A stretch of 64,000 nucleotides of DNA, from positions 124,001 through 188,000 of IMG/VR virus record IMGVR_UViG_3300017987_000001; one strand, 5' to 3'. Shown here piece after piece: positions 1 to 64,000 of this stretch. The notes under the pieces were generated by a model. The model had not been told where the DNA came from, did not search any database, and saw only the letters and a list, made by a program, of their open reading frames with translations. The position numbers were made by a program, and so were the translations under genes. The stretch's first letter is position 1, and each line of letters opens with the position of its first letter.

Positions 1-897
1 CTGCGAGATGCGCGTCGAGTAGACCGTCGAGGTCTCGTCATCTCCACGATTGTCGCGCACGACATAGCGATCACGCTGGAGGCGCTCCTTCTCGTCCTCG
101 CTCAGCATCGTGTCATCGAGATCGAGCACGTTCGCACGATCGGCGATCATGATCTGGACGTCGGGAGCCGTGTCCTCGATCATCTTGTCGCCGTCAGCCG
201 CCTTCTTCTCCATGGGTTCGGCGACAAAGGCTTCCTTCGCTGCTTCGAGGATAGCATCCATGTCGTAGATGCTGAGCAGACTGTCGGTGAATGCCGCGTT
301 CTTGCGCATCGTAGCGAGCAGCACACGTGCAGCGCTCCAGCCAGCATCCTTGATGAAGCTTGGGAGATCCCACTTGTCGCGCAGCGCCGCGCGCTTCTCG
401 CCGCCCGGGGGGCTCATGATGACGTGCAGGAAGGGCTTGAAGTCGTCGGCTATCGTGGAGGACAGGTAGTCCGTCAAGCCACGCAGCGACTGATCGCTCG
501 CATACTTCGACCCGGTGTACGGGGGCCGAGCCATCGCGTTGAAGTCGGGCTGCTGGATACCCATCTCGCCCGGCGTCATCTCCTCGGTCTCGCCGAGAAT
601 ATGCGGACGACGGTTGAGGAGGTAGTTGATCCAGTTCTCCTGCAGCGGAACGAAGGCGTCCTGACTCTTCAGGTAGAGCAGGTCGTCGCCCTTCAGCTGA
701 CCGTTGAGGAAGAAGACGGGGGCGTACATCCACTCGTCCCCGACGCTGAAGCCCCACACACCGACGGCGTGCGTGTTGTCTTCGCTCTTATCGAGGAGCT
801 GGAAACCTACCAGATGGTCCAGCAGGCCGGGCGCGCGGTCACGAAGGCGAGCGTGCGCGAGGTCAGCGAATGTTCGTTCGAATTCTGCATCTGGCAT
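1..897 (-). CDS. Large hypothetical protein, probable virion component (partial, runs off left edge)
   Basis: Manual translation from ATG 897 (RBS AAGGGGA): MPDAEFERTFADLAHARLRDRAPGLLDHLVGFQLLD..., open to position 1. Several KxA motifs (SKYAS, EKRAA, EKKAA). Not in the supplied ORF track. Confidence 0.75.
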   Translation of the reverse strand, partial: MPDAEFERTFADLAHARLRDRAPGLLDHLVGFQLLDKSEDNTHAVGVWGFSVGDEWMYAPVFFLNGQLKGDDLLYLKSQDAFVPLQENWINYLLNRRPHILGETEEMTPGEMGIQQPDFNAMARPPYTGSKYASDQSLRGLTDYLSSTIADDFKPFLHVIMSPPGGEKRAALRDKWDLPSFIKDAGWSAARVLLATMRKNAAFTDSLLSIYDMDAILEAAKEAFVAEPMEKKAADGDKMIEDTAPDVQIMIADRANVLDLDDTMLSEDEKERLQRDRYVVRDNRGDDETSTVYSTRISQ

Positions 898-949
898 TTC
901 AGATCCCCTTCGGCCAGCTAGTAGAGCGCGTAGCTACCCGCCAGCGTCC

Positions 950-1447
950 TTACGTGTACATCATCGTGTCTGTCGGCGACTTCCGACCCGGAAGCTGCGG
1001 CATCGGCATCTTCGTCTTCCCGCGTGTGGCTTCAGCGATGACCGACTCAGGCGCTTCATCGTAGCCCTCGTCGGGGAACATCTCCTTGCCCTGAGTGACG
1101 TTGGTCATCATCTTGTCGCGCGCCTTGAGGCCGCGCATCAGCTTCGCCATCGTCGGCATGAACGACATCTCTTCGAGCGGCATCCCCATACGACGACCCT
1201 GCTCCAGCTCGTGCTGCGAGAAGGTCGGCCGCTGCTGCTGACGATAGAGCCACGGGCGCACAGTCTCCGGAGCCTTGGAGAACCACTGCTTCACGGCTTC
1301 TTCTTCAGTCATCTCCGGCTCGGCGGGCTGCTGCGGCTGAGCGGTCTGCTGCGCAGCCTGATCCTTCTTACCGCCCCCGAACAGGCTCGAAATCAGTCCG
1401 AGCAACCATGTGCCGAGGTCGAAGCTTTCCTTTACGAGCGGCTCCAT
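950..1447 (-). CDS. Hypothetical protein (165 aa)
   Basis: ORF track; tightly packed in the minus-strand gene run with RBS (AAGGAG). Confidence 0.7.
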   Translation of the reverse strand: MEPLVKESFDLGTWLLGLISSLFGGGKKDQAAQQTAQPQQPAEPEMTEEEAVKQWFSKAPETVRPWLYRQQQRPTFSQHELEQGRRMGMPLEEMSFMPTMAKLMRGLKARDKMMTNVTQGKEMFPDEGYDEAPESVIAEATRGKTKMPMPQLPGRKSPTDTMMYT

Positions 1448-1456
1448 GATCTCTCC

Positions 1457-2347
1457 TTACGAGCTGAACGCCCGACGGGCGTAATCCTCAAACTGGTTGC
1501 GCATCAGTCGTCGCTTATCCGCAACCATCATCGGCTCAAACTTCGACTGAATCTGCTCGGGCGACATGCCGGTCCATTTGCGCCAAAGTGGCGCTTCATA
1601 TGGCGGCGTCTGATCGTACTGCTGCGGCGGCATCATGAACGGCGGCGGTGGTGGCATCGGCCCGGCAGCCATCATCGGACCCGGGTAGCTTGCGAACTGT
1701 ATTCCCGGGCGCGGGCCGCGCGGCATCGACGGGGCCGGTCGACCCTTCGAGAACTCGGCGTAGCTGACCGGCGTGCGCTTCTTGACTTCTGCCTCACGCT
1801 CTTCGTCACGCTTCTTGCGCTCTTGCTCCTGCTGCATTCGCTGACGGAACATCAGCGTCTGCCACGGTGTACCCATCGACGCGAGATAGCGCTCAACCGT
1901 CGGTGTCACCCACGATGGTTTGGCGATCGGCTGGAAGTACGCTGGGTTAATACCGACATCTTTGAAGGTACTGACCAGCTCGGGTGGCAGCGACTTCATT
2001 GCTTCGATATCGCCGCCCGTGCCCACATCTGCAGAACCGCCACCACCGTATGCGGACTGGTAGGCACCATACGCTGCACCGGGAATAGCAGCGAGCAAGC
2101 CCCATGGGCCAAACGCACTAGCACCCATAAGACCTGTCGATAGGCCGGAGCCAAGCGCGGGCAGGATATGGTCGTACCATGCAGCGAGCTTCTCAAGCTT
2201 CGGGCCGGTCTTGCCCTTCGCCCTCAACGCCTTCGCCGCTTTGATGAAGCGGCCAACCTGCGCAGCGGTGTGAATGAACTCATCCTTGCGGCCGGACTTC
2301 TCAATGCCGACGCAGAGGCCAAGTTCATAGGCTTGTAGTCGGTTCAT
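1457..2347 (-). CDS. Putative internal virion protein with Gly/Ala-rich hydrophobic segment
   Basis: Start moved to MNRLQAYELG (ATG 2347, just after the upstream TGA). GLSTGLMGASAFGPWGLLAAIPGAAYG segment; Pro/Met-rich tail. Confidence 0.7.
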   Translation of the reverse strand: MNRLQAYELGLCVGIEKSGRKDEFIHTAAQVGRFIKAAKALRAKGKTGPKLEKLAAWYDHILPALGSGLSTGLMGASAFGPWGLLAAIPGAAYGAYQSAYGGGGSADVGTGGDIEAMKSLPPELVSTFKDVGINPAYFQPIAKPSWVTPTVERYLASMGTPWQTLMFRQRMQQEQERKKRDEEREAEVKKRTPVSYAEFSKGRPAPSMPRGPRPGIQFASYPGPMMAAGPMPPPPPFMMPPQQYDQTPPYEAPLWRKWTGMSPEQIQSKFEPMMVADKRRLMRNQFEDYARRAFSS

Positions 2348-2349
2348 TC

Positions 2350-3618
2350 TCAGCTCCAGCCGCCCGAGGCGAGCATGCGCTTGACGAGGTTCTCGCGACC
2401 CTGACGACCGGCGATGCGCGAGGCCATCAGCTCCATCGCGCGATCCCACATGTCACGCTCGCCCCAGTTCCCAAAGCCTGCGTCCTGCGCGAACTGATCA
2501 TATGCCGACTGCTGCTGCTCGGGCGTCATCTCACCCGCACCGCGCGGCGCGAACGGCATCATTCCCATCCATGGGTTGCCGCGATTCATAGCAGCCATGT
2601 AGCCCATGAACTGAGGGTTGTATCCCTGATACAGCGGGTTCCACGACATAGGCATGTAGCCGCCTCGGCCTCCGCCGCCACCTGCGCCGGGGAAGATCTC
2701 TTCGAGGCCGGAGAGAACATCGCGCGCCTCTTCGGGAACCTGCTGCTCGGTAGCATACTGGCGAAGGCGGTGTGCAGCGTACGGTCCGTACTTGCGACCG
2801 ATCGCCTTCTCGATGCTTGTCCACTGCTCAGCGGTGTACTCGTTCTGTGCCAGCTCGCGCAAGCGATCGTCGAACGCCTGCATCCGCTGCTGATACGTCA
2901 TCTTGCCTGTGTCGATTGGCTTAGCAGCAGCTGCGGCAGGAGTAGTGGGAGCGGGTTTCGCTACAGGCGCCGGTGCTGCGCGCGGAGTCGGTCGTGGGGT
3001 CGGCTTTCTCGGAGGAAGCGTAATCCCCTTCTCCTTAGCTATCGACTCGACCTGCGACCGACCGGTGGACGGGCCGGATCGCTGCGGTGGTGCCGGTATC
3101 TGTGCTGGTGGTGCCGGTGTCTGTGCCGGTGGTGCCGGTGTCTGCACCGATGACTGTGCCGGTGTCTGTGCCGGTGTCTGTGCCGGTGCAGCACTTTCTG
3201 CATCAGTTGCAAGTCCGGCCGCAGTTGCCTCTCCGCCCGGCTGTGACTTTGTGGGAGGCACGGGCTTATTAGCGGGTTGAGCTAGCGACTCCCGAAGAAC
3301 GTAGTTAGCGGGACGACGCGCATCGGGCTCTACAACCCGCATATTGCGATTCTGTGCTAGCGTTGCTTCGAACTCTTCCGGTGTCGTTGGCTGGGCAGGC
3401 GCATTGTTGAACGTAAACTCTACAGGCGCATACTTCTTATTGAACGCGGCCTGCGAGCGCGCCGAAGCTGCTCTATTGGCTTCAGCCATTCGTCGTCGAC
3501 GCTCTTCAGCTTCCTGCTGCTGCCGTCGTATATCAGACAACGTATCCGAAATGCCTAGGCCAGCCTTCTTATGTAGGCCAAGTCTGCGTCCGAGTTCGAA
3601 AGCCAACTTCTGATCCAT
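2350..3618 (-). CDS. Putative internal virion protein with Pro/Ala/Gln/Thr linker (422 aa)
   Basis: ORF track; N-terminus MDQKLAFELG...HKKAG; RBS TAGGAG. Confidence 0.7.
   Translation of the reverse strand: MDQKLAFELGRRLGLHKKAGLGISDTLSDIRRQQQEAEERRRRMAEANRAASARSQAAFNKKYAPVEFTFNNAPAQPTTPEEFEATLAQNRNMRVVEPDARRPANYVLRESLAQPANKPVPPTKSQPGGEATAAGLATDAESAAPAQTPAQTPAQSSVQTPAPPAQTPAPPAQIPAPPQRSGPSTGRSQVESIAKEKGITLPPRKPTPRPTPRAAPAPVAKPAPTTPAAAAAKPIDTGKMTYQQRMQAFDDRLRELAQNEYTAEQWTSIEKAIGRKYGPYAAHRLRQYATEQQVPEEARDVLSGLEEIFPGAGGGGGRGGYMPMSWNPLYQGYNPQFMGYMAAMNRGNPWMGMMPFAPRGAGEMTPEQQQSAYDQFAQDAGFGNWGERDMWDRAMELMASRIAGRQGRENLVKRMLASGGWS
3085..3190. repeat. Coding tandem repeats (12 bp and 21 bp units, TGCCGGTGTCTG core) encoding PAQT / PAPPAQT
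   Basis: Direct reading of the repeats; no spacers. Confidence 0.85.
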
Positions 3619-3627
3619 TTCGCGCTC

Positions 3628-5490
3628 CTAATACTTCGCCCCGGCCATCCCGTCGGGCTTAATCGGAGGCTTCCCGAACTCGGTCGTCTGCGCCAGCGAC
3701 GGAATGAACGATTCGCTGTGCTGCGCAGCTCCGAGGCCACGGTGCACCGATTGTAGCAGATTCTTTTTCAGATGGAAACCACCAAGTCGTACCATCCAAT
3801 CCTCGTTGTACCCCAGCGTCTCCATGGCGCGCACCATCTCCGGGGCGAACATCGGCTCGTCGGAGTGAGCCTTCACGGTCTTGAGTCCGCGCTTGTTGAT
3901 CTCAGCGGCAATGCGCGGCGTGATCTTCGTACCGATGGAGTACTGGAAGATCGGCTCCTCCAAGTACATGCCCACGGCACTCTTCGGTCGCATGGGCTTC
4001 GTACCCGTGCGCGGCTGATACTCGCGTGTGAGCGTGCTGAACTCTACCACATCATCGGGCAGCATGTCGGTGGTTCCGTCGGAGTCGACAATCCGTGCAT
4101 GGTTGATCAATCCGCGCGTCAGCAGCTCGATGTTCCGACGGTTCGCATCGATCTTGGTGGCCTTCAACGTGTTCCGGAAGTTGTTCATGAAGTGCCAGCG
4201 TCCGGCACCGATGCCCTTGTACTTCACAACCTCGGACGGGTTCGGCAAGCCTTCGCTCAATACGTCACCGGCCTCGATCTTGTCGCCGGGCACGACGGTC
4301 GGGTCGAACTCGGGCGCGACGTAGTGCTTCACGCCGCGCACGATAATGAAGTGACCGCCCTGCGGCGCTTTCTCGATGCCCTCGACAGTACCGTCGGTCT
4401 GCGCGATAGCCGCGCCGCCCATGAACGTACGTGGCACCTGAACGAGCTGGTTGATCGCATCGAAGCCGCCAGCGGTAGGACCAGCACCAACGACACCGCC
4501 GGTATGCTTCGAGGAGATAGCTGACTGCGTAATCGGCTCCGAGATAGCCTGTGCCGCTGCAACACCGACGTTGTCACCGATCTCGGGGAGCTTGCCCTTC
4601 TCGCGCACACCGACGCACCGGGCACACACACCATCGCGTGCCTGACACGTGAGCGGGCTGCGCACGATGATCTCTTTACCGTCACGCCCTATGCGCTTGG
4701 CTGCCTTCGTATCGATGATCGTATTCGCTTTGAAGCCCCCAGCGGGAGCTGCAAGGATCGAGCCAACGTTATCCGGGTCATCAGCGTCGACCGGGATGCC
4801 GTTGACCGTACCGCAATCATCCTCAGTGACGAGCAGCCGGTGAGATGCAAGCGCGAGCTGCTTGCCGAGAAAGCCGCCCTTCGGCGTGGCGAACTTGAGG
4901 TCGACCATGCCCTTTCGTGCCCCGTACGAGCCAGCCCAGTACTCGACTGGGTCCAGCCCCTCAGCGTACGAGTTGAGCAACGGGATCGGAACCGGGTTGC
5001 CTTTGTGGTCGGCCACGAGCAGGTCGCCGATGTTCGTCTGACTGAACTGAATCGGGTTGCCGCGTGCGCCGGAGTTGACCTGCATGGCGAGCGCGTTACG
5101 AAGGTCGAGCTGCTCTTGGAAGTTCAGTTTCCTAAGATCGTCGGCGCGCTTGCCGAGAAGTTTTATGACTCGCTCATTCTTTTGCTCATCGGTGAGCGGG
5201 GAGTTCAGAATCCTATTAACGCCACTACGTAGCTCGTCGCGAATCTTCTGTGCCTTCGGCCCTACAGTTAGAGAATCTAGGCTGATGGACGCCTCGCGGC
5301 CGTAGGTGGTAACCACCTCGGCCCCGAGGTCCATCATCTTCTTCGCGATCTCGTTGTACTGCTCCGGGTAGCGCTTCGCCACTTCGCGCAGGACCGTCTT
5401 GATCGTCTTCTTATTGATGGGACGATCGTAGTCCCGCATATCCGGCGGCAGGATGTCGTTGATCAGCAGTTGACCGACTGTAGTCTTCAC
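3628..5490 (-). CDS. rpoC: Multisubunit RNA polymerase beta' subunit, C-terminal half
   Basis: TTVGQ start, NSGARGN, bridge helix YGARKGMVD, EDDCGT, Zn site RSPLTC...CARC, trigger loop AAQAISEPITQ...KHTGG. Confidence 0.95.
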   Translation of the reverse strand: MKTTVGQLLINDILPPDMRDYDRPINKKTIKTVLREVAKRYPEQYNEIAKKMMDLGAEVVTTYGREASISLDSLTVGPKAQKIRDELRSGVNRILNSPLTDEQKNERVIKLLGKRADDLRKLNFQEQLDLRNALAMQVNSGARGNPIQFSQTNIGDLLVADHKGNPVPIPLLNSYAEGLDPVEYWAGSYGARKGMVDLKFATPKGGFLGKQLALASHRLLVTEDDCGTVNGIPVDADDPDNVGSILAAPAGGFKANTIIDTKAAKRIGRDGKEIIVRSPLTCQARDGVCARCVGVREKGKLPEIGDNVGVAAAQAISEPITQSAISSKHTGGVVGAGPTAGGFDAINQLVQVPRTFMGGAAIAQTDGTVEGIEKAPQGGHFIIVRGVKHYVAPEFDPTVVPGDKIEAGDVLSEGLPNPSEVVKYKGIGAGRWHFMNNFRNTLKATKIDANRRNIELLTRGLINHARIVDSDGTTDMLPDDVVEFSTLTREYQPRTGTKPMRPKSAVGMYLEEPIFQYSIGTKITPRIAAEINKRGLKTVKAHSDEPMFAPEMVRAMETLGYNEDWMVRLGGFHLKKNLLQSVHRGLGAAQHSESFIPSLAQTTEFGKPPIKPDGMAGAKY

Positions 5491-5494
5491 CGGC

Positions 5495-5884
5495 CTACCT
5501 CCAGTACGACTGCAGCGTAGCCTGCTGCTCCCAACGACGGAAGTCGAGCCACTCGGTCATCTCTCGCACGAAGGCCCGTACGATCTCCAGATCCTTGAAA
5601 ATGTAGTCCCCGCTGAGCAGGTTTTCAATGGCGAAGAGCTTGATTCCTATCTCGCTCTGGTCCGAGACGATACCGGTATCCCGCAGCTTGCGCACGAACC
5701 CAGCTATACGCTCATTGCGATTGCGCTTCGCATCATCCGGCAGCTCCTGCTCGCTCACCAGCGAGTTGATCGCCGACACAAGTGCGCGGTCATTCACTTC
5801 CTGCCGGTTACGAATGTTCGCCATCTTCCGCCGCTCTTCGATCGGAGGGATATCCATGAACGGTTCGTACTTGCGTGGCATCAC
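5495..5884 (-). CDS. Hypothetical protein (129 aa), shares a segment with the neighbouring gene
   Basis: ORF track; IFKDLEI motif shared with 5881-6642. Confidence 0.65.
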   Translation of the reverse strand: MMPRKYEPFMDIPPIEERRKMANIRNRQEVNDRALVSAINSLVSEQELPDDAKRNRNERIAGFVRKLRDTGIVSDQSEIGIKLFAIENLLSGDYIFKDLEIVRAFVREMTEWLDFRRWEQQATLQSYWR

Positions 5885-6642
5885 TCACCCCCGTCCACAG
5901 GCATGTTGAGGTAAGCGTTCCTGTACGCCTCAAGGTTGTCGCGCGTGACCGTGCCATAGCAGTTCCTCGACGGATCCAGTGTCTCCGTTACGCGCTCCAT
6001 GACCTTGTTGCACACGCGGCTGAGCATCCCCTTGCGTACGGTTGCCGGGATGAGGTTTCCGTTCTTGTCGGGTACGTCCATCTGCGGATTGCCGATCGTG
6101 AACTGCACCTGAATCTGCTCGATCGGCATGGCCGGAACGATCTCGACCTCCATCTCGATACGCCCTGTGTGCGCGTCAGTCTTCACCTTCTTGACGGTGT
6201 AGCCCGCCGGGTTGAACTTCTTGAGCTGCAACTCGTCGATGACAGTTCGAAGCTCGCGAAGGATCTCCAGATCCTTGAAGATGAGTCCTTCGCCCTCATA
6301 GAGACGCTCAACGACGAACTGGAACGCGCTGATCTGCACCTGCTCCTTGCCACCGTAGAGCTGAGCAAGCGTAACGATCAGCGAGATCGCGTCTGCGTGC
6401 GCCTCGTCGGGTGTCGTATACTCGTCTTCGAGAAGGCGATCGATTCCCTCACGCGCCTTTGCATACAACTCTACGTCTTGGAGCTGCGAAAGGGTCTCCT
6501 GCGCGCGTGAGCGCAACCGGTTCTCCATGTGCGTCACGAAACCAGCGCCCTGATTCACGCCAAGCCCCTTCGACACTTCCTTCTGAATGTCTATGAACAA
6601 CTGCTGCTTCAGCGACTGCATCGCGTCGAATGGCATTGCCAT
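5881..6642 (-). CDS. Hypothetical protein (253 aa)
   Basis: Start moved to MAMPFD (RBS GAGGAG); ATGA overlap with the downstream gene. Confidence 0.7.
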   Translation of the reverse strand: MAMPFDAMQSLKQQLFIDIQKEVSKGLGVNQGAGFVTHMENRLRSRAQETLSQLQDVELYAKAREGIDRLLEDEYTTPDEAHADAISLIVTLAQLYGGKEQVQISAFQFVVERLYEGEGLIFKDLEILRELRTVIDELQLKKFNPAGYTVKKVKTDAHTGRIEMEVEIVPAMPIEQIQVQFTIGNPQMDVPDKNGNLIPATVRKGMLSRVCNKVMERVTETLDPSRNCYGTVTRDNLEAYRNAYLNMPVDGGE

Positions 6643-6658
6643 CGCGACTCCTCTGCCG

Positions 6659-8152
6659 TTATACCGCTGGTGCCTTCTTCTTCGGAGGCTGCCCGGGCAA
6701 CGGCTCAGTCTTGGTTGGAGCAGGAGGCTGTTCGACATTGGCGCTCGCCGTAGCTGTATCACCCTGCGGCGCCTGCTCCGTCTCGGCTACCTGCGGCTTC
6801 TGCGGATCCTGCTGCTGTGTCGTTGGTTGAATCCAGTCAGTGCCTGCGGGCTGATTCACGCCCCACATATGCCCGCCCGGCGACTGGATCTGAATCGAAC
6901 CGCCTTCGGCCATCGTTCGGTTCGCCAAATCTTGGAAGCTGCGCTGGAACTTCTGCTCACGCTGCGCCACGGTCGAAGGCTGTGCAGGCTGTTGCGGCGG
7001 ACGCGCAACCGGCTGACGGCTGATTCCGCGCGTGCCCGCGCCCTGCCGCCCACGTCGAGAGCGCGGGGCGTAGCGTCCAGAGGTGAAGCCACTGTACGTA
7101 TGCCCTGCGGACTGACGCGGACCAACAAGCTCTTCATTCAGTCGACGCTGCTCGGTGGTTACATCGCGCGCGAAGTTGACGAGATCACCCATGCCGCCTT
7201 CGAGCTGGCTCGGGCCGCCCTCAGTCATGCGACGACTCGCTGCAGCGATCTGGCCGGGGCGGAAACGAATGCCTGCGCGAGCGAACAGCTGCTGCAGCGC
7301 ATCGCGGCGCTGGCCGTGCCGGTGCACCGCACGCACGGCCTCTTCACTGAAGCCTAGTCGCTTTGCTTCCTCATTCATGTGCTGAATGGTCTGCTCGCGC
7401 GTCGGAGGCTTCGGGCGAGTATCAGCGAACGGAGCGTCGGTCTTGGTGCGCTCCGTCGTAGTCGGCGCGGGATCACTGACCTGCACCGTCGAGCCCATCT
7501 CGCCGCCCTCGCCACCGCCGGAGAGCTTCTTGGCCTTCGCTTCGGCGGTAGCAACGTCGGTCGGCGCTTCGTCTGCCGCCGGTGTCGTCGTCGGCGGTGC
7601 TTCCGTAGAGTCAAGCGCGCCGTTGTACTGCGACTGGCCAGACTCCTCGTTCAATCGCTTCGCCTCTTCGAGCGAGGGTGCAACCTTGAACGTCTTTCCT
7701 GCCTCACTGGGCATACCATACGAATCGACGAAGCTCTGCGTAACCCAAACGATGTTCTCGGCGTGCGGGTTGATCGATTCGCCGCGCGCCATACGCCCCT
7801 GATTGAGTACTCCAAGGATCTGATCGATCGGAGCAGCTCCTTCTTCTTCAGCGGTCTTCTGGCGCTGCGCGAACCCGGCAGCGGCGTCGCTCTTCTCCTT
7901 GGCAAGCAGATTCTGTGGTGCCCACGAGCCACTCGTCGGTGCGCCATTCTCAGCGCGCTTGCACAGAAACTCACCGGCGGTCTTCACCTGCTGCTCGCGA
8001 TCGTTGAGAACCATCGACGCCACGATCTGCGCACCCGGTACTTCTGGCATAAGTAAGAGGTTGGCGAGCGAGAGCGCATCGTCGGTGTCGTAACCGGCGG
8101 ACTTGCAGAAGCGCAGCACGCCTGCGGTGAATGCCTGCTTACGTTCCATCAT
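6659..8152 (-). CDS. Putative internal virion protein, low complexity
   Basis: Start at MMERKQAF (RBS GGAGG); KQAF, KSAG, KTAG, KRAE motifs in the N-terminal region. Confidence 0.7.
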   Translation of the reverse strand: MMERKQAFTAGVLRFCKSAGYDTDDALSLANLLLMPEVPGAQIVASMVLNDREQQVKTAGEFLCKRAENGAPTSGSWAPQNLLAKEKSDAAAGFAQRQKTAEEEGAAPIDQILGVLNQGRMARGESINPHAENIVWVTQSFVDSYGMPSEAGKTFKVAPSLEEAKRLNEESGQSQYNGALDSTEAPPTTTPAADEAPTDVATAEAKAKKLSGGGEGGEMGSTVQVSDPAPTTTERTKTDAPFADTRPKPPTREQTIQHMNEEAKRLGFSEEAVRAVHRHGQRRDALQQLFARAGIRFRPGQIAAASRRMTEGGPSQLEGGMGDLVNFARDVTTEQRRLNEELVGPRQSAGHTYSGFTSGRYAPRSRRGRQGAGTRGISRQPVARPPQQPAQPSTVAQREQKFQRSFQDLANRTMAEGGSIQIQSPGGHMWGVNQPAGTDWIQPTTQQQDPQKPQVAETEQAPQGDTATASANVEQPPAPTKTEPLPGQPPKKKAPAV

Positions 8153-8369
8153 TGACGACCTCCGTCCGAGCCAGCTTGTCGACGCCATAGCGCTTGATGA
8201 CATCGTGGAACTTCTCATCGGAGCAGGTCGTGACGAGAACGTGGTCGGGGCTGACCTGCTCGATCGCAGCGATCGGCTGTCCGAAATTGTCGCGCACGAT
8301 CAGCCACGTCACGCTGCAGTCGAGCACGCGGCCATTGAGTACGCTGCCAATCTGGTAGGTCACCTGCAT
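8139..8369 (-). CDS. Small hypothetical protein (76 aa)
   Basis: ORF track; ATG directly follows the upstream TAG. Confidence 0.65.
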   Translation of the reverse strand: MQVTYQIGSVLNGRVLDCSVTWLIVRDNFGQPIAAIEQVSPDHVLVTTCSDEKFHDVIKRYGVDKLARTEVVNDGT

Positions 8370-8630
8370 CTACTCGTCCTCTTCGCTCTCACCGTTCGCT
8401 TCCTGCTCTGCCCTGAACGCTGCTTCCTGCCGATGCACATAGTCGGCGCACTTGATCTCGTAGGCGATAAGGTTCGCCGCACCCCGCATCATGGACGGAG
8501 TAGCGAGGAACTCCGTAGCAATCTCGCGAACCTTACTCACGAGGCTCGCGAAGCGTTCGTCCTTCTGCTCCCTCGCCTTCAGGTATCGAAGCGTCTTCGT
8601 CTGCTTCTCCGGTTCGTGGATTGGTCTCAT
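8370..8630 (-). CDS. Small hypothetical protein (86 aa)
   Basis: ORF track; ATG directly follows the upstream TAG. Confidence 0.65.
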   Translation of the reverse strand: MRPIHEPEKQTKTLRYLKAREQKDERFASLVSKVREIATEFLATPSMMRGAANLIAYEIKCADYVHRQEAAFRAEQEANGESEEDE

Positions 8631-9353
8631 CTACTTGCTCCGAAGGCCCGCGATGATGTCACCGATCTTCTTCGCCGACTTCACCTGCCCGAGTACGTCG
8701 CTCGCCGATGCGATCATCGGGTTCGGCATCTCCGGCAGCGGTTCGGTCGGGGAGAACGGAGGAGCGCCTGCGCCCATCTCCGGCATCATCGCAGCTACCT
8801 CGGGCGGGATCTCGGGGGCCGCGCCAACATCGCCCGGCGCAGCGGGACCGGCGCCCGGACCACCGCCGCCAATCGCCTCTTCAATGGCATCGAGACGCTG
8901 GGAGATCTTGTCGAGCGCCTTCGTCACGTCGGGAGAAGGCTCATTCGGAGCGCCCTCGCCACCGCCGCCCGCGCCACCCATCTCCGTCGCCACCTGCTGG
9001 AACAGCATGACGAGATCTTCGAGCGTCACGGTGATCGGCGTGCCGCCCTGCGCCATGGCCGGATCGGCTGGTGCGCCACCCGCCATCGCCGGATCCATCG
9101 GAGCACCCTGCGCCATCGCCGGGTCCATTGGTGCGCCGCCCGCCATAGCGGGATCCATGGGCGGAGCGCCACCCGCCATCGCCGGGTCCATCGGAGCACC
9201 CTGTGCGGGCGGAGCGCCACCCGCCATCGCCGGGTCCATCGGAGCACCCTGTGCGGGCGGAGCGCCCTGCGGAGGCGGCGCGAATGCATCCTTCTGTGTC
9301 ATGCTGGCAAGCGCTGCGAGCGCTTCCTTCGCCATGTTCGCATCGAAGTCCAT
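8631..9353 (-). CDS. Acidic Pro/Gly/Ala/Met-rich repeat protein (scaffold-like or internal virion protein)
   Basis: Start at MDFDANM (RBS AAAGGA); repeated GAPMDPAMAG units follow a KDAF motif. Confidence 0.7.
   Translation of the reverse strand: MDFDANMAKEALAALASMTQKDAFAPPPQGAPPAQGAPMDPAMAGGAPPAQGAPMDPAMAGGAPPMDPAMAGGAPMDPAMAQGAPMDPAMAGGAPADPAMAQGGTPITVTLEDLVMLFQQVATEMGGAGGGGEGAPNEPSPDVTKALDKISQRLDAIEEAIGGGGPGAGPAAPGDVGAAPEIPPEVAAMMPEMGAGAPPFSPTEPLPEMPNPMIASASDVLGQVKSAKKIGDIIAGLRSK
9049..9274. repeat. Coding tandem repeats (about 30 bp and 48 bp units) encoding GAPMDPAMAG
   Basis: Direct reading of the repeats. Confidence 0.85.
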
Positions 9354-9366
9354 GTCATGCGTCCTT

Positions 9367-9618
9367 TCATCCACCAACGCTTTGCCGTGCGTTGCGCCGT
9401 GCATCTACAACGCGCGCCCTCGATTTGCTCATCGCAGAAAGAAGCATTTCGATGAACCGTTGTTCTTCGCGCGTGTACTCGTTCGGAGCCTCGTCCGAAC
9501 CATTTGCCGCGAGATCACTTCGGGCGGTCAACGAGCTGAAGGGCACCGTCGGGTACGTCTTCAGCTGCGCCATCTTGCGCAATTGTTGAACGCGTCCAAA
9601 AATCTCGCGAAGCTTCAT
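9367..9618 (-). CDS. Small hypothetical protein (83 aa)
   Basis: Start at MKLREIF; TGATG overlap with the upstream stop. Confidence 0.6.
   Translation of the reverse strand: MKLREIFGRVQQLRKMAQLKTYPTVPFSSLTARSDLAANGSDEAPNEYTREEQRFIEMLLSAMSKSRARVVDARRNARQSVGG
9582..9603. promoter_or_regulatory. 22 bp palindrome copy 1 (ATTGTTGAACGCGTCCAAAAAT)
   Basis: Matches the consensus ATTGTTGGACGCGTCCAACAAT, seen 7 times in the window. Confidence 0.7.
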
Positions 9619-10310
9619 CAGTATCCGCCACCCTGTGCCGCGAACGGGTTCGGCGGAAGCCCGTAGCCAGCTTCCTGCGTCGCTGCCGCGAGCTGCGCAT
9701 CGTGCCCGCCCGGACCCATCTGCGGACCGGCCCACTGCTGCGGGCCGTAGTCGTACTGTTCGCCGCCCATACCAAGCCACTCAGGCGGCAGGAACATCGA
9801 CGCGAAGCCGAGCGTCTCAGCGCCGCCAAGCGCCGAGCGGCCAATACGCGCGGCCTGCCCGAGATTGCCGACGTTGGCCGGGTTCACGAGCTTGCCACCA
9901 GCGCGCGCCATAGCGCCCGGGTTCTTGAAGGTCTTGAGCAAGCGACTACCGGCACCGCTGAACCCGAGACGATTCAGGAGTCCGCCAAGCCCGCGCCCAC
10001 CGTACTGAACCGTCTTACCGATGTTGGTAGCGAGGCGGGTGGGTGTTCGACTCAGGAACTTGAGACCCAAGCCGCGCCCGAGCTTACCAATACCGCTGAG
10101 AAGCGGGCGTCCGAAGGCGAGAATCATCTGAAGCATCTGCGGATTGATGGCCTTCTTCTCCATCTTCGCCTGCTTCACAAGCCCAGCAAGCGCGACGGCC
10201 TGCGCCTTGACGAGCTTCTTGCGCACCTTCCGCTGACGTTGCTTCTTGTAGTCGCACGCGCGCTTCAGCACGAAGAGTGCCTCTTCTTTGGTCAGGATTG
10301 GCATCGGCAT
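9618..10310 (-). CDS. Putative virion protein, basic and Gly-rich (230 aa)
   Basis: ORF track; VKQAKMEKKAIN motif followed by amphipathic/Gly-rich segments. Confidence 0.7.
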   Translation of the reverse strand: MPMPILTKEEALFVLKRACDYKKQRQRKVRKKLVKAQAVALAGLVKQAKMEKKAINPQMLQMILAFGRPLLSGIGKLGRGLGLKFLSRTPTRLATNIGKTVQYGGRGLGGLLNRLGFSGAGSRLLKTFKNPGAMARAGGKLVNPANVGNLGQAARIGRSALGGAETLGFASMFLPPEWLGMGGEQYDYGPQQWAGPQMGPGGHDAQLAAATQEAGYGLPPNPFAAQGGGY

Positions 10311-10383
10311 CCTCCGATGCGCTGAATAGTTCTGCTCCGCATGAGCAATCTACTTGTTCAGCGCGAATGGCGCAAGAGTGATC

Positions 10384-11283
10384 TTACTTCTTGACCTTCC
10401 TGCGAGCGTACTTCTTCTTGCTGTGCTTTGGTCCGCACTTCGCGGACTTGTCACTCGACCCCTTGAACAGTTCGCTGCCGCCACCGATACCTGCGCCAGT
10501 GAGTCCGCCAAGCGCGAGCGAGCCAAGCGAAGGAGTCATGGAAATCTGATCGCCGATCCCCGGCATCTTGGCCTTGATAAGCAGCTTCGCGAGTAGTTCA
10601 GTCAGCGCTGCAGCCCCTGCTCCGCCAATCGCGCCACCGCCTGCGCCGCGACCAACGCGTCCCCAGTTCACGCCCTCATCCTTCTTTTCCTTCTTGTCGT
10701 CCTCGTCGGCAGCACGCTTACGGAACGCGAGCTTCTGCGCCATGCTGTCGAGCAGGTCGTGGCGGCCAAGCTCCTTGATCGCCGCCGCGACCTTCTTCAG
10801 TCGCTTGCGTCGACCGAGACCCATGAACGCCTGCTTGGTAGCCTCGTCCCGGAACTCGATCTTCAGTGGCATGGATAGGTTGAGCGCGCCCTGCGCGTCG
10901 ACCTTCGCATCCTCGATCGCTTCGACTAGCTCGTCGCAGAACGCGTTCGTGGCTTCCTTGGTGAGCGAGCCAGCCGTCAGCTTCGACAGCGCCTCGGATA
11001 GGCCGTAATCCTCGACGACAACCTCCTGCGCCTTCTGTGCGGCCGACTTGATCGTGACTGGGTGCTTGAACATGACCCTATTCCCTTCCAACGTTCCTCC
11101 CATGGCGGCGCAGGCAACTGCCGTTTCGAGATGCTCTGCAACCTTCGATAGCTCTATTTCGAGCGGCGGTACTTCTTCCTTCTTCCGTCCGACAAGGCTC
11201 TTCGTGAACTTGTCGGCAAGTACCCCCGCGATCTTGATATGATCGCCGGTAGCCTCAGAGATCACAAGATGGATATCACTCAT
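10384..11283 (-). CDS. Putative virion protein with C-terminal glycine zippers
   Basis: Start at MSDIHL (RBS GGAG); many KxA motifs; GAGGGAIGGAGAAAL and LALGGLTGAGIGGG segments. Confidence 0.7.
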   Translation of the reverse strand: MSDIHLVISEATGDHIKIAGVLADKFTKSLVGRKKEEVPPLEIELSKVAEHLETAVACAAMGGTLEGNRVMFKHPVTIKSAAQKAQEVVVEDYGLSEALSKLTAGSLTKEATNAFCDELVEAIEDAKVDAQGALNLSMPLKIEFRDEATKQAFMGLGRRKRLKKVAAAIKELGRHDLLDSMAQKLAFRKRAADEDDKKEKKDEGVNWGRVGRGAGGGAIGGAGAAALTELLAKLLIKAKMPGIGDQISMTPSLGSLALGGLTGAGIGGGSELFKGSSDKSAKCGPKHSKKKYARRKVKK

Positions 11284-11425
11284 CGGACTCACTCCTGTTC
11301 TTCCACGCCGCATCAAACTGCCGACGCCATATCCAGTGCCGCACGGTACTCGCGAGCGCCGGTGTTATCGCTACAACCAACAGAACAACTAGAAGAAAGA
11401 TGTTCAGGTTATCGGTATCGCTCAT
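11276..11425 (-). CDS. Small single-TM membrane protein (49 aa)
   Basis: Start at MSDTDN just after the RNAP stop; hydrophobic IFLLVVLLVVAITPALA. Confidence 0.55.
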   Translation of the reverse strand: MSDTDNLNIFLLVVLLVVAITPALASTVRHWIWRRQFDAAWKNRSESDE

Positions 11426-11426
11426 A

Positions 11427-14400
11427 TCACTTCCCGAACTGCACGGAGTCGCCCACGCGCAGTTCACCCCTCTTGTAAGCGCGCAGGACGTCGGCCTTCG
11501 ACATGAAGGTCTTCACACGCTTGTCCTTGGCCGTCGATGCGAGGTACAGCCCGTGCAGGAACTCCTGCCTTGGGAAGTAGTGCACGTCGAAGTCGGATGC
11601 CGCGAGGAGGTTCCGACTCGGCATCATCTTGTCGACCGCTTCTTCCACCGCCGCCTTGCTCACCGGCACATGGAAATTCATAGCGTCACCGTCGAAGTCG
11701 GCGTTGAATCCCGGCGTCACGATGGGCGGAATCTGCAGCGTGTTGCCCTTGGTGATGATTGGCCACGCCGCCATCATGCCGTAACGGTGAAGCACCGGCG
11801 CGCGGTTGATGATGACCGGCCGACGACCAGTCTCTTCGAGCAGCGCCTTGTACGCCACCTGATCCTGATTCTCGATCGCCTTGGCCGCAGCCATCGCGCC
11901 CATGCCGCGCCGAACGAGGTTGCGCATCACGAACGGACGGTAAAGCACCCACGCCTTGCTCTCGGGGAGGCCGACCTGATCCATGCCAAGACTGGGGTTC
12001 GGCGTGATCACGCCTCGACCAACGGTGTCGACAGCCGCCCCGAGCACCTTCTGCTGATACATGCCCAGCTTCGGGCTCGATCCGAAGATGTGGCGCAGCA
12101 AACCGCCGACCTGCTTCTCCTGCGTCTTCGCAGCGACCGGATCACCGAGACCCGTGACCGCCTTGTATGCCTTGTAGAGCCGCAGGCGCTCGTCACCAAG
12201 CTCGTCGTCGCCGAGATCGTTGCGCAGCTCGCGCAGGTCGTCGTTGACGCTCATGAGATCCGCGTAGAGGTAGTTCGGATCATCCACGAACGTCGTCTTG
12301 TTGAAGGTGGTGATCGGGCGGAAGTTCGGAGGAAGCACCGGAACCTTCGTCAGCATGAGGTCGGACGGCTTCTGTCCCGCCTGCTTCAGCGTGCGCAGGT
12401 AGCCAAGTACCTTCACGGCGTTATCGCGCTTCGCGCCGGTCGCCTCGCGCACCTGCGAGGAGTAGTGCTCGATCGCGTCGTCGACTTTGATACGCTTGAG
12501 CGCGCTCAGGATCGCCTTCGACCCGCGCTCACCGTTCAAGTCGTCGCGTCCGGCAATGATCCGCTCCAGCTTGTTCTGCGTCAGCCCGAGCATGCGGCGA
12601 ATCGGCTCTTCCATCACAGGATTCGGGATAGGCTCAGCGAGGTCGATGTGAGACCAGCGCGTGCCACCATGGCCGCCGGTGAGGCCGACATCGAAGAGGC
12701 CGCCCTTCACCGGCTCCATGGCGTCTCCCGTGACCGTGTCGTTCTTCTTGATCGGTCCGGCGGACATCTTATCGATGTCCTTATCCGTCATGGCAAACAG
12801 ATGCAGCTGCTCGCCCTTCTTCTTGAGGTTGATCCCCGACGCCTGAAGCATGCTCAGGAACTTGTCGTAGATCATCGGAACCTTCGGGCTTGCAGGCGTG
12901 TACCCGAGTCGGAGCGCACGCCAGAAGTCGTCATTGCGCTGCCCGCGCACGAGCTTGGCGTCGCGGATGACATCGGTCGCACCGTGGCTGATGAGCGCCA
13001 TCATCTCGCCGACGCCGATACGCTTCGAGCCTTCTTGGCCGCCACCTGCGGGCATGCCCTCAGCCGTGTACGAGCCGATGTCGCGGCCGGAGAGCTTCGG
13101 CTCGGCCATGTGGTGAAGCTTCATCATGTACGTGTAGCCCGTGAAGACCTTCGGGATCTTCCGACCGCTCACCGGATCATGGATATCCTCGGTGTCGCTC
13201 ATCCCGTGCTTCTGCAGTTCCTTCTTCGCGAGCGTGACATAGCTCTCGTCCATGAAGCCCGGCAGCTTGTAGGGCACGCCGGTCTTCTTCGCGATCTTGC
13301 CCAACGCGGTCTCGATGAGCTGCGCCGGGTTGATACGGCTCACGATGCCGAGCGACGACAGCGTGATGTCGAACGGCTTGCCGTCCTTGTCGTGCGGCAT
13401 CTGATCGTCGGGGATGATCTTCGAGATGACGCCCTTGCCGCCGTAGCGATTGGAGAGCTTGTCGCCGACGTGCATTGGCGAGTACGCCTTCACGATGACC
13501 TTCCAGCCCTCCTTCGTCTTGTCGACATCCGTGACCACGCCTTCCGACTCGTGATCCCACGTCTCGGACGCGTCGCTGTAGAGCGTCTTGCGTGCGCGCA
13601 GCATTCCGCCGCCAGACGGCTTACGCTTGGAGATCGACAGCACCAGCGGATCACCGAACTTCACCTTCGTGCCGATCTTCACGACGCCATTGTCATCGAT
13701 CGTCGACATCTGCTGCTTGTCAAAGGTGCCCGGATAGATCGACATATACGACTTCTTGCCTGCCTCCTGATTGTCAGACTGCTGGTACTTCGTCGTGTAC
13801 ATGTGCTCGCTGGCGAGACGCTTCGCAGCTGACTCACTGAGTACGAGCGCGTCATCGGCGTTGTACCCACGATATGGCAGGTATGCGACCTTCAGGTTCA
13901 TTCCGGAGGCCACTGCCCCTGTGTCGTCGGTGAAGTTGCTTCGAGCGAGCAGCTGACCGGGAGCGACAGGATCTCCAACTCGTACGACAGGAGTGTTGTG
14001 GAGGTAGGTCTTCCGGTTGAAGGGGAAGTTGTTATAGAGATCGTAAGAGACCTTCTCTCCGTCGGCATAGCGCACGACGACCTTATCCTTAGTGATCTCA
14101 GCAACCGACCCCATACCCTCTGCACGAACCGCACCAGCCCGATCACCATAGATCTCCTCGAAGCTGCGTCCCGAACCATCATCGGCGAGGTTCTGAACGA
14201 GCGGAGCCTCGGCATTGCGAAGCGGCAGCGCCTGCGTCGCCATCTTCGCGCCCATGAGCAGACGGCCACCCTTGATCGCACTGACCATGGGGACCATGTT
14301 CGCCGTCGCCGTGAACATGTGGCTCGTGTGCGGCAGCTCGAAGTCGACATCCTTACGCTTCACGTACGCGAGCTTCTTGCCACGGATCATCGCTCGCACT

Positions 14401-16925
14401 TCTTTGCCCTTGCGCGCAAGCTCGCCGGGGAATGCGATGATGCTCTTGGCCATCTTGCTGGCGCTGATGCGGCGCGGCTTGCCGGTCTTCGCGTCGAGCA
14501 TGTCAACGTAGATGTTCCCGTCCGAACCCTTGTACGTCCGGTGCGTGATGCGGCTGTCAACACCAATCTTCATGCCTTCGGGCGCACGAATGGGGTCGAT
14601 CACGCCGAAGTGCGACGGCTGCACGGCACGCGCTTCGTCGGGAACAGCGTCGAGACCGGGCATTCCGCCCTCACCCATGCGGGTGACGCGCACGAGCTGG
14701 TCGAAGATCTCAAGCGGGTTCACCTCTTCGAGCGGAGCTGCGAGACCGCTCTTGAGCAGCACAAGTCGAAGCTGCGGCGAGAGCGCGCCCGCCGGGAACT
14801 TCGAGACGTTGCCCTTGTTGGTAGCACGCCACAGCAGCTTACGGGACATGCCGCCAGCGTCACGGGCGATACGCTCGGCGAAGAGATCCTCGGGGCCGAA
14901 CACGCGCTGAAATGCGAGCGAGTCGCGATCGTCCGTATCCGCCTTGCGCTGGTTGATGTCGATGAGCTTCTTCGTGACTTCGGCGATCACTTCGGGCGAC
15001 AGCTTGTCGATCTTGCGGCCAAGCGTCATCTCGGTCGTGTCGGGGTCAACTTCCATCTTCTCGAAGACACCACGCATCTGAAGACCCATGTCATCATCCG
15101 CGCGCTTCTCCATCGCTGCGTCACGCCCCACGAACTGCACGAACGCGCGCTTGATCTCGTCGACCGGCAGCATGGCCTTCAGCTCTTCGAGCGTGGTGAA
15201 GCGGCGCGGAAGCGTCTTCTCCTTCTTCACGGCTTTGAGCTGCTTCTCGACCTTCGCCTGATCGGCCGCCGGGTTGCCCTTGATGTCCTGATTGGCCTGC
15301 TGCTGACGCTCGATCAGCTGCATCGGCTCTTCGTTCTCCATCATCTCTTCGGCGGGCATCGACATGTCGACAACATCGGCGAGCTTCGTCGCCATCGCGC
15401 TCTTGACGAGCGTGTCGGAGATCGCTTCCTCAATCGCGTTCGTCACGGCAAGGAACGCGTTGGCCGTCTTCTCCTCGACGCCGTCGAACAGCGCTGCGAT
15501 CTTCGAAGCGCCACGCGGCTGCTTCTTGGGCTTCACGGCGACGGTGATGTGGAACTGGAACTCCTTGCCGCTGTCATCGCCGCGCGGAAGCTCCTCGAAT
15601 CCGAGCGACTTGCGATGAGCACGCAGCTCGGGCGACTTCGCTTCGAGGAACCATACGCGATCCATCTCATCCCAGCCCTCGGGGTCGAGATCGACGATGG
15701 CGTTCTGCAAACTGAAGGGGAACTTGCGGCCATTACCGCATGCGGTCTTCCACTTCTTGCCGTACTTCCCGATCAGCTGCTTCGCTTCCCAGTTGCGCAG
15801 AACGCTGATGTGCGGGAGATCGAAGCGCGACTCGCAGTCGACGTCCTGATCCTTCAGCGCCTGATACGCAGCCTCGGGCAGTCCCTTGTGGATCTTGAGG
15901 TACGCCCACGGCTTGTCCGAATCCGAATCGTCGCATACCAGCTCGCCGACGAACTTCGCGCGGCGGCGGTTACCTTCCTCGTCCTCCTGCGCAGCCTTGG
16001 CGAACTTGAACTCGCTGCCCACCCAGAGCATGCACCAGCCGGTCGGCGCGACGAAGCCCTGCACCCGGCGGCACGCGTTGACGCCGTTGAAGTTCTTGCA
16101 GCTGGAGCACTGCTGGAAGAATCCCGACATCGTGTAGTTCACGTCGCCCTTGGAGGTCTTGCCGTAGCCGACGTGCTCCTCGGAGTAGCCAAAGAACGCT
16201 GCCTTCTCGGTAGCGTCGGTGTCCTGCTGCTCGGGAGGGGTCTCCTCGGGCTTCTTCGAAACAAGCTTGTGATACGCGCGCTGAACGGCACGCGGGTCGG
16301 ACGCAGCAACGTTCGCCTGCAGCAGGTCCGGTCCCCACGTCTCGTTGAGCTTGCGGTCGTCGTAACCCATCGAGCGAAGGATCGGATAGAGCTTGAGGTT
16401 CGCCTGCCCGACGTTCATGCGGAAGACGCCGGTCTCCGGCTCCATGTAGACCCTGAAGCTGCGCCCCGTGCCACCCTTGACGTTAAAGTGGGCCTCGATG
16501 ATGCCGTTGTCCTTAACTCGACTGTAGATGCCGGGGCGCAGCCTCATTTGGGACGCTACGGTATACTCGTTGCCGTTGAAGACGAACGTACCACGATCGG
16601 TGAGATACGGAACCTGAGCGATGAGCCGTTGGTTAGTCTTGTCGACAATCTTGCCGGATGCGTTATCGACAAGTTCCCACCGACCAGCGAGCTTCCATCC
16701 GAGCGTCTGGCCGCGCATGATCGCCCGCTTCTGCTCGGAGTTGGTGTACTGCTTCGGCTTCACGTACTTCACGTCGTTCAGCCGCAGCGTGTAGCGCTGG
16801 TTCGTCATCGGGAAGCGCTCTTCGATCGCCTTCTGCACGTTCGTGAACAGAAGCTGGCGCGTCGAGCGCACGTCGTCGAACTCACGCATCGTAGGTTCGT
16901 TGGGAGCAGCGATTACGTCGGCCAT
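11427..16925 (-). CDS. rpoBC: Multisubunit RNA polymerase: beta fused to N-terminal half of beta', with a ~370 aa internal insertion
   Basis: beta motifs GTFVFNG, HFGVIDPIRAPEG, RLLMGAKM, GYNADD, GDKLSNRYGGKG, YMMKLHH. beta' motifs VPVLPPNFRP, NRAPVLH and catalytic NADFDGD. Confidence 0.97.
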   Translation of the reverse strand: MADVIAAPNEPTMREFDDVRSTRQLLFTNVQKAIEERFPMTNQRYTLRLNDVKYVKPKQYTNSEQKRAIMRGQTLGWKLAGRWELVDNASGKIVDKTNQRLIAQVPYLTDRGTFVFNGNEYTVASQMRLRPGIYSRVKDNGIIEAHFNVKGGTGRSFRVYMEPETGVFRMNVGQANLKLYPILRSMGYDDRKLNETWGPDLLQANVAASDPRAVQRAYHKLVSKKPEETPPEQQDTDATEKAAFFGYSEEHVGYGKTSKGDVNYTMSGFFQQCSSCKNFNGVNACRRVQGFVAPTGWCMLWVGSEFKFAKAAQEDEEGNRRRAKFVGELVCDDSDSDKPWAYLKIHKGLPEAAYQALKDQDVDCESRFDLPHISVLRNWEAKQLIGKYGKKWKTACGNGRKFPFSLQNAIVDLDPEGWDEMDRVWFLEAKSPELRAHRKSLGFEELPRGDDSGKEFQFHITVAVKPKKQPRGASKIAALFDGVEEKTANAFLAVTNAIEEAISDTLVKSAMATKLADVVDMSMPAEEMMENEEPMQLIERQQQANQDIKGNPAADQAKVEKQLKAVKKEKTLPRRFTTLEELKAMLPVDEIKRAFVQFVGRDAAMEKRADDDMGLQMRGVFEKMEVDPDTTEMTLGRKIDKLSPEVIAEVTKKLIDINQRKADTDDRDSLAFQRVFGPEDLFAERIARDAGGMSRKLLWRATNKGNVSKFPAGALSPQLRLVLLKSGLAAPLEEVNPLEIFDQLVRVTRMGEGGMPGLDAVPDEARAVQPSHFGVIDPIRAPEGMKIGVDSRITHRTYKGSDGNIYVDMLDAKTGKPRRISASKMAKSIIAFPGELARKGKEVRAMIRGKKLAYVKRKDVDFELPHTSHMFTATANMVPMVSAIKGGRLLMGAKMATQALPLRNAEAPLVQNLADDGSGRSFEEIYGDRAGAVRAEGMGSVAEITKDKVVVRYADGEKVSYDLYNNFPFNRKTYLHNTPVVRVGDPVAPGQLLARSNFTDDTGAVASGMNLKVAYLPYRGYNADDALVLSESAAKRLASEHMYTTKYQQSDNQEAGKKSYMSIYPGTFDKQQMSTIDDNGVVKIGTKVKFGDPLVLSISKRKPSGGGMLRARKTLYSDASETWDHESEGVVTDVDKTKEGWKVIVKAYSPMHVGDKLSNRYGGKGVISKIIPDDQMPHDKDGKPFDITLSSLGIVSRINPAQLIETALGKIAKKTGVPYKLPGFMDESYVTLAKKELQKHGMSDTEDIHDPVSGRKIPKVFTGYTYMMKLHHMAEPKLSGRDIGSYTAEGMPAGGGQEGSKRIGVGEMMALISHGATDVIRDAKLVRGQRNDDFWRALRLGYTPASPKVPMIYDKFLSMLQASGINLKKKGEQLHLFAMTDKDIDKMSAGPIKKNDTVTGDAMEPVKGGLFDVGLTGGHGGTRWSHIDLAEPIPNPVMEEPIRRMLGLTQNKLERIIAGRDDLNGERGSKAILSALKRIKVDDAIEHYSSQVREATGAKRDNAVKVLGYLRTLKQAGQKPSDLMLTKVPVLPPNFRPITTFNKTTFVDDPNYLYADLMSVNDDLRELRNDLGDDELGDERLRLYKAYKAVTGLGDPVAAKTQEKQVGGLLRHIFGSSPKLGMYQQKVLGAAVDTVGRGVITPNPSLGMDQVGLPESKAWVLYRPFVMRNLVRRGMGAMAAAKAIENQDQVAYKALLEETGRRPVIINRAPVLHRYGMMAAWPIITKGNTLQIPPIVTPGFNADFDGDAMNFHVPVSKAAVEEAVDKMMPSRNLLAASDFDVHYFPRQEFLHGLYLASTAKDKRVKTFMSKADVLRAYKRGELRVGDSVQFGK
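15520..15960 (-). other. 2H phosphoesterase-like domain inserted in RNAP beta
   Basis: Two H-x-[ST]-hydrophobic motifs: PHISVL (H372) and FHITVAV (H459), 87 aa apart. Confidence 0.75.
16023..16146 (-). other. HiPIP-like 4-Cys (putative Fe-S) domain inserted in RNAP beta
   Basis: CSSC-x8-C-x11-WC-x2-W (..PTGWCMLW) matches the HiPIP cysteine spacing. Confidence 0.65.
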
Positions 16926-18016
16926 CAGATCGGCTCCTCCGCGATTGTCTCTTTCTCGCCCGGATCTTTACGGTACGCCACAAGCGGCGTCGGTGTGGCA
17001 AGTGCGCGCCGCTTGAGCAGCCGCTCCAGTGTCTGCGAACGCTTGCGTCCTTCGTCATGCTTCTTCGCGTAACGCCACGCGCCTGCACCGGCCGCGCCGG
17101 TCAGCATCATCAGGCTGAGCAGGTAGAGTCCGGCAATCCCGCTTCCGGCTCCGGTCCACGGCCCCGGTGTCGTAGCCTCGACCGGATCACCCCAGCCTTC
17201 GCCATTAGCCTTCTTCTGCATGATCTCGGCAATCTTCGTGAAGTTGCCGCGCGAGAAGATATCGGCGAGATGGTCGACCCGCTCGGCGAGACTCGCGACC
17301 TTCTGGCCACTGTACTCGGATTCGAGCGCTTTCTGGAACTCTTCTTCTGCCTGCGCACGCTCGCGCTCGATGCGCTTCTTGCGTAGTTCGTCGTAGTGCT
17401 TGCCCGCGAAGTGCGACGTGAGTCCAGCTGCAGTGATCGGCAAGCCGACAAGCATCGACGCGCCGAGCGGATGGGTGATCGGATTGTCGGTGGGTTGGAA
17501 GAGATTCCCGAGCGCGCCCTTGAGATCCATGCCGCCGAGCAGGTTCTTGACGTACTTGTAGATCAGCGGCGACATCAGCGCGCCGCCCGCAAGTGCGATC
17601 GGCAAGCCGTAGCCCGCTTCCTTCTCGCTCGCGGCTTTGATGGGTACTTCAAGCTCCTGCTTCGGGAGCTTCAGCTTCGCGCCCGCTCGCTCGGTATCGA
17701 GATACTCGGTCATGAGCTTCTTGCGTCGCTTCTCGGCCTTCTCGAAGCTTCGCTTCTTCAGTGCAGCCACGAGTGCAACCGCCGGTATGCCGAGCAGAGC
17801 ACCGCCGCCGACGGCCTTCAGGAAGCTGCGCCAGCCCACGGGCATTCCACCGATGTCGCCACCGAGCCCCTCGACCTCCTTCGCGAGGTCGCCGCTGGCG
17901 CTGAAGCGGTCAACAACGTCGTCGAGACTGAGTTCGGCCTCCTTCAGCATCTCATCGCTGATAGGGGCACCCTCGGTCTCGGACGCCTGCTTGATTGCGA
18001 GTGCAAGCTGTCCCAT
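16925..18016 (-). CDS. Putative virion/ejection protein with four Gly/Ala-rich hydrophobic segments
   Basis: Start at MGQLAL; hydrophobic segments alternate with basic helices; KQAS, KEAG, KVAS, KIAE, KKAN motifs. Confidence 0.7.
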   Translation of the reverse strand: MGQLALAIKQASETEGAPISDEMLKEAELSLDDVVDRFSASGDLAKEVEGLGGDIGGMPVGWRSFLKAVGGGALLGIPAVALVAALKKRSFEKAEKRRKKLMTEYLDTERAGAKLKLPKQELEVPIKAASEKEAGYGLPIALAGGALMSPLIYKYVKNLLGGMDLKGALGNLFQPTDNPITHPLGASMLVGLPITAAGLTSHFAGKHYDELRKKRIERERAQAEEEFQKALESEYSGQKVASLAERVDHLADIFSRGNFTKIAEIMQKKANGEGWGDPVEATTPGPWTGAGSGIAGLYLLSLMMLTGAAGAGAWRYAKKHDEGRKRSQTLERLLKRRALATPTPLVAYRKDPGEKETIAEEPI

Positions 18017-18017
18017 A

Positions 18018-18374
18018 TCAGAACCCTCTCTGCGGGTTGTACACATACAGATCGGCCCACCGCAGGAAGACACGCCAGTTCTTCGTCTCCGGATCGTACT
18101 CCCGGTCCTCAGCAGAGATGACTGCATGCCCGTTGGAGTACATCGTGTAGATGTCCGCCATGCGCTTGCGATCCTTCTCGTCACTCATATCGAGAATCTC
18201 GACGTGAGCACGCACGCCCTGCTTGGGCTGCATATGATCGGGATCGTCGTTCTTCAGGTCGGGCACATGGCCACGGAACGGGAGACCGTCCATGCCCGGA
18301 AGAATCGCGGGCATGTCGCGCTGCCCATTGGATGGATCGATCAGCTTGCCGTCGATATCCCAGCGATCAGCCAT
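18018..18374 (-). CDS. Hypothetical protein (118 aa)
   Basis: ORF track; tightly packed in the operon. Confidence 0.7.
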   Translation of the reverse strand: MADRWDIDGKLIDPSNGQRDMPAILPGMDGLPFRGHVPDLKNDDPDHMQPKQGVRAHVEILDMSDEKDRKRMADIYTMYSNGHAVISAEDREYDPETKNWRVFLRWADLYVYNPQRGF

Positions 18375-19831
18375 CAGATCTCCACCCCTCCTGCGGTCAT
18401 CGGAAGAATCTTGTTGTGCGCGTCGTCGGGCTGCGTCTCACCCTCTGCCTCGCGCTCCTGCGGCTGATTCTTCTTCGCACGGCGTTCAGCCTGCCGCGTG
18501 AGCCGCTTGTAGAGCGCCATGCGCTCAACGTGCCGCAGCTCTTCCGGATCAAGCGTAGGCTCCCGAGAGAGCGAGTATGCGGCGGTCGAAGCACCGGCAC
18601 CTAGGAGCGGAATGCCTGCAGTGGGGATGAGAAACGTGAGTATGGCGAGGTTCTTCGCCAATCCCCCTCCCTGCCGGATGATCTCCGCGAGTGCACTCGT
18701 TTGCGCCGCCTTCTCCAGCGCGCCATCGAGTTCGCTCGGCCGGATACCCGCCTCGGCGAACTTCTCGTAGAAGCCGTACTTGAACGCATTCTTCTTCAGC
18801 TTCTCGACGTCACGATCCTTGCGCTCCTTGTTCTCCGTGTGCTTCTTCGTTCCTTCGCCGACCGCCTCGATCTTCCCCTCGTCGACAGCGTCTTCCATAC
18901 CCTTTTCGAGATCGTCGAGTCGCGGCTCGTAGTAATCGTCTCCCTCTGTGAGGTGATCTTTCGCAATCTCCTGTGCCACTGCCGGATTGCTCGTGTGCTC
19001 AAGCTCTACTTCGGTGCCCTTCTCGATCTGAGCCTTCGGGAACATCGACGTGGGCATACCGGCGGCGAGTCCGCCGGGAATCACGTCGTCCTTGCCACCA
19101 ACGAGCTTGGCGAGGAGGCGATAGATCTCCTCCTCCGCCTCATGCTCGTCGACGCCGAGTGACTCTGCTTGCTGGTGGAAGCCCTCGTCGTCGATACCCT
19201 GTCCCATCTGCGTGATGTAGTTCACGAGCTGCTGTAGGATCTCGGGCGGCAGCGACTCTTCAGCCTCGTGCTCGGGCGATTCGATCTCGCCTTCCTCGTG
19301 CTCTTCGCTTTCATCCCCGTTGGCACTCTTCACGACGTACTCGACGAAGCTCTGCATCTTCGGCATGCCGCTGATGCCCTGCAGCGCCTGTGCGAGCGAC
19401 GGAGCTGGCTGCGACGGCCCATTGAGGCCAAGCAGATTGCTGGGCGCTTCGGGCGTGCCGGGAGCGGCCGGTCCCATAGCCGACGGGTTGCCGCCCTCTT
19501 CGACGACCTTCTCCTCAGGCGTGCGGTGAAGCCCGGGGTAGCGCAGCTCTTCGATCATGCGCCGCCGACGATCGGCCTTCTCGGCCTCGTTCTTCTGAGC
19601 AATAGCCTGCAGAAGCGGAGCTTTCTCCATAACCGTGCGGAAGTCCTGCCCCTTCAGCGCTTCGAGCGCGTCGATGCCGATGCCCTTCTGATCGAGCTTC
19701 CTCATGCGCTCGGTCATCGTAGGCGTGGGCATGCCGCTCATCGGCTGGACGCCGGGTAGCCCCGGCATACCTGCGCCGATGTTCGCCTGCTTGAGGTGAT
19801 TTTTGAACGCGTCCAACAATCTCTGGGGCAT
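18374..19831 (-). CDS. Acidic putative virion protein with DUF5661-like segment and C-terminal TM
   Basis: KGTEVELEHTSNPAVAQEIAKDHLTEGDDYY resembles DUF5661; KQAN, KSAN, KNAF, KAAQ motifs. Confidence 0.7.
   Translation of the reverse strand: MPQRLLDAFKNHLKQANIGAGMPGLPGVQPMSGMPTPTMTERMRKLDQKGIGIDALEALKGQDFRTVMEKAPLLQAIAQKNEAEKADRRRRMIEELRYPGLHRTPEEKVVEEGGNPSAMGPAAPGTPEAPSNLLGLNGPSQPAPSLAQALQGISGMPKMQSFVEYVVKSANGDESEEHEEGEIESPEHEAEESLPPEILQQLVNYITQMGQGIDDEGFHQQAESLGVDEHEAEEEIYRLLAKLVGGKDDVIPGGLAAGMPTSMFPKAQIEKGTEVELEHTSNPAVAQEIAKDHLTEGDDYYEPRLDDLEKGMEDAVDEGKIEAVGEGTKKHTENKERKDRDVEKLKKNAFKYGFYEKFAEAGIRPSELDGALEKAAQTSALAEIIRQGGGLAKNLAILTFLIPTAGIPLLGAGASTAAYSLSREPTLDPEELRHVERMALYKRLTRQAERRAKKNQPQEREAEGETQPDDAHNKILPMTAGGVEI
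19799..19820. promoter_or_regulatory. 22 bp palindrome copy 2 (ATTTTTGAACGCGTCCAACAAT)
   Basis: Consensus match; intragenic. Confidence 0.7.
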
Positions 19832-19842
19832 GGGGCTGCTCC

Positions 19843-21816
19843 CTATCGCATGAATGGGCTACCGGGGGACTGCGCTGCGGGCGCTCCCCGGAAGTAGCCC
19901 ATGATACTCGAAATCGTGTCGAGAATGTTGCCCGTATCTCGGATTGACTGCGGCTTCGTGCCGAGCAGCATACTCAGCAGATTCTCTCTGAGACCGAACG
20001 GCTTCGCGGGCGCCGGGCCGCCCATCCAATGCGGCTTCGCCGGAGAGCCGCCGCCCATCCACGCAGGCTTCTGTGGTCCGCCACCGCCGAGCAGCCCACC
20101 AAGGAACGCCTGCTTCAGCAGCCCAGCCGATTCGTGGACCTTGTCCCAATCGACCGAAGCTGCATGCTCGAAAATGGATTGTAGTATCGTGATCTTCCCG
20201 GTCTTGGGGTTCATGTAGATGTCCCCAGCCTCTGGGTTCTCTGGGTCAAGCGGTCCCAATCGAATCGAATCTTCTTCATCGTCATCAAAGCGATGCGCTC
20301 CTGCATCGACTGCGCGTTGATCTTCTTTCCACTGCTCTTCATCCTCGTCGGGTTCCTTCTTAGAGAATGGCCAGAGCGCTTCCTTCAACAGGATGCCTGC
20401 GTAGTCGGATGCTTTCCTCATGTCTGGATAGTCCTCGTGAATGGAGATCAGTCCGGGCGCGCGGTACGCCCCACTCGGGAACTGACCCTGTGCCTTGATC
20501 CGAGCAATCCGACCAAGGAACTCCTCCGGGTTCTTCAGCATTGCCCGCCGAAGATCCTCGGAGAATCCCGTTCCTACTTTACCAACTGCGGGGCCGTCAG
20601 GCGAGAGCGAATACTCGAAGCCGCCCGCTCCGACGCCCTCCAACCGCTTCTCGCCGGGGAAGATGTCCTTCACGAACACGTCGTGCTCGTCGTACAGCTT
20701 GACCTTCGCGGGCTTGCCGCCCTTCTTCGGCCACGCTACAATGCCCTCATGAGTAAGCGGATCACGCCCACCCTTGACATCCTCCCACAGAGCACGCTGT
20801 TCTTCCGGGGTCTCGGCCATTCGTGGGAGATGGAACTTGCCTTCAGGCAGATGCTTGAGGATTTCGCGGACCTTATCAAGGCGCTCGGCAATCGGGACGT
20901 CCATGCCGATGGGCTTCTTGCCGTACTTCAGGATATTGAAGATTGCATTGCGGAGCTGAACGCCCTGCTCGCGCTGCTTCTTCAGCGATTTGCGCGTCGA
21001 GGAGTTAAGAATCCCACCCAGTTCTTGGGGAGGGATGGCACGATCATCACGCGTACCGTAGAGTTCCCCACGGAGAATTGATCCCACGAGATGCTTGGGG
21101 ATGTTGAGGCCAGTAGTTCCTCCAACTCGGTAGGTGTGGACAATAGGTCGGCCAGTCGTTGTCGGCCGGTATGAGAGAACATCGATCTTATCCGAGAATA
21201 GCTTGTAGAGGGCTGCTGCTCCATCGATCTTCTCCATGTGGAGGTACTTCTCGTCGAAGAGCTTCTCCACGTCCTCGGCCGGAACCTTGGCGTACCGAAC
21301 CTTCTTGTGCTTGATGACCTCCGTGGGCGTCGTGTTGATCATCAGCCACGAGCCGCCCTGCGTCTTCTTCGTACGCGGCGAGCCGCCGGTGGGCGGTCCG
21401 CTCTTGCGTATCATCGTGTACATCTCTGGGTGCTTCTTGTGCGTGACCACGAAGTTGATCTTGTTCGGCTCGACCTTCGTGACCAGCACCGTGCCTTTGT
21501 CGTGCGTCTTCACCAGCCCCTTGCCGTAGCCCGACGTTATTTCGCCCTCGAAATTCGCGTAGGCTCCGGTGTGAAGCGGTTGTTGGAATGCTAAAACTTT
21601 CTGCCCCGACTCCTCGGGGAGTTTGCGTGATGCCCAACTGAGAAGTGATGGCTTGCCGCCTAGGTTTGGTCCGAACCGAATATCGTAGTGCGGCCCAGCT
21701 CGGTCAGCTAGGTGGCGCTGGATCACATACAGAAGCTCACGGCCCTTCGGGAGATCCGTAACGCTCCCGAAGCGCCGTGGGTCTGGTAGGCCCGGCGCGA
21801 ACTCAGTCTTGGCCAC
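19843..21816 (-). CDS. LigD-type 3'-phosphoesterase domain fused to ATP-dependent DNA ligase, plus KxA-bounded tail
   Basis: PE motifs IQRH...HYDIRF, H..YANFEG...GYGKG. Ligase motifs EKIDG, GELY, EGIV, KVK and OB-fold GKVGTGF. Confidence 0.88.
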   Translation of the reverse strand: MAKTEFAPGLPDPRRFGSVTDLPKGRELLYVIQRHLADRAGPHYDIRFGPNLGGKPSLLSWASRKLPEESGQKVLAFQQPLHTGAYANFEGEITSGYGKGLVKTHDKGTVLVTKVEPNKINFVVTHKKHPEMYTMIRKSGPPTGGSPRTKKTQGGSWLMINTTPTEVIKHKKVRYAKVPAEDVEKLFDEKYLHMEKIDGAAALYKLFSDKIDVLSYRPTTTGRPIVHTYRVGGTTGLNIPKHLVGSILRGELYGTRDDRAIPPQELGGILNSSTRKSLKKQREQGVQLRNAIFNILKYGKKPIGMDVPIAERLDKVREILKHLPEGKFHLPRMAETPEEQRALWEDVKGGRDPLTHEGIVAWPKKGGKPAKVKLYDEHDVFVKDIFPGEKRLEGVGAGGFEYSLSPDGPAVGKVGTGFSEDLRRAMLKNPEEFLGRIARIKAQGQFPSGAYRAPGLISIHEDYPDMRKASDYAGILLKEALWPFSKKEPDEDEEQWKEDQRAVDAGAHRFDDDEEDSIRLGPLDPENPEAGDIYMNPKTGKITILQSIFEHAASVDWDKVHESAGLLKQAFLGGLLGGGGPQKPAWMGGGSPAKPHWMGGPAPAKPFGLRENLLSMLLGTKPQSIRDTGNILDTISSIMGYFRGAPAAQSPGSPFMR

Positions 21817-21842
21817 TGCAGGCTCCTGTCAAAGCCCGTGCA

Positions 21843-22412
21843 TTATAGACGAGTGCCGCGAATCAGGCAATATACATCGCGGTTCTTGTCGACGTGGTCG
21901 ATGTCGCTCCAGATGGGGTTGCCTATCCCGAGATCGGACAGGAATGACTCCTCTCGGGCCACGGACTCCTTGTTCATCGTGACGATCGTACCTCCGACAG
22001 CCGTCACGCGCGCCAGCTCTCGTGAGACGGTCTCCCGGTCCTTCGCCGCATTGATGCTCTGCATCGTCATGATGTCGACCACGAGATCGAACGTGCCGTC
22101 GTCGAAGGGCAGCTGGAATGTGTTCAGCGTGACGGGCGTCACGGTCTTGCGGTTGTTGGCCGCTCTGCCCACCCAATCGCCGAAGAGATCCGCTGCCCAC
22201 ACGTGCCCGCACTTCGATGCGATCTGCTGCGTGAACCGCCCGTAGCCACAACCGAAGTCGAGACCGTGCGTGTAGAAGCCCGTGAGCACCTTCGTCAGCT
22301 CGGCCCCAATGATGGTGCCCTGCCGCACGTGATCCTCACCCACGTGGCCCACGCACTTGTCGCCGAAGCGCTTCTTGCGATCGGTCCAGTATTTCAGCGT
22401 GTCGGAGAACAT
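21843..22412 (-). CDS. Class I SAM-dependent methyltransferase
   Basis: GLDFGCGYG motif I; FDLVV motif. Confidence 0.85.
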   Translation of the reverse strand: MFSDTLKYWTDRKKRFGDKCVGHVGEDHVRQGTIIGAELTKVLTGFYTHGLDFGCGYGRFTQQIASKCGHVWAADLFGDWVGRAANNRKTVTPVTLNTFQLPFDDGTFDLVVDIMTMQSINAAKDRETVSRELARVTAVGGTIVTMNKESVAREESFLSDLGIGNPIWSDIDHVDKNRDVYCLIRGTRL

Positions 22413-22413
22413 G

Positions 22414-23343
22414 TTAGTCCTCGGAGATCGTAGGATATACGTACCACTGAATGGTCTTGTGCAGCCCTTCGAGCAACTTCATCTTCGGCTCGAACTTGAG
22501 TGCTTCGCGCATCTTCGTCACGTCGAGCACCTTGCGCGCCGCGCCGTTGGGCTTCTCCGTATCCCAGACGACCTCGCCCTTGTATCCGGTCAGCTTGACG
22601 ATCTTCTCCGTCAGTTCCTTGACCGTCGTGCCGATACCGGTGCCGATGTTGATCGTACCCATCGCCAGCTTCTCGTAGGCGAGGAAGATGGCATCGGCAG
22701 CGTCGTCGACGTACATGAACTCACGGATCGGGCTTCCATCTCCCCAGCACTTCACACTGGGCTTGTCCTCCTGTACGGCTTCAATGAAGCGCGCGATGAG
22801 CGCACCGACGACATGCGAGCGGTAGATCGTGAAGTCGTCGTGCGGGCCGTAGAGATTCGTGAGGATGGCCTGCCCGCCCATGATGCCGTGCTGCTTGCGA
22901 TACTGCCGCTGGCAGACCAGATGGATGCGCTTGGTCATGCCATAACCCTCGACGGACTCATGGCACGGCCCAGCTTCGAGATTCTCCTCGACGAGGTCTT
23001 CCCCCACGTCGCCCGGGTAGGCGCACGCTGAGCCGACAGAGAAGACCTTCTTGATCTTCATGCGCGCGGCAGCCTCCCACACGTTCAGCGCCATGATCGA
23101 GTTGATGTGGAACATATCGGCAGGCTGGTACATGTTGATGCCGATGCCGCCGTAATAGGCTGCCGAGTGAAGGATACCGTCGACGTGCTCGTGCCGCTGC
23201 AGGTAGCGGCAGACACTGTTGAGGTCCATCAGATCCATCTCGGTCGAACGCGGCGCAAGAACCTCGATGTGCTTCTCCTGTCTGAAGCGACGCACGAGCT
23301 TCTGTCCCAGAAAGCCTGACCCGCCAGTGATCAGAATAACCAT
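22414..23343 (-). CDS. fcl: GDP-L-fucose synthase-like epimerase/reductase (extended SDR)
   Basis: TGGSGFLG, SACAYP, YGMTK, NLYGPHD, WGDGSPIREFMYVDD, KPNGAARKVLD. Confidence 0.85.
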   Translation of the reverse strand: MVILITGGSGFLGQKLVRRFRQEKHIEVLAPRSTEMDLMDLNSVCRYLQRHEHVDGILHSAAYYGGIGINMYQPADMFHINSIMALNVWEAAARMKIKKVFSVGSACAYPGDVGEDLVEENLEAGPCHESVEGYGMTKRIHLVCQRQYRKQHGIMGGQAILTNLYGPHDDFTIYRSHVVGALIARFIEAVQEDKPSVKCWGDGSPIREFMYVDDAADAIFLAYEKLAMGTINIGTGIGTTVKELTEKIVKLTGYKGEVVWDTEKPNGAARKVLDVTKMREALKFEPKMKLLEGLHKTIQWYVYPTISED

Positions 23344-23987
23344 CAGTTCCTCCTCGTGAAGATCGCATCACCCCAGAAGTCGGGGGTCGACCCCGGCTGG
23401 AAGTGACGCAGTGTGAATCCCTGCTCGTTCATGTACTTCTCGATCTCGGGCAGCAGCTTCGTGCCTTTGTACAGCGGCTTGAGCCACGCCTCACAGATGA
23501 CCAGCTTGCAGTTCTCCAGCGTCTTGAGCGCTCCAAGCAGCACCTCGTAGTCGTGTCCCTGCACGTCCGTGACCATGACGTCGATAGGCGGCAAATTCAG
23601 CATGTCGATCGCCACTACTGCCACAGGGATCGTCGTATGGGTGCGTATCGACCGAAATCGCTTCTTCGCTATGTCCTTGTCCAGCGGGTGAAGCGACGAG
23701 CATTCGAGCGGGACCGTCGAGTACCACGGCCGAACGCCTGCCCGATCCGACACGATCTTCTGCAGGCATACGACATCCGGGTACTTCTCGCCGATCACCT
23801 CGGCGTTCGACGAGTCGCCCTCGACGCACACGATCTTCGCGTTCCACTGACGGTACGCTTCGATCTCCTGCCCGATACCAGCGCCTACGTGAAGAATCGT
23901 AGGTTCGTCTTCCGGCTGGATCTCTGCCAGCCGCATCCCGATGTCGATCAACGCTGGCACAACTTCCCTTCGATCAGATAGTGCCAT
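23343..23987 (-). CDS. FkbM-family methyltransferase
   Basis: LHVGAGIG, VCVEG, DVMVTDVQGHDYEVLLG, WGDAIF; start uncertain. Confidence 0.85.
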   Translation of the reverse strand: MALSDRREVVPALIDIGMRLAEIQPEDEPTILHVGAGIGQEIEAYRQWNAKIVCVEGDSSNAEVIGEKYPDVVCLQKIVSDRAGVRPWYSTVPLECSSLHPLDKDIAKKRFRSIRTHTTIPVAVVAIDMLNLPPIDVMVTDVQGHDYEVLLGALKTLENCKLVICEAWLKPLYKGTKLLPEIEKYMNEQGFTLRHFQPGSTPDFWGDAIFTRRN

Positions 23988-24736
23988 CCGAAGAGCCTTT
24001 CGAGTGCACGGAACAGGTGATGAGGCATCCACCGCCATGGCAATGCCTGCCTGTACTCGTGCCGGACGTACTCCGGGATGCTCCACGAGAAGATATGTTC
24101 CTTGCGTGCGCTCGTCAGCTCGAAGTGCGGTTCGAGCAGCTTGCGTACCCCGCGCTTCGTGTAGGTGTACGCTACAGGAACGCCGGGCTGGGCCTCGCAC
24201 GTTACGCTGCTGATGAGCATCTGCAGCGACTTGATCGAGTACTTGGCGTACAGCATGAGCTTCAGCACGGTGTCAGGACCGGCGAAGTTCGCCAGCTCCT
24301 GCATCGCACGATCCGGACTCGGCGTGTGGTGAATCACTCCGAACGAGTAGATGAGATCGTACGGATACGGATCGACGGTCCGGCTCAGCTCCTCGCAGTT
24401 CGCCTGCTTGAGCACCACACGATCCTCAAGACCGTACGCCTTCACGCGCTTCTCGGTGAGTTTCAGGCTCTCCGTGGAGAGATCGACGGCAGTCACGTAT
24501 GCACCGGCTCGCGCGAAGCTGACGGTGTCAGTGCCAATGCCGCAGCCGATCTCCAGTACGTAGCGATCCTTCCATCTCGGGAATTCGGCGAACGTGGGAA
24601 TGTGCGGCTCGACGAAGTACTTGCGCTTCTCGACCTGATCGAAGTACTCACGCGTCCCGACGGGGGCCGTGCCGTGTCGGATGTTGCACGGGCGCGCGTC
24701 CCAGAACTTCTGGACCTCCTCGATGGTTGCGGTCAT
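23948..24736 (-). CDS. Class I SAM-dependent methyltransferase
   Basis: Start MTATIEE (ATGA overlap); VLEIGCGIGTD, YDLIYSFGVIHH. Confidence 0.88.
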   Translation of the reverse strand: MTATIEEVQKFWDARPCNIRHGTAPVGTREYFDQVEKRKYFVEPHIPTFAEFPRWKDRYVLEIGCGIGTDTVSFARAGAYVTAVDLSTESLKLTEKRVKAYGLEDRVVLKQANCEELSRTVDPYPYDLIYSFGVIHHTPSPDRAMQELANFAGPDTVLKLMLYAKYSIKSLQMLISSVTCEAQPGVPVAYTYTKRGVRKLLEPHFELTSARKEHIFSWSIPEYVRHEYRQALPWRWMPHHLFRALERLFGWHYLIEGKLCQR

Positions 24737-25512
24737 ACGAACTTCCACCTTCCGCCTGTCGCCCCAGCCTTCTGCTTGCTGGGCTTGTAGATGCCCATGT
24801 TGTGCTTCACGGCCGGATGCTCGTAGATCGAGCGCTTTACCTTCGCACCGAGCTGACGATACGTGTGAGCGGGGTGCAGGATCTTCGGGTTCTTCAGCGT
24901 ACAGATCGGCGTGCGCGAGCGGTTGAGCGCTACCCAATGCAGCCAGTTGTCCCACGCCGCCGCACCCATCACGTAGTCGGGCATGTACTCCAGCATCTGG
25001 AGCGCGAACTTCTTGGTGAATGCGAAGTAGTCACTGCCGCCCGTGCGGTGCGCCTTGATGTCCTTACGCTGCCACAGCGCCTTGTAGCTCGGCTCGTCTA
25101 CGGCTGGCCTATCGAGGTTGATGTCGTAGCGAATACCAACGACGAACGGATTGGGGTTCTTGAACAGCAGCGATCCGAGCTTCGGGTGGAACTTCGGGCA
25201 TACGATGATGTCGGAGTTGATGAGGCACATGTACTGCGTCGTCGTGTGCTCCGCAGCGACAGCGATCAGCGAGCGCAGCATCGGATGCGTGGTTTCCAGC
25301 CCCTGATCGCACGCGAGCTTGACCTCGGGGATGTACTTGAAGCCGTGCTTCTCGCAGAACTCCTTCACGCCCTTATCGCGGCCGAGCGCGAGAATCGGGT
25401 TCGTATCCATCTTCTCGCGCTTCCACGAGTAGACGGCACTGCGCTGACCAATGTCGTCGGTCGCATCGCCGATCTCCTTGAAGGTCGTGAAGAAGGTGAC
25501 GTTACTTTCCAT
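24733..25512 (-). CDS. Putative GT-A fold glycosyltransferase
   Basis: CLINSDII (DxD-like), SDYFAF, WDNW; cluster context. Confidence 0.55.
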   Translation of the reverse strand: MESNVTFFTTFKEIGDATDDIGQRSAVYSWKREKMDTNPILALGRDKGVKEFCEKHGFKYIPEVKLACDQGLETTHPMLRSLIAVAAEHTTTQYMCLINSDIIVCPKFHPKLGSLLFKNPNPFVVGIRYDINLDRPAVDEPSYKALWQRKDIKAHRTGGSDYFAFTKKFALQMLEYMPDYVMGAAAWDNWLHWVALNRSRTPICTLKNPKILHPAHTYRQLGAKVKRSIYEHPAVKHNMGIYKPSKQKAGATGGRWKFV

Positions 25513-26419
25513 AGACTTCCCTCAGCCTCTCGTCTGCCAGTCGAAGGTAGCGATTGTTCTGGAGATACTCCGTCAGCTGCTTGCCGAGCTTGTGGCGAGG
25601 GAGCACCTTGATGACGGTGGCGTTCGCGGCGCGAGAGCGCTTCTTCTGCGTGTCGCCGAGAACGTTGGTCTGCTCGAAGAAGAACTTCCACCCATCGGAG
25701 AACCGAATGCCGAGCTTGTTGCACAGGTTCTGCAGGAAGGCATCCGGGTCGCGACAGAAGTGCTCGTAGCGCACGATCGGGATCTTGTGCTGGATGAGCT
25801 TGTCGACGTAGACGAGATACGCCTTCGCGTACCGGTTGGCCTTACTGAACTGACGATCGGACCAGCCGTGGAATTTCGCAAAAGATAGTGCACAGTCGAC
25901 CGCGTTGCGTACATAGGCTACTGTACGCGGACCGTTCCCGAGCAGCACGTGTGTGCGAAGATCCTTGTGGGTTCGCCCACCATTGAAGTCGGTGGTATAG
26001 AAGCTGTTGATCGTCCAGTCGCGTACGACTACCGCGCGGTTCTCTCGCTCCGCCCACACGCGATCGAGATGATCGACGCAGGAGAGCCATGGCGTGCCCT
26101 TGGGGATATCGACATTGAACCAGTTGCGCGCCTGCCAGTGCGCGGAGTGAATGCCTGTGTGGATACTCGGATGAACCTCTGAGAGCACGGCATGACCCAT
26201 CGCAAGCAGGCACCTGTTCAGCACCGTAGCGCCGGTGCGCGCCCACGCGTAGATGAGCGGCACGTTGACACGAATATGCGGTTCGGGAGCCTTGAGAACG
26301 GTAGGCGCTCTCGGCTTGGCCTTTCGCCTGCGCTCGTCGAGCGCACGCTGCCGCGCCCGCGAAATTGCGGCTGCGCGGGGATTCTGGTTTGCTCTATCGC
26401 CTTTGTATGCCCGGCTCAT
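25502..26419 (-). CDS. Sulfotransferase-family protein
   Basis: ARTGAT (5'-PSB-like), VRNAVDCALS (3'-PB-like), IVRYEHFCRDP...LGI. Confidence 0.75.
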   Translation of the reverse strand: MSRAYKGDRANQNPRAAAISRARQRALDERRRKAKPRAPTVLKAPEPHIRVNVPLIYAWARTGATVLNRCLLAMGHAVLSEVHPSIHTGIHSAHWQARNWFNVDIPKGTPWLSCVDHLDRVWAERENRAVVVRDWTINSFYTTDFNGGRTHKDLRTHVLLGNGPRTVAYVRNAVDCALSFAKFHGWSDRQFSKANRYAKAYLVYVDKLIQHKIPIVRYEHFCRDPDAFLQNLCNKLGIRFSDGWKFFFEQTNVLGDTQKKRSRAANATVIKVLPRHKLGKQLTEYLQNNRYLRLADERLREVYGK

Positions 26420-26422
26420 GAC

Positions 26423-27073
26423 TCACCGCTTCAGAAGGTAGTTCTCGCCGTCGTAGACCTCGGGGTCAGAATAGCCACGTGCGGCCAACCACTTCAGCGC
26501 ATCCTCGGCACTCTGGCCCCGCTTCCCCAACGCATGATTCAGCTCGACCATGACGTAGGGATTGAGATGCTCCAGTGTCGACTCGGCGCCCTGCAGCACC
26601 TCAAAGTCATATGAATCCACATCGATCTTGATTGCATCAACGTGATGGAGATTCTCGCGATCAATGAAGTCGTCGATCGTGACGAACGTATACTCTTGGA
26701 ACTCGGGCGCCTGTCCCCAGACCTTGAAGATGCCATCCTCGATCTTGCCGCTCTTCGCACCCATCGCGCAGCGCCAGCAGTCGACATTGTCGCCGCACTG
26801 ATCCTTCGTCTGATTGTGCTTCACGTTCTCCATGAGCATAGCGAACGTCTCGGTCGGCTCGATGGCCAGCACGTGACCCTTCGGTGCGAGCTGGGAGAAG
26901 AGGAGCGTGTAGTAGCCGATGTTCGCACCCACATCGATGATGGTCCAGTCTTCCTTCACGTGCTGGACGAACCACTTCTTCGTCTGCATCTCGCAGTTCG
27001 GGTAATAGTTCGCGAACTGTGGATAGAATGCGATCAGCTCGATGGGGTCTCTGCCGGGAATGTTCGTGTGCAT
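26423..27073 (-). CDS. FkbM-family methyltransferase
   Basis: Start MHTNIP (TAATG overlap); IIDVGANIGYY, AIEP, IKIDVDSYDFEVLQG. Confidence 0.9.
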   Translation of the reverse strand: MHTNIPGRDPIELIAFYPQFANYYPNCEMQTKKWFVQHVKEDWTIIDVGANIGYYTLLFSQLAPKGHVLAIEPTETFAMLMENVKHNQTKDQCGDNVDCWRCAMGAKSGKIEDGIFKVWGQAPEFQEYTFVTIDDFIDRENLHHVDAIKIDVDSYDFEVLQGAESTLEHLNPYVMVELNHALGKRGQSAEDALKWLAARGYSDPEVYDGENYLLKR

Positions 27074-28116
27074 TATGATGGCCTCGATGGTCCGGGTCGG
27101 AGGGTGCGAGCAATCGGAGGCGGCTGCGTGCGCTGCCTCTTGGGGCTTGGCTTCAATGCACGCTGAGGCGTGGGCGGCTGGATACGCTTGCGCGGCGTCA
27201 CCGCCTTCGAGACCCCCACAGGGGTCGGATGCTTCGGAAGCGGCGGGATCTCGCGCATCTTCGGTGCGGGTACGAGCATGTCGAAGCCCATAACCTTCGT
27301 CGTCTGCACGTGTCCCAGCCCCCAGCGTCGCCGATCGTTGGTATACGGCATCCACAGCTCGGGGTTGTATTCCGGCCCCCACGGTGGATCCTGCGGGAGC
27401 CGCTTGTGATTCACATACGACGACTTATGCCACAGATGGTAGCAGCTGCCCGTCGCTACGATCTTGCCCTTCAGCTTGATCACCTGAGAGCACAGCCGAT
27501 GGTCCTTGTGGATTTTCGCCCAGCGGATCGTCTCATCGTAACCGAGCAACGCCTTCCAGTAGGATACGAGCGCCATCTGGAAGTCCCCCGCGCCCTGCGT
27601 GTACGCAGGAGGCACCGACTTCCAGTTCTTCACGACGATGTCCGGACTGGTCAGCTCCTCCGCGCGCTCGTAGACACGGTCGGACTTGATATCGGTCCGA
27701 TGCACTGTGCGATAGAGCGTGCGAGGCTGGCAGCCCTGCCATCCGGCAAGCAATTCCACGGTATCGGGGCCGAAGAGAATATCAGCGTTCGTGCACAGCG
27801 CAACCTTCGCAGTGCTGCGCCTGAGCGCGACGTTCTTGGCGAAGAACTCCATGATGACCATCTTCGGATTGTCGCACACCATCGAGTGCCACTCGGGGCC
27901 AACGACGTACGCCTTGGAGTTCGGAACCTCGTTGATGTAGCGATGAGCCAGCGTGCCGAGCTTGTCGTGCGGCGAGTTCCACTCGACGAACGTGAACTGG
28001 AAGTCCACGTCCGCCTCAGCGAGTGCTCGCGCATTGAACTGTGAGGCATAGATCAACCGACCGCCGAAGTCACCGGTGTGGTTGTCCGCCCGCCCGACAA
28101 CGATGATCTCAAGCAT
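27073..28116 (-). CDS. Putative GT2-like glycosyltransferase with basic Pro-rich tail
   Basis: IIVVGR.DN, FVEWN, CTNADILF, AGDFQM, HLWH. Confidence 0.6.
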   Translation of the reverse strand: MLEIIVVGRADNHTGDFGGRLIYASQFNARALAEADVDFQFTFVEWNSPHDKLGTLAHRYINEVPNSKAYVVGPEWHSMVCDNPKMVIMEFFAKNVALRRSTAKVALCTNADILFGPDTVELLAGWQGCQPRTLYRTVHRTDIKSDRVYERAEELTSPDIVVKNWKSVPPAYTQGAGDFQMALVSYWKALLGYDETIRWAKIHKDHRLCSQVIKLKGKIVATGSCYHLWHKSSYVNHKRLPQDPPWGPEYNPELWMPYTNDRRRWGLGHVQTTKVMGFDMLVPAPKMREIPPLPKHPTPVGVSKAVTPRKRIQPPTPQRALKPSPKRQRTQPPPIARTLRPGPSRPS

Positions 28117-28780
28117 CTTTGTTCAGTACCAGTTCCAGCCACTCCATCTCCGCTTCGGGGAGCGGCATCTGCGTGCCACGGCGCTTCACGAGTGTGATAC
28201 CGGGGATGCTACGCTTCGGCACGTACTTCATCTTCGGCTGATTCCACTGCGTCCCAAACGGATAACGATCAAAGCCCATCACGTCAAACTGATCCGTCGA
28301 GCGAATCTCCTCGACAAGCTTACGTACGCCTGCCATCTGCGTGCTGTCGTGCATGATCCAGAAGTCGGTCAGCTTCTGCGCTCCCAGCCAGTCAGCCTTC
28401 GAGCCTTCGTAGGAGTGATCGCCGTCGATGAAGCACAGTCCGAAGCGGTGGCCATCCTCCGTAAGCTCCTGCAATGCATTCTGACTGTAGTCATTCATGA
28501 TGTGAAGAAACTTCTCCGGGGCGTGCTGAACTTCCCAATTCTTCTTTATGTAGGGAATACACGCCGGATTCTTCTCGATCGTGACGATGTGCACGTTCTT
28601 CGTCGTGTTGGTCGCCGATGCGCCCTTCCAGAGCGACAGCGTGCCCAGCCCCATATTCGCACCGATCTCAAGGATGCGCTTCGGCCGCAGGAGTGCTGCG
28701 ATGCCGTAGAGGAAGTAGTACTCCTCGATGAGGCACGACTCCGAGAACGTCAGTCCTTCACACTTAATGGCTTGCAGCAT
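28109..28780 (-). CDS. Class I SAM-dependent methyltransferase (Methyltransf_24-like)
   Basis: ILEIGANMG, FIDGDHSYEG, IMHD. Confidence 0.85.
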   Translation of the reverse strand: MLQAIKCEGLTFSESCLIEEYYFLYGIAALLRPKRILEIGANMGLGTLSLWKGASATNTTKNVHIVTIEKNPACIPYIKKNWEVQHAPEKFLHIMNDYSQNALQELTEDGHRFGLCFIDGDHSYEGSKADWLGAQKLTDFWIMHDSTQMAGVRKLVEEIRSTDQFDVMGFDRYPFGTQWNQPKMKYVPKRSIPGITLVKRRGTQMPLPEAEMEWLELVLNKDA

Positions 28781-30062
28781 GTGTACGCTCCTTCAGCAGG
28801 CTGTCGACCTCGTCCCAGAAGTGTTGGTACAGCCAGTGATCGCACCGTTGATTGAACCACTGGAGCCCGCGCAGCGCTATCGGCTTGTACTTGTCGAACC
28901 GGCGCACGAGTTCGGTGAGCTGCGGTATCAGTCGCTCCTTGACCGGACGAGCGAGCTGCACGTAGTTGTTGTCGGGTTTCAGCCCAACGAGCTTACACTC
29001 AGGCACCGTGGGAGCCACCATCAGTGAGCATGCACTCGGGATCTCCGAGTACTTGTTCACGAGGTAACCGAACTTGTCCTGCCCGAACACACAGATCTTC
29101 GCTTGCGACAGATGCTTCGACCACAGCAGGAGGGGTGGAGCAGCGTACTTCGATGCGCTGATGTTCTCCTTCCCCACCTTGGGCGCTGGCGTGCCCCACA
29201 GCTTCAGCTTGAACGGTACCTTCGTATTGCGCAGCAGGTTCCAGATTGCCGTGCGCTCGGGGTACACCGGCCCAGCCACGCCGATCACCATCACGTCGTA
29301 CGGTCGCTTCTTGAACGTCGTATTCTGGTTCGCCCAGAACGGATCGGCGAGGAACGGCGTGAAGATGACCCTCGTCTGCTTGGCGATGCTGAACGCGCCG
29401 TTCCAGATCGATGGATAGGGCGTGAGCACGGCCGCAGGCTTCTTGTCGAAGAGCTGCTGCGCGCGCTTCTGGATCGCAGGCGGATGATGATCGTGACAGT
29501 ACAGGAAGATCGGCGGGTTGCCCTTCTGCGTAAGCAGTGGCGTCTGTCCGTGCACCGTCATGATGATGAAGTCGTAGTCCTTCAGATTGTAGCGGTCGAT
29601 GTCGCCGAACCCGCAGAAGGTCGTCTGGTACGGACTCATCCGCTTGCGCCAGAGCATGAGACCGGTCTTCGGACCGTGACGCACGAGCAGATGCGGCGCT
29701 CCGGCCACGAACAGACACTTGCGCCCGGGCAGGTCGGCGTGCTTCCCCAGTGCGAAATTGTAGTTGCGACGGAGATGCAGCCACTCGGGCTTCAGTACGT
29801 TCGCACACTGCTGCTGCATCTGTGCCTTGTGCGCCGGGTGCCCGCATGAATGCGGCTTCCACTGATTCCTCCCCGAGATGCGTGACTGCCACTCCATGAG
29901 CGTACACAGCTCGCAGTTGGTGATCTCGCGCGGTCCGCCGTAGGTCTCCATATGCTCGCGCGTGATAGTGCATAGCGCGAGATCGTTCCCCCATGCGACC
30001 GTGGAGAACTCCTCGCGCTGGAACCACGCCTTGCGAGCAAGCTGAAAGACCCGGGACGCCAT
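28764..30062 (-). CDS. Putative GT-B glycosyltransferase (CgeB-like C-terminal domain)
   Basis: YDVMVIG...YPER, LSQAKICV, KYSEIPSACSLMV; cluster context. Confidence 0.6.
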   Translation of the reverse strand: MASRVFQLARKAWFQREEFSTVAWGNDLALCTITREHMETYGGPREITNCELCTLMEWQSRISGRNQWKPHSCGHPAHKAQMQQQCANVLKPEWLHLRRNYNFALGKHADLPGRKCLFVAGAPHLLVRHGPKTGLMLWRKRMSPYQTTFCGFGDIDRYNLKDYDFIIMTVHGQTPLLTQKGNPPIFLYCHDHHPPAIQKRAQQLFDKKPAAVLTPYPSIWNGAFSIAKQTRVIFTPFLADPFWANQNTTFKKRPYDVMVIGVAGPVYPERTAIWNLLRNTKVPFKLKLWGTPAPKVGKENISASKYAAPPLLLWSKHLSQAKICVFGQDKFGYLVNKYSEIPSACSLMVAPTVPECKLVGLKPDNNYVQLARPVKERLIPQLTELVRRFDKYKPIALRGLQWFNQRCDHWLYQHFWDEVDSLLKERTHAASH

Positions 30063-30991
30063 CAGTCAATCCTCCACGGGTTGTGAATGACGATGTTCTT
30101 GGCAATCTGACCCACTTCGAGCACGCCTTGGTTCAGATCGACGAGCGACTTGAATCCGGTGTCCGTGAACTTCGAGTAGTCAACCGCATAGTTGCGGCAG
30201 TCAGCGTCCTTGCCGATCGACGCCTCGTGAATGTACATCGGGAAGAGCTTGTCGATAGCATTCGCAGCTTCACGCTTCGTGAGGTTGAGATGATCCGCTC
30301 CCACGTTGAAGATGTGCCCGCCTACGCTATCGAACTTGTTGATGGCGTGGAGGTAGCTATCCGCAGCGTCACGAACGTGGAGGAACGTGCGCCTGTGGCC
30401 GCCCTCGTAGATCACGAGATAGCGCTTGCGCACGGCGTGGAACACGAAGTTGTTGATCAGCAGGTCGAAGCGCATGCACGGGCTACCGCCGAAGATGGTA
30501 GCGAAGCGAAGGCATGCAGCACCCGCGTCCTGACAGATCTTCTCCGCCTCGGCCTTCGTATGCCCATAGTGGCTGAGCGGGCTGATCGGCGTCGTTTCGT
30601 CACACACGCCATCCACCATGCCGTACGTGCTACCGGTGGAGGCATACACGAAGACCTGATTCTTCGACACGTGCTTGGCCACGTTGCGGCTGCCAACTAC
30701 GTTGGTCTCAGTAGCAAGCTGCGGGTCAGCGGCGCACGCCGGGAAGCCCACAATCGCGGCGAGATGAAGCACGACATCGTTCTGACTGACGAGCTTGCCT
30801 ACCAGCTCCTCGTCACGGACGTCGCCCTTCACGCAGTCGAACACGCGACTGATGGTCGCATGCCCCAGCAGCGAGTGGAATCCATAGTCTAGCTTGTCGA
30901 GTACGGTGACGCGATGTCCCGCATCGAGAAGACGCCCGCAGAGCACTGATCCGACATAGCCTGCTCCACCCGTAACGAGAACGTTAGCCAT
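30062..30991 (-). CDS. NAD-dependent nucleotide-sugar epimerase/dehydratase
   Basis: TGGAGYVG, HLAAIVG, ASTGSTYG, YGHTK. Confidence 0.9.
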   Translation of the reverse strand: MANVLVTGGAGYVGSVLCGRLLDAGHRVTVLDKLDYGFHSLLGHATISRVFDCVKGDVRDEELVGKLVSQNDVVLHLAAIVGFPACAADPQLATETNVVGSRNVAKHVSKNQVFVYASTGSTYGMVDGVCDETTPISPLSHYGHTKAEAEKICQDAGAACLRFATIFGGSPCMRFDLLINNFVFHAVRKRYLVIYEGGHRRTFLHVRDAADSYLHAINKFDSVGGHIFNVGADHLNLTKREAANAIDKLFPMYIHEASIGKDADCRNYAVDYSKFTDTGFKSLVDLNQGVLEVGQIAKNIVIHNPWRID

Positions 30992-32297
30992 TGGTATGCA
31001 ATCCGTTTCTGTAAAGGTCGACTACACGCTTGCCAGAGAGCTTGTAGTCGAGCACCTTCGCGAAGACCTCGGGCTGCAGCCGCATGTTGACGATGATCGC
31101 ATCCGAGGTCTCAAGTAGATCATCGACATTCGCCGTAAGATTGTGCATCAGTTCCGCAGCTTCTGCATCGCCACGAACCATAAGATCGAGCGTGACGTCG
31201 TCGGTGTCCGAGAAGATCGGATCCCAGAAATGGATCCCCACGTCATCGCCCTCGGCAAGCGCGAAGAACTCCACAGCGAGCGAGTGCCGAGCGTCGGGGT
31301 ATCCGGGGCGATAACCCATGCCGATCATGCCGAGCGTGTTAACGTCATCGTGATCGGCAGCTTCCCGGTAGATGCGCTGGATGCGGTCGCGGTTGTGGAG
31401 ATTCGCCAGTGCGAGCGTCGGGCACCGATGCGAGATGAGGTTCTCCAGCAAGATGCCGCGCAGGATGGCGCTGTCCTTCGGCAAGCACGTGCCACTGAAC
31501 GGAGGACCGGCCTTCATGTGGGAGAGTGTGAGCAGTCGTCCGGCGCTGCTCTCGCAGAATGTCAGATGCGTGACGATCGTGGGGTCGACGCCGAAGTGGT
31601 CGCACAGATCACCCAGTTCGTTGGCGAAGTTGATCTTGAGACACATGTACGTGTTGTGCATCAGCTTGACGAACTCGGCCTCTTCGTAGCTACAACGACT
31701 CTGCTCCGTCTCATTCCATGTCACCGAGCGAATGAACTTGTCGAGCTTGTCGTTCGGCCTGCCGATCTCGCGCTGCCACGACTTCAGCGGTCCCATACCG
31801 AGCACGATCTTGGGCGGATGCAGGAAGTCGGTCACGCCAGCGCCCGCGCGCAGGAACACGGGCTGATACACGAACTGTGCCTCGCAGTCCTTGAGCGCGG
31901 GAAGCACGTGCTTCGCAATCGTGCCCGGAAAGACCGTCGAGCCGAGGATGAGGATCTGCCCCTTCTTCAGGATGGGCGCCAGATCCTTCAGGAGGCCCGT
32001 CAGAGCGCTGAAATCACAGACCTCGTACTCTGACCCCTCGGGAACGATTGAGGGCGTCTGAACGGCTATGAAGATGATCTCCGCATCAGCGACGTACGCG
32101 AGATCATTGGTGATGTAGGCGCGCTTGTAGTCGATGCCATTCCAGCAGCTTTCCTCGCCCTCGAACAGCTTCCCGCTCTCCCACGCTTCGAGCTTCGTGC
32201 GGTCCTTATCGATGACGATCAGGTCATGCCCTGCGAGCAGCGCTGCACCGCCCCAGCTGATTCCCATGTTGCCCGCACCGATGAGTGCTACCTGCAT
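30984..32297 (-). CDS. UDP-glucose/GDP-mannose dehydrogenase-family protein
   Basis: Start MQVALIGAGNMG; AVQTPS, STVFPGT, KLMHN..KINFANE, catalytic GTCLPKD. Confidence 0.88.
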   Translation of the reverse strand: MQVALIGAGNMGISWGGAALLAGHDLIVIDKDRTKLEAWESGKLFEGEESCWNGIDYKRAYITNDLAYVADAEIIFIAVQTPSIVPEGSEYEVCDFSALTGLLKDLAPILKKGQILILGSTVFPGTIAKHVLPALKDCEAQFVYQPVFLRAGAGVTDFLHPPKIVLGMGPLKSWQREIGRPNDKLDKFIRSVTWNETEQSRCSYEEAEFVKLMHNTYMCLKINFANELGDLCDHFGVDPTIVTHLTFCESSAGRLLTLSHMKAGPPFSGTCLPKDSAILRGILLENLISHRCPTLALANLHNRDRIQRIYREAADHDDVNTLGMIGMGYRPGYPDARHSLAVEFFALAEGDDVGIHFWDPIFSDTDDVTLDLMVRGDAEAAELMHNLTANVDDLLETSDAIIVNMRLQPEVFAKVLDYKLSGKRVVDLYRNGLHTNG

Positions 32298-32298
32298 G

Positions 32299-32985
32299 CT
32301 ATCTCCTCGCGATCTTGAATGGCTTGCGCTTGCCCTGCAGTACCATGCGCAGGCTCTGCTTGTAGCCGAGATGGGTGGACATATCGAGTACGCCAAGCCA
32401 CGGCCTCGGCTTCATCTTCAGGAACTTCTGATCGTAGTACCAGTCGGACATCGACTTCTGGTCCACGCGCCCGGTGACCTTCGGGATGCCGAACTTCTCA
32501 GCGAAGTCACGTCGAACAACCCAGCACGGGCCGTTCGACGTGTTCTTCAACCGCACCTCATAGTCTCCGATCTGAACGGTGGAGCGCGTGGGGTGCTTGC
32601 GCTCCTGCAGTCGATCGGTATGCATCGCTGCAGCTACCACATCCTCGCGCTCGTCGAGCACGAGCTTGCCCGCCTTCAGCCACTCGGGCTTGAGAATCAT
32701 GTCGTCATCAACCCACGACACGTACTTCGCGTCGCTCGCTTCTACCTGCTTCCACATCTGGCGCAGCGCGTACGACTTCTGCCACTGCGGAACGTTGCGC
32801 TGATTCTTGATGATCTGTTGCACGCGTCCAACAGTCTTCAGCCACTTGTACGTGCCGTCGATCGAGCCGTTGTCGATGACGAGCAGGTGGGCATCTCCGA
32901 TGTCGGATGCGAGCAGCGACTCCACGCACTGCTTCAGGAAGTCGAGTCGATCACGCGTGATCACCGTGATGATTGTGTCGGGCAT
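32299..32985 (-). CDS. Glycosyltransferase family 2
   Basis: LKQCVESL, IDNGSIDGT, WVDDD. Confidence 0.88.
   Translation of the reverse strand: MPDTIITVITRDRLDFLKQCVESLLASDIGDAHLLVIDNGSIDGTYKWLKTVGRVQQIIKNQRNVPQWQKSYALRQMWKQVEASDAKYVSWVDDDMILKPEWLKAGKLVLDEREDVVAAAMHTDRLQERKHPTRSTVQIGDYEVRLKNTSNGPCWVVRRDFAEKFGIPKVTGRVDQKSMSDWYYDQKFLKMKPRPWLGVLDMSTHLGYKQSLRMVLQGKRKPFKIARR
32814..32835. promoter_or_regulatory. 22 bp palindrome copy 3, degenerate (TCTGTTGCACGCGTCCAACAGT)
   Basis: Core match with compensatory CTG/CAG flanks; intragenic. Confidence 0.5.
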
Positions 32986-33866
32986 CAGAGTCGATCCTTT
33001 TTGTAAACGCTGTAGAGCAGCTTAACGATGGTCCCCGTGATCTGTGCAGGCGGGAGCACCACGCCCTTCTTGTGCAGGATCACTTCCACGGGCGTAGCGA
33101 ACGGATTCCAGTCCTTCTCGTACCGAACTTTGTTGCCGCCGCCGATCAGGCTCTGGAAGCGGCTCGTCGCCCACACGACGTGAGGCACGCGGCAGAGCGA
33201 CGCCAGATGCATCGGACCGCTCGACGGGCCGATCACGAGCTGCGAGCTGGCAATGAGGTTCACCAACTCGTTCAGTGGCATGCCGCGCTTGTCCGTCACG
33301 CCTATGGGCAGGAGTGAAGCGTGCTTGGTACCGATCGCCACAATCTCTTCACGCTTTGCGATCTTCTTCGTGACGATCTGCTCGATCAGTCGGTCCCACA
33401 TCTTCTGCGGATAGTTATCCCCGGCGAATGGAGCAGCGCATCGACGATTGCGCGCGTGAATGACGACCTTCCACGGTGTCGGGATCAGGCCGCCATATGG
33501 CACGAATGACTGATCGCGGAGCTTTCGTCGAGGAGGACGGCGTACCCAGCTCTCCAGCCTAATCACTTCGTATCCGAGCTTCTGGTACTTGTGCTCGTAG
33601 GCGCTCAGCTCGCCACGAACGCGCGCGACCTCGGCGGGGTTGTCGACCTTGCCCTTACGTGGACGGTGCCCGTCACGATCGCAGAGGATGACATGGGGAA
33701 TGAAGGTGTGACTGAAGTCACGGTAGAGCGGCCAGAGCCCTTCCGTGCTGCAGATGATTACGTTTCGGGGATCAATACCCTGAGCCTGCTTGCGTACGAA
33801 GCCCTGCCACTCCATCAACTCCCAGCCGAACTCCGATACGCACGGTCCAGCGATAAGCGCCTTCAT
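32985..33866 (-). CDS. GT9 (heptosyltransferase)-like glycosyltransferase
   Basis: IGPSSGPMHLASLCRVPHVV resembles the GT9 DSGPMHLA motif. Confidence 0.7.
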   Translation of the reverse strand: MKALIAGPCVSEFGWELMEWQGFVRKQAQGIDPRNVIICSTEGLWPLYRDFSHTFIPHVILCDRDGHRPRKGKVDNPAEVARVRGELSAYEHKYQKLGYEVIRLESWVRRPPRRKLRDQSFVPYGGLIPTPWKVVIHARNRRCAAPFAGDNYPQKMWDRLIEQIVTKKIAKREEIVAIGTKHASLLPIGVTDKRGMPLNELVNLIASSQLVIGPSSGPMHLASLCRVPHVVWATSRFQSLIGGGNKVRYEKDWNPFATPVEVILHKKGVVLPPAQITGTIVKLLYSVYKKDRL

Positions 33867-33902
33867 TGCCCTGCGGTCCCTCCTCGATTAGGGACGGCGG
33901 CG

Positions 33903-36677
33903 TCAGCCAGTCTGTGCGCCGGTCATCTGTTGTAGTGCTTGGAACCCTCCCTCAAGCTTCGCCTGATCCCTTGTCTCGTCCATCTTCTGGATAACGAGCG
34001 CGTGAAGCGTCTGATCGGACTTCTTGAGGTCCGTGAGCTGCGACTTGCGGATCTCGTACGGCATACCAAGCATCTGCATCGCAATCTGCTCAGCCTGCGA
34101 TTGCATATCGTCGGGTGTCGTTCCACCCGCCGGAGAGGGCTGTCCAGCAGGAGCAGCGCCTGCGGGAGCGCCACCAGCAGGAGCGGGCTGACCGGGCATC
34201 TGCGGCTGGTCTGCGGCAGCGAAGATCTGCTCGAACTCCTGCTGCTTCGCCTGATCCTCCTGAAACTTCTTGCTCTCGTCGGCGAACTGCTTCTCTTCCT
34301 CGAACATCCGCCGTATTTCCTCGCGCCAGTCGATTCCATACGGTGCGAAGGCAGTCTGCTTCGAGATCTGCTGCGAGGCGGCGAGCTGAAGCTGGATCTG
34401 CTTCTTCTCGATGTCCTCGGCGAGCGTCGTCGGCTGGAGGCGTCCGCTGATCTTCTCCCAGTTCATCAGGTCGGTAATCGCCTCGAAGAACCAGTTGACC
34501 CACCCGTTCATGGCGGAGACGAAATGCGTCCACGTGCGCTCAAACAGACGCAGCGCCATCGGAGCTGCCTGCACCTGCAGCGTGCCACGGTACATCTCAG
34601 CCGGAACGCCCATAGCATTGAGGAACTCGTCCATGCCTGCATTGATGAGGTCAACGGGAGCGAGATCCTGCCCCTCGCCACCAAGAGCGCGGTAGTCGAT
34701 GGGGAACGGGAGTGCATTCCACTGAGTCGGATCCTTGCGATGCTTGCGAATCATGCCCATCACGCGGCCCATGAACGAACCAGCATTGACGTGATACAGC
34801 GGGTCGACCTCGCCAGTGCCCGAGCCCTTGCCCGGCGTGATGATGCGGAATGGAATGATGTAGTCGAGACCGATGGCCTCGTTGTAGCGCTTGAGCACCT
34901 GCACGTACCACGCCTGCTTGAAGTTGGCGAGGATGCGCGGAATGCCCCATCCGGCATTACGCAAACCGGCGACGCACTCCTCTTTGAAGTGGTAGATGAT
35001 GCCCTTGTTGAACTGGAACCACTTGTCGGTGCGCAAGCACTCGACTATTTCCCACGGCGTCGACTCAAGGTAGAACGGGTTGCCCTTGCGGACCTCTCGC
35101 TTGATGTCCGAAGGCGGGATCCAATAGTACGCAGTCTCGTGAGAAATTGGGTGGTGCTGGAGACGGACCTCGTGGGGCGACCATCGAATGATTCGTGGCT
35201 TATCCTCTTCCACGGAACGGCGATCGACACGTTCGAATACTCCCGTCCACCCACACTGTGGACACGTCGCGTTGAACTGCCAGTTCTCAAAGGAGTATTC
35301 CATCCGACCGAGCGTGCGTTCGTGGAAACACTTACGACAGCGAAGATATCGGCGGAATGGAATGTGTACGGAAGTGAATGAATTACCGTAGCACTGCTTC
35401 GTCAGAATGCCGTTATCGATAACGAACGTATGCGTCTCCATCTCGACACAGCAGAATACCTCGTCAACAATACCTGTTCCGCGTACTTCCTTGACTCCGA
35501 TATACTGACCATAGTTCGTGGGCTTGTAGTTCTCCTCGAACTTGGCTCTATGCGCTGGGATCAGGAAGTCTTGCGGCAACATCGACTGCTTAAGCAACGT
35601 GACGTAATAAATGTCACTGTCGTATACGTCGACGTGTCCGTCATCACGAACAAACTCCGCCGTACGCCGCTGACTTCGGACAGGACCAGCGGACATACCG
35701 ATACGAGGAAGCTGTCGAACAATTGCCTCCAACGTAGCGGAGGATGCCTGCGTCAGCATCGCACAACCGTGCGTGTCCACAGTACCATCAGCAGACAGGA
35801 AGCCGCATACGAAGCCGTACCAATACTCCGCACTCATGTCATTCGACGGGAGCGCCTTGTAGTGCGGCGGCAGACCAAACATCTCGACTTTTCCAGAGTC
35901 CGGCGTGTAGTCGTCTACATCCCAGTACGCCAGCATGACCGCGTCCTTCTCCCCGAAGAACGTAGCCTTTGCCTGCTTGCCCTTGTTGTACAGTGAGCCG
36001 TCACCAAACGTGAAGCCGTGGCGAACGCCTTCCTTGAAGTCATCACCCCGCTCGGGGCGAGGAGCTACGACTCTGGGGATCCTGTATCCCTTCCGCAGTT
36101 CAGCTGTAGAAACTTCAACCTCTTTGTCAGAGCAGTTCTTGGCGATCCACCGATGCTCGGGCGTAGCCAGCACGGTGCGGCCGTCGCTAAACTCAACTTC
36201 GAGAAGTTCTTGATGACCAAAGGACTTGAACTCTGCGGGGCGATACACGCCATCTTTCGATAGCACGTCAACAGTCTTACCCACAAGCTCGCGAAGCTTG
36301 AAGACGCCACCGCGCGTGACCGCTTCAGTGTCGCCGTGGAAACACATGTAATCGTCGCCAATAGTAGCGAGCACGTCGAGGATCTTGATCTGCTTATTTA
36401 GGAAGTCTTCGTACTTCTCCTTCTCGTCATCCGATGCATCCTGCAGTTCGATCTTCGTCAGGAAGTAGCGAACGACACGCTGCGCAGCCATGCGAAACGT
36501 GCCGTTGGTTACCCACAGATACTCACACCAGCGCATGACGTCGTAGAGCGAGCGCGGCATCTGTGTGGATGCGTAGTCAAAGAACGGGTCGGGGAATGCT
36601 TGAGAATACCGGTTCGCCGTACTGTTGGCTGAACCGACACCGGTCGTTGGGAACATCGGGAAGACAGCTTCGGCCAT
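33903..36677 (-). CDS. Portal-like protein with a LAGLIDADG intein
   Basis: Spliced junction reads DDYM-CYGNSF (portal-type GN[AS]F). Position heads the structural module. Acidic/Gln-rich C-terminus. Confidence 0.7.
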   Translation of the reverse strand: MAEAVFPMFPTTGVGSANSTANRYSQAFPDPFFDYASTQMPRSLYDVMRWCEYLWVTNGTFRMAAQRVVRYFLTKIELQDASDDEKEKYEDFLNKQIKILDVLATIGDDYMCFHGDTEAVTRGGVFKLRELVGKTVDVLSKDGVYRPAEFKSFGHQELLEVEFSDGRTVLATPEHRWIAKNCSDKEVEVSTAELRKGYRIPRVVAPRPERGDDFKEGVRHGFTFGDGSLYNKGKQAKATFFGEKDAVMLAYWDVDDYTPDSGKVEMFGLPPHYKALPSNDMSAEYWYGFVCGFLSADGTVDTHGCAMLTQASSATLEAIVRQLPRIGMSAGPVRSQRRTAEFVRDDGHVDVYDSDIYYVTLLKQSMLPQDFLIPAHRAKFEENYKPTNYGQYIGVKEVRGTGIVDEVFCCVEMETHTFVIDNGILTKQCYGNSFTSVHIPFRRYLRCRKCFHERTLGRMEYSFENWQFNATCPQCGWTGVFERVDRRSVEEDKPRIIRWSPHEVRLQHHPISHETAYYWIPPSDIKREVRKGNPFYLESTPWEIVECLRTDKWFQFNKGIIYHFKEECVAGLRNAGWGIPRILANFKQAWYVQVLKRYNEAIGLDYIIPFRIITPGKGSGTGEVDPLYHVNAGSFMGRVMGMIRKHRKDPTQWNALPFPIDYRALGGEGQDLAPVDLINAGMDEFLNAMGVPAEMYRGTLQVQAAPMALRLFERTWTHFVSAMNGWVNWFFEAITDLMNWEKISGRLQPTTLAEDIEKKQIQLQLAASQQISKQTAFAPYGIDWREEIRRMFEEEKQFADESKKFQEDQAKQQEFEQIFAAADQPQMPGQPAPAGGAPAGAAPAGQPSPAGGTTPDDMQSQAEQIAMQMLGMPYEIRKSQLTDLKKSDQTLHALVIQKMDETRDQAKLEGGFQALQQMTGAQTG
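35394..36344 (-). mobile_element. Intein (317 aa, C112-Q428) with homing endonuclease
   Basis: N-terminal block CFHGDT; block B ATPEHRW; LAGLIDADG-like GFTFGDG and GFLSADG; ends HTFVIDNGILTKQ before Cys+1. Confidence 0.92.
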
Positions 36678-36685
36678 GCCGACCT

Positions 36686-36895
36686 CTACTTCTGTTCGTG
36701 TGCATCTTTCAGGTGAAGCGGTACGGCCTTGAGTGGAACGGTGTCAGCTTCGGATGCGCGCTTGTCCATCTCCTGCTGCGCCTCACGCGCATGACGCAGG
36801 CAGAGCACCTTGTCATCCATGATCGTGTACGAAGGAGCCTGACAGTAGTCGCAGCGCGTCGAGCCGATCACGACCTTGTTTGCTTTATCCATCAT
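36686..36895 (-). CDS. Small Cys/His protein (69 aa)
   Basis: CDYC...CLRH; start at MMDKAN overlapping the upstream stop. Confidence 0.6.
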   Translation of the reverse strand: MMDKANKVVIGSTRCDYCQAPSYTIMDDKVLCLRHAREAQQEMDKRASEADTVPLKAVPLHLKDAHEQK

Positions 36896-37592
36896 CCTGC
36901 TCCTCTGCGATGAACAGTACCGTAAATGTAACCGAGTCGTCTGGCATTGTAAACTGAATTCCAGCCCACACGCACGTGAGCGTCTTCTTGTTGACCTGTA
37001 CCTCGACGACCATCGCTTCCTCACCCTCGATCTCGGGCAGCTCGTAGGTGGTTCCGAGTTCGGCGTTCCGAGACATGAGCACCAGCTGATTGCCATCGCG
37101 AAACACCGACGAGTACTGCTGGCGCACACGCCCGAATGTCCCCTTGATAGCGACAGGTACCGTGGTGCGCTTCGGGATGGTTACGTTCGGAACGTCGAGC
37201 GTGGCAGGCGGAATCTCGTGCGTCTCGTCGACCTCCACACGTGTGGGGATATCCGTGTCGACAGGAGGAACAGCGCGTCCGGCCGGTGCTTGCTTCGGCG
37301 CTTTGTTGGACGCGTTCAAAAATGTCTGCTCCACATCGGCCTCGTCCGGGCTGGCCTTCTTCTCCGAGCCTTTGGCCAGTGCTCCCGGCTCGACTACAGC
37401 GATGGTACGCATTTCACCACCTTCGCACACCACGATGTTCTGCTCGATCTGAGGGTTCTGCGCGTCGAAGCCCATGCTGCCACCGACCTCTCCGCCCTTC
37501 CGGTGGGAGGGGATGACGGTCGCATGCAGCGCCTCATCACGTGCGTATTCGGTGCGGTTCTCCGGCCCAAAGTCGCCTTCTGTGGGGGTCAT
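36885..37592 (-). CDS. Hypothetical protein, first gene of the structural module
   Basis: Start at MTPTEG (RBS GGAG), downstream of a sigma70-like promoter. Confidence 0.7.
   Translation of the reverse strand: MTPTEGDFGPENRTEYARDEALHATVIPSHRKGGEVGGSMGFDAQNPQIEQNIVVCEGGEMRTIAVVEPGALAKGSEKKASPDEADVEQTFLNASNKAPKQAPAGRAVPPVDTDIPTRVEVDETHEIPPATLDVPNVTIPKRTTVPVAIKGTFGRVRQQYSSVFRDGNQLVLMSRNAELGTTYELPEIEGEEAMVVEVQVNKKTLTCVWAGIQFTMPDDSVTFTVLFIAEEQDDG
37302..37323. promoter_or_regulatory. 22 bp palindrome copy 4 (TTTGTTGGACGCGTTCAAAAAT)
   Basis: Consensus match; intragenic. Confidence 0.7.
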
Positions 37593-37620
37593 ATAGTTTT
37601 GCTCCAAATAATGTGCCTAC

Positions 37621-37649
37621 ATAATAATCCTGCGAAACTACGCGGTCAA
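37621..37649 (-). promoter_or_regulatory. Sigma70-type promoter TTGACC-N17-TATTAT
   Basis: Near-consensus boxes with a 17 bp spacer, between a terminator and the structural module. Confidence 0.75.
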
Positions 37650-37659
37650 GCTGATAGCT

Positions 37660-37703
37660 AAAGAAAGGGCGAACCCATCCCGCCAGCCTTACGACTGACG
37701 GGA
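37660..37703 (-). terminator. Intrinsic terminator-like hairpins
   Basis: CCCGTCAG/CTGGCGGG stem, then GGG-TTCG-CCC followed by TTTCTTT. Confidence 0.6.
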
Positions 37704-37716
37704 CGATCCACCCCTC

Positions 37717-37875
37717 CTACCATCCGAGGATTGTAGCCACAGCCGCGAAGATGACGAGCAGTATCACTCCCACACAACCACACGTACAAGCACTCCCGTG
37801 ATCACACTCAGGGCACAGCTGCGGGTATTGCTTGAGCGTAGGCTTGCCGCACATGCGACACGGTCGGTTTGACAT
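37717..37875 (-). CDS. Small Zn-finger + TM protein (52 aa)
   Basis: Manual translation MSNRPCRMC...CPEC...VGVILLVIFAAVATILGW; below the ORF-track cutoff. Confidence 0.6.
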   Translation of the reverse strand: MSNRPCRMCGKPTLKQYPQLCPECDHGSACTCGCVGVILLVIFAAVATILGW

Positions 37876-37879
37876 ACTA

Positions 37880-38110
37880 CTACGCCTCCTCGCGCATGTA
37901 CTTCTCGTCCATGACGCCCAACGCGTAGCTCATCAGCCTGTCCATCTCGGCCAGCGGCTCACGCACGTAGACCGTATCTGCGTCGTACGGCCCGACCTTG
38001 ATGCACGTCCCAGCCGAGGGCTTCTCCGGCTCCTTCGCCTGATAAGACACGATCTTGTGCGCGTTGAGGCGATAGTCCTCGCCATTCAGCATGTGGAGCA
38101 GAAGAATCAT
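37880..38110 (-). CDS. Small hypothetical protein (76 aa)
   Basis: ORF track; ATGA overlap; ends TAG TAG. Confidence 0.65.
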   Translation of the reverse strand: MILLLHMLNGEDYRLNAHKIVSYQAKEPEKPSAGTCIKVGPYDADTVYVREPLAEMDRLMSYALGVMDEKYMREEA

Positions 38111-38598
38111 CGCTTCCTCCCATTGAGCTGTCGTTGCATGTTCAGGATCCTACCGGCCTCGCTAGCCGATCTGGGCACGTGCGTACGTGCTCGCTTGCGT
38201 AGTGCCTCCTCCTGTGCCCACTCCTTGGCCCTGTAGATGAGCAGCATGGTCGTAACCGACGACAGAGCGTACAGGATCGCCAGACTGATCGGAATGAGCC
38301 GCGTCAGGGTCGACACTGCAAGGGCTATCAGGGAGGCCAAGCAGATCGGAGCTGTAGCACGCGCGATATCCTTGACCAGCGGAGGATTGTTCGGGGTGCA
38401 CAGTCTCACGAGGTTGGCCGTCAGGCGGAAGAGCAGATGAGTGAGCAGGAAAGCGACGACCCCCACGTAGAGGGTCGGCGCCTTCCCGGTGCGTACGGAG
38501 AGCAGGAGTTCGAGAATGGCTGGGATGGCAAGCAGGCAGGCGTTGACGAACAGGATGGTCGCCGCGCCCATCAACACGCCGTAGATGTGCCTGCGCAT
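38107..38598 (-). CDS. Membrane protein, about 4 TM helices
   Basis: Four hydrophobic stretches. Confidence 0.7.
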   Translation of the reverse strand: MRRHIYGVLMGAATILFVNACLLAIPAILELLLSVRTGKAPTLYVGVVAFLLTHLLFRLTANLVRLCTPNNPPLVKDIARATAPICLASLIALAVSTLTRLIPISLAILYALSSVTTMLLIYRAKEWAQEEALRKRARTHVPRSASEAGRILNMQRQLNGRKR

Positions 38599-39173
38599 GA
38601 CGCCCTCCTTGGATCGTGCCCGAGCGCCTTGGCGCGATTGATGAACGACATGTTATTCAGCACCCGCTTGCGCGCCTCGTAGAACAGCGGCATCTGCGAG
38701 CGCGCGGCGAACTCCTCACGCAGGCAGAGGTCCGCGATCGCGGCGTCTGCGCTCTTATCACGCACCACCTCGGCGAGTGCTACCTGCAGTTGTCCGTCGT
38801 ACATGGCGTGGTACTTCTCGGCCAGCTCGTCGCCGCGTCGCGGCTTGTCCGAACGCGCAATGCGCACGACCTCGCCGGTCTGCAGGTAGTACGTGCCATC
38901 GTGGTCGAACACGGCCATGATGACCTCCGTGCTCTGGGCGATGACGATCCCGCCGTGGTTGCTGGGCAGGTAGGGCGCGCAGTCCGCCACGGATTCGATC
39001 ATGCCCTTGCCGCCCCGCACCTGTGCGAACGCGCCCCACTTGATCCAGCACGTGTAGCGCTTGCCGAGGTGGAGGAACGGCACATCCTCCTCGTGGCTCG
39101 TGTTGAAGCCCGACACCACCCGTCCGACGAGCGAACCGGACGGCCAGCTCTCGCGTGCTATGTCTACGAGCAT
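38571..39173 (-). CDS. Hypothetical protein (200 aa)
   Basis: ORF track; GC3-rich codon usage. Confidence 0.6.
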   Translation of the reverse strand: MLVDIARESWPSGSLVGRVVSGFNTSHEEDVPFLHLGKRYTCWIKWGAFAQVRGGKGMIESVADCAPYLPSNHGGIVIAQSTEVIMAVFDHDGTYYLQTGEVVRIARSDKPRRGDELAEKYHAMYDGQLQVALAEVVRDKSADAAIADLCLREEFAARSQMPLFYEARKRVLNNMSFINRAKALGHDPRRASCAGTSTAC

Positions 39174-39185
39174 GACAGATTCTTT

Positions 39186-39620
39186 CTAGCGCAGATGATC
39201 GCGTACCCAGTCGGCGAAGCTCATGCCTTCGGGGCAGCGTGCGCGAATGTGGTCCTCTTCCCCGTACTCCTTGGCGTCCTTCTCCCACTTCGGTGCGCAC
39301 GTGGGGCAGATTGCCCGGCTGTCGAAGAGGATCCCGCCCGACTCCTTGGATTCGGACCAGTCCTCGTTGCAGCCGTCGCAGATCACGAAGTCGCCGGGAT
39401 CGATGACGATGTGCTTCACGGGTCCGAGCATGTGCACATCGAAGCCACGATCCTGCATCAGTCCGGCGAGGGCGGAGGCGAAGCTCTTCCCGGGTGGGAG
39501 CTTCGCCTTTGCCTCCTCGGCCTCGATCGCTTCCAGCCGATCCTCAGCCTTCTTCAGCTCGGCGGCCGTGTAGTGCATGGGGTTCTCGAACATCTTCTGC
39601 AGGCGCTCTTTCTCGGTCAT
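39186..39620 (-). CDS. Hypothetical Zn-binding protein
   Basis: Start MTEKERL; ICDGC...ICPTC. Confidence 0.65.
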   Translation of the reverse strand: MTEKERLQKMFENPMHYTAAELKKAEDRLEAIEAEEAKAKLPPGKSFASALAGLMQDRGFDVHMLGPVKHIVIDPGDFVICDGCNEDWSESKESGGILFDSRAICPTCAPKWEKDAKEYGEEDHIRARCPEGMSFADWVRDHLR

Positions 39621-39628
39621 GGGAGCAC

Positions 39629-40027
39629 CTAGACGCAGAAGCGGTCGATGTGGATGGCCTTGGTCTCGCGGTCGGCGACCCGGATGACCCGGAAGGGCGT
39701 GTCGTGCAGCGGCTTGTCGAGCTGCGCCGCCATCGCCTGCTTCACCGGCAGCGGGATCAGCACGACGTCGACTTCGCCCTGCTCGGCCAGCTGCGTCCAC
39801 GCGAAGATGAGCGCCGCGCACCCGGTCGACATCTTGAACGTGATGTCGATGTCCGTCGTACCCTTGATCCCCGGCTGCTCGATCTCCTCCACGTCGAGCT
39901 TGCCCAGCACCGCGTCCTCCTGCGAGGCGCGCGGGAGGACCGTCCCATCCACGAAGTTGAACGGATGCGGCGAGCTGAAGTTGCCCACGCGCAGCCCGTT
40001 CGTCAGCGTCACGATACTCTTGTCCAT
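39629..40027 (-). CDS. Hypothetical protein (132 aa)
   Basis: ORF track; RBS AAAGGA. Confidence 0.7.
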   Translation of the reverse strand: MDKSIVTLTNGLRVGNFSSPHPFNFVDGTVLPRASQEDAVLGKLDVEEIEQPGIKGTTDIDITFKMSTGCAALIFAWTQLAEQGEVDVVLIPLPVKQAMAAQLDKPLHDTPFRVIRVADRETKAIHIDRFCV

Positions 40028-40115
40028 GGTCAGTTCCTTTCATCCCACGGGAGCTAATGGGAGAACCATCTCCCATAGAATGGTGACGCGCTGCTGGGCT
40101 GGTTTAAGCTGATAG

Positions 40116-40162
40116 CTAAAAAGGAACACTGACCACCGCCGCCCCCCACGGCGGCGGTGGTC
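40116..40162 (-). terminator. Intrinsic terminator-like hairpin
   Basis: GACCACCGCCG / CGGCGGTGGTC stem followed by a T-rich tract, after the 40179 stop. Confidence 0.65.
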
Positions 40163-40178
40163 ATTCCGATCGTACCGG

Positions 40179-41462
40179 CTAGCCGGTCTTGCGCTTGCGC
40201 TTCGACTTCGCGGGCTTCACCTCGACCTTCGCAGCTTGCTTGAGGTACTCATCCAAGCGCCGCTTGATCGTGTGCATAGACACTTCGAAGTCTTTGGCAA
40301 TCGCAGCGTACGAACGTCCGGCTTCACGCATCTTCGCCATGCGCTTGAGCTGCTTCTCGGTGAAGTCGATGCGCTTACGCGTGTGTGCCTTCGGCTTCTC
40401 GGCCTTGGACTTCGGCTTCTTGTCAGACATCGACGTCTTCACGTACTTCCCCATTTTCTGTACGCGCTCCTTGAGTCCGTAGTCCTTCATTGCGTCGAGG
40501 AACTTCTCGGACCCAATCGAATACTGGAACGGGGTACCGGCAACGTTGAGCCGCGAGTTTACGGCCAAAGCCTCACCGGGAATCTCGATCGCCGACTTGC
40601 CTTCATAGTACTGCGTCCACGCCCACGCAACTGCATGAGAGAGTGCGCGCGGAGACGGCCGCGCTCGCTGATTGAGCGCGTTCCGCGTACGATCCTGTAC
40701 ATCGATCAGGAACTCACGAAGCGCCTGTCGTGGATCATTCGCCTTCATGATGCCGTTGTGCGCAACACCGTGCCAGAAAAGCTTGGCCTTCCTCGGCTGC
40801 CACTGCATGGTGATCAGCGCGACCGACAGGATCGATTGCTGATAGACTGTCGGACGCCGCAGCGCACCCATCCGCCCTTCGAAGACTCCATTGAGGCTGA
40901 TCATGGAGTCCACGAAATGCTTGGCGAACTGGCAGTACAGTGCAGGGTAATGCGTCTGCACCCTCGCGATGCTCTGCGAGAATGAATCAGCGATGAACGT
41001 CACGGCACTCATCAGCTTACCAACGCCCCGCTTCCCGAGAATCTCGATGATCTTCTTGCCGTAATAGGCCACGAACATATCGGCCTTCGTACGGCTGCCC
41101 ATACCGGTGTCGAATGATATGTACAGACGGTCGACCTGTGCCATATCCTTGCACTTGTACGTGATCATGACGAAGTACATCGGGATTCCTGTTCGTGCGA
41201 TGGTCGTGAGCCTGTGGTAGCCGTCAACGATGAATGTCTTGGCCCCGACCGCCGCAAGCGAGAGTACCGATCCCGGTCGGAAGGCACCCTCGTCCAGCAT
41301 CATCTCCAGCCCGCCGAGTGTGACGTTCCGCATCGGGCGCTGCTTCGGGTACATCATCGTCTTGAGCATCTCGCGCGCCTTGACCGGTGTGATCCGCGTC
41401 AGCTTCACGCGGATGCTCAGGATAAACCTGAACAATCCAAACAACGAAGACAGAAAAGCCAT
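40179..41462 (-). CDS. ParB/Srx-like N-terminal domain protein with C-terminal HTH
   Basis: FIVDGYHRL motif; C-terminal REAGRSYAAIAKDFEVSMHTIKRRL helix-turn-helix; start uncertain. Confidence 0.65.
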   Translation of the reverse strand: MAFLSSLFGLFRFILSIRVKLTRITPVKAREMLKTMMYPKQRPMRNVTLGGLEMMLDEGAFRPGSVLSLAAVGAKTFIVDGYHRLTTIARTGIPMYFVMITYKCKDMAQVDRLYISFDTGMGSRTKADMFVAYYGKKIIEILGKRGVGKLMSAVTFIADSFSQSIARVQTHYPALYCQFAKHFVDSMISLNGVFEGRMGALRRPTVYQQSILSVALITMQWQPRKAKLFWHGVAHNGIMKANDPRQALREFLIDVQDRTRNALNQRARPSPRALSHAVAWAWTQYYEGKSAIEIPGEALAVNSRLNVAGTPFQYSIGSEKFLDAMKDYGLKERVQKMGKYVKTSMSDKKPKSKAEKPKAHTRKRIDFTEKQLKRMAKMREAGRSYAAIAKDFEVSMHTIKRRLDEYLKQAAKVEVKPAKSKRKRKTG

Positions 41463-41492
41463 TGTGGTATTCCTTTCACCCACGGGCAGTAG

Positions 41493-41732
41493 CTAGTGCT
41501 TCGGGTCGCTCTTGAAGTCGGGCATGAGCGACCGCGCGACGTCGTCGACGATGGTGTTGCGCGACTGCTCGCACTGCTTGATCTCGGCCTCGACGCTCCT
41601 CAACATCTCGCACCACTCCTTGGTGGCGTCGTCGGTCGGATCCTCCAGCAGCGTCTTGTGCGCCTCACGCAGTACGCGGAGGCGTCGCTCGTTGTCGTTG
41701 AACTTGCCCTGCGTCTTGATCTCCAGCGCCAT
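41493..41732 (-). CDS. Small coiled-coil protein (79 aa)
   Basis: ORF track; RBS AAAGGAG. Confidence 0.65.
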   Translation of the reverse strand: MALEIKTQGKFNDNERRLRVLREAHKTLLEDPTDDATKEWCEMLRSVEAEIKQCEQSRNTIVDDVARSLMPDFKSDPKH

Positions 41733-41745
41733 GACGGCGCTCCTT

Positions 41746-42096
41746 TCATTTCGGCCACGTGATGTGGCGTTCGATAACTTCGCACTTGCGCCTGATCTCG
41801 CGCTGTGCCTTCTCGTCGCTCTTGATCGCCCGCTCCATGCATTCGGGCACGTTCACGCATAGGTGAATGCGTTGCCGTCCGTCGTAGTAGTACGTCGTGT
41901 CGACGACGTTTGGGAAGCAGACGAACGTGCCGGGTGCCGTCATGCCGCAACGCTGGCAGTACACGGACTTGAGCTTGCGTGTGCACTCGTAGATGCGTGG
42001 CAGATCGTACGGGAACAGCAGGATATGTGCGACGGGAAGGGTGTACCGGTCAGGCAAGATCGTGGCGAGCTTCATCAGCGCGCTCACGTCCGGCAT
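41746..42096 (-). CDS. Small Cys-containing protein
   Basis: Start MPDVSA; CQRC...C..VPEC. Confidence 0.6.
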   Translation of the reverse strand: MPDVSALMKLATILPDRYTLPVAHILLFPYDLPRIYECTRKLKSVYCQRCGMTAPGTFVCFPNVVDTTYYYDGRQRIHLCVNVPECMERAIKSDEKAQREIRRKCEVIERHITWPK

Positions 42097-42120
42097 CTCT
42101 ATATTCCTTTCCACCCACGG

Positions 42121-42297
42121 TCACGTCTTGAGCCTCGTGCGCACCTTGTACCCGCTCGGCAGCTTCAGCTCAGCGAGAGACTTGGCGCGCATAGCATCTG
42201 CGAGACCGAGACCTTCGGCGCCGATGAGGTCGACCACCGTGTTCGTCCGGCGGTCGATGATCTCGACGATGTAGCGCAACTGGGTCGGGTCTAGCAT
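42121..42297 (-). CDS. Small hypothetical protein, paralogue of 42589-42780
   Basis: IIDRRT motif shared. Confidence 0.55.
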   Translation of the reverse strand: MLDPTQLRYIVEIIDRRTNTVVDLIGAEGLGLADAMRAKSLAELKLPSGYKVRTRLKT

Positions 42298-42560
42298 GGT
42301 GACGTCCACTTCGACACTTCGCAGATCGCACAGTCGAGGTAGCCCGAGCCATCATACAGGTAGTTGAACAGGTAGATCACCTCGCGGACGATGTAGCGCG
42401 TACCGTCTGCGCCACGTCCACCAGCGGTGTCGATTACCCACTCGCCCACGCGCGGCGGCATCGGCAGCTCCATGACGAAGTCTGCGGAATTGGCATCATC
42501 GTCCTTCGTGCGATCGTATGCGAACTGCGACTTCGGGATGATGATGAACTCGATACGCAT
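42291..42560 (-). CDS. Small hypothetical protein (89 aa)
   Basis: Start MRIEF (RBS GGAGGG); PMPPRVGEW. Confidence 0.6.
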   Translation of the reverse strand: MRIEFIIIPKSQFAYDRTKDDDANSADFVMELPMPPRVGEWVIDTAGGRGADGTRYIVREVIYLFNYLYDGSGYLDCAICEVSKWTSPC

Positions 42561-42570
42561 GCGCCCTCCA

Positions 42571-42592
42571 ATTGTTGGACGCGTCCAACTAT
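42571..42592. promoter_or_regulatory. 22 bp palindrome copy 5 (ATTGTTGGACGCGTCCAACTAT)
   Basis: Near-perfect consensus; sits between a stop codon and the next RBS. Confidence 0.75.
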
Positions 42593-42780
42593 GCGACAAC
42601 GCACTCGCATTCGCAATCCATCGCGAGTTCGACCTTGAACGACCGGCGGCTGCGATCCTTCTCCAGAATGGACTTCAGCCGCTGCGCTTCCCGGTACAGC
42701 ATCTTCGGCCCGACGCACTGCACGATCTCCTTCGTGCGTCGATCGATGACGTGAACCATCCACTCTTCGTTCTCGGGCAT
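42589..42780 (-). CDS. Small hypothetical protein, paralogue of 42121-42297
   Basis: Start MPENEE; VIDRRT motif. Confidence 0.55.
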   Translation of the reverse strand: MPENEEWMVHVIDRRTKEIVQCVGPKMLYREAQRLKSILEKDRSRRSFKVELAMDCECECVVA

Positions 42781-42905
42781 CGCTCCATGTCCTTTCACAG
42801 TTGGCAGGGCTACCCACTGTAGCGCCCTCCAGATTCAAGAAAGTGGGCGTGCGCCGACAACCTTCCCGAAGCCGACGCACGCCCGTTCCCGTGGGTGGGG
42901 AACTG

Positions 42906-43500
42906 CTACAGTTGACGACAGTTCAGATTGTGAAGGATGGTCATTGCGTCGCTGACACGATCCCACGCATGCATGTCGTTGCGTGACGAGAATCGACTCC
43001 CGTCGCGTTTGAACGCGCTCTTTGTCAGCGCGTCCTTCACGATCGATATCGGCGCTGCCGAGAACCAGACCGTGATCTTGTTCTTGTCGTGGTGCTCGCG
43101 GAAGATGATGGCCTCGCGAGCGTTCCCGTTCGCCTTGACCACGGCAAGCGCGACTCCCTCACTGTAGTCGAAATCGTCCCACCAGCAGTCCGCGTCGGAC
43201 TCGCCGCTCTTGGCGTACACCTCCGACCAGTTGTGCCGAGCGAGTTCGCGAAGCAGCGGATCGATCGCGTAGGTGGCAATCGGAACCCACCAGTCGCCGG
43301 TGGCACTACTGTACTTGAAGCCGCACGTCTTGAGCACCTCGATGATCGCATTGGCCTTCAGCCAGAAGCGAACGATGATGCGCTCCTTCGTGCGGTAGAT
43401 CCCACAGTAGTTACCGCAGCGATGCAGCAGCACCGCATTGCTCTGGTTGATCGCGATGTTCCAGCTGCTGATGACCTCACCGATGTTCGGGGTCTTCGCT
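42906..43500 (-). CDS. Hypothetical protein with two internal repeats; start not identifiable
   Basis: Repeat I-x-V-x-F...LK..[GA]FK occurs twice; no clear ATG/RBS, so the 5' coordinate is approximate. Confidence 0.45.
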
Positions 43501-43522
43501 GCAGCCCCAGCCCCGGCTAGGG

Positions 43523-44041
43523 CTAGCGGTCGAAAGGGCGGACGGCGATCTTCTGCTTGTCGGGGTCGAACCCGCCCTCTTCCTTCGATTCGAGGATCGC
43601 CGCGCGGATCACCGCGTCCTCGGGGGTCTTGGCGACGACCTTCTTGGTGGGACCGACGGACGTGATGACGTCCTTCTCGCCGATGGTGCGCACTTCGTAC
43701 TCGAACGTCTGCATGCTCTTCTCCTCCCGCTTTCGCGGAGCGTGGATCTTCGGTGTAACCGCAGGGGCCGGTCGTGCCGGATTGACGCACATCGCAGTGA
43801 CGTCGACTTTGACCTCAATTGGGTAAAGCTTCTTCCCGTCGCTGTACTTCCGCGACGAGATCGACAAGGTCTTGTCGAAGGGGATGAGTTCGTCACTAGA
43901 CAGGTGTTGGTACGGATCTTCCTTCAGGCGGATCATGAAGTCGAACGGATCGTAGCCCGGGAAGAACTTGTGGAATGCCTGAATGAACGTCGTACCCGGC
44001 GGGACCATTTCCACACGCGGTTTCTTCTCGTCATGTGGCAT
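43523..44041 (-). CDS. Hypothetical protein with possible internal start at 43714
   Basis: Start MPHDEK (RBS GGAGG); second RBS GGGAGGAG before MQTFEY. Confidence 0.6.
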   Translation of the reverse strand: MPHDEKKPRVEMVPPGTTFIQAFHKFFPGYDPFDFMIRLKEDPYQHLSSDELIPFDKTLSISSRKYSDGKKLYPIEVKVDVTAMCVNPARPAPAVTPKIHAPRKREEKSMQTFEYEVRTIGEKDVITSVGPTKKVVAKTPEDAVIRAAILESKEEGGFDPDKQKIAVRPFDR

Positions 44042-44119
44042 GAATCCTCCAGCCAAAGTGGGAGCCTCTGCTGGAGCTTCGCTTACCAACCAGCACCGCG
44101 CTGGTTAGGTGGATGGTTT

Positions 44120-45532
44120 TCAGGCGTCGGACGTGCGCTTGGCTTTCTTCCTGCGCTTCGTCGTCGCCTTCTTGTTCGCCGCACTTCTGGCCTTGGCTTT
44201 CGCCGCCTTGCTCTCTTGCTGGCGTTCGACAGCCTGCATGACCAGATGGTGCGCCGCGTCTACGTACAGGTCGATGGCGTAACCGATGCCCTCCTTCTTC
44301 ACCAGATTCCGGACGGGCGTGAGGTTGCGGCCGTAGCGCCCACGCCGGTTCTCCGCAGGACCGGCGATGACGTGGGGGCCAGAATCGACACGTACGCGCA
44401 CTTCCCCGAGCGACTGCGGCACAACGAACTCGATCGGATAACCGAGCTGTTCGCCGATGAGCTGCTTAGCTTGCGTAAGGATGAACCACGACTGCACCTG
44501 AGCCAGTGCAAGTTCGAGGTTCCCTCCCAGCTTCGAGACCATCGCGGGGATGTCATTCGGATTATTGACCCGCTGAACGGGCCAAGGTCCGTAGAGAGCG
44601 GTGCCGGGCATGACCTTCTGCCCGGACCGCACGATGGGTTCGACGTATGGCAGGTCGAACCCCGTCCGCTCGGAAGCGATGCGATTCGCTTCCGCCGGGT
44701 CAAACGTGTACGTCTTCTCCTGATTCCCGTCGGTGACGGTCACGTCGAATCCATCCACTGACGCAACCGTGCCGACCATGTCGGCAGACATGTTCGGCAC
44801 ACCCGGAATCCCCCACCTGCCGGTGGAGGTGGCGCTGCTGATGCCGATCATCAGGCTGCGGCGGGAACGCGCGCAGTCTGCGAAGGTCTCGTCACTCGCG
44901 CGAAGCGTGAGCTTGCGCTTGGTGACGACGATGAAGTCCATAGGAGGCATCTCGGTGGTAGCTTCGACCCCGTTCTCCTTGACTTCTTCGAGCATCGCCA
45001 GCACCTTCCCGGCGAGCCGTCGCTCATCGTCCGTCGAGTCCTCCCCCGTGACGAGGCAGTACTTCCCGGACTCACGATCAGCTCGACGGGACATCCCGAG
45101 GGGCACTGAGTAGGTGATTTCCGACTGTCGCCTATAGTGCCCGTCTACGACGGTCCCCTTGAGACGCCGATCGCTCGACGCGCGAACGATCCAAGCGCCG
45201 CCGTTGTGCATCGTGCCGTTGCACAGTTTCCCGTCAGCTGAAAGGTGCCATGGATCCAGCTTGTGACGGGCGAAGTTCCTTCTCGTGGAGTAGTCGAGGT
45301 CCACAAGAGTGGTGACGGTCTCCATGGTGTCGACGGGGCGGTACTCCTCGTCTCCACGCAAAAGGAACTTGAACACTGCACGGTCTTCGGCCGATAGATC
45401 GTGCAAAACGGAGGGTCGCGGCTGGACGATCTCGTTCCAGAGTCCGCCCATGCGCTGCGATCGATCTCCGCAATTCTCGTCGAGAGGCCCGTGGAGCCTT
45501 TCGACAACCTTCATGAAGTCTGCGTGCTTCAA
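44120..45532 (-). CDS. Hypothetical protein, possible degenerate RNAP beta mid-region paralogue
   Basis: TTG start with RBS GGGGAG. RSLMIG...GTVASVDGFDVTV...TYTF...PIVRSGQKVMPGTAL parallels the beta RALMG-to-SBHM region. By-eye alignment only. Confidence 0.5.
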   Translation of the reverse strand: MKHADFMKVVERLHGPLDENCGDRSQRMGGLWNEIVQPRPSVLHDLSAEDRAVFKFLLRGDEEYRPVDTMETVTTLVDLDYSTRRNFARHKLDPWHLSADGKLCNGTMHNGGAWIVRASSDRRLKGTVVDGHYRRQSEITYSVPLGMSRRADRESGKYCLVTGEDSTDDERRLAGKVLAMLEEVKENGVEATTEMPPMDFIVVTKRKLTLRASDETFADCARSRRSLMIGISSATSTGRWGIPGVPNMSADMVGTVASVDGFDVTVTDGNQEKTYTFDPAEANRIASERTGFDLPYVEPIVRSGQKVMPGTALYGPWPVQRVNNPNDIPAMVSKLGGNLELALAQVQSWFILTQAKQLIGEQLGYPIEFVVPQSLGEVRVRVDSGPHVIAGPAENRRGRYGRNLTPVRNLVKKEGIGYAIDLYVDAAHHLVMQAVERQQESKAAKAKARSAANKKATTKRRKKAKRTSDA

Positions 45533-45597
45533 CAGACTCTCCCCTACTATGAAATAGCAGAGGCTCCCATTAATAGTAACGCGCTGGGAACGCGCAT

Positions 45598-45924
45598 TTA
45601 GCCCGTTTTGGGCTTGGGAATGAAGGGTACGAAGTGCCCCGAATCGTTGACCGTCGTGGCGTCAATTCCGACCTGCACAACCTCGCCATCCACCTCGAAT
45701 GACCCCACCGGAGCAAGGTTGCCCAGCCGCACGCGGTGGCCACGGAACGCGAAGGCATGCAGCTCCTCCGTAGCCTCCAGTACGTTGGACTTCAACGCCC
45801 GCTCGAAGGCCGAACGGTCACCGCACTCAAGGCACTGCGGCGGCTTGTCGGCTGCGTCAGGAATGATGATCAGCCAGAACGGTATCGGCTTCGTCTCCGC
45901 CTTCTTATCTGGTTCGTCGCTCAT
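45598..45924 (-). CDS. Hypothetical protein (108 aa)
   Basis: ORF track; ATGA overlap. Confidence 0.65.
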   Translation of the reverse strand: MSDEPDKKAETKPIPFWLIIIPDAADKPPQCLECGDRSAFERALKSNVLEATEELHAFAFRGHRVRLGNLAPVGSFEVDGEVVQVGIDATTVNDSGHFVPFIPKPKTG

Positions 45925-46184
45925 TGCGGCTTACCCTTCTTCGGCGCATCCAACGCAGGCTGCACGGGACGCGTACGCTGATCGACATCCACGGAGCCGG
46001 TCTTGCCGTTCACCGACAGGATGCCACGGAACACGATCGTGCCGTCGTTGCGTGCCACCTCGACGATGCCGATAGTCGCCTTGCCCTTCGGCTGGTAGAA
46101 CGTGGGTTCCAGCACGATCATGTCCTTCTTGATCTCCACATTCTTCGCCTCGATGCTACTGGGCGGCTTGATCGCCACTTTCAT
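45921..46184 (-). CDS. Hypothetical protein (87 aa)
   Basis: ORF track. Confidence 0.6.
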   Translation of the reverse strand: MKVAIKPPSSIEAKNVEIKKDMIVLEPTFYQPKGKATIGIVEVARNDGTIVFRGILSVNGKTGSVDVDQRTRPVQPALDAPKKGKPQ

Positions 46185-46806
46185 TGAGTTCTCCCATCTC
46201 TATCAGTCGTGCGCGCCCGCGAGCGACGATAGTCGGCTCCGGCGGCTGCACGGTCAGCGTAATCATCTCTGGTGCCGTCGTTGGATGCGGCAATCGCTTC
46301 AGGAATTCTTCACGTTCGAGATCTTCAGCCTCTCCCGGCTTGAAGATCGGATACGGCAGCATCTCCCGGTGTGTCTCTGCGACGAGCCGGGCAGACATGG
46401 TTGAGATGGTCCACACATCGATAACCTCGGGCCGAGGGTTCTCGACACCGACCATCCGCATAAACGGATCGCCGATCGGTGCCGCCATACGGCGCGGCAC
46501 ACAGAAGCCGCCATGCTTCGGGTGAACCATCTCAACCGACTCCAGCCAGCTACAGAATGCCGGATATGCCTGATCGTTCATGACATACAGACGAGACCCG
46601 AACGGCTGCGGCAGGTTGATGATCTCGAATCCCTGAAAGTCGTAGTACGTCAGCGTCACGTCCATCTTCGTGTCATTGACGAAGCGGCCAACGACGTCGA
46701 ACGTGATGCCGCCGTAGGTGTAGAGGGCCGCGTGCGTGAACGGCACGAAGCCCTCCTTCCGAGCCTCCAGCAACGAGCCGAGCAGTTCGAGCTTGTCTGT
46801 ACTCAC
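46156..46806 (-). CDS. Hypothetical protein (216 aa)
   Basis: ORF track; GTG start overlapping the upstream TAG. Confidence 0.65.
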   Translation of the reverse strand: MSTDKLELLGSLLEARKEGFVPFTHAALYTYGGITFDVVGRFVNDTKMDVTLTYYDFQGFEIINLPQPFGSRLYVMNDQAYPAFCSWLESVEMVHPKHGGFCVPRRMAAPIGDPFMRMVGVENPRPEVIDVWTISTMSARLVAETHREMLPYPIFKPGEAEDLEREEFLKRLPHPTTAPEMITLTVQPPEPTIVARGRARLIEMGELNESGDQAAQ

Positions 46807-47072
46807 TAGTGATTCTTTCTAGCTGCCTTTATCACCCTCATTGCAGCAGTGTAGCTGTACGGCTTTCCGTCAACGACCAGCATGGGGATCTGCTGGTTTA
46901 TCAAGCAGTGCATCGCCATGACATCAATACTGCGGTCCGTCCGCCACCCCTCGTGCGGCATACCGTAGTACTCGATGTCGTGCTTCTCGTACTCCAGCTT
47001 CATGCGCTTGAGCTTATCCTCAGCCGACGCACAAAGACCACAGTTCTTCTTTCCGTACAGGACGATCTGCAT
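46806..47072 (-). CDS. Glutaredoxin/NrdH-like thioredoxin-fold protein
   Basis: IVLYGKKNCGLC, QQIPMLVVDG. Confidence 0.8.
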   Translation of the reverse strand: MQIVLYGKKNCGLCASAEDKLKRMKLEYEKHDIEYYGMPHEGWRTDRSIDVMAMHCLINQQIPMLVVDGKPYSYTAAMRVIKAARKNH

Positions 47073-47114
47073 TTCATTTCCCCTTAACGGCGGAGTCTCA
47101 CCGCCGCAGTAGTT

Positions 47115-47146
47115 TGGCCGGTGCGGTATATATACCGCACCGGCCA
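47115..47146. repeat. Perfect 32 bp palindrome TGGCCGGTGCGGTATATATACCGCACCGGCCA
   Basis: Read directly; intergenic. Confidence 0.85.
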
Positions 47147-47153
47147 GTGCCCC

Positions 47154-47780
47154 CTACAGACCGAGACGGGTGCTCAGCGCAAGAGCGAATATGGCCATCT
47201 CTTCCGCGTCGTCCTCGTTCGGCACGGGTAAGCCAAAGCGCTTCGCGATCTTGTCGTATGGGATCTCGGGAACGTGCGGTCCCCGATACCCACAGATCAC
47301 ACGCGCAGGATCGAAGTAAATCGGGACATCAGGCTGCACCGCAGCCGCCGTGTGCCCGAACATCCAGTGGAGCGAGTACGGAAGCGAGCCGTTGGCGATC
47401 ATGTACTCGATGGCCATGATGCGCAGCGTCGCTTCCAGCCTGCAGCCACTGACGATGATCCGTGTCACCTTCGAAGGATCCGTGATGACCCCCGACTTGT
47501 TGAGGATGTAGTCGACGGCCATACGGCCACAGCCTACGCCCCCTTGCGAGAACGAGTTCTCTTCGTCGGGTGTGCCATCACGCTTGAGCGTAAGAACGCA
47601 GGCCGAGGTGATCGTGCCCGCCAGTGGGTGGGTCACGGTCTCGGCCTGCAGTTCAGCTTTGCGCTCGGCGATGTACTGCGCGATCTTCGCCGGATCCTTG
47701 TAGTTCTTGGGTGCCTTTACGTCTATGTACTCCTCCCAGTCGGGGACTGAGCGGAGCACTGCGCCCACGTAGTACCGCAT
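47154..47780 (-). CDS. PolB-type 3'-5' exonuclease-like protein, probably inactive
   Basis: KAPKNYKDPAKI...HPLAGTI resembles phage PolB-exo-like proteins; ExoI DxE absent. Confidence 0.5.
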   Translation of the reverse strand: MRYYVGAVLRSVPDWEEYIDVKAPKNYKDPAKIAQYIAERKAELQAETVTHPLAGTITSACVLTLKRDGTPDEENSFSQGGVGCGRMAVDYILNKSGVITDPSKVTRIIVSGCRLEATLRIMAIEYMIANGSLPYSLHWMFGHTAAAVQPDVPIYFDPARVICGYRGPHVPEIPYDKIAKRFGLPVPNEDDAEEMAIFALALSTRLGL

Positions 47781-48130
47781 GCCTTCTCGAATTCCTCCCT
47801 AGCCTCCTTCATGTAACGGGGCAGGTAGTAATCCCACCCCATTCGCGGCGTATGGCACGGTGCCTTCCCGCGCACCTGCGCATACACATTCAGGTAGGCC
47901 GAAATCTGGAAGCGGCGAACGGCAGCCTCAGACTGAACGTACGTGACGTCGTGCCTGTAGCCGTACTTCGACGGAGAGAGACGATCCACCTCCGCCTGCA
48001 GCCGTTCCCGGTCTTCCTTCGTCTTGCGCGGCATACGAAGCGCACGTTTCGCTTCCCGCTGTATGTCCGCAAGCTCCTTGATCTTCTGCTTCAGCGTCTG
48101 AATCCCACGACGATAGTCATCACGGTCCAT
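47723..48130 (-). CDS. Hypothetical basic protein (135 aa)
   Basis: ORF track; RBS GGAG. Confidence 0.6.
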   Translation of the reverse strand: MDRDDYRRGIQTLKQKIKELADIQREAKRALRMPRKTKEDRERLQAEVDRLSPSKYGYRHDVTYVQSEAAVRRFQISAYLNVYAQVRGKAPCHTPRMGWDYYLPRYMKEAREEFEKACGTTWAQCSAQSPTGRST

Positions 48131-48258
48131 CTTGAGTCTCCAATCGGTAGTACCTAATCAAATGGGTAATGAATTGGGTACTGGCGATCGGCGGACCGCG
48201 AGCCTATGGGGGATGTAGCTAGGTGAACTCCATGGCTTTCCTCCTTCCCGTGCCCCCG

Positions 48259-48927
48259 TTACGACTGATTCTGAACGTCCCCGTCGTCGTCATCCGCGCT
48301 CGACCCGGCCGTCCAGTCGATGGACTGCGCACTCGCGCCGCCACGGTATGCGCCGACATTGCTCGACATGCACTTCACGGCATGCGCGTAGTGATGCGCG
48401 TTGCCAGCACGGTACTTGACGATCCGGTCCATCGCGATACCCATGCCGCGCGCCTCGTCGAACGCTTCAGCACCCGCAGCGAGGAAGACGAACTGCCACT
48501 GGAACTGATTCGTCTGCGTGTCGATCATCTTCATGAGCTGATCGCGCTTGTACTCGTGACTGGAGTTCTCCTGCCCGTCGGTGATGATCGCCATCACAAC
48601 CTTGCTCGGGCGTTCCTCTTCGGGCTTCTCAGCCAGCCGCTTCCCGACCTCGTCGATCGTGCGTCCGACCGCATCCAGCAACGCCGTCATGCCGCCGGGC
48701 GTGTACGTGCTGGTGCTGAGACGCGGAACTTCCTTGATGGGCGCGCACTTGTGAACGATATCATACGCGGTATCGAACAGCGTCAACGTGAGCTGTGCCT
48801 CTCCGGGCAGCTTCTTCTGCTCGTCGAGGAACGTGTTGAACGCACCCATCGCATCGTCGCGAATCGTGGCCATCGATCCGGACTTGTCCATCACTACGAT
48901 GATCTCCGTCAGATTTGGCTTCGTCAC
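48259..48927 (-). CDS. von Willebrand factor A domain protein
   Basis: MIDAS VMDKSGSM, TALLDAVG, IITDGQEN; GTG start with RBS GAGGAG. Confidence 0.88.
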   Translation of the reverse strand: MTKPNLTEIIVVMDKSGSMATIRDDAMGAFNTFLDEQKKLPGEAQLTLTLFDTAYDIVHKCAPIKEVPRLSTSTYTPGGMTALLDAVGRTIDEVGKRLAEKPEEERPSKVVMAIITDGQENSSHEYKRDQLMKMIDTQTNQFQWQFVFLAAGAEAFDEARGMGIAMDRIVKYRAGNAHHYAHAVKCMSSNVGAYRGGASAQSIDWTAGSSADDDDGDVQNQS

Positions 48928-48928
48928 G

Positions 48929-49123
48929 TCACTCTCCTCTTGCCTCAGCCTGTATGTCACGAAGCTGCTCTTCGAGGCGATGAATAGCTTCGTCTGGGGT
49001 CACCCCCATTGCAGAATGGAAGCCCCAGTGCGCCTTCCACGCGCGGGCCTCGTACACGAACGTCAGCGACACGTTGTCGCGAAGCTTGTCCGCCAACATC
49101 TCGATAGCTATCACGACATTCAT
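48929..49123 (-). CDS. Small hypothetical protein (64 aa)
   Basis: Start MNVVIA (RBS AAAGGAG) just downstream of the tRNA. Confidence 0.6.
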   Translation of the reverse strand: MNVVIAIEMLADKLRDNVSLTFVYEARAWKAHWGFHSAMGVTPDEAIHRLEEQLRDIQAEARGE

Positions 49124-49135
49124 GATTCTCTCCTT

Positions 49136-49210
49136 TGGAACGTCCGGCGGGGGTCGAACCCGCATCTTGCGCCTTTAGAGAGCGCCGCACTCCCATTGTG
49201 CTACGGACGT
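49136..49210 (-). tRNA. tRNA with CUA anticodon (amber suppressor), CCA encoded
   Basis: Manual cloverleaf: ACGTCCG/CGGACGT acceptor, GCAC/GTGC D arm, GCGCT-CTCTAAA-GGCGC anticodon arm, GCGGG-TTCGACC-CCCGC T arm, U73, CCA; 75 nt. Confidence 0.93.
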
Positions 49211-49377
49211 TCCTCTTGTTTCTCCTCCATCGCGTCGCGCTTGAGCTTCGCGCCCAGCACAAACGAGCAGGACACGGATCCGAAGACCCCGAGCATGCGC
49301 GCGTAGATGTTGCCGGACAGTATTGCTGCGGTCGCACCCATTAGAATCATCGCAAGCAGCCAGCTCCTGCTATTCAT
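49201..49377 (-). CDS. Small 2-TM protein whose stop lies inside the tRNA
   Basis: Manual translation MNSRSWLLAMILMG...EEKQEERP*; below the ORF-track cutoff. Confidence 0.45.
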   Translation of the reverse strand: MNSRSWLLAMILMGATAAILSGNIYARMLGVFGSVSCSFVLGAKLKRDAMEEKQEERP

Positions 49378-50446
49378 CATCCAGTACCAGCATCTTGTTG
49401 AGCTGCGTGACCGGGTAGATGTTGCTGTCGATCTGAACGTTCATTGTCCCGCCCGCAAGTTGCGAGGGCTTGAAGTCTGCCCATACGTGCGGCCTATCAG
49501 TCAGGTACGGAGGGTACAGCTCCTCCGGACGCATGCCTTGTGGCTGGTCGTGCTCCGTGTTGATCCCGACTACGGTAGCAATCGGATAGTGGAACTGCAG
49601 CTGCTGCAGCGTGGCCAGCGATCGCACGAGCCGCGCAGGGCGTGGTTCGATCGTCTGCTCCTCGGCGATGAGCTGATCGAGATCTTCAATCACGAGCAGG
49701 CCAGATGGATTGAACTGGTCGGTAACTGAAGAGCGAAGTACCTCAACCAGCTGTCCGACCGTATCACCTTTGCCCCGCCAACCGCTCAGCGCAATCACCT
49801 TGCTCGCATGCACGTCTTCCTCGCCCGCCTTGCCCGTGATGGGGTGTCGGTCGTCTTCGCCAGCATGAAGCACGACGACACGCCCGCCCGCGCGCTCGTA
49901 TACCTTCGTGAAGAGCGCGAGGATAATGGGGAGTGCGGTCGAATGTGAGAAGATGGGGAAGATGTCCTCGTGCGTCATCCCGTTCTCGAACTTCCGATCG
50001 AGATCGAGCGGCAGCGGGACGGCCTTGCTCTTGATGCGCCCCGTGAGCTTCTTCATCCGGGCCTTACGCCCCTCGTCGCGCTCCAAAGCGATCTGAGCCT
50101 GCGCGTTGAGCCATGGCTGGAGCTTCTGGTTGAACTCGGCCAGCATGGGCGGGAAGTCGAACATCTTACCCGCCGCGTGCTGCTGTGCCTCGTACAGAAT
50201 GCCGACCATCATGGCCGATACGTCAGGCATCTCCGACGCGCGCATCGACGCCCAGTTGACGAGCCTATGTCCGAAGAGGGCTAACGCGGCCAGACGGCGG
50301 AGATCCGCGCTTTCCTCCATTGCCTTTTCGAGACGCTCTCCCGCCTCGTCGTGGAGCTTCATCCGCCGCTCCGCTTCCTTCTGCTGCTGCTCCTTCATCG
50401 CTGCCTGCAGCTTCGCGATGTCCACGTTCTGTGGAATCTGGGGCAT
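49370..50446 (-). CDS. Hypothetical protein with possible degenerate ATPase-like C-terminal domain
   Basis: Start MPQIPQ (RBS GGAGG); LLVIEDLDQ Walker B-like segment, no Walker A. Confidence 0.6.
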   Translation of the reverse strand: MPQIPQNVDIAKLQAAMKEQQQKEAERRMKLHDEAGERLEKAMEESADLRRLAALALFGHRLVNWASMRASEMPDVSAMMVGILYEAQQHAAGKMFDFPPMLAEFNQKLQPWLNAQAQIALERDEGRKARMKKLTGRIKSKAVPLPLDLDRKFENGMTHEDIFPIFSHSTALPIILALFTKVYERAGGRVVVLHAGEDDRHPITGKAGEEDVHASKVIALSGWRGKGDTVGQLVEVLRSSVTDQFNPSGLLVIEDLDQLIAEEQTIEPRPARLVRSLATLQQLQFHYPIATVVGINTEHDQPQGMRPEELYPPYLTDRPHVWADFKPSQLAGGTMNVQIDSNIYPVTQLNKMLVLDDE

Positions 50447-51080
50447 AAAACGCCTCCAATACTCTAGGGTCGACGGTGTCGAGGAACTGGTCGAACCTGA
50501 ACCCGACAACCGAATGCTCCGGCAAATGAATCTTGTGCTTCTTCACCTCAACGACGCGCTCGTCGATGCGGAAGATCATGCTGGGGGATGGGCGGTAGCC
50601 GAACATGGTGAACTCGGCCAGTGTAGCCGTAGTGACCCAGCCAAGCAATAGTCCGCGATTGCGCTTTGTCACGAGAAATGGCCGCCTCGGGACGGCCATC
50701 GCTTCGTCGTAGCATTGCGCCCAAAACTTCATCCAGTCATGATTCGGGTCGACGTTCTGGAGTACGCCAAGCACGTCGTATGTCTTGTACGACTTGAATT
50801 CGAAGCAGAACGCATCCAGCAGCGGCTTGCCAAGCGGGTCGGTATACTTCATGTCACCAAACTCGTTGGCCGTGGACTTCCCGCTCCGTCTGCGTCGGGA
50901 TGTTGCGCGTGAGCCGGACCCGGACGTCCTCCAGTAGATATCGTCACGTTTGCCCTCAGTCCACCACAGGCTCATCTGTACGCAGCGGTCGCGTTCGAAT
51001 TGTCCACCTTTCGCCGCACCGCCGCCGGGTCTCATCTTCCTACCCTTCTTCTTTCTCTTCGCCACGGTCGTCTTCCTCAT
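50265..51080 (-). CDS. Holliday junction resolvase-like PD-(D/E)XK nuclease
   Basis: KGGQFER...RTSGSG...FGD...FEFKS...FWAQC...LVTKRNR; the 3' end overlaps the next gene. Confidence 0.75.
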   Translation of the reverse strand: MRKTTVAKRKKKGRKMRPGGGAAKGGQFERDRCVQMSLWWTEGKRDDIYWRTSGSGSRATSRRRRSGKSTANEFGDMKYTDPLGKPLLDAFCFEFKSYKTYDVLGVLQNVDPNHDWMKFWAQCYDEAMAVPRRPFLVTKRNRGLLLGWVTTATLAEFTMFGYRPSPSMIFRIDERVVEVKKHKIHLPEHSVVGFRFDQFLDTVDPRVLEAFYAPDSTERGHREAAGSDEGAAAEGSGAADEAPRRGGRASRKGNGGKRGSPPSGRVSPLRT

Positions 51081-51267
51081 TGAGCGGGACAGGCGGCTTG
51101 ATCTTGCGGGAGAAGTACTCCTCCCGCGCCTTCAGCTGCTCGTCTGCGGCCTGCTTCGCCTTCCGCTCCTGATAGGTCCGCGCGTCCCTGCAGCTGGGAC
51201 ACTGGCCGTGATTGCGGCAATGCGGGTCATTCCGCTTGCACTTGTTGATCTTACGCCACCGACTCAC
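51040..51267 (-). CDS. Small basic Cys/His protein (75 aa)
   Basis: C...HCRNHGQCPSC. Confidence 0.55.
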   Translation of the reverse strand: MSRWRKINKCKRNDPHCRNHGQCPSCRDARTYQERKAKQAADEQLKAREEYFSRKIKPPVPLNEEDDRGEEKEEG

Positions 51268-51946
51268 GGAACCCCTCCAACAGGTAGTGCGTCATGAGAC
51301 AGTCGAACCCTGCGTCGTGCGCAGCATTGAGATCGAGGTTGTACTTCTTGTCCACCTCGTACGTCGTTACTGCGAACTCAAGCCGCCACTTCACGCGACT
51401 TCGCGTGTGGCGTATCCGATTGAAGTAGCTCTCCAGCGATTCGTGCGGTCCGATCATCGACTTCATCTGAGCTGCTTTGAAAATGCAGCCCGTATCGATG
51501 ATCTCACCCGGCTTAAACGCGAAGTCCATTCCCTGCCGCTCGAACTCGCGGGAGATGAAAGGACCATCGAAGGATAGAGCGTTGTGCCCGACATACATAC
51601 AACGACCGCTGCGGTATAGCTGCAGCAGCCTGAGTATGCGGGGGTACAGCTCGTCGGGTTCTTCGCCTTCCTTTTGGAGGATGTCATCCGTGATCCCCGT
51701 CACTTCCATGGCCTGCCCCTTCATCGTCCCACGGGGACGACGAACGTAGTGCGCGGCGTTCGCTACGACCTTACGCTCGCGCACGGCGGCATAACCAAAC
51801 TGCACGATTACGTCCGGCTTCTTGCCTTCCGGCGGGTTGTAGTGAAACCCGCTCGTTTCGATATCGATGACGAGGTAGTCGTCGGGAAGACTGCCGCCCG
51901 GGCAGCGGGCCGCAATCCCAGCAATGATCTTCTGTGTGTCATTCAT
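51251..51946 (-). CDS. DEDDh 3'-5' exonuclease (DnaQ-like)
   Basis: VIDIETSG, GHNALSFD, AHDAGFD; start MNDTQK. Confidence 0.9.
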   Translation of the reverse strand: MNDTQKIIAGIAARCPGGSLPDDYLVIDIETSGFHYNPPEGKKPDVIVQFGYAAVRERKVVANAAHYVRRPRGTMKGQAMEVTGITDDILQKEGEEPDELYPRILRLLQLYRSGRCMYVGHNALSFDGPFISREFERQGMDFAFKPGEIIDTGCIFKAAQMKSMIGPHESLESYFNRIRHTRSRVKWRLEFAVTTYEVDKKYNLDLNAAHDAGFDCLMTHYLLEGFRESVA

Positions 51947-52421
51947 CAGATGATCCTGCTCTACCCAAGCATCGAAGGATCCGGTCGACCTCACTTTGTA
52001 CGTCCTCCAGCGAGGGCGTTTGGCCCTCCTTCTCCGGCTGTACGGATTCGAACCAGATCGGCATCTCGGAGAACATCGCGCACATCAGCAACTCGGAGAT
52101 GAGCGCACGAACTCCTGCGCGTGGACCGTCCTCGAACAAGTCCCTGAACCAACCCTCCGGCTCTCGCCGTACCACTGGATCCTCACGCAGCGCATTCAAG
52201 AAGCGTGCGAGATCCTTGATGAACGACTCCAGCTCTTCGCGAAGTCGCTCGTCAGGTACGTGACAGTCTATGCACCGGTCGATCATCATCCCACGAATGT
52301 GGTCCGTGGTGATGTCCTGCCCCAGCATGTGGAGCGCGTTATGAATCAACCGTGGCATAGCCCAAATGAGATCCCGATCCGGGTTGTAGAGCCGCTTATC
52401 GGCCCCGCGCATTTGAAGCAT
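51939..52421 (-). CDS. Hypothetical protein (160 aa)
   Basis: ORF track; RBS TAGGAG. Confidence 0.65.
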   Translation of the reverse strand: MLQMRGADKRLYNPDRDLIWAMPRLIHNALHMLGQDITTDHIRGMMIDRCIDCHVPDERLREELESFIKDLARFLNALREDPVVRREPEGWFRDLFEDGPRAGVRALISELLMCAMFSEMPIWFESVQPEKEGQTPSLEDVQSEVDRILRCLGRAGSSDE

Positions 52422-52430
52422 CTGGTTCTC

Positions 52431-53306
52431 CTAGCCCATTCGCTCGCGCGCCCAGTGCGCGCGAACATCCTTTGTCTGACAAGAGATGCACGCCTTCGCG
52501 TTCTTCCGCTCGGGATCGAACGCCGCGTGATCCCTATTACACAGGTCACACCGTTTGATGATCCACGTGTACCGATGTGTGCCGAGCATGCACTCCGAGT
52601 AGCCGACCGGACACGTGTGACAGCGTTGGTTGTAGTGCCGAACGCACGGACCTGCGCGCGCCTTCCGTAGACGCTTGTTGTAGCGCTTGTGCTGATCAAG
52701 GCAGTGCATCTCGTCGATGTCGAGCGTGCCGTCGTCCTTCTGCACTATGTAGGCGAGGAACCACATGCCGACCAGCTCGCTGTGGAGCGGTCTCATATCG
52801 TTCATGTTCCACGCCAGCTCGTTGGCGAGCATCCACATCACGAGCTTGTAGGAAACGGACTTCAGCAACTCACGTCCGGACATCGCGCCCGCACTGATCA
52901 TCACGGTCATGTTGATGCGCGTCCTGTTGTTGATCACCCGACCAAAGCGCATGTCCGTGATCGTCACAGGGTACCAGCCCGGCTCGCCTAGCGTGCCCGT
53001 GATCGGTTTGCCGTCGCGTAGCAATGAGAGACCGCCCGCGAGCTTCGTCGCGATCTGATCACCTACACGACCCGTCAGCTCCTGCCCGATGAATTCGAGC
53101 AGCGATTGGCGCAGCGCAAGCTCATGATCGTCGTCCTCGTCGTCCAGCTTGAGCATGCGCATGAAGAGCGCGACCAGCTCGTCGAGCTGGTCTTCGTCTA
53201 TGATCGTTCCGTAGTAGGACGTGAGTCGCAGCGCGATCTTCTTGCGCCACTGCCTGACACGACCGAGGTCGAATGCAGGCACACGCACCGCTTCTTGGCG
53301 AATCAC
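52431..53306 (-). CDS. Hypothetical protein with Cys-rich C-terminus
   Basis: GTG start after RBS GAGGAGG; CHTC, CDLC, CISC. Confidence 0.7.
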   Translation of the reverse strand: MIRQEAVRVPAFDLGRVRQWRKKIALRLTSYYGTIIDEDQLDELVALFMRMLKLDDEDDDHELALRQSLLEFIGQELTGRVGDQIATKLAGGLSLLRDGKPITGTLGEPGWYPVTITDMRFGRVINNRTRINMTVMISAGAMSGRELLKSVSYKLVMWMLANELAWNMNDMRPLHSELVGMWFLAYIVQKDDGTLDIDEMHCLDQHKRYNKRLRKARAGPCVRHYNQRCHTCPVGYSECMLGTHRYTWIIKRCDLCNRDHAAFDPERKNAKACISCQTKDVRAHWARERMG

Positions 53307-53327
53307 CGCTTCCTCCTCGACTTTTAC

Positions 53328-53356
53328 GTTGTACCAGCAGTTAGGGTGCTTGACAA
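53328..53356 (-). promoter_or_regulatory. Sigma70-type promoter TTGTCA-N17-TACAAC (extended -10 TG)
   Basis: Read directly; follows a terminator and precedes an RBS. Confidence 0.7.
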
Positions 53357-53385
53357 GATCAAAACTATGGGGCCGCTCTGCGGGC

Positions 53386-53424
53386 AAAAAGAAAGACGGG
53401 GCGGTTGCGGAGGCCGCCCCGTCT
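53386..53424 (-). terminator. Intrinsic terminator
   Basis: AGACGGGGCGG/CCGCCCCGTCT 11 bp stem plus TTCTTTTT. Confidence 0.85.
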
Positions 53425-53465
53425 GCGGAGGAATCGGCGACAGTGGGGGTCGCCTTTTCGGGAAG

Positions 53466-53981
53466 CTAGGTGGGAGGTACGAAGTCAGTCAGCGAGGCTT
53501 TCGCTCCTCGCAGGAATGCCTTGGCGATATCGAGAAGCACCTTGGTCTCCTCACTCGGCTCGACCTTCGGTAGCTTGATGTCTTGGTCCATCTTCATCAA
53601 CAAAATCCGCGACAGGCTCTTCGCGCCCGGAAGGAATGCAGCGTCTTCGCCGGTAAGCCGCTCCTCCAGCTTCGTGTGGACGAGGTCCGTAAGCGAGACG
53701 AATCCGCCGTCACCGGGTGAGCCGGTGATGTTCGCTTCGAGCGTTTCGATCGCAGTGAGATACTTCTGTGCGTTCTTCGCATCGTCCTTGTTCGCTACAA
53801 AGTACGTGAAGACCGCAAGGTTGCCCGCCATCTCGGCATTCGAGACCGCCTGTGCGGGATCGTCGATGTCGATGTTCGGGCAACCAGCTATCGGCAATAG
53901 TAAGACCAACGCCAGCAAGCTGGTTAGTATCGCACGCAAAACTCGCCTCCTTTCGCTTGTAGTGGTACCACGAACCACCAC
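53466..53981 (-). CDS. Lipoprotein
   Basis: Basic N-terminus, hydrophobic core, lipobox IAG-C. Confidence 0.7.
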   Translation of the reverse strand: MVVRGTTTSERRRVLRAILTSLLALVLLLPIAGCPNIDIDDPAQAVSNAEMAGNLAVFTYFVANKDDAKNAQKYLTAIETLEANITGSPGDGGFVSLTDLVHTKLEERLTGEDAAFLPGAKSLSRILLMKMDQDIKLPKVEPSEETKVLLDIAKAFLRGAKASLTDFVPPT

Positions 53982-54025
53982 AAGATCAAGTGTATTCTGG
54001 GTCAGAAAACTAAGTCTAGCGGTAG

Positions 54026-54400
54026 CTAGAACCTATGACTTGGCATCGGCGGCAGGTCGTCTTCCTCGACGATCTCGGCCACCATGGATTGTGTCTCTGC
54101 TTCCAGAGCGGCAGCATCCTGCTCTTCCCGCTCGTATTCCCCACTGGCGCGCTTCTCTTTCTCGCGCTTGAGTATCTCCGCTACACGGTGCTGGTAGTTG
54201 GCAAGCTCTTCTTTGGTAGGTGTGAACAGCTTCCCGCCGATCCATACTGCCGCCCGCTCATCGTAGTCCTGAATGTCGAGCAGCAGCGAGAGCGCAGCAC
54301 TCCTGACGGCCTCCGTTCCGCCAGTCATGTACGCCCACAGCACGCGCGCAGCCTTCTCACCGGTATACGCGAACTCGATGAGCACTGCGTCGTCACTCAC
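54026..54400 (-). CDS. Hypothetical acidic protein (124 aa)
   Basis: ORF track; GTG start overlapping the upstream gene. Confidence 0.65.
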   Translation of the reverse strand: MSDDAVLIEFAYTGEKAARVLWAYMTGGTEAVRSAALSLLLDIQDYDERAAVWIGGKLFTPTKEELANYQHRVAEILKREKEKRASGEYEREEQDAAALEAETQSMVAEIVEEDDLPPMPSHRF

Positions 54401-54725
54401 GGGTACCGTTCCCTTTCACAACACGAATCAGCTTCTTCACCGCAGTCAGGATCCTCGGCTCGCCAGCCTGTTCATCGGCTTCGAACGGCCGATTCTCATC
54501 CGACCCGGCGTACTGCACATTGATCTTGTTGGAGGATGGCCACCAGTTCAGGATGTACTCACGCGCCCTGAACTGATGGCCTCCTGAGATATCACGACAC
54601 TCGATCCCGTACTTCTGACAGAGTGCCTGAAGGATTGGCAGCCACTTCTGGAGTCGCTTCTTCCGCTCACGGCGGCGCTCGCGACGCTCCAGCCTCGCTG
54701 TCTTGTATTGATTGGTTGCCTGCAT
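54393..54725 (-). CDS. Hypothetical basic protein (110 aa), probably leaderless
   Basis: ATG lies 7 nt after the -10 box; no RBS. Confidence 0.65.
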   Translation of the reverse strand: MQATNQYKTARLERRERRRERKKRLQKWLPILQALCQKYGIECRDISGGHQFRAREYILNWWPSSNKINVQYAGSDENRPFEADEQAGEPRILTAVKKLIRVVKGNGTRE

Positions 54726-54731
54726 ATGAGA

Positions 54732-54760
54732 GTTGTACTGCGTGCAACCAGCGACGTCAA
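54732..54760 (-). promoter_or_regulatory. Sigma70-type promoter TTGACG-N17-TACAAC
   Basis: Read directly. Confidence 0.75.
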
Positions 54761-55198
54761 CTACTCACGTTGCGAGCGCGGGACGAGCGAGAACTCCGTC
54801 GCTACGAGATCGAACCCCGCAATGAAGTCCTCCACGACGATGTACTTGCGTGGGGTTCCGTTGCTGGAATTCGTCGGGTCGGGTATCGCATCTCCGCGCA
54901 TGAGCTGCTCGTACAGCTTCAGCGGATCGTGCCCGAGCGCCTTGGCGAGATTGATGAACGACTTCGCGCGCATTGCATCCTTGCGCGAGTAGTTCTCGAT
55001 CGTCGACCGGCCGACTCCCGCCTTCTTCGCGAACGCGCCCATCGTCATGCCCTTCTTCGCATTGTGCTGCTTGATGAGCGTAAGAAGTGCGGGCATCAGC
55101 TCGCCCATGTACAGATCCACGCCCCAAGGCTGTCGTCCGTGCAGTACCTCTGCCAGCACGTGTGCCTCGTGAGCGTACGTCTTGTCCTTCGTCGCCAT
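54761..55198 (-). CDS. XRE-family HTH DNA-binding protein
   Basis: Start MATKDK; GMTMGAFAKKAGVGRSTIENY...LAKALG. Confidence 0.8.
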   Translation of the reverse strand: MATKDKTYAHEAHVLAEVLHGRQPWGVDLYMGELMPALLTLIKQHNAKKGMTMGAFAKKAGVGRSTIENYSRKDAMRAKSFINLAKALGHDPLKLYEQLMRGDAIPDPTNSSNGTPRKYIVVEDFIAGFDLVATEFSLVPRSQRE

Positions 55199-55223
55199 AC
55201 GTCCTCCTCGTTCTGTTGAGCTG

Positions 55224-55706
55224 CTATGCGACCTTGTACTTCGCGAACGCCTTGGTGATCGCTGCATCGAGATCTTCCAATGCGAGGATCATTCGGCGGT
55301 GCTTCAGAAGCTCGTCCTTCGTAGCATCCGTCTTCAACTGCTTCGAGTTGCGCTTGCTGTAATCGCGGTTACCCATGCCGTTACGCAGCGAGGACTTGGC
55401 GCGACGCAGGCGCTTCTGGATATCGCGACTCACTTCATTGAGCGTCGGCGTCGTCGTGTAGCCGTGCTTCGTGTGCACGACCACGCCGAGAGAGCGACGG
55501 ATATCCGTCAGCACCTTGCCCAGCGGCCTGTCGACACTATCACGCGCGAGCGCAGCGATGAGCGCCGCCTTCTCGTGATACTGTGCCGTGGCCATGTGGT
55601 TTTCGAGCTTCTGGTGCGGCTTGTCCGGGAGTCGGAACGTGCGAGCACGCCCTACGTACGTGATTGCTTCCTTCTTCCGCTTCGGCGCTGTTTTCGTCTT
55701 CACCAT
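55224..55706 (-). CDS. Hypothetical basic protein (160 aa)
   Basis: ORF track; RBS AGGAG. Confidence 0.65.
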   Translation of the reverse strand: MVKTKTAPKRKKEAITYVGRARTFRLPDKPHQKLENHMATAQYHEKAALIAALARDSVDRPLGKVLTDIRRSLGVVVHTKHGYTTTPTLNEVSRDIQKRLRRAKSSLRNGMGNRDYSKRNSKQLKTDATKDELLKHRRMILALEDLDAAITKAFAKYKVA

Positions 55707-55715
55707 TTCTTTCTC

Positions 55716-56450
55716 CTAACGACGGGTGTTCACTTTCGACCCCGCCGGTTTTTCACTCAGCCCGCGTCGCTTGGCTTTGTTCACTGCCACCCCGTAGTTG
55801 AAGGCCGTGAACGGCAGCCCCTGCTGACGGACCGCCTCTCCGAGGAGCGTGTCGCCACCATTGTGACTCAGCCGCACGTCGGGCCAGTCGATCTGCTTCA
55901 TGACATCCGTGCGGAGCCACCAGTAGGCTCCCTGTGCGAATGTGATTCCGGGGGACTTGATACCGGGCGTTCGGGTCGCACACATCTCCGTGGGCTTCCC
56001 TTTGAACCACGTCGCCTGCTTGATGAAGTCCCACTGCCCCGGAAGGTGGTGCACGTACCACGACTGCCCAACATACGAGCAGTTCGGGACGCGCGCGATA
56101 TGTCCTGTTGTCTTCTGCCACCAATCGCTCTTGTCGATATACGAGTCGTCATCGAACCAGAGGATCCATGGGGTTTGCGGCTTCCACGTCTCCATCTCGT
56201 GGAACATCAGCCGCATGGCCTTGTACTTCGGCTTGTTCTCTTCGCTGAAGAGGTACTCGAAGTCCGCGCTGCCGTGCTTCTCCTTGAAGCCCATCACAAG
56301 CTTCTGCGACGGCTTGCCAATGGTATTGCACCACAGCCTGATCACCGCCTGATCGAGCGGCGTGTAAGCGAACAGCGAGCGAAGGAGGCGCGTGTGCAGG
56401 GCAAGATCGTTGCCGTACAGGAGCGCGTAAATTGTCACGAACTCATTCAT
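55716..56450 (-). CDS. GT2-like glycosyltransferase (stand-alone)
   Basis: WILWFDDDSYI, FAQGAYW, HNGGD..LG. Confidence 0.7.
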   Translation of the reverse strand: MNEFVTIYALLYGNDLALHTRLLRSLFAYTPLDQAVIRLWCNTIGKPSQKLVMGFKEKHGSADFEYLFSEENKPKYKAMRLMFHEMETWKPQTPWILWFDDDSYIDKSDWWQKTTGHIARVPNCSYVGQSWYVHHLPGQWDFIKQATWFKGKPTEMCATRTPGIKSPGITFAQGAYWWLRTDVMKQIDWPDVRLSHNGGDTLLGEAVRQQGLPFTAFNYGVAVNKAKRRGLSEKPAGSKVNTRR

Positions 56451-56974
56451 TGGCGTCTCAGATCCTTAGACATCATCCTACTGAAGAGCCGCTGCTTCAC
56501 GTCGAAGATCGCATTCTTGATGCTGTCGATCTTGCGATAGCCCTTCTTCGTGACCGCATCCAGCTCTTCGATGGCTTTGGATATCACTCCCGTGAAGTGC
56601 GATGCCGTCTCGACTACCTGAGGACCGTTCGCTACCTGCTTGAGCGCAACAGCGAGATGGTCCACGAGCGCGGCATTGAACTCCGCAGGCGGCAGCGACT
56701 CGATGCCGGATATCATATCCCAATACTTGAGCGGAATGCGCATATCATGCTGATCATCGTCGTCCGGGTCAACGCGCTTGCGCACGTCACCGTGCCGGAA
56801 GGCAACAGCAACTTCGTTGACGACGATGACCTCGAAGTCACAGCCGGGATACGCAATCACGACGCTAGGCAGTGAGTTCTTCCCGCCCTTCACGACCACT
56901 GACGAGAAATTACTCCGTCGAGATTTCTTCAAAAGTCTGGGATCCAAGCCAGACCACGACTTACGTTTGGCCAT
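56447..56974 (-). CDS. Hypothetical protein (175 aa)
   Basis: ORF track; RBS GAGGGGG. Confidence 0.65.
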   Translation of the reverse strand: MAKRKSWSGLDPRLLKKSRRSNFSSVVVKGGKNSLPSVVIAYPGCDFEVIVVNEVAVAFRHGDVRKRVDPDDDDQHDMRIPLKYWDMISGIESLPPAEFNAALVDHLAVALKQVANGPQVVETASHFTGVISKAIEELDAVTKKGYRKIDSIKNAIFDVKQRLFSRMMSKDLRRQ

Positions 56975-56989
56975 TTCACCCCCTCATCG

Positions 56990-57017
56990 TTGACTTACAT
57001 CACCCAAGGTGTATCAT
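56990..57017 (+). promoter_or_regulatory. Sigma70-type promoter TTGACT-N16-TATCAT on the plus strand
   Basis: Read directly; opposes the coding direction. Confidence 0.6.
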
Positions 57018-57022
57018 TGCTC

Positions 57023-57155
57023 TGCTTGGCGGAGAGTTCGGGAGGCAGATCACAACTTCAACCCCCCAGCAAGTGATTTCCGATACAGACAGTGGGGCAC
57101 TGCTCTGTCCACCAAGCAACAACGGCGACCCAGCCCGGGTCGCCGTTGCTTTTTT
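57023..57155 (+). ncRNA. Putative structured small RNA (~130 nt)
   Basis: Lies between a plus-strand promoter and terminator; closing stem TGCTTGG/CCAAGCA plus internal hairpins. Confidence 0.5.
57121..57155 (+). terminator. Intrinsic terminator on the plus strand
   Basis: AACGGCGACCC/GGGTCGCCGTT 11 bp stem, then GC-TTTTTT. Confidence 0.75.
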
Positions 57156-57171
57156 GGACGCGTCCAACAAT
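57150..57171. promoter_or_regulatory. 22 bp palindrome copy 6 (TTTTTTGGACGCGTCCAACAAT)
   Basis: Perfect 14 bp core; intergenic. Confidence 0.75.
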
Positions 57172-57495
57172 CTACTTGGAGTCGGATGCAGAGCTGGACT
57201 CCTCCTCGTCAGGCTTCGCCTCACCGGTCGCACGCTTCTTCAGCCCGTCTTCGAGCGCGGTGCCGCCGATGAACATCGCCGACACAGTAGCGACAACCAT
57301 GCCGAAGATCTCCGCCATGTTGTTGACGATCTCGGGATCCTCTCCCTCCGGGAGCCGCCCCAACAACATGAAGTAGCTCGCCACGACCGCCAGTATGGCG
57401 AAGACGCCCTTCCGACTCGCGAAGATGTTACCGAGAGACTTGAGTCCTCCGTACTTCGCAAGCTGCTCCACGGCTTTCGCGACATGGTTCTTCAT
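57172..57495 (-). CDS. Two-TM membrane protein (holin-like topology)
   Basis: Two hydrophobic helices, charged C-terminus; function is inference. Confidence 0.6.
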   Translation of the reverse strand: MKNHVAKAVEQLAKYGGLKSLGNIFASRKGVFAILAVVASYFMLLGRLPEGEDPEIVNNMAEIFGMVVATVSAMFIGGTALEDGLKKRATGEAKPDEEESSSASDSK

Positions 57496-57523
57496 CTCTG
57501 CATCCTCCCATTGCGCCGGGGGC

Positions 57524-58252
57524 CTAGATCCCGGCCGCTTTCAGTGCCTTCTCGACGTCTACCACGAGCTGCTTCGCGATCGGCAGCTGCTCGTGAAGCG
57601 CTTCCGCCACCTCTTCCAGCTTATCATCCGGCGTCTTGTCGCGCTTCGCGAACTCGCGCAGCCGGACCAGCAGGTCGGGCAGCAGCTCGCCGTTGACCTT
57701 GGTCAGGACCGTGGTCGCCGTCTTGATCGGGCGTGAGAGGCCGCTCGGGACGCCCTTGTCGTCGTCCTTCTTCGTCTTCTTCGGATCCTGCTCGCCCTTG
57801 TACTCCTTGACGGCCTCGATGAACTCGTCGGAGTTCTTGAACTTGCCCTTCTCCCACGCCAGCTGGAACTTCGCGCGGTCGTCGGGATCCTCGATCTTGA
57901 CGAGATAGAGCATCGCGCGCCACGGCCAGAGGTCGGCAAGCTTCTTCACTTCCGACTTCTTGAAGAGCCGCGAGAACTTGATCGCCGCGTAGACGAGTGT
58001 CTTCTCCTCGCCGAGATACTTGATGATGTCCTCGACGACGTGGGCACCGTAGGTCTTCTCGTGAAGCTCCTTGCCCTCCTCGTCGGCCATCGTACGAGCG
58101 ACAATGCCGAGATCGTACTTCCAGACGAGGTCGACCTTGGTCATCTCGTGCTTGCGGTTCGCCAGCTCGTTGACGTCGTCGCGGAACTTCGACTCCGCAG
58201 CCTTCAGCATGGACTTCTTCTGCGTCACAGTGATCGTTGCAGCTTCAGCCAT
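57524..58252 (-). CDS. Hypothetical charged helical protein (242 aa)
   Basis: Start MAEAAT (RBS GGAGG). Confidence 0.7.
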   Translation of the reverse strand: MAEAATITVTQKKSMLKAAESKFRDDVNELANRKHEMTKVDLVWKYDLGIVARTMADEEGKELHEKTYGAHVVEDIIKYLGEEKTLVYAAIKFSRLFKKSEVKKLADLWPWRAMLYLVKIEDPDDRAKFQLAWEKGKFKNSDEFIEAVKEYKGEQDPKKTKKDDDKGVPSGLSRPIKTATTVLTKVNGELLPDLLVRLREFAKRDKTPDDKLEEVAEALHEQLPIAKQLVVDVEKALKAAGI

Positions 58253-58286
58253 TACGTCCTCCAGTTTCCCGATTCCTCCGCAGGAA

Positions 58287-58718
58287 TCACTTGTCGTCCG
58301 CTGAATCCTCAGGGACGAGATACCCTCCGTCTGACATTGCGGCCTGTTTGAACAGCCGCCGCAGTTCCTTCGCCGCACACCACCGCTCGTGCACGTTTAG
58401 AAGGCCGTGCGCAGTTTCGCGCACGGAGAGCGCTACCACGTGGAGGTCAAGCTCCACAAGCGCGGCATGCTCCTCTGGTGTGAGTCCTTCCGTCAGGATG
58501 TTGTACACGGGGCTGTCCTGCATGAGCCGCACGAGCGTCGATAGATTCTCCGCAAGACGCTCGTCCGGTCGCATAACAGCCAGCCGCCCGAACAGTACCT
58601 TCGCCTGCTCGGAGATGTGCGACTCCGTCATCTCCTCGCCGAGCTTCTTCAGATCGTCAGCGCTCGGGTAGGATCGTGACTTGAGCTTCTCCGGCGGGAG
58701 AAGCGGGCGCTCTTTCAT
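58287..58718 (-). CDS. Hypothetical protein (143 aa)
   Basis: Start MKERPL; ATGA overlap. Confidence 0.6.
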   Translation of the reverse strand: MKERPLLPPEKLKSRSYPSADDLKKLGEEMTESHISEQAKVLFGRLAVMRPDERLAENLSTLVRLMQDSPVYNILTEGLTPEEHAALVELDLHVVALSVRETAHGLLNVHERWCAAKELRRLFKQAAMSDGGYLVPEDSADDK

Positions 58719-59206
58719 GGTTGCCATTTCTGTCTCAGCCCAGCGGCAAATGCGTCGAACGGCAAAACCGTGAGCCGCGAGCCATCGTGGCCGTTCCGAA
58801 TGATCGCGTTGACGCCCGGGATGACCGAGACGTCGGCATCGTGGATGATCCAGTTGCTCTTGGCGACCAGCGGGAAGACCACTCCTACTTTCAGTCCTTC
58901 TTCGTGCGTCGCGCGGGCTTCGATGAACGCCTGCGCGATCGGATGCTTCATGAAGGATTTCAGCAACAGGTCTCCGATGACCTGCCCCTTCAGTTTGGTA
59001 ACGGTGACATATACGGGTGGGTTGTACGCGTCGTTGAACCACTCGAACCCGAACTCATCACCGGCCTCGTGCGCCAGCTCTCGGGCATCCTCATCATCCA
59101 ACAGGATGGAGAGGAGCCGGTTGAGCATGCGAATGTCATAACGCTGCTCCGATTGCTGCCGCTTGTCGGCTTCGAACTGGTCGAAGCCGGGAAAGAGATT
59201 GTTCAT
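58715..59206 (-). CDS. Hypothetical protein (163 aa)
   Basis: ORF track; ATGA overlap. Confidence 0.65.
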   Translation of the reverse strand: MNNLFPGFDQFEADKRQQSEQRYDIRMLNRLLSILLDDEDARELAHEAGDEFGFEWFNDAYNPPVYVTVTKLKGQVIGDLLLKSFMKHPIAQAFIEARATHEEGLKVGVVFPLVAKSNWIIHDADVSVIPGVNAIIRNGHDGSRLTVLPFDAFAAGLRQKWQP

Positions 59207-59781
59207 ACCGTTCCCTCATCACACAGCGAGTCGGTGAGCTTCCTGATATAGTTGCGCACGCGACGGAGCCACTCGCAGTCACGGAAGTTGACGAAGAACA
59301 TGAAGACGGGGATGTTGAGCACCTGCGCCAGACCACGCACGTACGTACCATTTGGCGCTGTGTCGTTGCGCTCCCAGTACGAGATAGTGGTCTGTGCGAC
59401 TGGGATACCCTTGTCAGTCATGAGCTTCGCGAGGCGCCACTGTGGGACGCTCCGCTCTTCTCTGAACCTCCGTAGATTCTCTCCGAAGTGGTAGTCGTAG
59501 TGCGTGGGTGGTTGGGGGAGCGCGGGCAGATCTAAGATCTGCCCGGGCGGGACAGCTATGTACGCTTCATCCGATAGCTCATTGTTCTCGGTATCGAACT
59601 TCAGGTCTTCGAAGTGGTGCCAGTAGAGCTTGCGACGCCCATTCCACTGTACGGCGACCTTGTTGAAGTTCGACACACGAGTCGTTTGCTTGCGTACCGC
59701 GATACCCTTACGATCCTTCTTCGCGACCAACAGCTTACCGTTGGCCGCATACAGATCCGTACGCGCCCACACAACCCCCAT
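59203..59781 (-). CDS. Protein with C-terminal XRE-family HTH
   Basis: FGENLRRFREERSVPQWRLAK...QTTISYWERN..P. Confidence 0.85.
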   Translation of the reverse strand: MGVVWARTDLYAANGKLLVAKKDRKGIAVRKQTTRVSNFNKVAVQWNGRRKLYWHHFEDLKFDTENNELSDEAYIAVPPGQILDLPALPQPPTHYDYHFGENLRRFREERSVPQWRLAKLMTDKGIPVAQTTISYWERNDTAPNGTYVRGLAQVLNIPVFMFFVNFRDCEWLRRVRNYIRKLTDSLCDEGTV

Positions 59782-59827
59782 GTAGTAGCTCCCTCCTCAA
59801 GCAACCCATATGCTATCTGAAGTGGAA

Positions 59828-61024
59828 CTACGATTCAAGCGGCTCGTCGTCTTCGCACGCAACTTCCGGATCCTGAACCGTGGACTCCGGAATGGGCATA
59901 GCACCCACCCATTCCTTGTAGTCGTTGATGCCCAACCGCTTACGGAGTTCGACCATAAGCTCAGGATTCGACTGAACAGCCAGCCCCACATCCTGCCCGG
60001 AAACCGCCTTCAGCCCGAGCTGTCGACAGTTGAACGAGCGCGTGAGCGCCGTCATATTCTCCGTAGAGGGTGTCACCTCAATGAGATCCTTTACCGCCGC
60101 TTTCTGCTGCGACAGCATTTCGGCGGTAGCGTGATTCCAGTCGAAATGCATTCGTGCGAGCGGGCCAGAATGATCGTAGACGAACAGCGTGTCGATCGAG
60201 CGCTTGTGCTCGCCAAACGAGTTCTTCTCCGATCGGAGCCTGAGCTGCGTCAACGTCTGCTCGGACCCGCGCTGATCCTTGATGCGGCGGATGCTGAGGT
60301 ACACGGTCGCGTAGAAGTCCTGCGCGATACCGCTCGGCTTCGACTTCTCGTGGCCGGTACGCCCATCCATCTTCTGCTTCTCGTGGTTCACGTAGATCAT
60401 CGCCATCGGCCAGCCTGCAAGCTTGCTGGCATACGTCTTCAGCCACTTCGTCCAGAGCAGCGCTTCGGACGAGTAGTCGCGCTTCGCCGAGCCGTCCTTC
60501 GCGATCTGTTCTCCGCGCTCCTCCGTGGCTGCGCCACTCAGGCTGTCCAAACCTACTGCGATGAGGAAGTCGCGACTCGGCTTCTCCTTCTTCATCCACT
60601 CGATAATCCACGTCAACGACTCCTGCGCTGCATCGACGCTGGTAACGGGACGCATGAGGATGCGCTTCGCCATCTCGCCGCATGTTGACTTCAGCATCGG
60701 TGCGCTGATCTTCTCGCCTTCCGTCTCCACGAGCCAGCCGGATCCCGTGAAGCTGCAGATGTGCCGCATGAAATCAAGCAGGAGCGCCGACTTGAACGAC
60801 TCGGGCGGCCCAGCGATGCCATACGACTTCCCGAGGATCAGCTTGTCACTACCGAACAGGTACTCCAACGCCAGCGACTGGAGCGGCAAGCCGACGTGCC
60901 GCTCGTTGATCAGTTCGCTGGCGTAAACGCCCTCCGCGCCGAACTGATTCTGTGCGCCATGCAGCAGCCCAAGGTGGGCGTCGGCAGGCATTGCTGCAGT
61001 GGCTTTCGCTTTTCGCTTTCCCAT
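59828..61024 (-). CDS. recA: RecA/UvsX-like recombinase
   Basis: Walker A-like GPPESFKS, Walker B VGLDSL, VNHEK, GIAQDFYATVYL, EKNSFG. Confidence 0.85.
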   Translation of the reverse strand: MGKRKAKATAAMPADAHLGLLHGAQNQFGAEGVYASELINERHVGLPLQSLALEYLFGSDKLILGKSYGIAGPPESFKSALLLDFMRHICSFTGSGWLVETEGEKISAPMLKSTCGEMAKRILMRPVTSVDAAQESLTWIIEWMKKEKPSRDFLIAVGLDSLSGAATEERGEQIAKDGSAKRDYSSEALLWTKWLKTYASKLAGWPMAMIYVNHEKQKMDGRTGHEKSKPSGIAQDFYATVYLSIRRIKDQRGSEQTLTQLRLRSEKNSFGEHKRSIDTLFVYDHSGPLARMHFDWNHATAEMLSQQKAAVKDLIEVTPSTENMTALTRSFNCRQLGLKAVSGQDVGLAVQSNPELMVELRKRLGINDYKEWVGAMPIPESTVQDPEVACEDDEPLES

Positions 61025-61093
61025 GATTCCTCCAAGGTGGGCGGCCGTAGGTCATCACGTGGTGCCCCGTTTTAAATGCACCGCCCACCCACG

Positions 61094-61115
61094 ATTGTTG
61101 AACGCGACCAACTAT
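61094..61115. promoter_or_regulatory. 22 bp palindrome copy 7 (ATTGTTGAACGCGACCAACTAT)
   Basis: Consensus match; overlaps a stop codon upstream of recA. Confidence 0.65.
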
Positions 61116-62506
61116 TGACCAGCGTTACCCGGAGTCTCTCCCTTGTTCTTCGCATCGTTCAGCATGGTGAGAGCCTGAGCGAGGAGCGCCGGGTCGACCG
61201 CACCGCCCGTCACCGCCGGACCGGGAGTGTGCGGAGCCGCATTGGGCGACTGAGGCGTCTGCTGCGTCTGCGGCTGCTGCCCGGCAGGTGCCGAGAACTC
61301 AGACGGAGTCGCAGGAACTTCCGGACCGGACGGGGTCTCTTCGTCGCCTCCGTCACCGGAACCCCAGCCGTCGTCCGCAGGCGGAGCCTGCTGAGTCTGC
61401 GGGGGAGCCTGTTGCGTCTGCTGAGTCTGCGGAGGCGCCTGCTGCGTCTGAGACTGCTGCAGCTGCTGCTGCGCCGCCCCCTGCAGTCCACCACCGCCAC
61501 CCGTGGCATACGCCTGCCGCACGCCGCCGCGCATGCTGTTCTGCAGCGCCTGCCAACTACCGCACGTGCCCTCGGGGAGCATCCCCTCGTACTCGCTGCG
61601 ACCGAGTGCGAAGTCGAGCAGCTCGACCGGGAACGCCCGCTTCAGGTAGCCGATCTGCTGCTCTGCCGTGTGATACCGGAAGAGCTGGGGCCACGGGGTC
61701 CAGAAGCTGCGCACGCGATTCTGCATCGCCTCGTTGAGCGGCTTCTCGGCGAGCATCTCGATGTCGTAGTGCGCAATCTCCGTCTCCGTCTTCTCGGCCT
61801 GAAAGATCTTCATGATCCGGCCGTGCTCGGGCGAGCACCAGTCCCCGAGCTTGAAGCCGCGAGCACACAGCTCGTCGAACGCGCGACGTCCCTCTTCCGT
61901 ATCCGTCGGCGGAAGCTGCGCAGGGAACTCGAAGCCCTCAACTTGCGCATTGCCCAGTCGCGAGAACGCCATGAGGATCGAGAGCGAACCCATGAAGAGC
62001 ACCGGGAATCGCGGCTCTTCCTTGCCCGTGACGCGGTTCTTGCAGGGCTTACCCTTGATCGCCGTGGCAGCCGCCTGCGCGAACATGTGCGTCTGGACCT
62101 TCGATACCTTCGCACCCCGTCCCGGACCGCTCTGGGTCCAGCCGTACCACTCCTTCGGGATGTCGTGCGGACTGTGCTCTGCCACCGTCAGCAGGGCATT
62201 GGTCAGCTTGGTCGTCGGATCCTCACCATCCAGCTCGGGGATCCGCGTGATGTACGTGAACGACTCGAATGCACCGAGCTTCTTCGCGACAGGCTCGGTC
62301 TCAACAGCCGGGCCGAAGTGGTCAAACTCGATGCTGTTACGCATCGGTTCCCAGCCACCCTCTCGCGGAGCAGGGAAGATGCGGATCTCCGTGAATGTCT
62401 TCCAGTCGGGCAGCTGAGTCGAATGCGGCGTACCGGGCTGCTTGATCATGAACCCCGGAACGCCATCGAGTCCGCCACCGCCACCAGCACGATCTCTGAA
62501 CGCCAT
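61112..62506 (-). CDS. Putative single-stranded DNA-binding protein with Gln/Pro-rich acidic linker
   Basis: IRIFPAP resembles the gp32-like IRFLP motif; located between polA and recA; disordered acidic C-terminal part. Confidence 0.5.
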   Translation of the reverse strand: MAFRDRAGGGGGLDGVPGFMIKQPGTPHSTQLPDWKTFTEIRIFPAPREGGWEPMRNSIEFDHFGPAVETEPVAKKLGAFESFTYITRIPELDGEDPTTKLTNALLTVAEHSPHDIPKEWYGWTQSGPGRGAKVSKVQTHMFAQAAATAIKGKPCKNRVTGKEEPRFPVLFMGSLSILMAFSRLGNAQVEGFEFPAQLPPTDTEEGRRAFDELCARGFKLGDWCSPEHGRIMKIFQAEKTETEIAHYDIEMLAEKPLNEAMQNRVRSFWTPWPQLFRYHTAEQQIGYLKRAFPVELLDFALGRSEYEGMLPEGTCGSWQALQNSMRGGVRQAYATGGGGGLQGAAQQQLQQSQTQQAPPQTQQTQQAPPQTQQAPPADDGWGSGDGGDEETPSGPEVPATPSEFSAPAGQQPQTQQTPQSPNAAPHTPGPAVTGGAVDPALLAQALTMLNDAKNKGETPGNAGQ

Positions 62507-62507
62507 G

Positions 62508-63110
62508 TTAGTTGCTCCCTTCAAGCAATTGATCGATTATTGGTGTGAACATCTTGATAAGCGCTTTCTTTTCTCTCTGTACCAATTCGAAGAACGGTTC
62601 TCTGTACGTCACCTCACGAAACATATACCGAGGAACGTAGTAGCATGGTTCCGCGTCGTTCGCCGCATCAATACGTCCGTTGCAAATCCGACCTCCACAA
62701 GGATCGTAGCCGACTTTGCTAAGGTCGATATCCGCAACATCGACGACGTGAATTCTGTCATCGCCGAGCGTGCGTACGATGAACAAGCAATGAGGGATGC
62801 TTCCCACATACTTCATCAGTTCATCATACTTATCCACGTCGAGGATATAGGTGGGCCACTTCTCCCATCGTCCGCTTCGGCACTTCACTTCAGAAATGAA
62901 GCATAACGCGAGCGATGAGGTTCCTACCCGGTAGTGCGCGTACCGCCCAGCCAACGGTGGTGGAAGCTGCTGTAGATTAAGCACACTCCACGCATCGAGC
63001 GGATCGAAACGCTCGAAACGGTAGATCTCCGGATTCCCAAAGGCTTTGGACAGGCAATGCAACGCGATGAACTCGTTCTCCATGTGTTCTCTGTTTTCGT
63101 AGGTAGGCAT
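62508..63110 (-). CDS. Putative PD-(D/E)XK nuclease-fold protein
   Basis: PLDAW...ISEVKCR. Confidence 0.45.
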   Translation of the reverse strand: MPTYENREHMENEFIALHCLSKAFGNPEIYRFERFDPLDAWSVLNLQQLPPPLAGRYAHYRVGTSSLALCFISEVKCRSGRWEKWPTYILDVDKYDELMKYVGSIPHCLFIVRTLGDDRIHVVDVADIDLSKVGYDPCGGRICNGRIDAANDAEPCYYVPRYMFREVTYREPFFELVQREKKALIKMFTPIIDQLLEGSN

Positions 63111-63125
63111 ACCTACTCCTCGATC

Positions 63126-64000
63126 TTACCAGTACTTTTCAGGCACTCCGATTTGCTCTAAGCTCTCTTTCTTTGGCTTCTCACCCCATCTCAGCATGAT
63201 CTCCGGATCGATACCGAAGCTGAAGTTCAGCCGGGGAACCACCGCGTTGTGCACCATGCACAGCGGGAGCACGAACTCCACGACATGTTCGATCTGTTCC
63301 ACCGGCACTTCGAGCATGACTGCATCGTGAATCGCAAGCAGGATCCGATACGCACACCACGGATTCTGCTGCTTATAGAGCCACAGGTTGTACAGCGCCG
63401 TCGACAGCGTGTCGGCGACGACGGACTGAATCGGGAAGTTGACTGCCTCCCGCTCCTGCGCTGCCATCACGGACTCGTCGGGCGACACGAAGAAGTGTCG
63501 TCGCCGTCCGTACGGGTTCTCGATCCAGTGCGGGTGATTGCGTACACAACTCTTGCACCAGTTCACGTAGTCGCGAACCTTGCTATAGCGTTCGTACCAC
63601 GCATCGATAATCCGTTGAGCCTTGTCGGCATCCATGTTGGCCGCGCCCTTGGTTTCACGATTGACTTGACGGGCGATAGCCTTCGCTCCGCGCTGATACG
63701 GGATGCCGAAGTTGATATTCTTCGCAGCGACGTACAGGTGCGGGAAGGCTTTCGATACCTCCTCGTAGCTGCACGGTGCGCGAAGGATGTCAACGGCAAC
63801 CTTAGCGTGGAGCTTAATGGGGCCAAGAGCATCAGCGATGAGATTCTTGTCGCCGCTGATGTAGGCAAGCCCACAGACCTCGGCCGACTTGTAGTCAGCT
63901 TCGATGAGGACGTAGCCATCAGGCGCAATCACACACGATCTGAGCGACTGAACATCCTCGCCCATGATCATCTTGTACTTGCTCTCCTGACGCTTACTCC
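63126..64000 (-). CDS. polA: Family A DNA polymerase, C-terminal part (5' end outside the window)
   Basis: Motif A EADYKSAE, motif B AAKNINFGIPY, YGRRR, NFPIQS, motif C IHD. Confidence 0.95.
   Translation of the reverse strand, partial: SKRQESKYKMIMGEDVQSLRSCVIAPDGYVLIEADYKSAEVCGLAYISGDKNLIADALGPIKLHAKVAVDILRAPCSYEEVSKAFPHLYVAAKNINFGIPYQRGAKAIARQVNRETKGAANMDADKAQRIIDAWYERYSKVRDYVNWCKSCVRNHPHWIENPYGRRRHFFVSPDESVMAAQEREAVNFPIQSVVADTLSTALYNLWLYKQQNPWCAYRILLAIHDAVMLEVPVEQIEHVVEFVLPLCMVHNAVVPRLNFSFGIDPEIMLRWGEKPKKESLEQIGVPEKYW

What the first reader, a model, noticed from the sequence alone, without database searches (positions are those of the whole stretch)
19843..21816. LigD-style end-healing phosphoesterase-ligase in the virion module with a KxA tail
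Seen: a PE domain, an ATP-dependent ligase core and OB fold, then KEAL, an acidic segment, KQAF and a Gly/Pro tail. There is no polymerase domain and no Ku gene in the window. Ligase motif IIIa reads FNIL instead of FDIL. Established: LigD PE converts 3'-phosphate ends to ligatable 3'-OH. Inference: a packaged repair enzyme that seals or circularises the incoming genome, or reverses nuclease-based defence.
Basis: partly seen in the sequence, partly recalled or inferred. Interest (0 to 1): 0.6.

Follow-up and report, generated by a model that had tools for sequence, protein, structure and literature searches.

The report
Jumbo-phage end-healing DNA ligase
A 208-kb marine/sediment phage encodes a genuine two-in-one enzyme that cleans damaged DNA 3' ends and seals the break; its non-catalytic tail carries the short K-x-A motif that marks this phage's capsid proteins for trimming, so it may travel inside the virus particle, though that is not proven.

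Summary
Window 19843-21816 (-) is a real 657-aa gene: a LigD-type 3'-phosphoesterase (PE), a minimal ATP-dependent DNA ligase (NTase + OB) and a 190-aa mostly disordered tail. All catalytic residues are invariant in 107 homologs. "FNIL" is an ordinary variant (D 65, N 31, G 10). It is the only polynucleotide ligase found in a complete 207.9-kb DTR phage genome, which has no Ku, LigD polymerase, kinase or RNA ligase. It marks an uncultivated clade: at least 498 proteins and 47 IMG/VR contigs, with no isolate relative.

New findings:
- The family reads K-x-D-G-[A/S]-[A/S] in motif I and H-E-D-Y in motif VI.
- A K-x-A motif follows the core in 47 of 71 homologs (about 2.4 expected).
- Tails of close relatives are a fused neighbouring Gly-rich gene and end in a conserved C-terminal helical element.
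- K-x-A is enriched and positionally conserved in head-module proteins of two phages, including the MCP N-terminus.
- K-x-A is invariant in the linker of a gp21/assemblin-fold protease.

The "packaged" idea therefore has circumstantial support only, about 0.45. The gene lies upstream of the single RNAP and the head genes, not among identified structural genes.

The parts
21823..21827 (-). Ribosome-binding site AGGAG, 7 nt upstream of the GTG start (21816)
   Evidence: Sequence read directly. The gap to the upstream gene is 26 nt, and no terminator lies nearby on this strand.
21325..21759 (-). LigD-type 3'-phosphoesterase (PE) domain, residues about 20-164. Catalytic residues are H35, H43, D45, R47, H82 and Y86.
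   Evidence: Pfam LigD_N, 39.9 bits against a 31.1 cut-off. PDB 3p43 E 6e-11. VIA Z 16.6, 36% identity. The five His/Asp/Arg residues are 100% conserved and Y86 is conserved in 104 of 107 homologs.
20692..21324 (-). Ligase nucleotidyltransferase domain, residues about 165-375. Motif I K196-I-D-G-A-A, Ia S215-Y-R217, III E251, IIIa F293 (FNIL), IV E357-G358, V K371/K373.
   Evidence: PHROG_114 E 2e-15. Invariant columns. Fold Z 21-22 to archaeal and LigD ligases.
20425..20691 (-). OB domain with a variant motif VI (R452-A-P ... H460-E-D-Y463), residues about 376-464
   Evidence: AF2 pLDDT above 90. Aligned to ligase OB domains through residue about 465. H460 is conserved in 105 of 107, D462 in 104 of 107 and Y463 in 96 of 107 homologs.
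20374..20424 (-). Flexible core/tail linker, residues 465-481. It carries the family boundary motif (here P-D-M-R-K-A-S, 464-471) and LLKEAL (476-481).
   Evidence: pLDDT below 50 at residues 463-470. K-x-A lies within 8 aa after HEDY in 47 of 71 homologs, against about 2.4 expected. Boundary sites resemble head-protein K-x-A sites.
20182..20373 (-). Acidic, low-confidence insert specific to this protein, residues about 482-545
   Evidence: Absent from the closest relatives P0002 and P0028; replaced by a Cys-rich insert in P0005. Low pLDDT.
20101..20163 (-). Conserved pre-terminal motif, residues 552-572, including SAGLLKQAF (K568-Q-A570)
   Evidence: Aligns with the '...DLVKAA...' motif of 28 clade members. 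The K568 site is at the 84th percentile on the head-site PWM.
19999..20100 (-). Gly/Pro-rich segment with two W-M-G-G repeats, residues 573-606
   Evidence: Read directly. Disordered in the model.
19885..19998 (-). Conserved C-terminal helical element (CTE), residues 607-644: helix 609-618, turn, helix 622-644
   Evidence: pLDDT 66-86. A profile hits the extreme C-terminus of 28 close relatives (E 1e-14 to 5e-31) and no other ORF of G000, G001 or the 47 loci.
21843..22412 (-). Small SAM-dependent methyltransferase immediately upstream (189 aa)
   Evidence: Pfam Methyltransf_11/25. The same arrangement occurs in relatives with about 50% identical ligases.
18374..19831 (-). p485, the downstream neighbour (11-nt gap). 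It has an N-terminal '...HLKQA|NIG', an acidic region, a DUF5661 segment (residues 249-312 = window 18896-19087) and a C-terminal hydrophobic helix.
   Evidence: DUF5661 E 1.6e-5. The same segment is fused to the ligase C-terminus in P0100 and P0116 at 45-61% identity.
16925..18016 (-). p363, a Gly-rich hydrophobic protein beginning 'MGQLALAIKQA|SETEG'. Its stop overlaps the RNAP start.
   Evidence: Gene call. Sequence. K-x-A 8 observed against 3.7 expected.
11427..16925 (-). The single phage RNAP large subunit (beta fused to the N-terminal part of beta'), 1832 aa, with an inserted 2H phosphoesterase domain (residues about 336-468 = window 15522-15920)
   Evidence: Pfam Rpb2_6 E 1e-60 and Rpb1_2. 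It is the only copy in the genome. The 2H insert is homologous to the N-terminal extension of ligase homologs P0109 and P0115, and both H-x-[ST] motifs are present.

Best explanation
The gene encodes an active, two-module DNA end-healing and sealing enzyme. The N-terminal LigD-type phosphoesterase removes a 3'-phosphate, or trims 3'-ribonucleotides, to leave a 3'-OH. The minimal ATP-dependent ligase (Lys196 adenylate, NTase + OB) then seals the 3'-OH/5'-phosphate nick. There is no Ku, no LigD polymerase and no 5' kinase, so it repairs nicks or cohesive breaks in phage DNA and does not perform NHEJ. It is the phage's only ligase. The 190-aa tail is not catalytic. It is the reduced remnant of a neighbouring Gly-rich gene that is fused to the ligase in close relatives. 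It starts in a flexible linker carrying a [K/R]-x-A|S motif and ends in a conserved helical hairpin. K-x-A is most probably the cleavage motif of this clade's gp21/assemblin-fold prohead protease. I therefore infer that the tail is a targeting and processing appendage: the precursor enters the prohead, is trimmed after the core, and the ligase is delivered with the genome, probably together with the single phage RNAP. Shown: domain identity, intact motifs, uniqueness in the genome, tail architecture and the K-x-A statistics. Inferred: enzymatic activities, cleavage at K-x-A and packaging.
For: Enzyme: PE and ligase identified by sequence and fold. All catalytic residues are invariant in 107 homologs. 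No other ligase, Ku, POL, kinase, Rnl2-type RNA ligase or RtcB in the complete genome.

Tail: the core ends at HEDY, and K-x-A follows within 8 aa in 47 of 71 homologs against 2.4 expected. The linker is disordered. The CTE is conserved at the extreme C-terminus in 28 relatives whose inserts differ. The inserts are homologous to a free-standing 253-aa gene that lies between ligase and RNAP in G001. The DUF5661 segment of neighbour p485 is fused to the ligase in P0100 and P0116.

K-x-A as a head-processing motif:
- It is specifically enriched (z 5.1; controls -0.9 to 1.7) and localised to 110-140 kb.
- The same holds in an independent relative, at its MCP-containing 140-160 kb.
- Sites are positionally conserved at 43% against 20-27% for five control patterns (two small-sample controls, K.L and K.G, reached 37-41%) and 12% for K.A outside the block.
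- In the MCP, a divergent N-terminal peptide is followed by an in-register K-x-A and then conserved sequence.
- The head module encodes a protease whose best structural match among 48,161 chains is T4 gp21 (Z 9.4), followed by herpesvirus assemblins. It has an invariant K237-V-A239 in the disordered linker right after the protease domain.
- Ligase-boundary sites score like head sites (p about 1e-5), whereas core K-x-A sites do not.

Context: the order ligase - RNAP - head genes is conserved. RNAP lies within 10 kb of the ligase in 22 of 47 loci, in several arrangements. Fusion partners in the family (SNF2, GNAT, NUDIX, HD, 2H, InPase, Zn-peptidase) are the domain vocabulary of injected polyvalent proteins (PMC5512222). 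Precedent for a 3-residue protease motif, short propeptides and packaged RNAP in SPN3US: PMC10052503.
Against: There is no direct evidence of virion location: no cultured relative, no RNA runs and no proteome. In P0001 itself the boundary reads R-K-A-S rather than K-x-A, KEAL scores poorly (13th percentile), and K-x-A is not enriched in this protein. About half of the family are bare cores, some ending exactly at HEDY, so the core function does not need a tail. The conserved Lys after HEDY could instead replace the missing motif VI lysine. As the sole ligase, it may simply serve replication. The homologs are not phylogenetically independent, so the motif p-values are optimistic. The immediate neighbours (Gly-rich proteins, RNAP) are not proven virion proteins. 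The CTE was found on no other protein, which is not what a shared targeting signal predicts. Motif I lacks the canonical Arg and motif VI reads HEDY, so the chemistry or cofactor may deviate from standard ligases.
Confidence: 0.45

Rival explanations
1. Purely intracellular replication and repair ligase. The PE-ligase seals Okazaki fragments and repairs nicks with blocked 3' ends in replicating phage DNA. The tail is a docking or regulatory appendage (to the replisome, RNAP or membrane), or evolutionary debris from a gene fusion. The K-x-A after the core is structural or catalytic, for example a displaced motif VI lysine, and is not a cleavage site.
For: It is the only ligase in a complete genome. 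Many relatives are bare cores. The tail of P0001 is a reduced remnant, largely disordered. The gene is not adjacent to identified structural genes. Phage ATP-dependent ligases are normally replication enzymes (PMC7824862). The motif VI lysine is missing (Y463), and a conserved Lys follows 3-4 residues later.
Against: The gene is 38-45 kb from the UvsX-like and DNA polymerase genes and sits instead in the RNAP/head-proximal block, a placement conserved in relatives. Some cores end at HEDY with no Lys. The boundary sites resemble head-protein sites and lie in a disordered linker. Tails are fusions with block genes that themselves start with K-x-A peptides. A PIP-box-like reading of the C-terminus is not conserved.
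Confidence: 0.4
2. RNA or RNA-DNA junction repair tied to the phage RNAP. The PE, together with the 2H phosphoesterase carried by the RNAP (or fused to the ligase in relatives), heals 2',3'-cyclic or 3'-phosphate ends. The ligase then seals RNA-terminated nicks, for example transcripts used as primers or RNA cut by host ribonucleases.
For: RNAP-ligase linkage occurs in 22 of 47 loci in several arrangements. The 2H domain is exchanged between RNAP and ligase. Relatives are fused to 2H-SAK, a LigT-like 2H domain, HD and RNA_ligase domains. Motif I K-x-D-G-[A/S]-[A/S] lacks the Arg typical of DNA ligases. It is established that LigD PE resects 3'-ribonucleotides (PMC3258152, PMC3082917), and from my own knowledge LigD ligase prefers a 3'-ribonucleotide at the nick.
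Against: The fold and the OB/motif VI region are DNA-ligase-like (Z 21-22), with no RNA ligase or capping enzyme in the top 50. No 5' kinase is present, although one is needed for ribonuclease-cut RNA. The PE-LIG region is collinear with LigD.
Confidence: 0.1
3. Not a ligase in function: either an mRNA capping-type nucleotidyltransferase working with the adjacent methyltransferase and RNAP, or a catalytically dead structural protein.
For: The arrangement MTase - phosphoesterase/NTase - RNAP recalls capping systems. Motifs I and VI are atypical.
Against: All nucleotidyl-transfer residues are invariant under long divergence. Sequence profiles hit DNA ligase families only. No capping enzyme appears among the top structural matches. 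The small MTase was detected upstream in only 4 of 47 loci by BLAST.
Confidence: 0.04

Closest known systems
Bacterial DNA ligase D (LigD; P. aeruginosa, M. tuberculosis, Agrobacterium)
   Same: The PE domain has the same catalytic His/His/Asp/Arg/His/Tyr set. It is directly followed by a minimal NTase + OB ligase and is collinear with the LigD-type model PRK09632. The fold gives Z 21 to the Mtb LigD LIG domain.
   Different: No POL (AEP) domain and no Ku anywhere in the genome. Motif I lacks the Arg and motif VI reads HEDY, not RxDK. It has a C-terminal tail with K-x-A motifs and a terminal helix. It is phage-restricted: only 3 MAG contigs among about 185,000 species genomes.
Stand-alone archaeal PE enzymes (PDB 3p43 and 3p4h; archaeal members of the LigD 3'-phosphoesterase superfamily)
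   Same: They are the closest PE sequences and structures: 35-36% identity, rmsd about 2 A, Z 16-16.6. Their 3'-phosphatase and 3'-ribonucleoside-resecting activities are established (PMC3082917, PMC3258152).
   Different: Those are single-domain proteins. Here the PE is covalently coupled to a ligase in a virus.
Phage ATP-dependent DNA ligases (T4 Dnl, T7 gp1.3, PHROG_114; Chlorella virus and Lig E minimal ligases)
   Same: Covalent nucleotidyltransferase core with motifs I-V and an OB domain. T4 ligase is the top Foldseek hit.
   Different: None of those carries a PE domain. Only weak tblastn hits to ligase parts occur in 4 of 50,697 phage records. The motif I and VI signature differs.
Capsid-targeted, protease-processed internal and ejection proteins (T4 IPs and Alt; phiKZ/SPN3US ejection proteins and vRNAP)
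   Same: A short 3-residue motif recurs in head proteins and at domain boundaries. There are short terminal propeptides, and enzymes are delivered with the DNA (PMC10052503; PMC5512222). Here K-x-A behaves the same way statistically.
   Different: The motif is K-x-A, not (L/I)-x-E or (A/S/G)-x-E. The putative signal is C-terminal. No packaged DNA ligase appeared among the packaged proteins in the papers I read. Packaging here is inferred, not shown.
Polyvalent proteins of phages and conjugative elements (Iyer et al. 2017)
   Same: Family members fuse the core to SNF2 helicase, GNAT, NUDIX, HD, 2H, InPase and Zn-peptidase (HExxH) domains, at either end and with rapid turnover.
   Different: LigD PE and DNA ligase are not among the domains described there. 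No MuF or portal fusion was seen. P0001 itself has only the two catalytic domains.

Membership tests
LigD 3'-phosphoesterase (PE, Pfam PF13298) | Profile match above the curated threshold over the whole domain | tested here: met
   39.9 bits against 31.1, profile positions 1-107 of 107; TIGR02777 E 6e-11
LigD 3'-phosphoesterase (PE, Pfam PF13298) | Catalytic His, His, Asp, Arg, His, Tyr constellation | tested here: met
   H35, H43, D45, R47 and H82 are 100% conserved and Y86 is conserved in 104 of 107 homologs; they align to the PE structures
LigD 3'-phosphoesterase (PE, Pfam PF13298) | PE beta-barrel fold | tested here: met
   VIA Z 16.6, rmsd 2.0 A, 119 of 124 residues of 3p43
LigD 3'-phosphoesterase (PE, Pfam PF13298) | Mn-dependent 3'-phosphomonoesterase and phosphodiesterase activity | not testable with these tools
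   Needs a biochemical assay
ATP-dependent DNA ligase (covalent nucleotidyltransferase superfamily) | Motif I lysine and motifs III, IIIa, IV and V | tested here: met
   K196, D198, G199, E251, F293, E357, G358, K371 and K373 are invariant or nearly so
ATP-dependent DNA ligase (covalent nucleotidyltransferase superfamily) | NTase + C-terminal OB fold | tested here: met
   Z 21-22 over model residues 166-468 to archaeal and LigD ligases; Foldseek E down to 8e-14
ATP-dependent DNA ligase (covalent nucleotidyltransferase superfamily) | Canonical K-x-D-G-x-R (motif I) and R-x-D-K (motif VI) | tested here: not met
   Position I+5 is A or S, never R. Motif VI reads H-E-D-Y (H in 105 and Y in 96 of 107); only the Asp is kept.
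ATP-dependent DNA ligase (covalent nucleotidyltransferase superfamily) | Self-adenylylation and nick sealing | not testable with these tools
   Needs a biochemical assay
Bacterial LigD / NHEJ system | AEP primase-polymerase (POL) domain | tested here: not met
   Absent from the protein. PF21686 is absent from the complete genome.
Bacterial LigD / NHEJ system | Ku partner | tested here: not met
   PF02735 has no match at E <= 1 in the complete genome
Capsid-packaged, protease-processed phage proteins | Carries the clade's maturation-cleavage motif at a flexible domain boundary | tested here: inconclusive
   The boundary motif is conserved (47 of 71), resembles head-protein sites and sits in a linker with pLDDT below 50. 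Cleavage itself is not shown, and P0001 reads R-K-A-S.
Capsid-packaged, protease-processed phage proteins | A maturation protease exists in the genome | tested here: met
   The 489-aa protein at G000 112118-113587 has T4 gp21 as top match among 48,161 chains (Z 9.4), then herpesvirus assemblins. H117 and S168 are invariant.
Capsid-packaged, protease-processed phage proteins | Physical presence in virions | not testable with these tools
   No isolate or proteome exists
Polyvalent proteins (Iyer et al. 2017) | Many unrelated effector domains in one polypeptide, linked to MuF, portal or virion genes | tested here: not met
   P0001 has only PE + ligase. Relatives add one or two domains. No MuF or portal fusion was seen. 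Ligase and PE are not listed in the paper.
mRNA capping enzyme (GTP-RNA guanylyltransferase) | Capping-enzyme profile or fold closer than DNA ligases | tested here: not met
   No capping family was hit, and none appears in the top 50 structural matches

The most novel reading that the evidence does not exclude
A DNA end-healing ligase that is loaded into the prohead through a C-terminal appendage and cut free after a K-x-A site by a gp21/assemblin-fold protease. It is then injected with the genome and the phage's single RNAP, ready to repair nicked or 3'-blocked incoming DNA before any phage gene is expressed. In relatives the same ligase core is made as a polyprotein with membrane-active Gly-rich, metallopeptidase or other effector modules, each delimited by K-x-A sites. 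K-x-A would then be a readable code for predicting the packaged proteome of an entire uncultivated jumbo-phage clade.
Probability: 0.35. Interest if true: 0.75.

Novelty: new variant of a known kind. Interest (0 to 1): 0.6.

Why it matters
LigD-type end healing is known as part of bacterial NHEJ with Ku. Here the PE-ligase pair has been taken up without Ku or polymerase as the sole ligase and a hallmark gene of a widespread, uncultivated clade of 160-226-kb phages. It carries its own motif I and VI signature. That gives a compact natural heal-and-seal enzyme worth testing biochemically and as a reagent.

If the K-x-A reading is right, it also gives a simple rule for recognising protease-processed, packaged proteins in these phages. 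It would be, to my knowledge, the first case of a DNA repair ligase delivered inside a virion. That bears on how large phages protect incoming DNA from host nucleases.

Tried and rejected
1. FNIL as a defect: rejected. The position is D, N or G in the family.
2. K-x-A enrichment within P0001: not present, 4 observed against 4.0 expected.
3. PIP-box or clamp-binding reading of the C-terminal I-x-x-Y-F: rejected. Y-F is not conserved among the 28 CTEs.
4. CTE as a signal shared by several proteins: not found in any other ORF of G000, G001 or the 47 loci. A word-based database search of residues 546-657 returned only the query and missed known positives, so it is uninformative.
5. Homology of the Gly-rich inserts of relatives to other G000 proteins: none.
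6. Phage promoter motifs by intergenic k-mer enrichment: only tRNA T-loops and a collagen-like repeat ORF turned up. The sigma-70-like site upstream of the ligase is not above shuffles, and there are no terminators.
7. Second (virion versus non-virion) RNAP set: absent.
8. Capping-enzyme or RNA-ligase identity: not supported by profiles or folds.
9. Read-through of the ligase's TAG stop by the CUA tRNA: adds only 34 residues with no detectable meaning and is not in frame with p485.
10. Pfam and PHROG annotation of most neighbouring and head genes: no hits.
11. Expression data: only DNA runs hold the locus.
13. No claim here rests on absence from that library.
Full report
**What is there.**

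The ORF at window 19843..21816 (minus strand) is real: GTG start preceded by AGGAG, 657 aa, TAG stop. The window is bases 124001-188000 of a complete 207,857-bp viral contig with direct terminal repeats. The contig is found in sediment and seawater metagenomes.

- **PE domain.** Residues about 20-164 are a LigD-type 3'-phosphoesterase. Pfam LigD_N covers its full profile at 39.9 bits against a 31.1 cut-off. Archaeal PE structures match at E 6e-11. The AF2 model superposes on 3p43 at Z 16.6, rmsd 2.0 A, 36% identity.
- **Ligase.** Residues about 165-464 are a minimal ATP-dependent DNA ligase (NTase + OB). PHROG_114 matches at E 2e-15. A LigD-type NCBIfam model is collinear over residues 25-421. 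Foldseek E-values reach 8e-14 to T4, archaeal, LigD and Lig E ligases. VIA-align gives Z 21-22, including 260 of 303 residues of the Mtb LigD ligase domain. No capping enzyme or RNA ligase is among the top 50.
- **Tail.** Residues 465-657 are mostly low-confidence, except a terminal helix-turn-helix at 609-644.

**Is it active?**

In 107 aligned homologs the PE residues H35, H43, D45, R47 and H82 are invariant, and Y86 is kept in 104. The ligase residues K196, D198, G199, S215, R217, E251, E357, G358, K371 and K373 are invariant.

Two family-wide departures from canonical ligases are real. Motif I is K-x-D-G-[A/S]-[A/S], never the usual Arg. Motif VI reads H-E-D-Y in place of R-x-D-K. Strong purifying selection argues for catalysis, but the cofactor or step-1 chemistry may differ.

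**Genomic inventory.**

The complete genome has no Ku, no LigD polymerase, no other ATP- or NAD-dependent DNA ligase, no Rnl2-type RNA ligase, no RtcB and no AAA_33-type kinase. This is therefore the only detectable polynucleotide ligase. It can only act on breaks that already have a 5'-phosphate. It works like the PE + LIG modules of LigD, but it is not an NHEJ LigD.

**Family.**

- At least 498 homologs exist in metagenomes.
- 47 IMG/VR contigs, many of 155-226 kb, carry full-length copies down to about 30% identity.
- Isolate phage records give only weak ligase-part hits in 4 of 50,697 records.
- Only 3 MAG contigs among about 185,000 species genomes carry it.
- The core (about 1-465) is often a stand-alone protein. 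Other members carry SNF2 helicase, GNAT, HD, NUDIX, SET, 2H, RNA-ligase, InPase, Zn-peptidase, DUF5661 or intein insertions at either end.
- The papers I read on jumbo-phage genomics and on polyvalent proteins do not describe a PE-ligase.

**The tail.**

Homology to relatives stops at the motif H-E-D-Y. Right after it the family consensus is P-x-K-x-A-[A/S]. K-x-A lies within 8 residues in 47 of 71 homologs, against about 2.4 expected and a maximum of 8 in 200 random trials. P0001 has P-D-M-R-K-A-S there, in a segment with pLDDT below 50.

In the 28 closest relatives (core identity above 60%) the architecture has five parts in order:

1. Core.
2. A K-x-A motif.
3. A hypervariable insert of 0-500 aa.
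4. Two further phi-phi-K-x-A motifs.
5. A conserved about 45-aa helical element (CTE) at the extreme C-terminus.

The inserts are Gly/Ala-rich and hydrophobic. They share a D-P-E-Y-Q-x-G motif and sometimes carry an HExxH signature. They are homologous to a free-standing 253-aa gene that lies between ligase and RNAP in a relative. P0001 has lost most of this. It keeps LLKEAL, a private acidic insert, the conserved SAGLLKQAF motif, a Gly/Pro stretch and the CTE. The DUF5661 segment of the adjacent gene p485 is fused to the ligase in P0100 and P0116.

**K-x-A beyond the ligase.**

- In the phage proteome K-x-A is specifically over-represented (z 5.1; A.K 1.6, K..A -0.9, R.A 0.2). The excess lies at 110-140 kb.
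- That region holds the MCP (Atlas scores 0.98-0.99), an acidic scaffold-like protein and a portal-sized protein.
- It also holds a 489-aa protein whose N-terminal domain has T4 prohead protease gp21 as best match among 48,161 chains (Z 9.4, 128 of 165 residues), followed by herpesvirus assemblins.
- In that protease family K237-V-A239 is invariant. It lies in a disordered linker at the end of the protease domain.
- An independent complete relative (G001, 211 kb; MCP 78% and ligase 54% identical) shows the same specific enrichment, localised to its MCP region.
- K-x-A sites in the head/RNAP block are conserved in register at 43%. Five control patterns give 20-27%, two small-sample controls (K.L and K.G) reach 37-41%, and K-x-A outside the block gives 12%.
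- Both MCPs have a divergent N-terminal peptide, then K-x-A in register, then highly conserved sequence.
- A weight matrix from conserved head sites scores the ligase-boundary sites well above background (p about 1e-5), but not K-x-A sites inside the core. In P0001 the K568 site is at the 84th percentile and the K478 site at the 13th.
- The two genes downstream of the ligase begin with short peptides ending in K-Q-A.
- Precedent for a three-residue protease motif, short propeptides and packaged RNAP comes from SPN3US. That herpesvirus assemblins cleave after Ala is my own knowledge, not tested here.

**Context.**

The ligase has 26-nt and 11-nt gaps to its neighbours and no terminator nearby. 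The order small MTase - ligase - Gly-rich genes - RNAP (beta fused to beta' N-terminal part) - beta' C-terminal part - portal-sized gene - protease - scaffold-like - MCP is the same in G000 and G001. RNAP lies within 10 kb of the ligase in 22 of 47 loci, in several arrangements. The genome has a single, rather cellular-like RNAP. That RNAP carries an inserted 2H phosphoesterase domain, which in P0109 and P0115 is instead fused to the ligase. Tail genes lie at 50-105 kb. The UvsX-like and DNA polymerase genes lie 38-45 kb on the other side.

**Interpretation.**

The enzyme identity is secure, about 0.8 that it heals and seals DNA. The location is not. The boundary motif, the fused block genes, the conserved terminal element, the protease and the gene order together make a prohead-targeted, trimmed and injected ligase a serious possibility. 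I put that at about 0.45 and an ordinary intracellular replication or repair ligase at about 0.40. An RNA-junction role linked to RNAP and 2H is about 0.10, and other readings about 0.05.

Weaknesses: the homologs are not independent, P0001's own sites are imperfect, bare cores exist, and no proteome, isolate or RNA data are available.

Noticed in passing
window 49136-49210 (-): A well-folded tRNA with a CUA anticodon (amber-suppressor type; ARAGORN calls it tRNA-Pyl) stands alone, far from the other 37 tRNA genes clustered at the genome ends. TAG is nevertheless the commonest stop codon (89 of 231 ORFs) and is the ligase's own stop. Large genes are intact under table 11, so there is no global recoding. 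Possibly it drives stage-specific read-through.
   Followed up: partly
window 15522-15920 (-), inside the RNAP gene 11427-16925: The beta/beta' fusion RNAP carries an inserted 2H phosphoesterase domain with both H-x-[ST] motifs (HISV, HITV). In relatives the homologous domain (Pfam 2H-SAK) is fused to the N-terminus of the PE-ligase instead.
   Followed up: partly
window 3628-5490 and 11427-16925 (-): The genome has only one multisubunit RNAP. It is strongly cellular-like (Rpb2_6 E 1e-60). Beta is fused to the N-terminal part of beta', and the rest of beta' is a separate gene 6 kb away. The orthologue in G001 is 2358 aa, and the gene call for that phage lists intein domains.
   Followed up: partly
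G000 108-125 kb (window -16 kb to +0.9 kb; the portal-sized gene reaches window 1-897): Head module: MCP (108756-109703), acidic scaffold-like protein (110698-112074), gp21/assemblin-fold protease with a helical C-terminal half (112118-113587), a 389-aa K-x-A-rich protein and a 780-aa portal-sized protein. K-x-A is enriched and conserved here and looks like the maturation cleavage motif.
   Followed up: yes
G000 113.6-126.5 kb and window 1457-2449, 16925-18016, 18374-19831: At least eight proteins have Gly-rich hydrophobic (Gly-zipper-like) segments, many starting with a short peptide ending in phi-K-x-A. They are possible internal or ejection proteins. No family assignment was obtained.
   Followed up: partly
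window 21843-32396 (-): Directly upstream of the ligase lies a 10-kb cluster of sugar-nucleotide and transferase genes: two epimerase/dehydratases, UDP-glucose dehydrogenase, five or six methyltransferases and a sulfotransferase-like gene. This suggests glycan synthesis or a modification pathway of unknown target.
   Followed up: no
window 33903-36677 (-): A 924-aa protein with a weak intein-splicing signal and no other annotation. It is syntenic with the ligase in 10 of 47 related loci.
   Followed up: no
relatives P0006, P0008, P0009, P0010 (tails) and P0005 (tail): Some ligase tails contain an HExxH metallopeptidase signature (A-H-E-L-G-H-A-T-G) embedded in hydrophobic Gly/Ala-rich sequence. 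P0005 carries a Cys-rich C-x-x-C-x-x-C-C type insert where P0001 has its acidic segment.
   Followed up: no
G000 104963-106415 (outside the window): A collagen-like G-x-y tandem-repeat coding region next to the tailspike-like gene. It produced spurious 'intergenic' repeat words in my promoter search.
   Followed up: partly
window 21842-21870 (-): A sigma-70-like site TTGCCT-17-TATAAT (10 of 12) overlaps the stop of the methyltransferase, 26 nt before the ligase start. The count of such sites in the region is not above shuffles.
   Followed up: partly

What the first reader, a model, noticed from the sequence alone, without database searches (positions are those of the whole stretch)
21843..33866. 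12 kb glycan synthesis and decoration cluster wedged into the structural module
Seen: 13 contiguous genes comprising three nucleotide-sugar enzymes (Fcl-like, SDR epimerase, NDP-sugar dehydrogenase), about five glycosyltransferases (GT2, GT9-like, CgeB-like, two GT-A-like), five methyltransferases including two FkbM, and a sulfotransferase-like gene. No flippase, polymerase or export gene was recognised. Inference: a methylated, possibly sulfated, glycan built in the cytoplasm on virion proteins. DNA hypermodification or host-surface remodelling are alternatives. Such complete pathways are familiar from giant eukaryotic viruses and much less so from tailed phages.
Basis: partly seen in the sequence, partly recalled or inferred. 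Interest (0 to 1): 0.72.

Follow-up and report, generated by a model that had tools for sequence, protein, structure and literature searches.

The report
Portal-anchored glycan operon in jumbo phage
An uncultured 208-kb marine-sediment phage carries an intact 14-gene operon of soluble enzymes that should build a methylated, probably sulfated sugar chain inside the infected cell; related phages swap this gene set for others at the same spot next to the portal gene, but what the sugar chain is attached to is still unknown.

Summary
Window 21843-33866 (minus strand) is one tightly packed operon of 14 intact genes, not 13. It has 3 nucleotide-sugar enzymes, 5 glycosyltransferases, 5 methyltransferases and 1 sulfotransferase. 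All are predicted soluble. The complete 207,857-bp phage genome has no ORF with more than 4 predicted TM segments, so no flippase, polymerase or exporter.

"Structural module" is inexact. The operon starts 37 nt after an intein-containing portal gene but is followed by a DNA ligase and the phage RNA polymerase. The capsid and tail block lies about 35 kb or more away.

Across this uncultured lineage a GT9-like transferase sits just downstream of the portal, usually followed by a methyltransferase. Here and in three metagenomic contigs a further gene cassette follows the GT9-like gene. Other relatives carry different cassettes, one with APS kinase and two sulfotransferases. The cassette core also occurs on two contigs with different flanking genes.

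The thymidylate-synthase family (source of hydroxymethylated bases) and C5 DNA methylase are absent, which argues against DNA glycosylation.

Best reading (about 0.4): a variable glycan placed on virion proteins. Main rival: remodelling of host envelope glycans through host export. This is a new variant of a known kind, since large phage glycan clusters are already described in cyanophages.

The parts
33903..36677 (-). Portal protein gene (924 aa) immediately upstream of the operon; the conserved anchor of the locus
   Evidence: Residues 431-806 are about 30% identical to Salmonella phage Arash gp204 'portal protein' and to a Vibrio phage D69 ORF. Orthologues at 82% identity occur in L009 and L011.
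35394..36338 (-). Intein inside the portal gene (residues about 114-428)
   Evidence: Intein_splicing and TIGR01445 hits. The intein-free orthologue in L011 joins residues 1-113 to 429-924. It resembles RNR inteins of actinophages.
32985..33866 (-). GT9-like GT-B glycosyltransferase (293 aa); first gene of the operon and the lineage-conserved member; candidate initiating transferase
   Evidence: PF01075 scores 20 bits against a cut-off of 22. AF2 pLDDT 93.7. Foldseek: WaaF 3.6e-8, WaaC, 3tov, TibC. Invariant GPSSGPMHL motif. Follows the portal in 16 related loci.
32299..32985 (-). GT2 (GT-A) glycosyltransferase, 228 aa, DDD motif at residues 93-95
   Evidence: PF00535 6.5e-13. DXD motif. Orthologues in L009, L003, L011 and L023.
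30984..32297 (-). NDP-hexose 6-dehydrogenase (437 aa from the ATG at 32297); makes a uronic acid
   Evidence: UDPG_MGDP_dh N-terminal and central domains. TIGR03026 scores 172.8 bits, cut-off 189.8. PDB UDP-Glc DH 3e-30 and GDP-Man 6-DH 1e-27. Catalytic Cys in a GTCLPKD context.
30062..30991 (-). SDR closest to PDB 6VO6/6VO8, probably a GDP-sugar C4-dehydrogenase type (309 aa)
   Evidence: phmmer 1e-68, 235 bits over residues 3-297. Always adjacent to the dehydrogenase in L003, L004, L009 and L023.
28764..30062 (-). CgeB-like GT-B glycosyltransferase (432 aa)
   Evidence: ESM Atlas feature score 0.96 and TM 0.60-0.67 to Glyco_trans_1_2 clusters. Orthologues at 39-54% identity.
28109..28780 (-). 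Methyltransf_24 / O-methyltransferase-type MT (223 aa)
   Evidence: PF13578 1.8e-9 and PF01596. Orthologues in L003, L004 and L009.
27073..28116 (-). GT-A fold glycosyltransferase (347 aa)
   Evidence: No Pfam hit. Atlas TM 0.76 to GT clusters, with GT2/Glyco_transf_7C relatives. Orthologues at 47-65% identity.
26423..27073 (-). FkbM/RfbT-type methyltransferase (216 aa from the ATG at 27073)
   Evidence: PF05050 5.9e-19 and PF05575 5e-9. Start refined from orthologue alignment.
25502..26419 (-). PAPS-type sulfotransferase (305 aa; the first ~50 residues may not be translated)
   Evidence: PF13469 scores 27.0 bits at a cut-off of 27. 529 homologues. 34 of 40 hit Sulfotransfer_3. The family profile hits CurM ST at 3.4e-8. 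R-[ST]-G-x-T and R..D...S motifs conserved.
24733..25512 (-). GT-A-like glycosyltransferase (259 aa)
   Evidence: Atlas TM 0.87 to a viral cluster, with GT2-like relatives. Homologues at 41-76% identity only in metagenomes.
23948..24736 (-). Class I SAM methyltransferase (262 aa from the ATG at 24736)
   Evidence: Methyltransf_25/12/11. phrog_22502 2.7e-52. Orthologues at 54-73% identity.
23343..23951 (-). Second FkbM methyltransferase (about 200 aa; start 23936-23960 uncertain); absent from relatives
   Evidence: PF05050 3.5e-10. phrog_8156. No orthologue in L003, L004 or L009.
22414..23343 (-). Fcl-type GDP-4-keto-sugar 3,5-epimerase/4-reductase (309 aa)
   Evidence: E. coli GDP-fucose synthase 5.7e-55. 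Equivalents of Ser107/Tyr136/Lys140 and Cys109/His179 are retained (with PMC7949155). NF047922 scores 241.7 bits, below the cut-off of 500.
21843..22412 (-). Methyltransf_11 MT (189 aa); last gene of the operon; follows the GT9-like gene in nine relatives, directly in seven
   Evidence: PF08241 5.9e-15. Orthologues follow the GT9-like gene in L009, L015, L016, L030, L031, L034, L035 and L076; L025 has an MT11-type gene by Pfam. Nearest PDB: NodS 2.1e-5.
19843..21816 (-). LigD_N phosphoesterase + ATP-dependent DNA ligase fusion; conserved downstream boundary of the island
   Evidence: PF13298 and phrog_114. 52-53% identical orthologues downstream of MT11 in L015, L016 and L035.

Best explanation
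The region is a phage-encoded cytoplasmic pathway for a complex oligosaccharide carrying methyl and probably sulfate groups. It needs no lipid-carrier or export steps of its own.

Proposed steps:
1. Three enzymes tailor nucleotide sugars taken from the host. A 6-dehydrogenase makes a uronic acid. An SDR closest to PDB 6VO6 probably oxidises a GDP-manno-type sugar at C4. A true Fcl-type enzyme epimerises at C3/C5 and reduces C4 to give an L-configured sugar.
2. Five soluble, strongly basic glycosyltransferases build the chain. The GT9-like enzyme is the lineage-conserved first step and may use a nucleotide-heptose.
3. Five SAM methyltransferases and one PAPS sulfotransferase decorate the chain, with PAPS supplied by the host.

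Evolution: the lineage keeps a GT9-like transferase just downstream of the portal gene, usually with a methyltransferase after it. This phage has that pair split by a 12-gene cassette.

Most likely acceptor: the phage's own virion proteins, for example acidic Ser-run or collagen-like fibres. This would give a variable, serotype-like glycan coat.

Shown: gene content, folds, retained catalytic motifs, solubility, absence of export and of the two tested enzyme families that prepare bases for sugar attachment, synteny, and cassette replacement. Inferred: sugar identities, order of action, acceptor and biological role.
For: Pathway and intactness:
- There are 14 overlapping or abutting co-directional ORFs with composition equal to the flanks.

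Cytoplasmic location:
- No TM segment occurs in any cluster protein.
- No ORF with more than 4 predicted TM segments occurs in the complete direct-terminal-repeat genome.

Against a DNA target:
- No thymidylate-synthase-family or C5 DNA methylase gene is present, and both positive controls fired.

Anchor pair:
- The GT9-like gene follows the portal, on the same strand, in 16 related loci whose portals are 32-83% identical to this one. These are L009, L011, L012, L015 and L016 and 11 IMG/VR loci.
- An MT11-type methyltransferase follows the GT9-like gene in nine of them, directly in seven.
- Fused MT+GT9 proteins exist.
- MT11's nearest solved relative is NodS; the second, 3bus, I recall as the sugar methyltransferase RebM.
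- One relative has a TylF-type sugar O-methyltransferase instead.

Variability typical of exposed glycans:
- In L009 the portal is 83% identical but the enzymes only 54-73%.
- In L011 the portal is 82% identical but the cassette differs: GT2-like genes, NodZ-like, two Sulfotransfer_2, APS kinase and radical SAM.
- The core DH-SDR-CgeB-MT24-GT-A-GT-A259 also occurs in L003 and L004, whose flanking genes differ; in L004 it lies about 3 kb upstream of a Peptidase_S77 prohead protease gene.

Candidate acceptors: acidic (pI 4.0-4.5) Ser-run and collagen-like virion-region proteins.

Precedent, from my own knowledge: mycobacteriophage virion O-glycosylation (Freeman et al. 2023, cited in PMC12619734).
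Against: - No direct evidence for any acceptor.
- The capsid homologue (31% identical to Arash gp226) has no Ser/Thr-rich terminal tail.
- The portal is an isolated structural gene here. The other flank is DNA ligase and RNA polymerase.
- Relatives place anti-defence sponge genes (Lockin, Sequestin) in the same variable region, so it may simply be an accessory-gene hotspot.
- Characterised GT9 enzymes act mostly on LPS core. A bacterial homologue sits beside a Wza-type exporter and a sulfotransferase.
- In 69 other IMG/VR loci the GT9-like gene is not detectably next to a portal homologue.
- No expression data.
- That 6VO6 is Cj1427 rests on my memory. The tool gives only the deposited name.
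Confidence: 0.4

Rival explanations
1. Host envelope remodelling. The soluble phage transferases work at the cytoplasmic face of the inner membrane on nascent host LPS core or undecaprenyl-linked O-antigen or capsule intermediates. The host's own MsbA or ABC transporter then exports the altered, methyl- or sulfate-capped glycan, for example to mask receptors against superinfection or grazers.
For: - The GT9 fold's characterised members are LPS heptosyltransferases.
- A bacterial homologue of the GT9-like gene lies near Poly_export (Wza), a sulfotransferase, an epimerase and PAP2.
- FkbM/RfbT-type methyltransferases are O-antigen terminal modifiers (PF05575 hit; role from my own knowledge).
- All 5 GTs and the sulfotransferase have pI 9.5-10.3 against a genome median of 6.4, as peripheral membrane GTs often do.
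- The cyanophage literature interprets similar clusters this way (PMC12801897).
Against: - No initiating phosphoglycosyltransferase, flippase, ABC transporter, polymerase or ligase exists anywhere in the phage.
- The cassette occurs on contigs with different flanking genes, which would each need a compatible host acceptor.
- A GT9-like gene fixed in position downstream of the portal in a presumably lytic jumbo phage is not expected for a host-serotype converter. Known converters are temperate and membrane-bound (my own knowledge).
- Basic pI is equally explained by an acidic uronate- or sulfate-bearing product or an acidic protein acceptor.
Confidence: 0.25
2. Another cytoplasmic acceptor. The operon makes a free or lipid- or small-molecule-linked methylated, sulfated oligosaccharide, or it glycosylates host or non-structural phage proteins. 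The role would be metabolic or counter-defence rather than a virion coat.
For: - Relatives embed anti-defence sponges (Lockin, Sequestin, BubE) in the same island.
- MT11's nearest solved relative is NodS; by my recollection NodS and 3bus (RebM) decorate a free oligosaccharide and a natural-product glycoside.
- Relatives add radical SAM, TylF and NodZ-like genes typical of natural-product or Nod-factor-type chemistry.
Against: - No aglycone-forming, acyl-transfer or scaffold genes were recognised in the window cluster.
- Five GTs plus tailored nucleotide sugars is more than known effector-type protein glycosylation uses (my own knowledge).
- No precedent is known to me for phage-made free sulfated oligosaccharides.
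Confidence: 0.12
3. DNA hypermodification. The transferases attach and elaborate sugars on modified bases of the phage genome to evade restriction.
For: - The operon is adjacent to a DNA ligase.
- The transferases are basic.
- The region is an accessory and counter-defence hotspot in relatives.
- Phage GTs are known to put diverse glycans on 5hmC (Pyle et al. 2024, cited in PMC12619734).
Against: - No thymidylate-synthase-family (dCMP/dUMP hydroxymethylase) gene and no C5 cytosine methylase occurs in the complete genome, and both positive controls fired.
- Tet/JBP was not found, but that control was silent.
- Uronic-acid, Fcl-type and sulfation chemistry with five methyltransferases has no DNA precedent known to me.
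Confidence: 0.08
4. A recently captured host island that is decaying or functionless.
For: The nucleotide-sugar enzymes score below NCBIfam equivalog cut-offs.
Against: - All 14 ORFs are intact with catalytic motifs.
- GC 0.56-0.61 and GC3 0.75-0.84 are similar to the flanking phage genes (GC 0.57-0.62, GC3 0.70-0.77).
- Orthologous cassettes in the same order occur in other phage-like contigs at 39-73% identity.
- The nearest bacterial homologues of GT-A259 are at most 32% identical.
Confidence: 0.02

Closest known systems
Mycobacteriophage virion O-glycosylation (Che8, Corndog, Myrna; Freeman et al. 2023, Cell Host Microbe; recalled, paper not held)
   Same: Phage-encoded soluble glycosyltransferases, with methyltransferases in some phages. 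They act in the cytoplasm with no export genes. The proposed product is a glycan shield on virions.
   Different: - Those systems have 1-4 GTs, attach glycans to Ser/Thr-rich C-terminal tails of capsid and tail-tube subunits, and use host nucleotide sugars.
- Here there are 14 genes including nucleotide-sugar tailoring and sulfation, a GT9-like anchor, and no such tail on the capsid homologue.
- No sequence relatives were found in cultured phages for the three tested genes.
'LPS / cell-wall synthesis and modification' clusters of large T4-like cyanophages (P-SSM2, S-SCSM1, S-SCSM2R; PMC12801897)
   Same: Phages over 200 kb with many GTs (up to 13) plus NDP-sugar epimerases in clusters. Function is unproven. 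Host-surface, DNA and virion targets are all debated.
   Different: - Different phage lineage: this one encodes its own multisubunit RNA polymerase.
- No tblastn match of three cluster genes, and no megablast match of the whole cluster, to any cultured phage.
- Here methylation is heavy (5 MTs), a sulfotransferase is present, and the locus is portal-anchored with cassette replacement.
Chlorovirus and mimivirus glycan machineries (PBCV-1 capsid N-glycans with methylated sugars; mimivirus fibril glycans); from my own knowledge
   Same: Virus-encoded GDP-fucose-type and UDP-Glc-dehydrogenase-type enzymes plus cytoplasmic GTs and sugar methyltransferases. They build methylated glycans on virion proteins independently of host export. 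Clusters vary between lineages.
   Different: Those are eukaryotic giant viruses, and homology was not tested. Sulfation and a GT9-like enzyme are not part of those systems as far as I know.
Campylobacter jejuni capsular heptose modification pathway (Cj1427 C4-dehydrogenase, Fcl-like C4-reductases MlghC/DdahC, O-methyltransferases; PMC10680097, PMC7949155)
   Same: A 6VO6-like SDR (235 bits) is paired with an Fcl-family enzyme and methyltransferases, and no 4,6-dehydratase is present. This suggests inversion of a GDP-manno sugar without 6-deoxygenation.
   Different: - The phage Fcl keeps the Cys/His epimerase dyad that MlghC and DdahC lack (PMC7949155).
- No separate cupin epimerase was recognised, and no GDP-heptose synthesis genes are in this phage.
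- The C. jejuni product is exported capsule.
- The identity of 6VO6 as Cj1427 is from memory.
GT9 heptosyltransferases (WaaC, WaaF) and the protein Ser-heptosyltransferase TibC
   Same: Fold match (E 3.6e-8 to 1e-5, TM about 0.5-0.6) and a GPSSGPMHL nucleotide-sugar motif resembling the GT9 signature.
   Different: - The phage protein is shorter (293 aa against about 320-400 aa).
- Only 11-17% identical.
- Pfam score is below the cut-off (20 against 22 bits).
- Glu rather than Asp at the N-terminal catalytic position.
- Donor and acceptor are unknown.

Membership tests
CAZy GT9 / Pfam PF01075 heptosyltransferases | GT-B two-Rossmann fold most similar to WaaC and WaaF | tested here: met
   AF2 model pLDDT 93.7, pTM 0.90. 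The top 29 Foldseek PDB hits are all GT9 or TibC, best E 3.6e-8, TM 0.60.
CAZy GT9 / Pfam PF01075 heptosyltransferases | Sequence score above the family's curated threshold | tested here: not met
   PF01075 scores 20.0 bits against a cut-off of 22 for the window protein. Many homologues carry a precomputed PF01075 hit. The family profile against WaaC gives only E 0.08.
CAZy GT9 / Pfam PF01075 heptosyltransferases | ADP-heptose donor and lipid A-core acceptor | not testable with these tools
   Only indirect evidence: in other IMG/VR lineages the gene is linked to PfkB kinase and NTP_transferase genes.
PAPS-dependent sulfotransferases (Sulfotransfer_1/3) | 5'-phosphosulfate-binding loop and 3'-phosphate-binding motif | tested here: met
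   R61-[ST]62-G63-x-T65 and R171..D175..S179 are invariant or nearly so in 40 homologues. The window has ARTGAT and VRNAVDCALS.
PAPS-dependent sulfotransferases (Sulfotransfer_1/3) | Family-level sequence membership | tested here: met
   PF13469 scores 27.0 bits at a cut-off of 27. 34 of 40 homologues hit Sulfotransfer_3 and 20 of 40 hit Sulfotransfer_1. The family profile hits only sulfotransferases in the PDB, best CurM ST 3.4e-8.
PAPS-dependent sulfotransferases (Sulfotransfer_1/3) | A source of PAPS | tested here: not met
   No APS kinase in the phage genome, so it must rely on the host. Relative L011 does encode an APS kinase beside its sulfotransferases.
GDP-L-fucose synthase (Fcl/GFS/GMER) | Ser-Tyr-Lys reductase triad plus Cys/His epimerisation dyad | tested here: met
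   The alignment to E. coli GFS (1bsv) shows equivalents of S107, Y136, K140, C109 and H179. Residue roles are from PMC7949155.
GDP-L-fucose synthase (Fcl/GFS/GMER) | Equivalog-level score and a partner GDP-mannose 4,6-dehydratase | tested here: not met
   NF047922 scores 241.7 bits against a cut-off of 500. Only the two cluster SDRs match GDP_Man_Dehyd in the genome, and neither is a clear Gmd.
Mycobacteriophage-type virion glycosylation | Ser/Thr-rich C-terminal acceptor tail on the major capsid or tail-tube protein | tested here: not met
   The capsid homologue (genome 108756-109703) has no such tail. The tail-tube homologue was not identified. Ser-run and collagen-like proteins exist elsewhere.
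Mycobacteriophage-type virion glycosylation | Glycan detectable on virion proteins | not testable with these tools
   Uncultured phage known only from metagenomes.
Bacterial O-antigen / capsule loci (Wzx/Wzy or ABC-transporter dependent) | Initiating phosphoglycosyltransferase, flippase or ABC transporter, polymerase or ligase | tested here: not met
   No TM segment in cluster proteins. No ORF with more than 4 predicted TM segments in 207,857 bp.
Phage DNA glycosylation systems (T-even type, 5hmC/5hmU based, or TET based) | dCMP/dUMP hydroxymethylase (thymidylate synthase family), or C5-methylase plus TET | tested here: not met
   PF00303 has no match (control fired in 10 of 14 genomes). PF00145 has no match (control fired in 9 of 14). 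PF12851 has no match, but its control was silent, so that test is inconclusive.
Cyanophage LPS/CWSM gene clusters | Homology to the genes of P-SSM2, S-SCSM1 or other cultured phages | tested here: not met
   Megablast of the 12 kb found nothing. tblastn of the CgeB-like, GT-A259 and GT9-like proteins against 50,697 phage records found no match.

The most novel reading that the evidence does not exclude
A lineage of uncultured marine-sediment jumbo phages keeps a serotype-like locus just downstream of its portal gene. A conserved GT9-like, possibly heptosyl, transferase, usually with a sugar methyltransferase, primes a virion protein such as an acidic Ser-run or collagen-like fibre. Interchangeable cassettes then extend it into lineage-specific methylated and sulfated glycans. 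These cassettes move between unrelated phages. This would be a phage analogue of O-antigen locus diversification, and the first sulfated virion glycan in a tailed phage.
Probability: 0.27. Interest if true: 0.8.

Novelty: new variant of a known kind. Interest (0 to 1): 0.55.

Why it matters
- **Glycan coats beyond mycobacteriophages.** If the glycan sits on virions, elaborate methylated or sulfated coats would extend from mycobacteriophages to environmental jumbo phages. Such coats could affect adsorption, stability, grazing or recognition.
- **A testable system.** The locus has a fixed anchor (portal, then the GT9-like gene, usually with a methyltransferase) and swappable cassettes. This offers a natural experiment on how phages diversify surface chemistry.
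- **Enzyme resource.** The operon is compact and fully soluble. It includes a 6VO6-type C4-dehydrogenase, a bona fide Fcl, five sugar-type methyltransferases and a sulfotransferase, all useful for glycoengineering.
- **Limit on annotation.** Large glycan operons in phage genomes cannot be assigned to DNA, virion or host surface from gene content alone.

Tried and rejected
Searches that found nothing:
- Megablast of the 12 kb against 50,697 phage records: no match.
- tblastn of the CgeB-like, GT-A259 and GT9-like proteins against the same records: no match.
- The search for related loci in IMG/VR with the portal extein and with the GT-A259 alignment: nothing.
- The L003 record is not held, so its other contig end could not be read.

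Annotation attempts with little yield:
- PHROGs on 20 flanking or structural-region ORFs was almost empty, because the lineage is poorly covered. The capsid was therefore located through Arash gp226.
- Pfam on the first ORF of L004, tested as a possible portal, gave no hit.

Tests that were negative or uninformative:
- Tet/JBP search: no hit, but the control genomes were silent, so this is uninformative.
- A mycobacteriophage-style Ser/Thr tail on the capsid was looked for and not found.
- Intrinsic terminators and sigma-70 promoters inside the operon are not above shuffled expectation.
- No served RNA run holds the sequence. Laying four marine-sediment metatranscriptome runs gave only scraps under 90% identity, mostly on the portal gene, so there is no evidence on expression of the cluster.

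Papers not held:
- Freeman 2023 (PMC10527164) and Huddleston 2020 (PMC7509852) are not held. A text search for '6VO6' gave nothing relevant. That 6VO6/6VO8 is Cj1427 therefore rests on my memory plus the deposited molecule name.

Not run:
- Complex prediction was not run. I make no claim that specific proteins bind, and enzyme-acceptor contacts are transient.

Rejected:
- The 'decayed host island' reading is rejected (see rivals).

Full report
**Setting**

The window is bases 124001-188000 of a single 207,857-bp IMG/VR virus record with direct terminal repeats, rated 100% complete. GC is about 0.60 and nearly all genes lie on the minus strand. The genome encodes a fused beta/beta'-like multisubunit RNA polymerase (1832 aa) and a second polymerase piece.

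The nearest cultured relatives are only about 30% identical in these proteins. They are Vibrio phages D69/D181/D148 and Salmonella phage Arash (Caudoviricetes). The exact sequence occurs in four sediment or seawater metagenome runs from three studies. This is therefore an uncultured jumbo tailed phage from marine or sediment habitats.

**The observation**

With starts refined from orthologue alignments and Shine-Dalgarno context, window 21843-33866 holds 14 minus-strand genes. They overlap by 1-17 nt or lie at most 3 nt apart. No terminator or promoter signal inside the region exceeds shuffled expectation.

In transcription order the genes are:

| # | Gene | Length (aa) |
|---|---|---|
| 1 | GT9-like | 293 |
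| 2 | GT2 | 228 |
| 3 | NDP-hexose 6-dehydrogenase | 437 |
| 4 | SDR | 309 |
| 5 | CgeB-like GT-B | 432 |
| 6 | Methyltransf_24 | 223 |
| 7 | GT-A | 347 |
| 8 | FkbM/RfbT methyltransferase | 216 |
| 9 | Sulfotransferase | 305 |
| 10 | GT-A-like | 259 |
| 11 | Class I methyltransferase | 262 |
| 12 | Second FkbM | about 200 |
| 13 | Fcl-like SDR | 309 |
| 14 | Methyltransf_11 (MT11) | 189 |

The sum is 14 genes, not 13.

**Enzyme detail**

- *Fcl-like protein.* It matches E. coli GDP-fucose synthase at 5.7e-55. It retains the Ser/Tyr/Lys triad and the Cys/His epimerisation dyad, whose roles are given in PMC7949155. It should therefore be a true 3,5-epimerase/4-reductase rather than a reductase-only enzyme like MlghC or DdahC. 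It scores below the NCBIfam equivalog cut-off.
- *No obvious 4,6-dehydratase.* Only the two cluster SDRs match GDP_Man_Dehyd in the genome, and neither is a clear GDP-mannose 4,6-dehydratase.
- *Second SDR.* It matches PDB 6VO6/6VO8 at 1e-68 and 235 bits over its whole length. From memory this is C. jejuni Cj1427, the GDP-heptose C4-dehydrogenase described in PMC10680097. I could not verify the PDB-to-protein link.
- *Dehydrogenase.* It is equally close to UDP-glucose and GDP-mannose 6-dehydrogenases and keeps the catalytic Cys. In L003, L004, L009 and L023/L024 it is always directly followed by the 6VO6-like SDR.
- *Sulfotransferase.* It sits at the Pfam threshold (27.0 bits against 27). Its family of 529 homologues is clearly sulfotransferase: 34 of 40 hit Sulfotransfer_3, and the profile hits CurM ST at 3.4e-8. 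Both PAPS-binding motifs are conserved. The phage has no APS kinase, but relative L011 does.
- *GT9-like protein.* It gave a confident model (pLDDT 93.7). Its 29 best PDB matches are WaaF, WaaC, a GT9 protein and TibC. An invariant GPSSGPMHL motif resembles the GT9 nucleotide-sugar signature as I recall it.
- *MT11.* Its nearest solved relative is NodS (2.1e-5); the second is 3bus (3.5e-4), which I recall as the sugar methyltransferase RebM.

**Where the chemistry happens**

None of the 14 proteins has a hydrophobic segment of TM strength. In the whole genome no ORF has more than 4 predicted TM segments. There is therefore no flippase, polymerase, ABC permease, ligase or polytopic phosphoglycosyltransferase. 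The pathway is cytoplasmic, or at most peripheral to the membrane.

All five GTs and the sulfotransferase have pI 9.5-10.3. The genome median is 6.4, and only 23% of its proteins reach 9.5 or more. The acceptor or working surface is therefore anionic. That fits a uronate- or sulfate-bearing glycan, an acidic protein, a membrane or DNA, so it does not discriminate between the models.

**Context**

The operon begins 37 nt after a 924-aa portal gene. That gene is interrupted by an intein at residues about 114-428. The intein-free orthologue in L011 joins the two exteins at 82% identity.

Downstream lie a LigD_N-ligase fusion, two unknown ORFs and the RNA polymerase. In Arash and D69 the portal is followed by one small ORF and then directly by the polymerase. 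The capsid homologue and the run of large structural genes lie at genome 46-125 kb, mostly outside the window. "Wedged into the structural module" is thus only true in the sense of "placed right after the portal gene".

**Relatives**

*Same lineage.* Sixteen related loci have a GT9-like gene downstream of a portal homologue on the same strand. Their portals are 32-83% identical to this one, and up to three short genes (in L028 a GIY-YIG endonuclease gene) can lie between.

| Locus | Portal identity | Content after the portal |
|---|---|---|
| L009 | 83% | NAD-synthase-like gene, then the same cassette in the same order at 54-73% identity; only the second FkbM is missing |
| L023 / L024 | 73-75% | GT9-like, GT2, DH, SDR and CgeB-like, the same order as here, as far as the contigs reach |
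| L011 | 82% | Keeps GT9-like and GT2 (45% and 41%), then a different set: GT2-like genes, NodZ-like, two Sulfotransfer_2, methyltransferases, APS kinase, radical SAM, and a Lockin sponge gene |
| L025 | 64% | GT9-like, then two minus-strand ORFs, then a TylF-type sugar O-methyltransferase and an MT11-type gene |
| L015, L016, L030, L031, L034, L035, L076 | 47-60% | Minimal form: GT9-like followed by MT11, directly in six and about 4 kb downstream in L031; ligase follows in L015, L016 and L035 |
| L012 | 32% | GT9-like, a 239-aa gene and a Methyltransf_24-containing gene |

The backbone in the minimal relatives is portal, GT9-like, MT11, ligase. In this phage 12 genes sit between the two members of that pair. 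Fused MT+GT9 proteins also exist.

*Other contigs.* The core of the cassette is DH, SDR, CgeB-like, MT24, GT-A, optional FkbM, and GT-A259. It also occurs in L003 and L004, whose flanking genes differ. L004 additionally has the class I MT and the Fcl. In L004 the cassette lies about 3 kb upstream of a Peptidase_S77 prohead protease gene.

*More broadly.* At least 85 IMG/VR contigs encode relatives of the GT9-like protein. In the 69 of the 80 loci examined that show no homologue of this portal, the gene is often duplicated in tandem. It is embedded among SDR, DegT aminotransferase, sugar dehydrogenase, NTP-transferase, PfkB kinase, B12-radical-SAM and FkbM genes.

Phage glycan clusters built around this short GT9-like enzyme are therefore common in environmental viromes. 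I found none in cultured phages.

**Weighing the targets**

*DNA.* The complete genome lacks the thymidylate-synthase family that supplies 5hmC and 5hmU. It also lacks C5 methylases, which a TET route would need. Both searches had working controls. DNA glycosylation by known routes is unlikely.

*Host surface.* This cannot be excluded. GT9 enzymes classically act on LPS core at the inner face of the membrane. A bacterial homologue sits beside a Wza-type exporter and a sulfotransferase. RfbT-type methyltransferases cap O-antigens. Host MsbA or ABC transporters could export a modified product. Against it, the phage supplies no initiation or export step, and the cassette occurs on contigs with different flanking genes.

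*Virion proteins.* This is my preferred reading, for these reasons:
- the pathway is purely cytoplasmic;
- the GT9-like gene is deeply conserved in position, co-oriented and often nearly abutting the portal gene;
- the enzymes diverge much faster than the portal, and whole cassettes are replaced between close relatives, which is the pattern of exposed, diversifying glycans;
- virion glycosylation has a precedent in mycobacteriophages.

Candidate acceptors are acidic Ser-run and collagen-like proteins in the structural region. The capsid homologue itself lacks a Ser/Thr tail.

The weakness is real. There is no direct evidence for any acceptor, and relatives place anti-defence sponges (Lockin, Sequestin; bioRxiv 10.1101/2025.07.12.664507) in the same region. 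The site may therefore be a general accessory hotspot. I put the virion-coat model at about 0.4, host envelope remodelling at 0.25, another cytoplasmic acceptor at 0.12 and DNA at 0.08.

**Novelty and verdict**

Large glycan-gene clusters in phages over 200 kb are already described. Cyanomyoviruses carry up to 22 such genes (PMC12801897), other jumbo lineages have core GTs (PMC12619734), and virion glycosylation is established in mycobacteriophages.

What is new here:
- the particular architecture, a portal-anchored GT9-like gene and methyltransferase split by a 12-gene cassette;
- alternative cassettes at the same site in close relatives;
- the same cassette core on contigs with different flanking genes;
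- the chemistry implied, namely a 6VO6-type C4-dehydrogenase plus a true Fcl without a dehydratase, five methyltransferases and sulfation.

I rate it a new variant of a known kind, of moderate-to-good interest. It offers a clear, cheap experimental route to identify the acceptor.

Noticed in passing
window 35394-36338 (-), inside portal gene 33903-36677: The portal gene carries an intein of about 315 aa. Intein-free orthologues exist (L011, 616 aa). Other relatives have even longer portals (L028 1336 aa, L030 980 aa), which suggests repeated intein or homing-element invasion of this gene.
   Followed up: partly
window 11427-16925 (-) and 3628-5490 (-): A fused beta/beta'-like multisubunit RNA polymerase ORF of 1832 aa plus a second polymerase piece. 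The same arrangement is seen in Salmonella phage Arash (gp206, gp216) and Vibrio phage D69 at about 31% identity.
   Followed up: partly
window 19843-21816 (-): A LigD_N 3'-phosphoesterase fused to an ATP-dependent DNA ligase. In relative L015 the homologous module is further fused to an SNF2 helicase (1210 aa).
   Followed up: no
L011 9097-9414; L015 8824-9354: Relatives carry anti-defence sponge genes by Pfam (Lockin in L011; BubE and Sequestin in L015) inside the same variable region downstream of the portal. The site may therefore also act as an accessory and counter-defence hotspot.
   Followed up: partly
genome 104538-107534 (-), outside the window (G000:C1): A 998-aa acidic (pI 4.05) protein with a duplicated N-terminal domain, a Ser-run linker and long collagen-like G-X-Y repeats. 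It lies just downstream of the capsid gene block and is a candidate glycan acceptor.
   Followed up: partly
window 55716-56450 (-): A possible sixth glycosyltransferase outside the operon. It is a 244-aa ORF with sub-threshold GT2 hits (17-19 bits).
   Followed up: partly
window 38107-38598 (-): A 163-aa ORF with 4 predicted TM segments, the most membrane-rich ORF in the whole genome. It is possibly holin-like.
   Followed up: no
window 21843-33866, all 14 proteins: Charge split within the operon. The 5 GTs and the sulfotransferase have pI 9.5-10.3. The 3 nucleotide-sugar enzymes and 4 of the 5 methyltransferases have pI 4.8-6.6. The genome median is 6.4.
   Followed up: yes
L009 911-1663; L003 3444-4178: Relatives have an NAD-synthase-like (N-type ATP pyrophosphatase) gene inside the cassette, absent here. 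It could amidate the uronic acid made by the neighbouring dehydrogenase.
   Followed up: no
L023-L102 (IMG/VR): In 43 of 80 viral loci the short GT9-like gene is present in two or more copies, usually in tandem. A frequent upstream order is DegT, B12-radical SAM, SDR, NTP-transferase, and an NDP-sugar dehydrogenase often follows. This is a widespread, apparently undescribed phage glycan-cluster type.
   Followed up: partly
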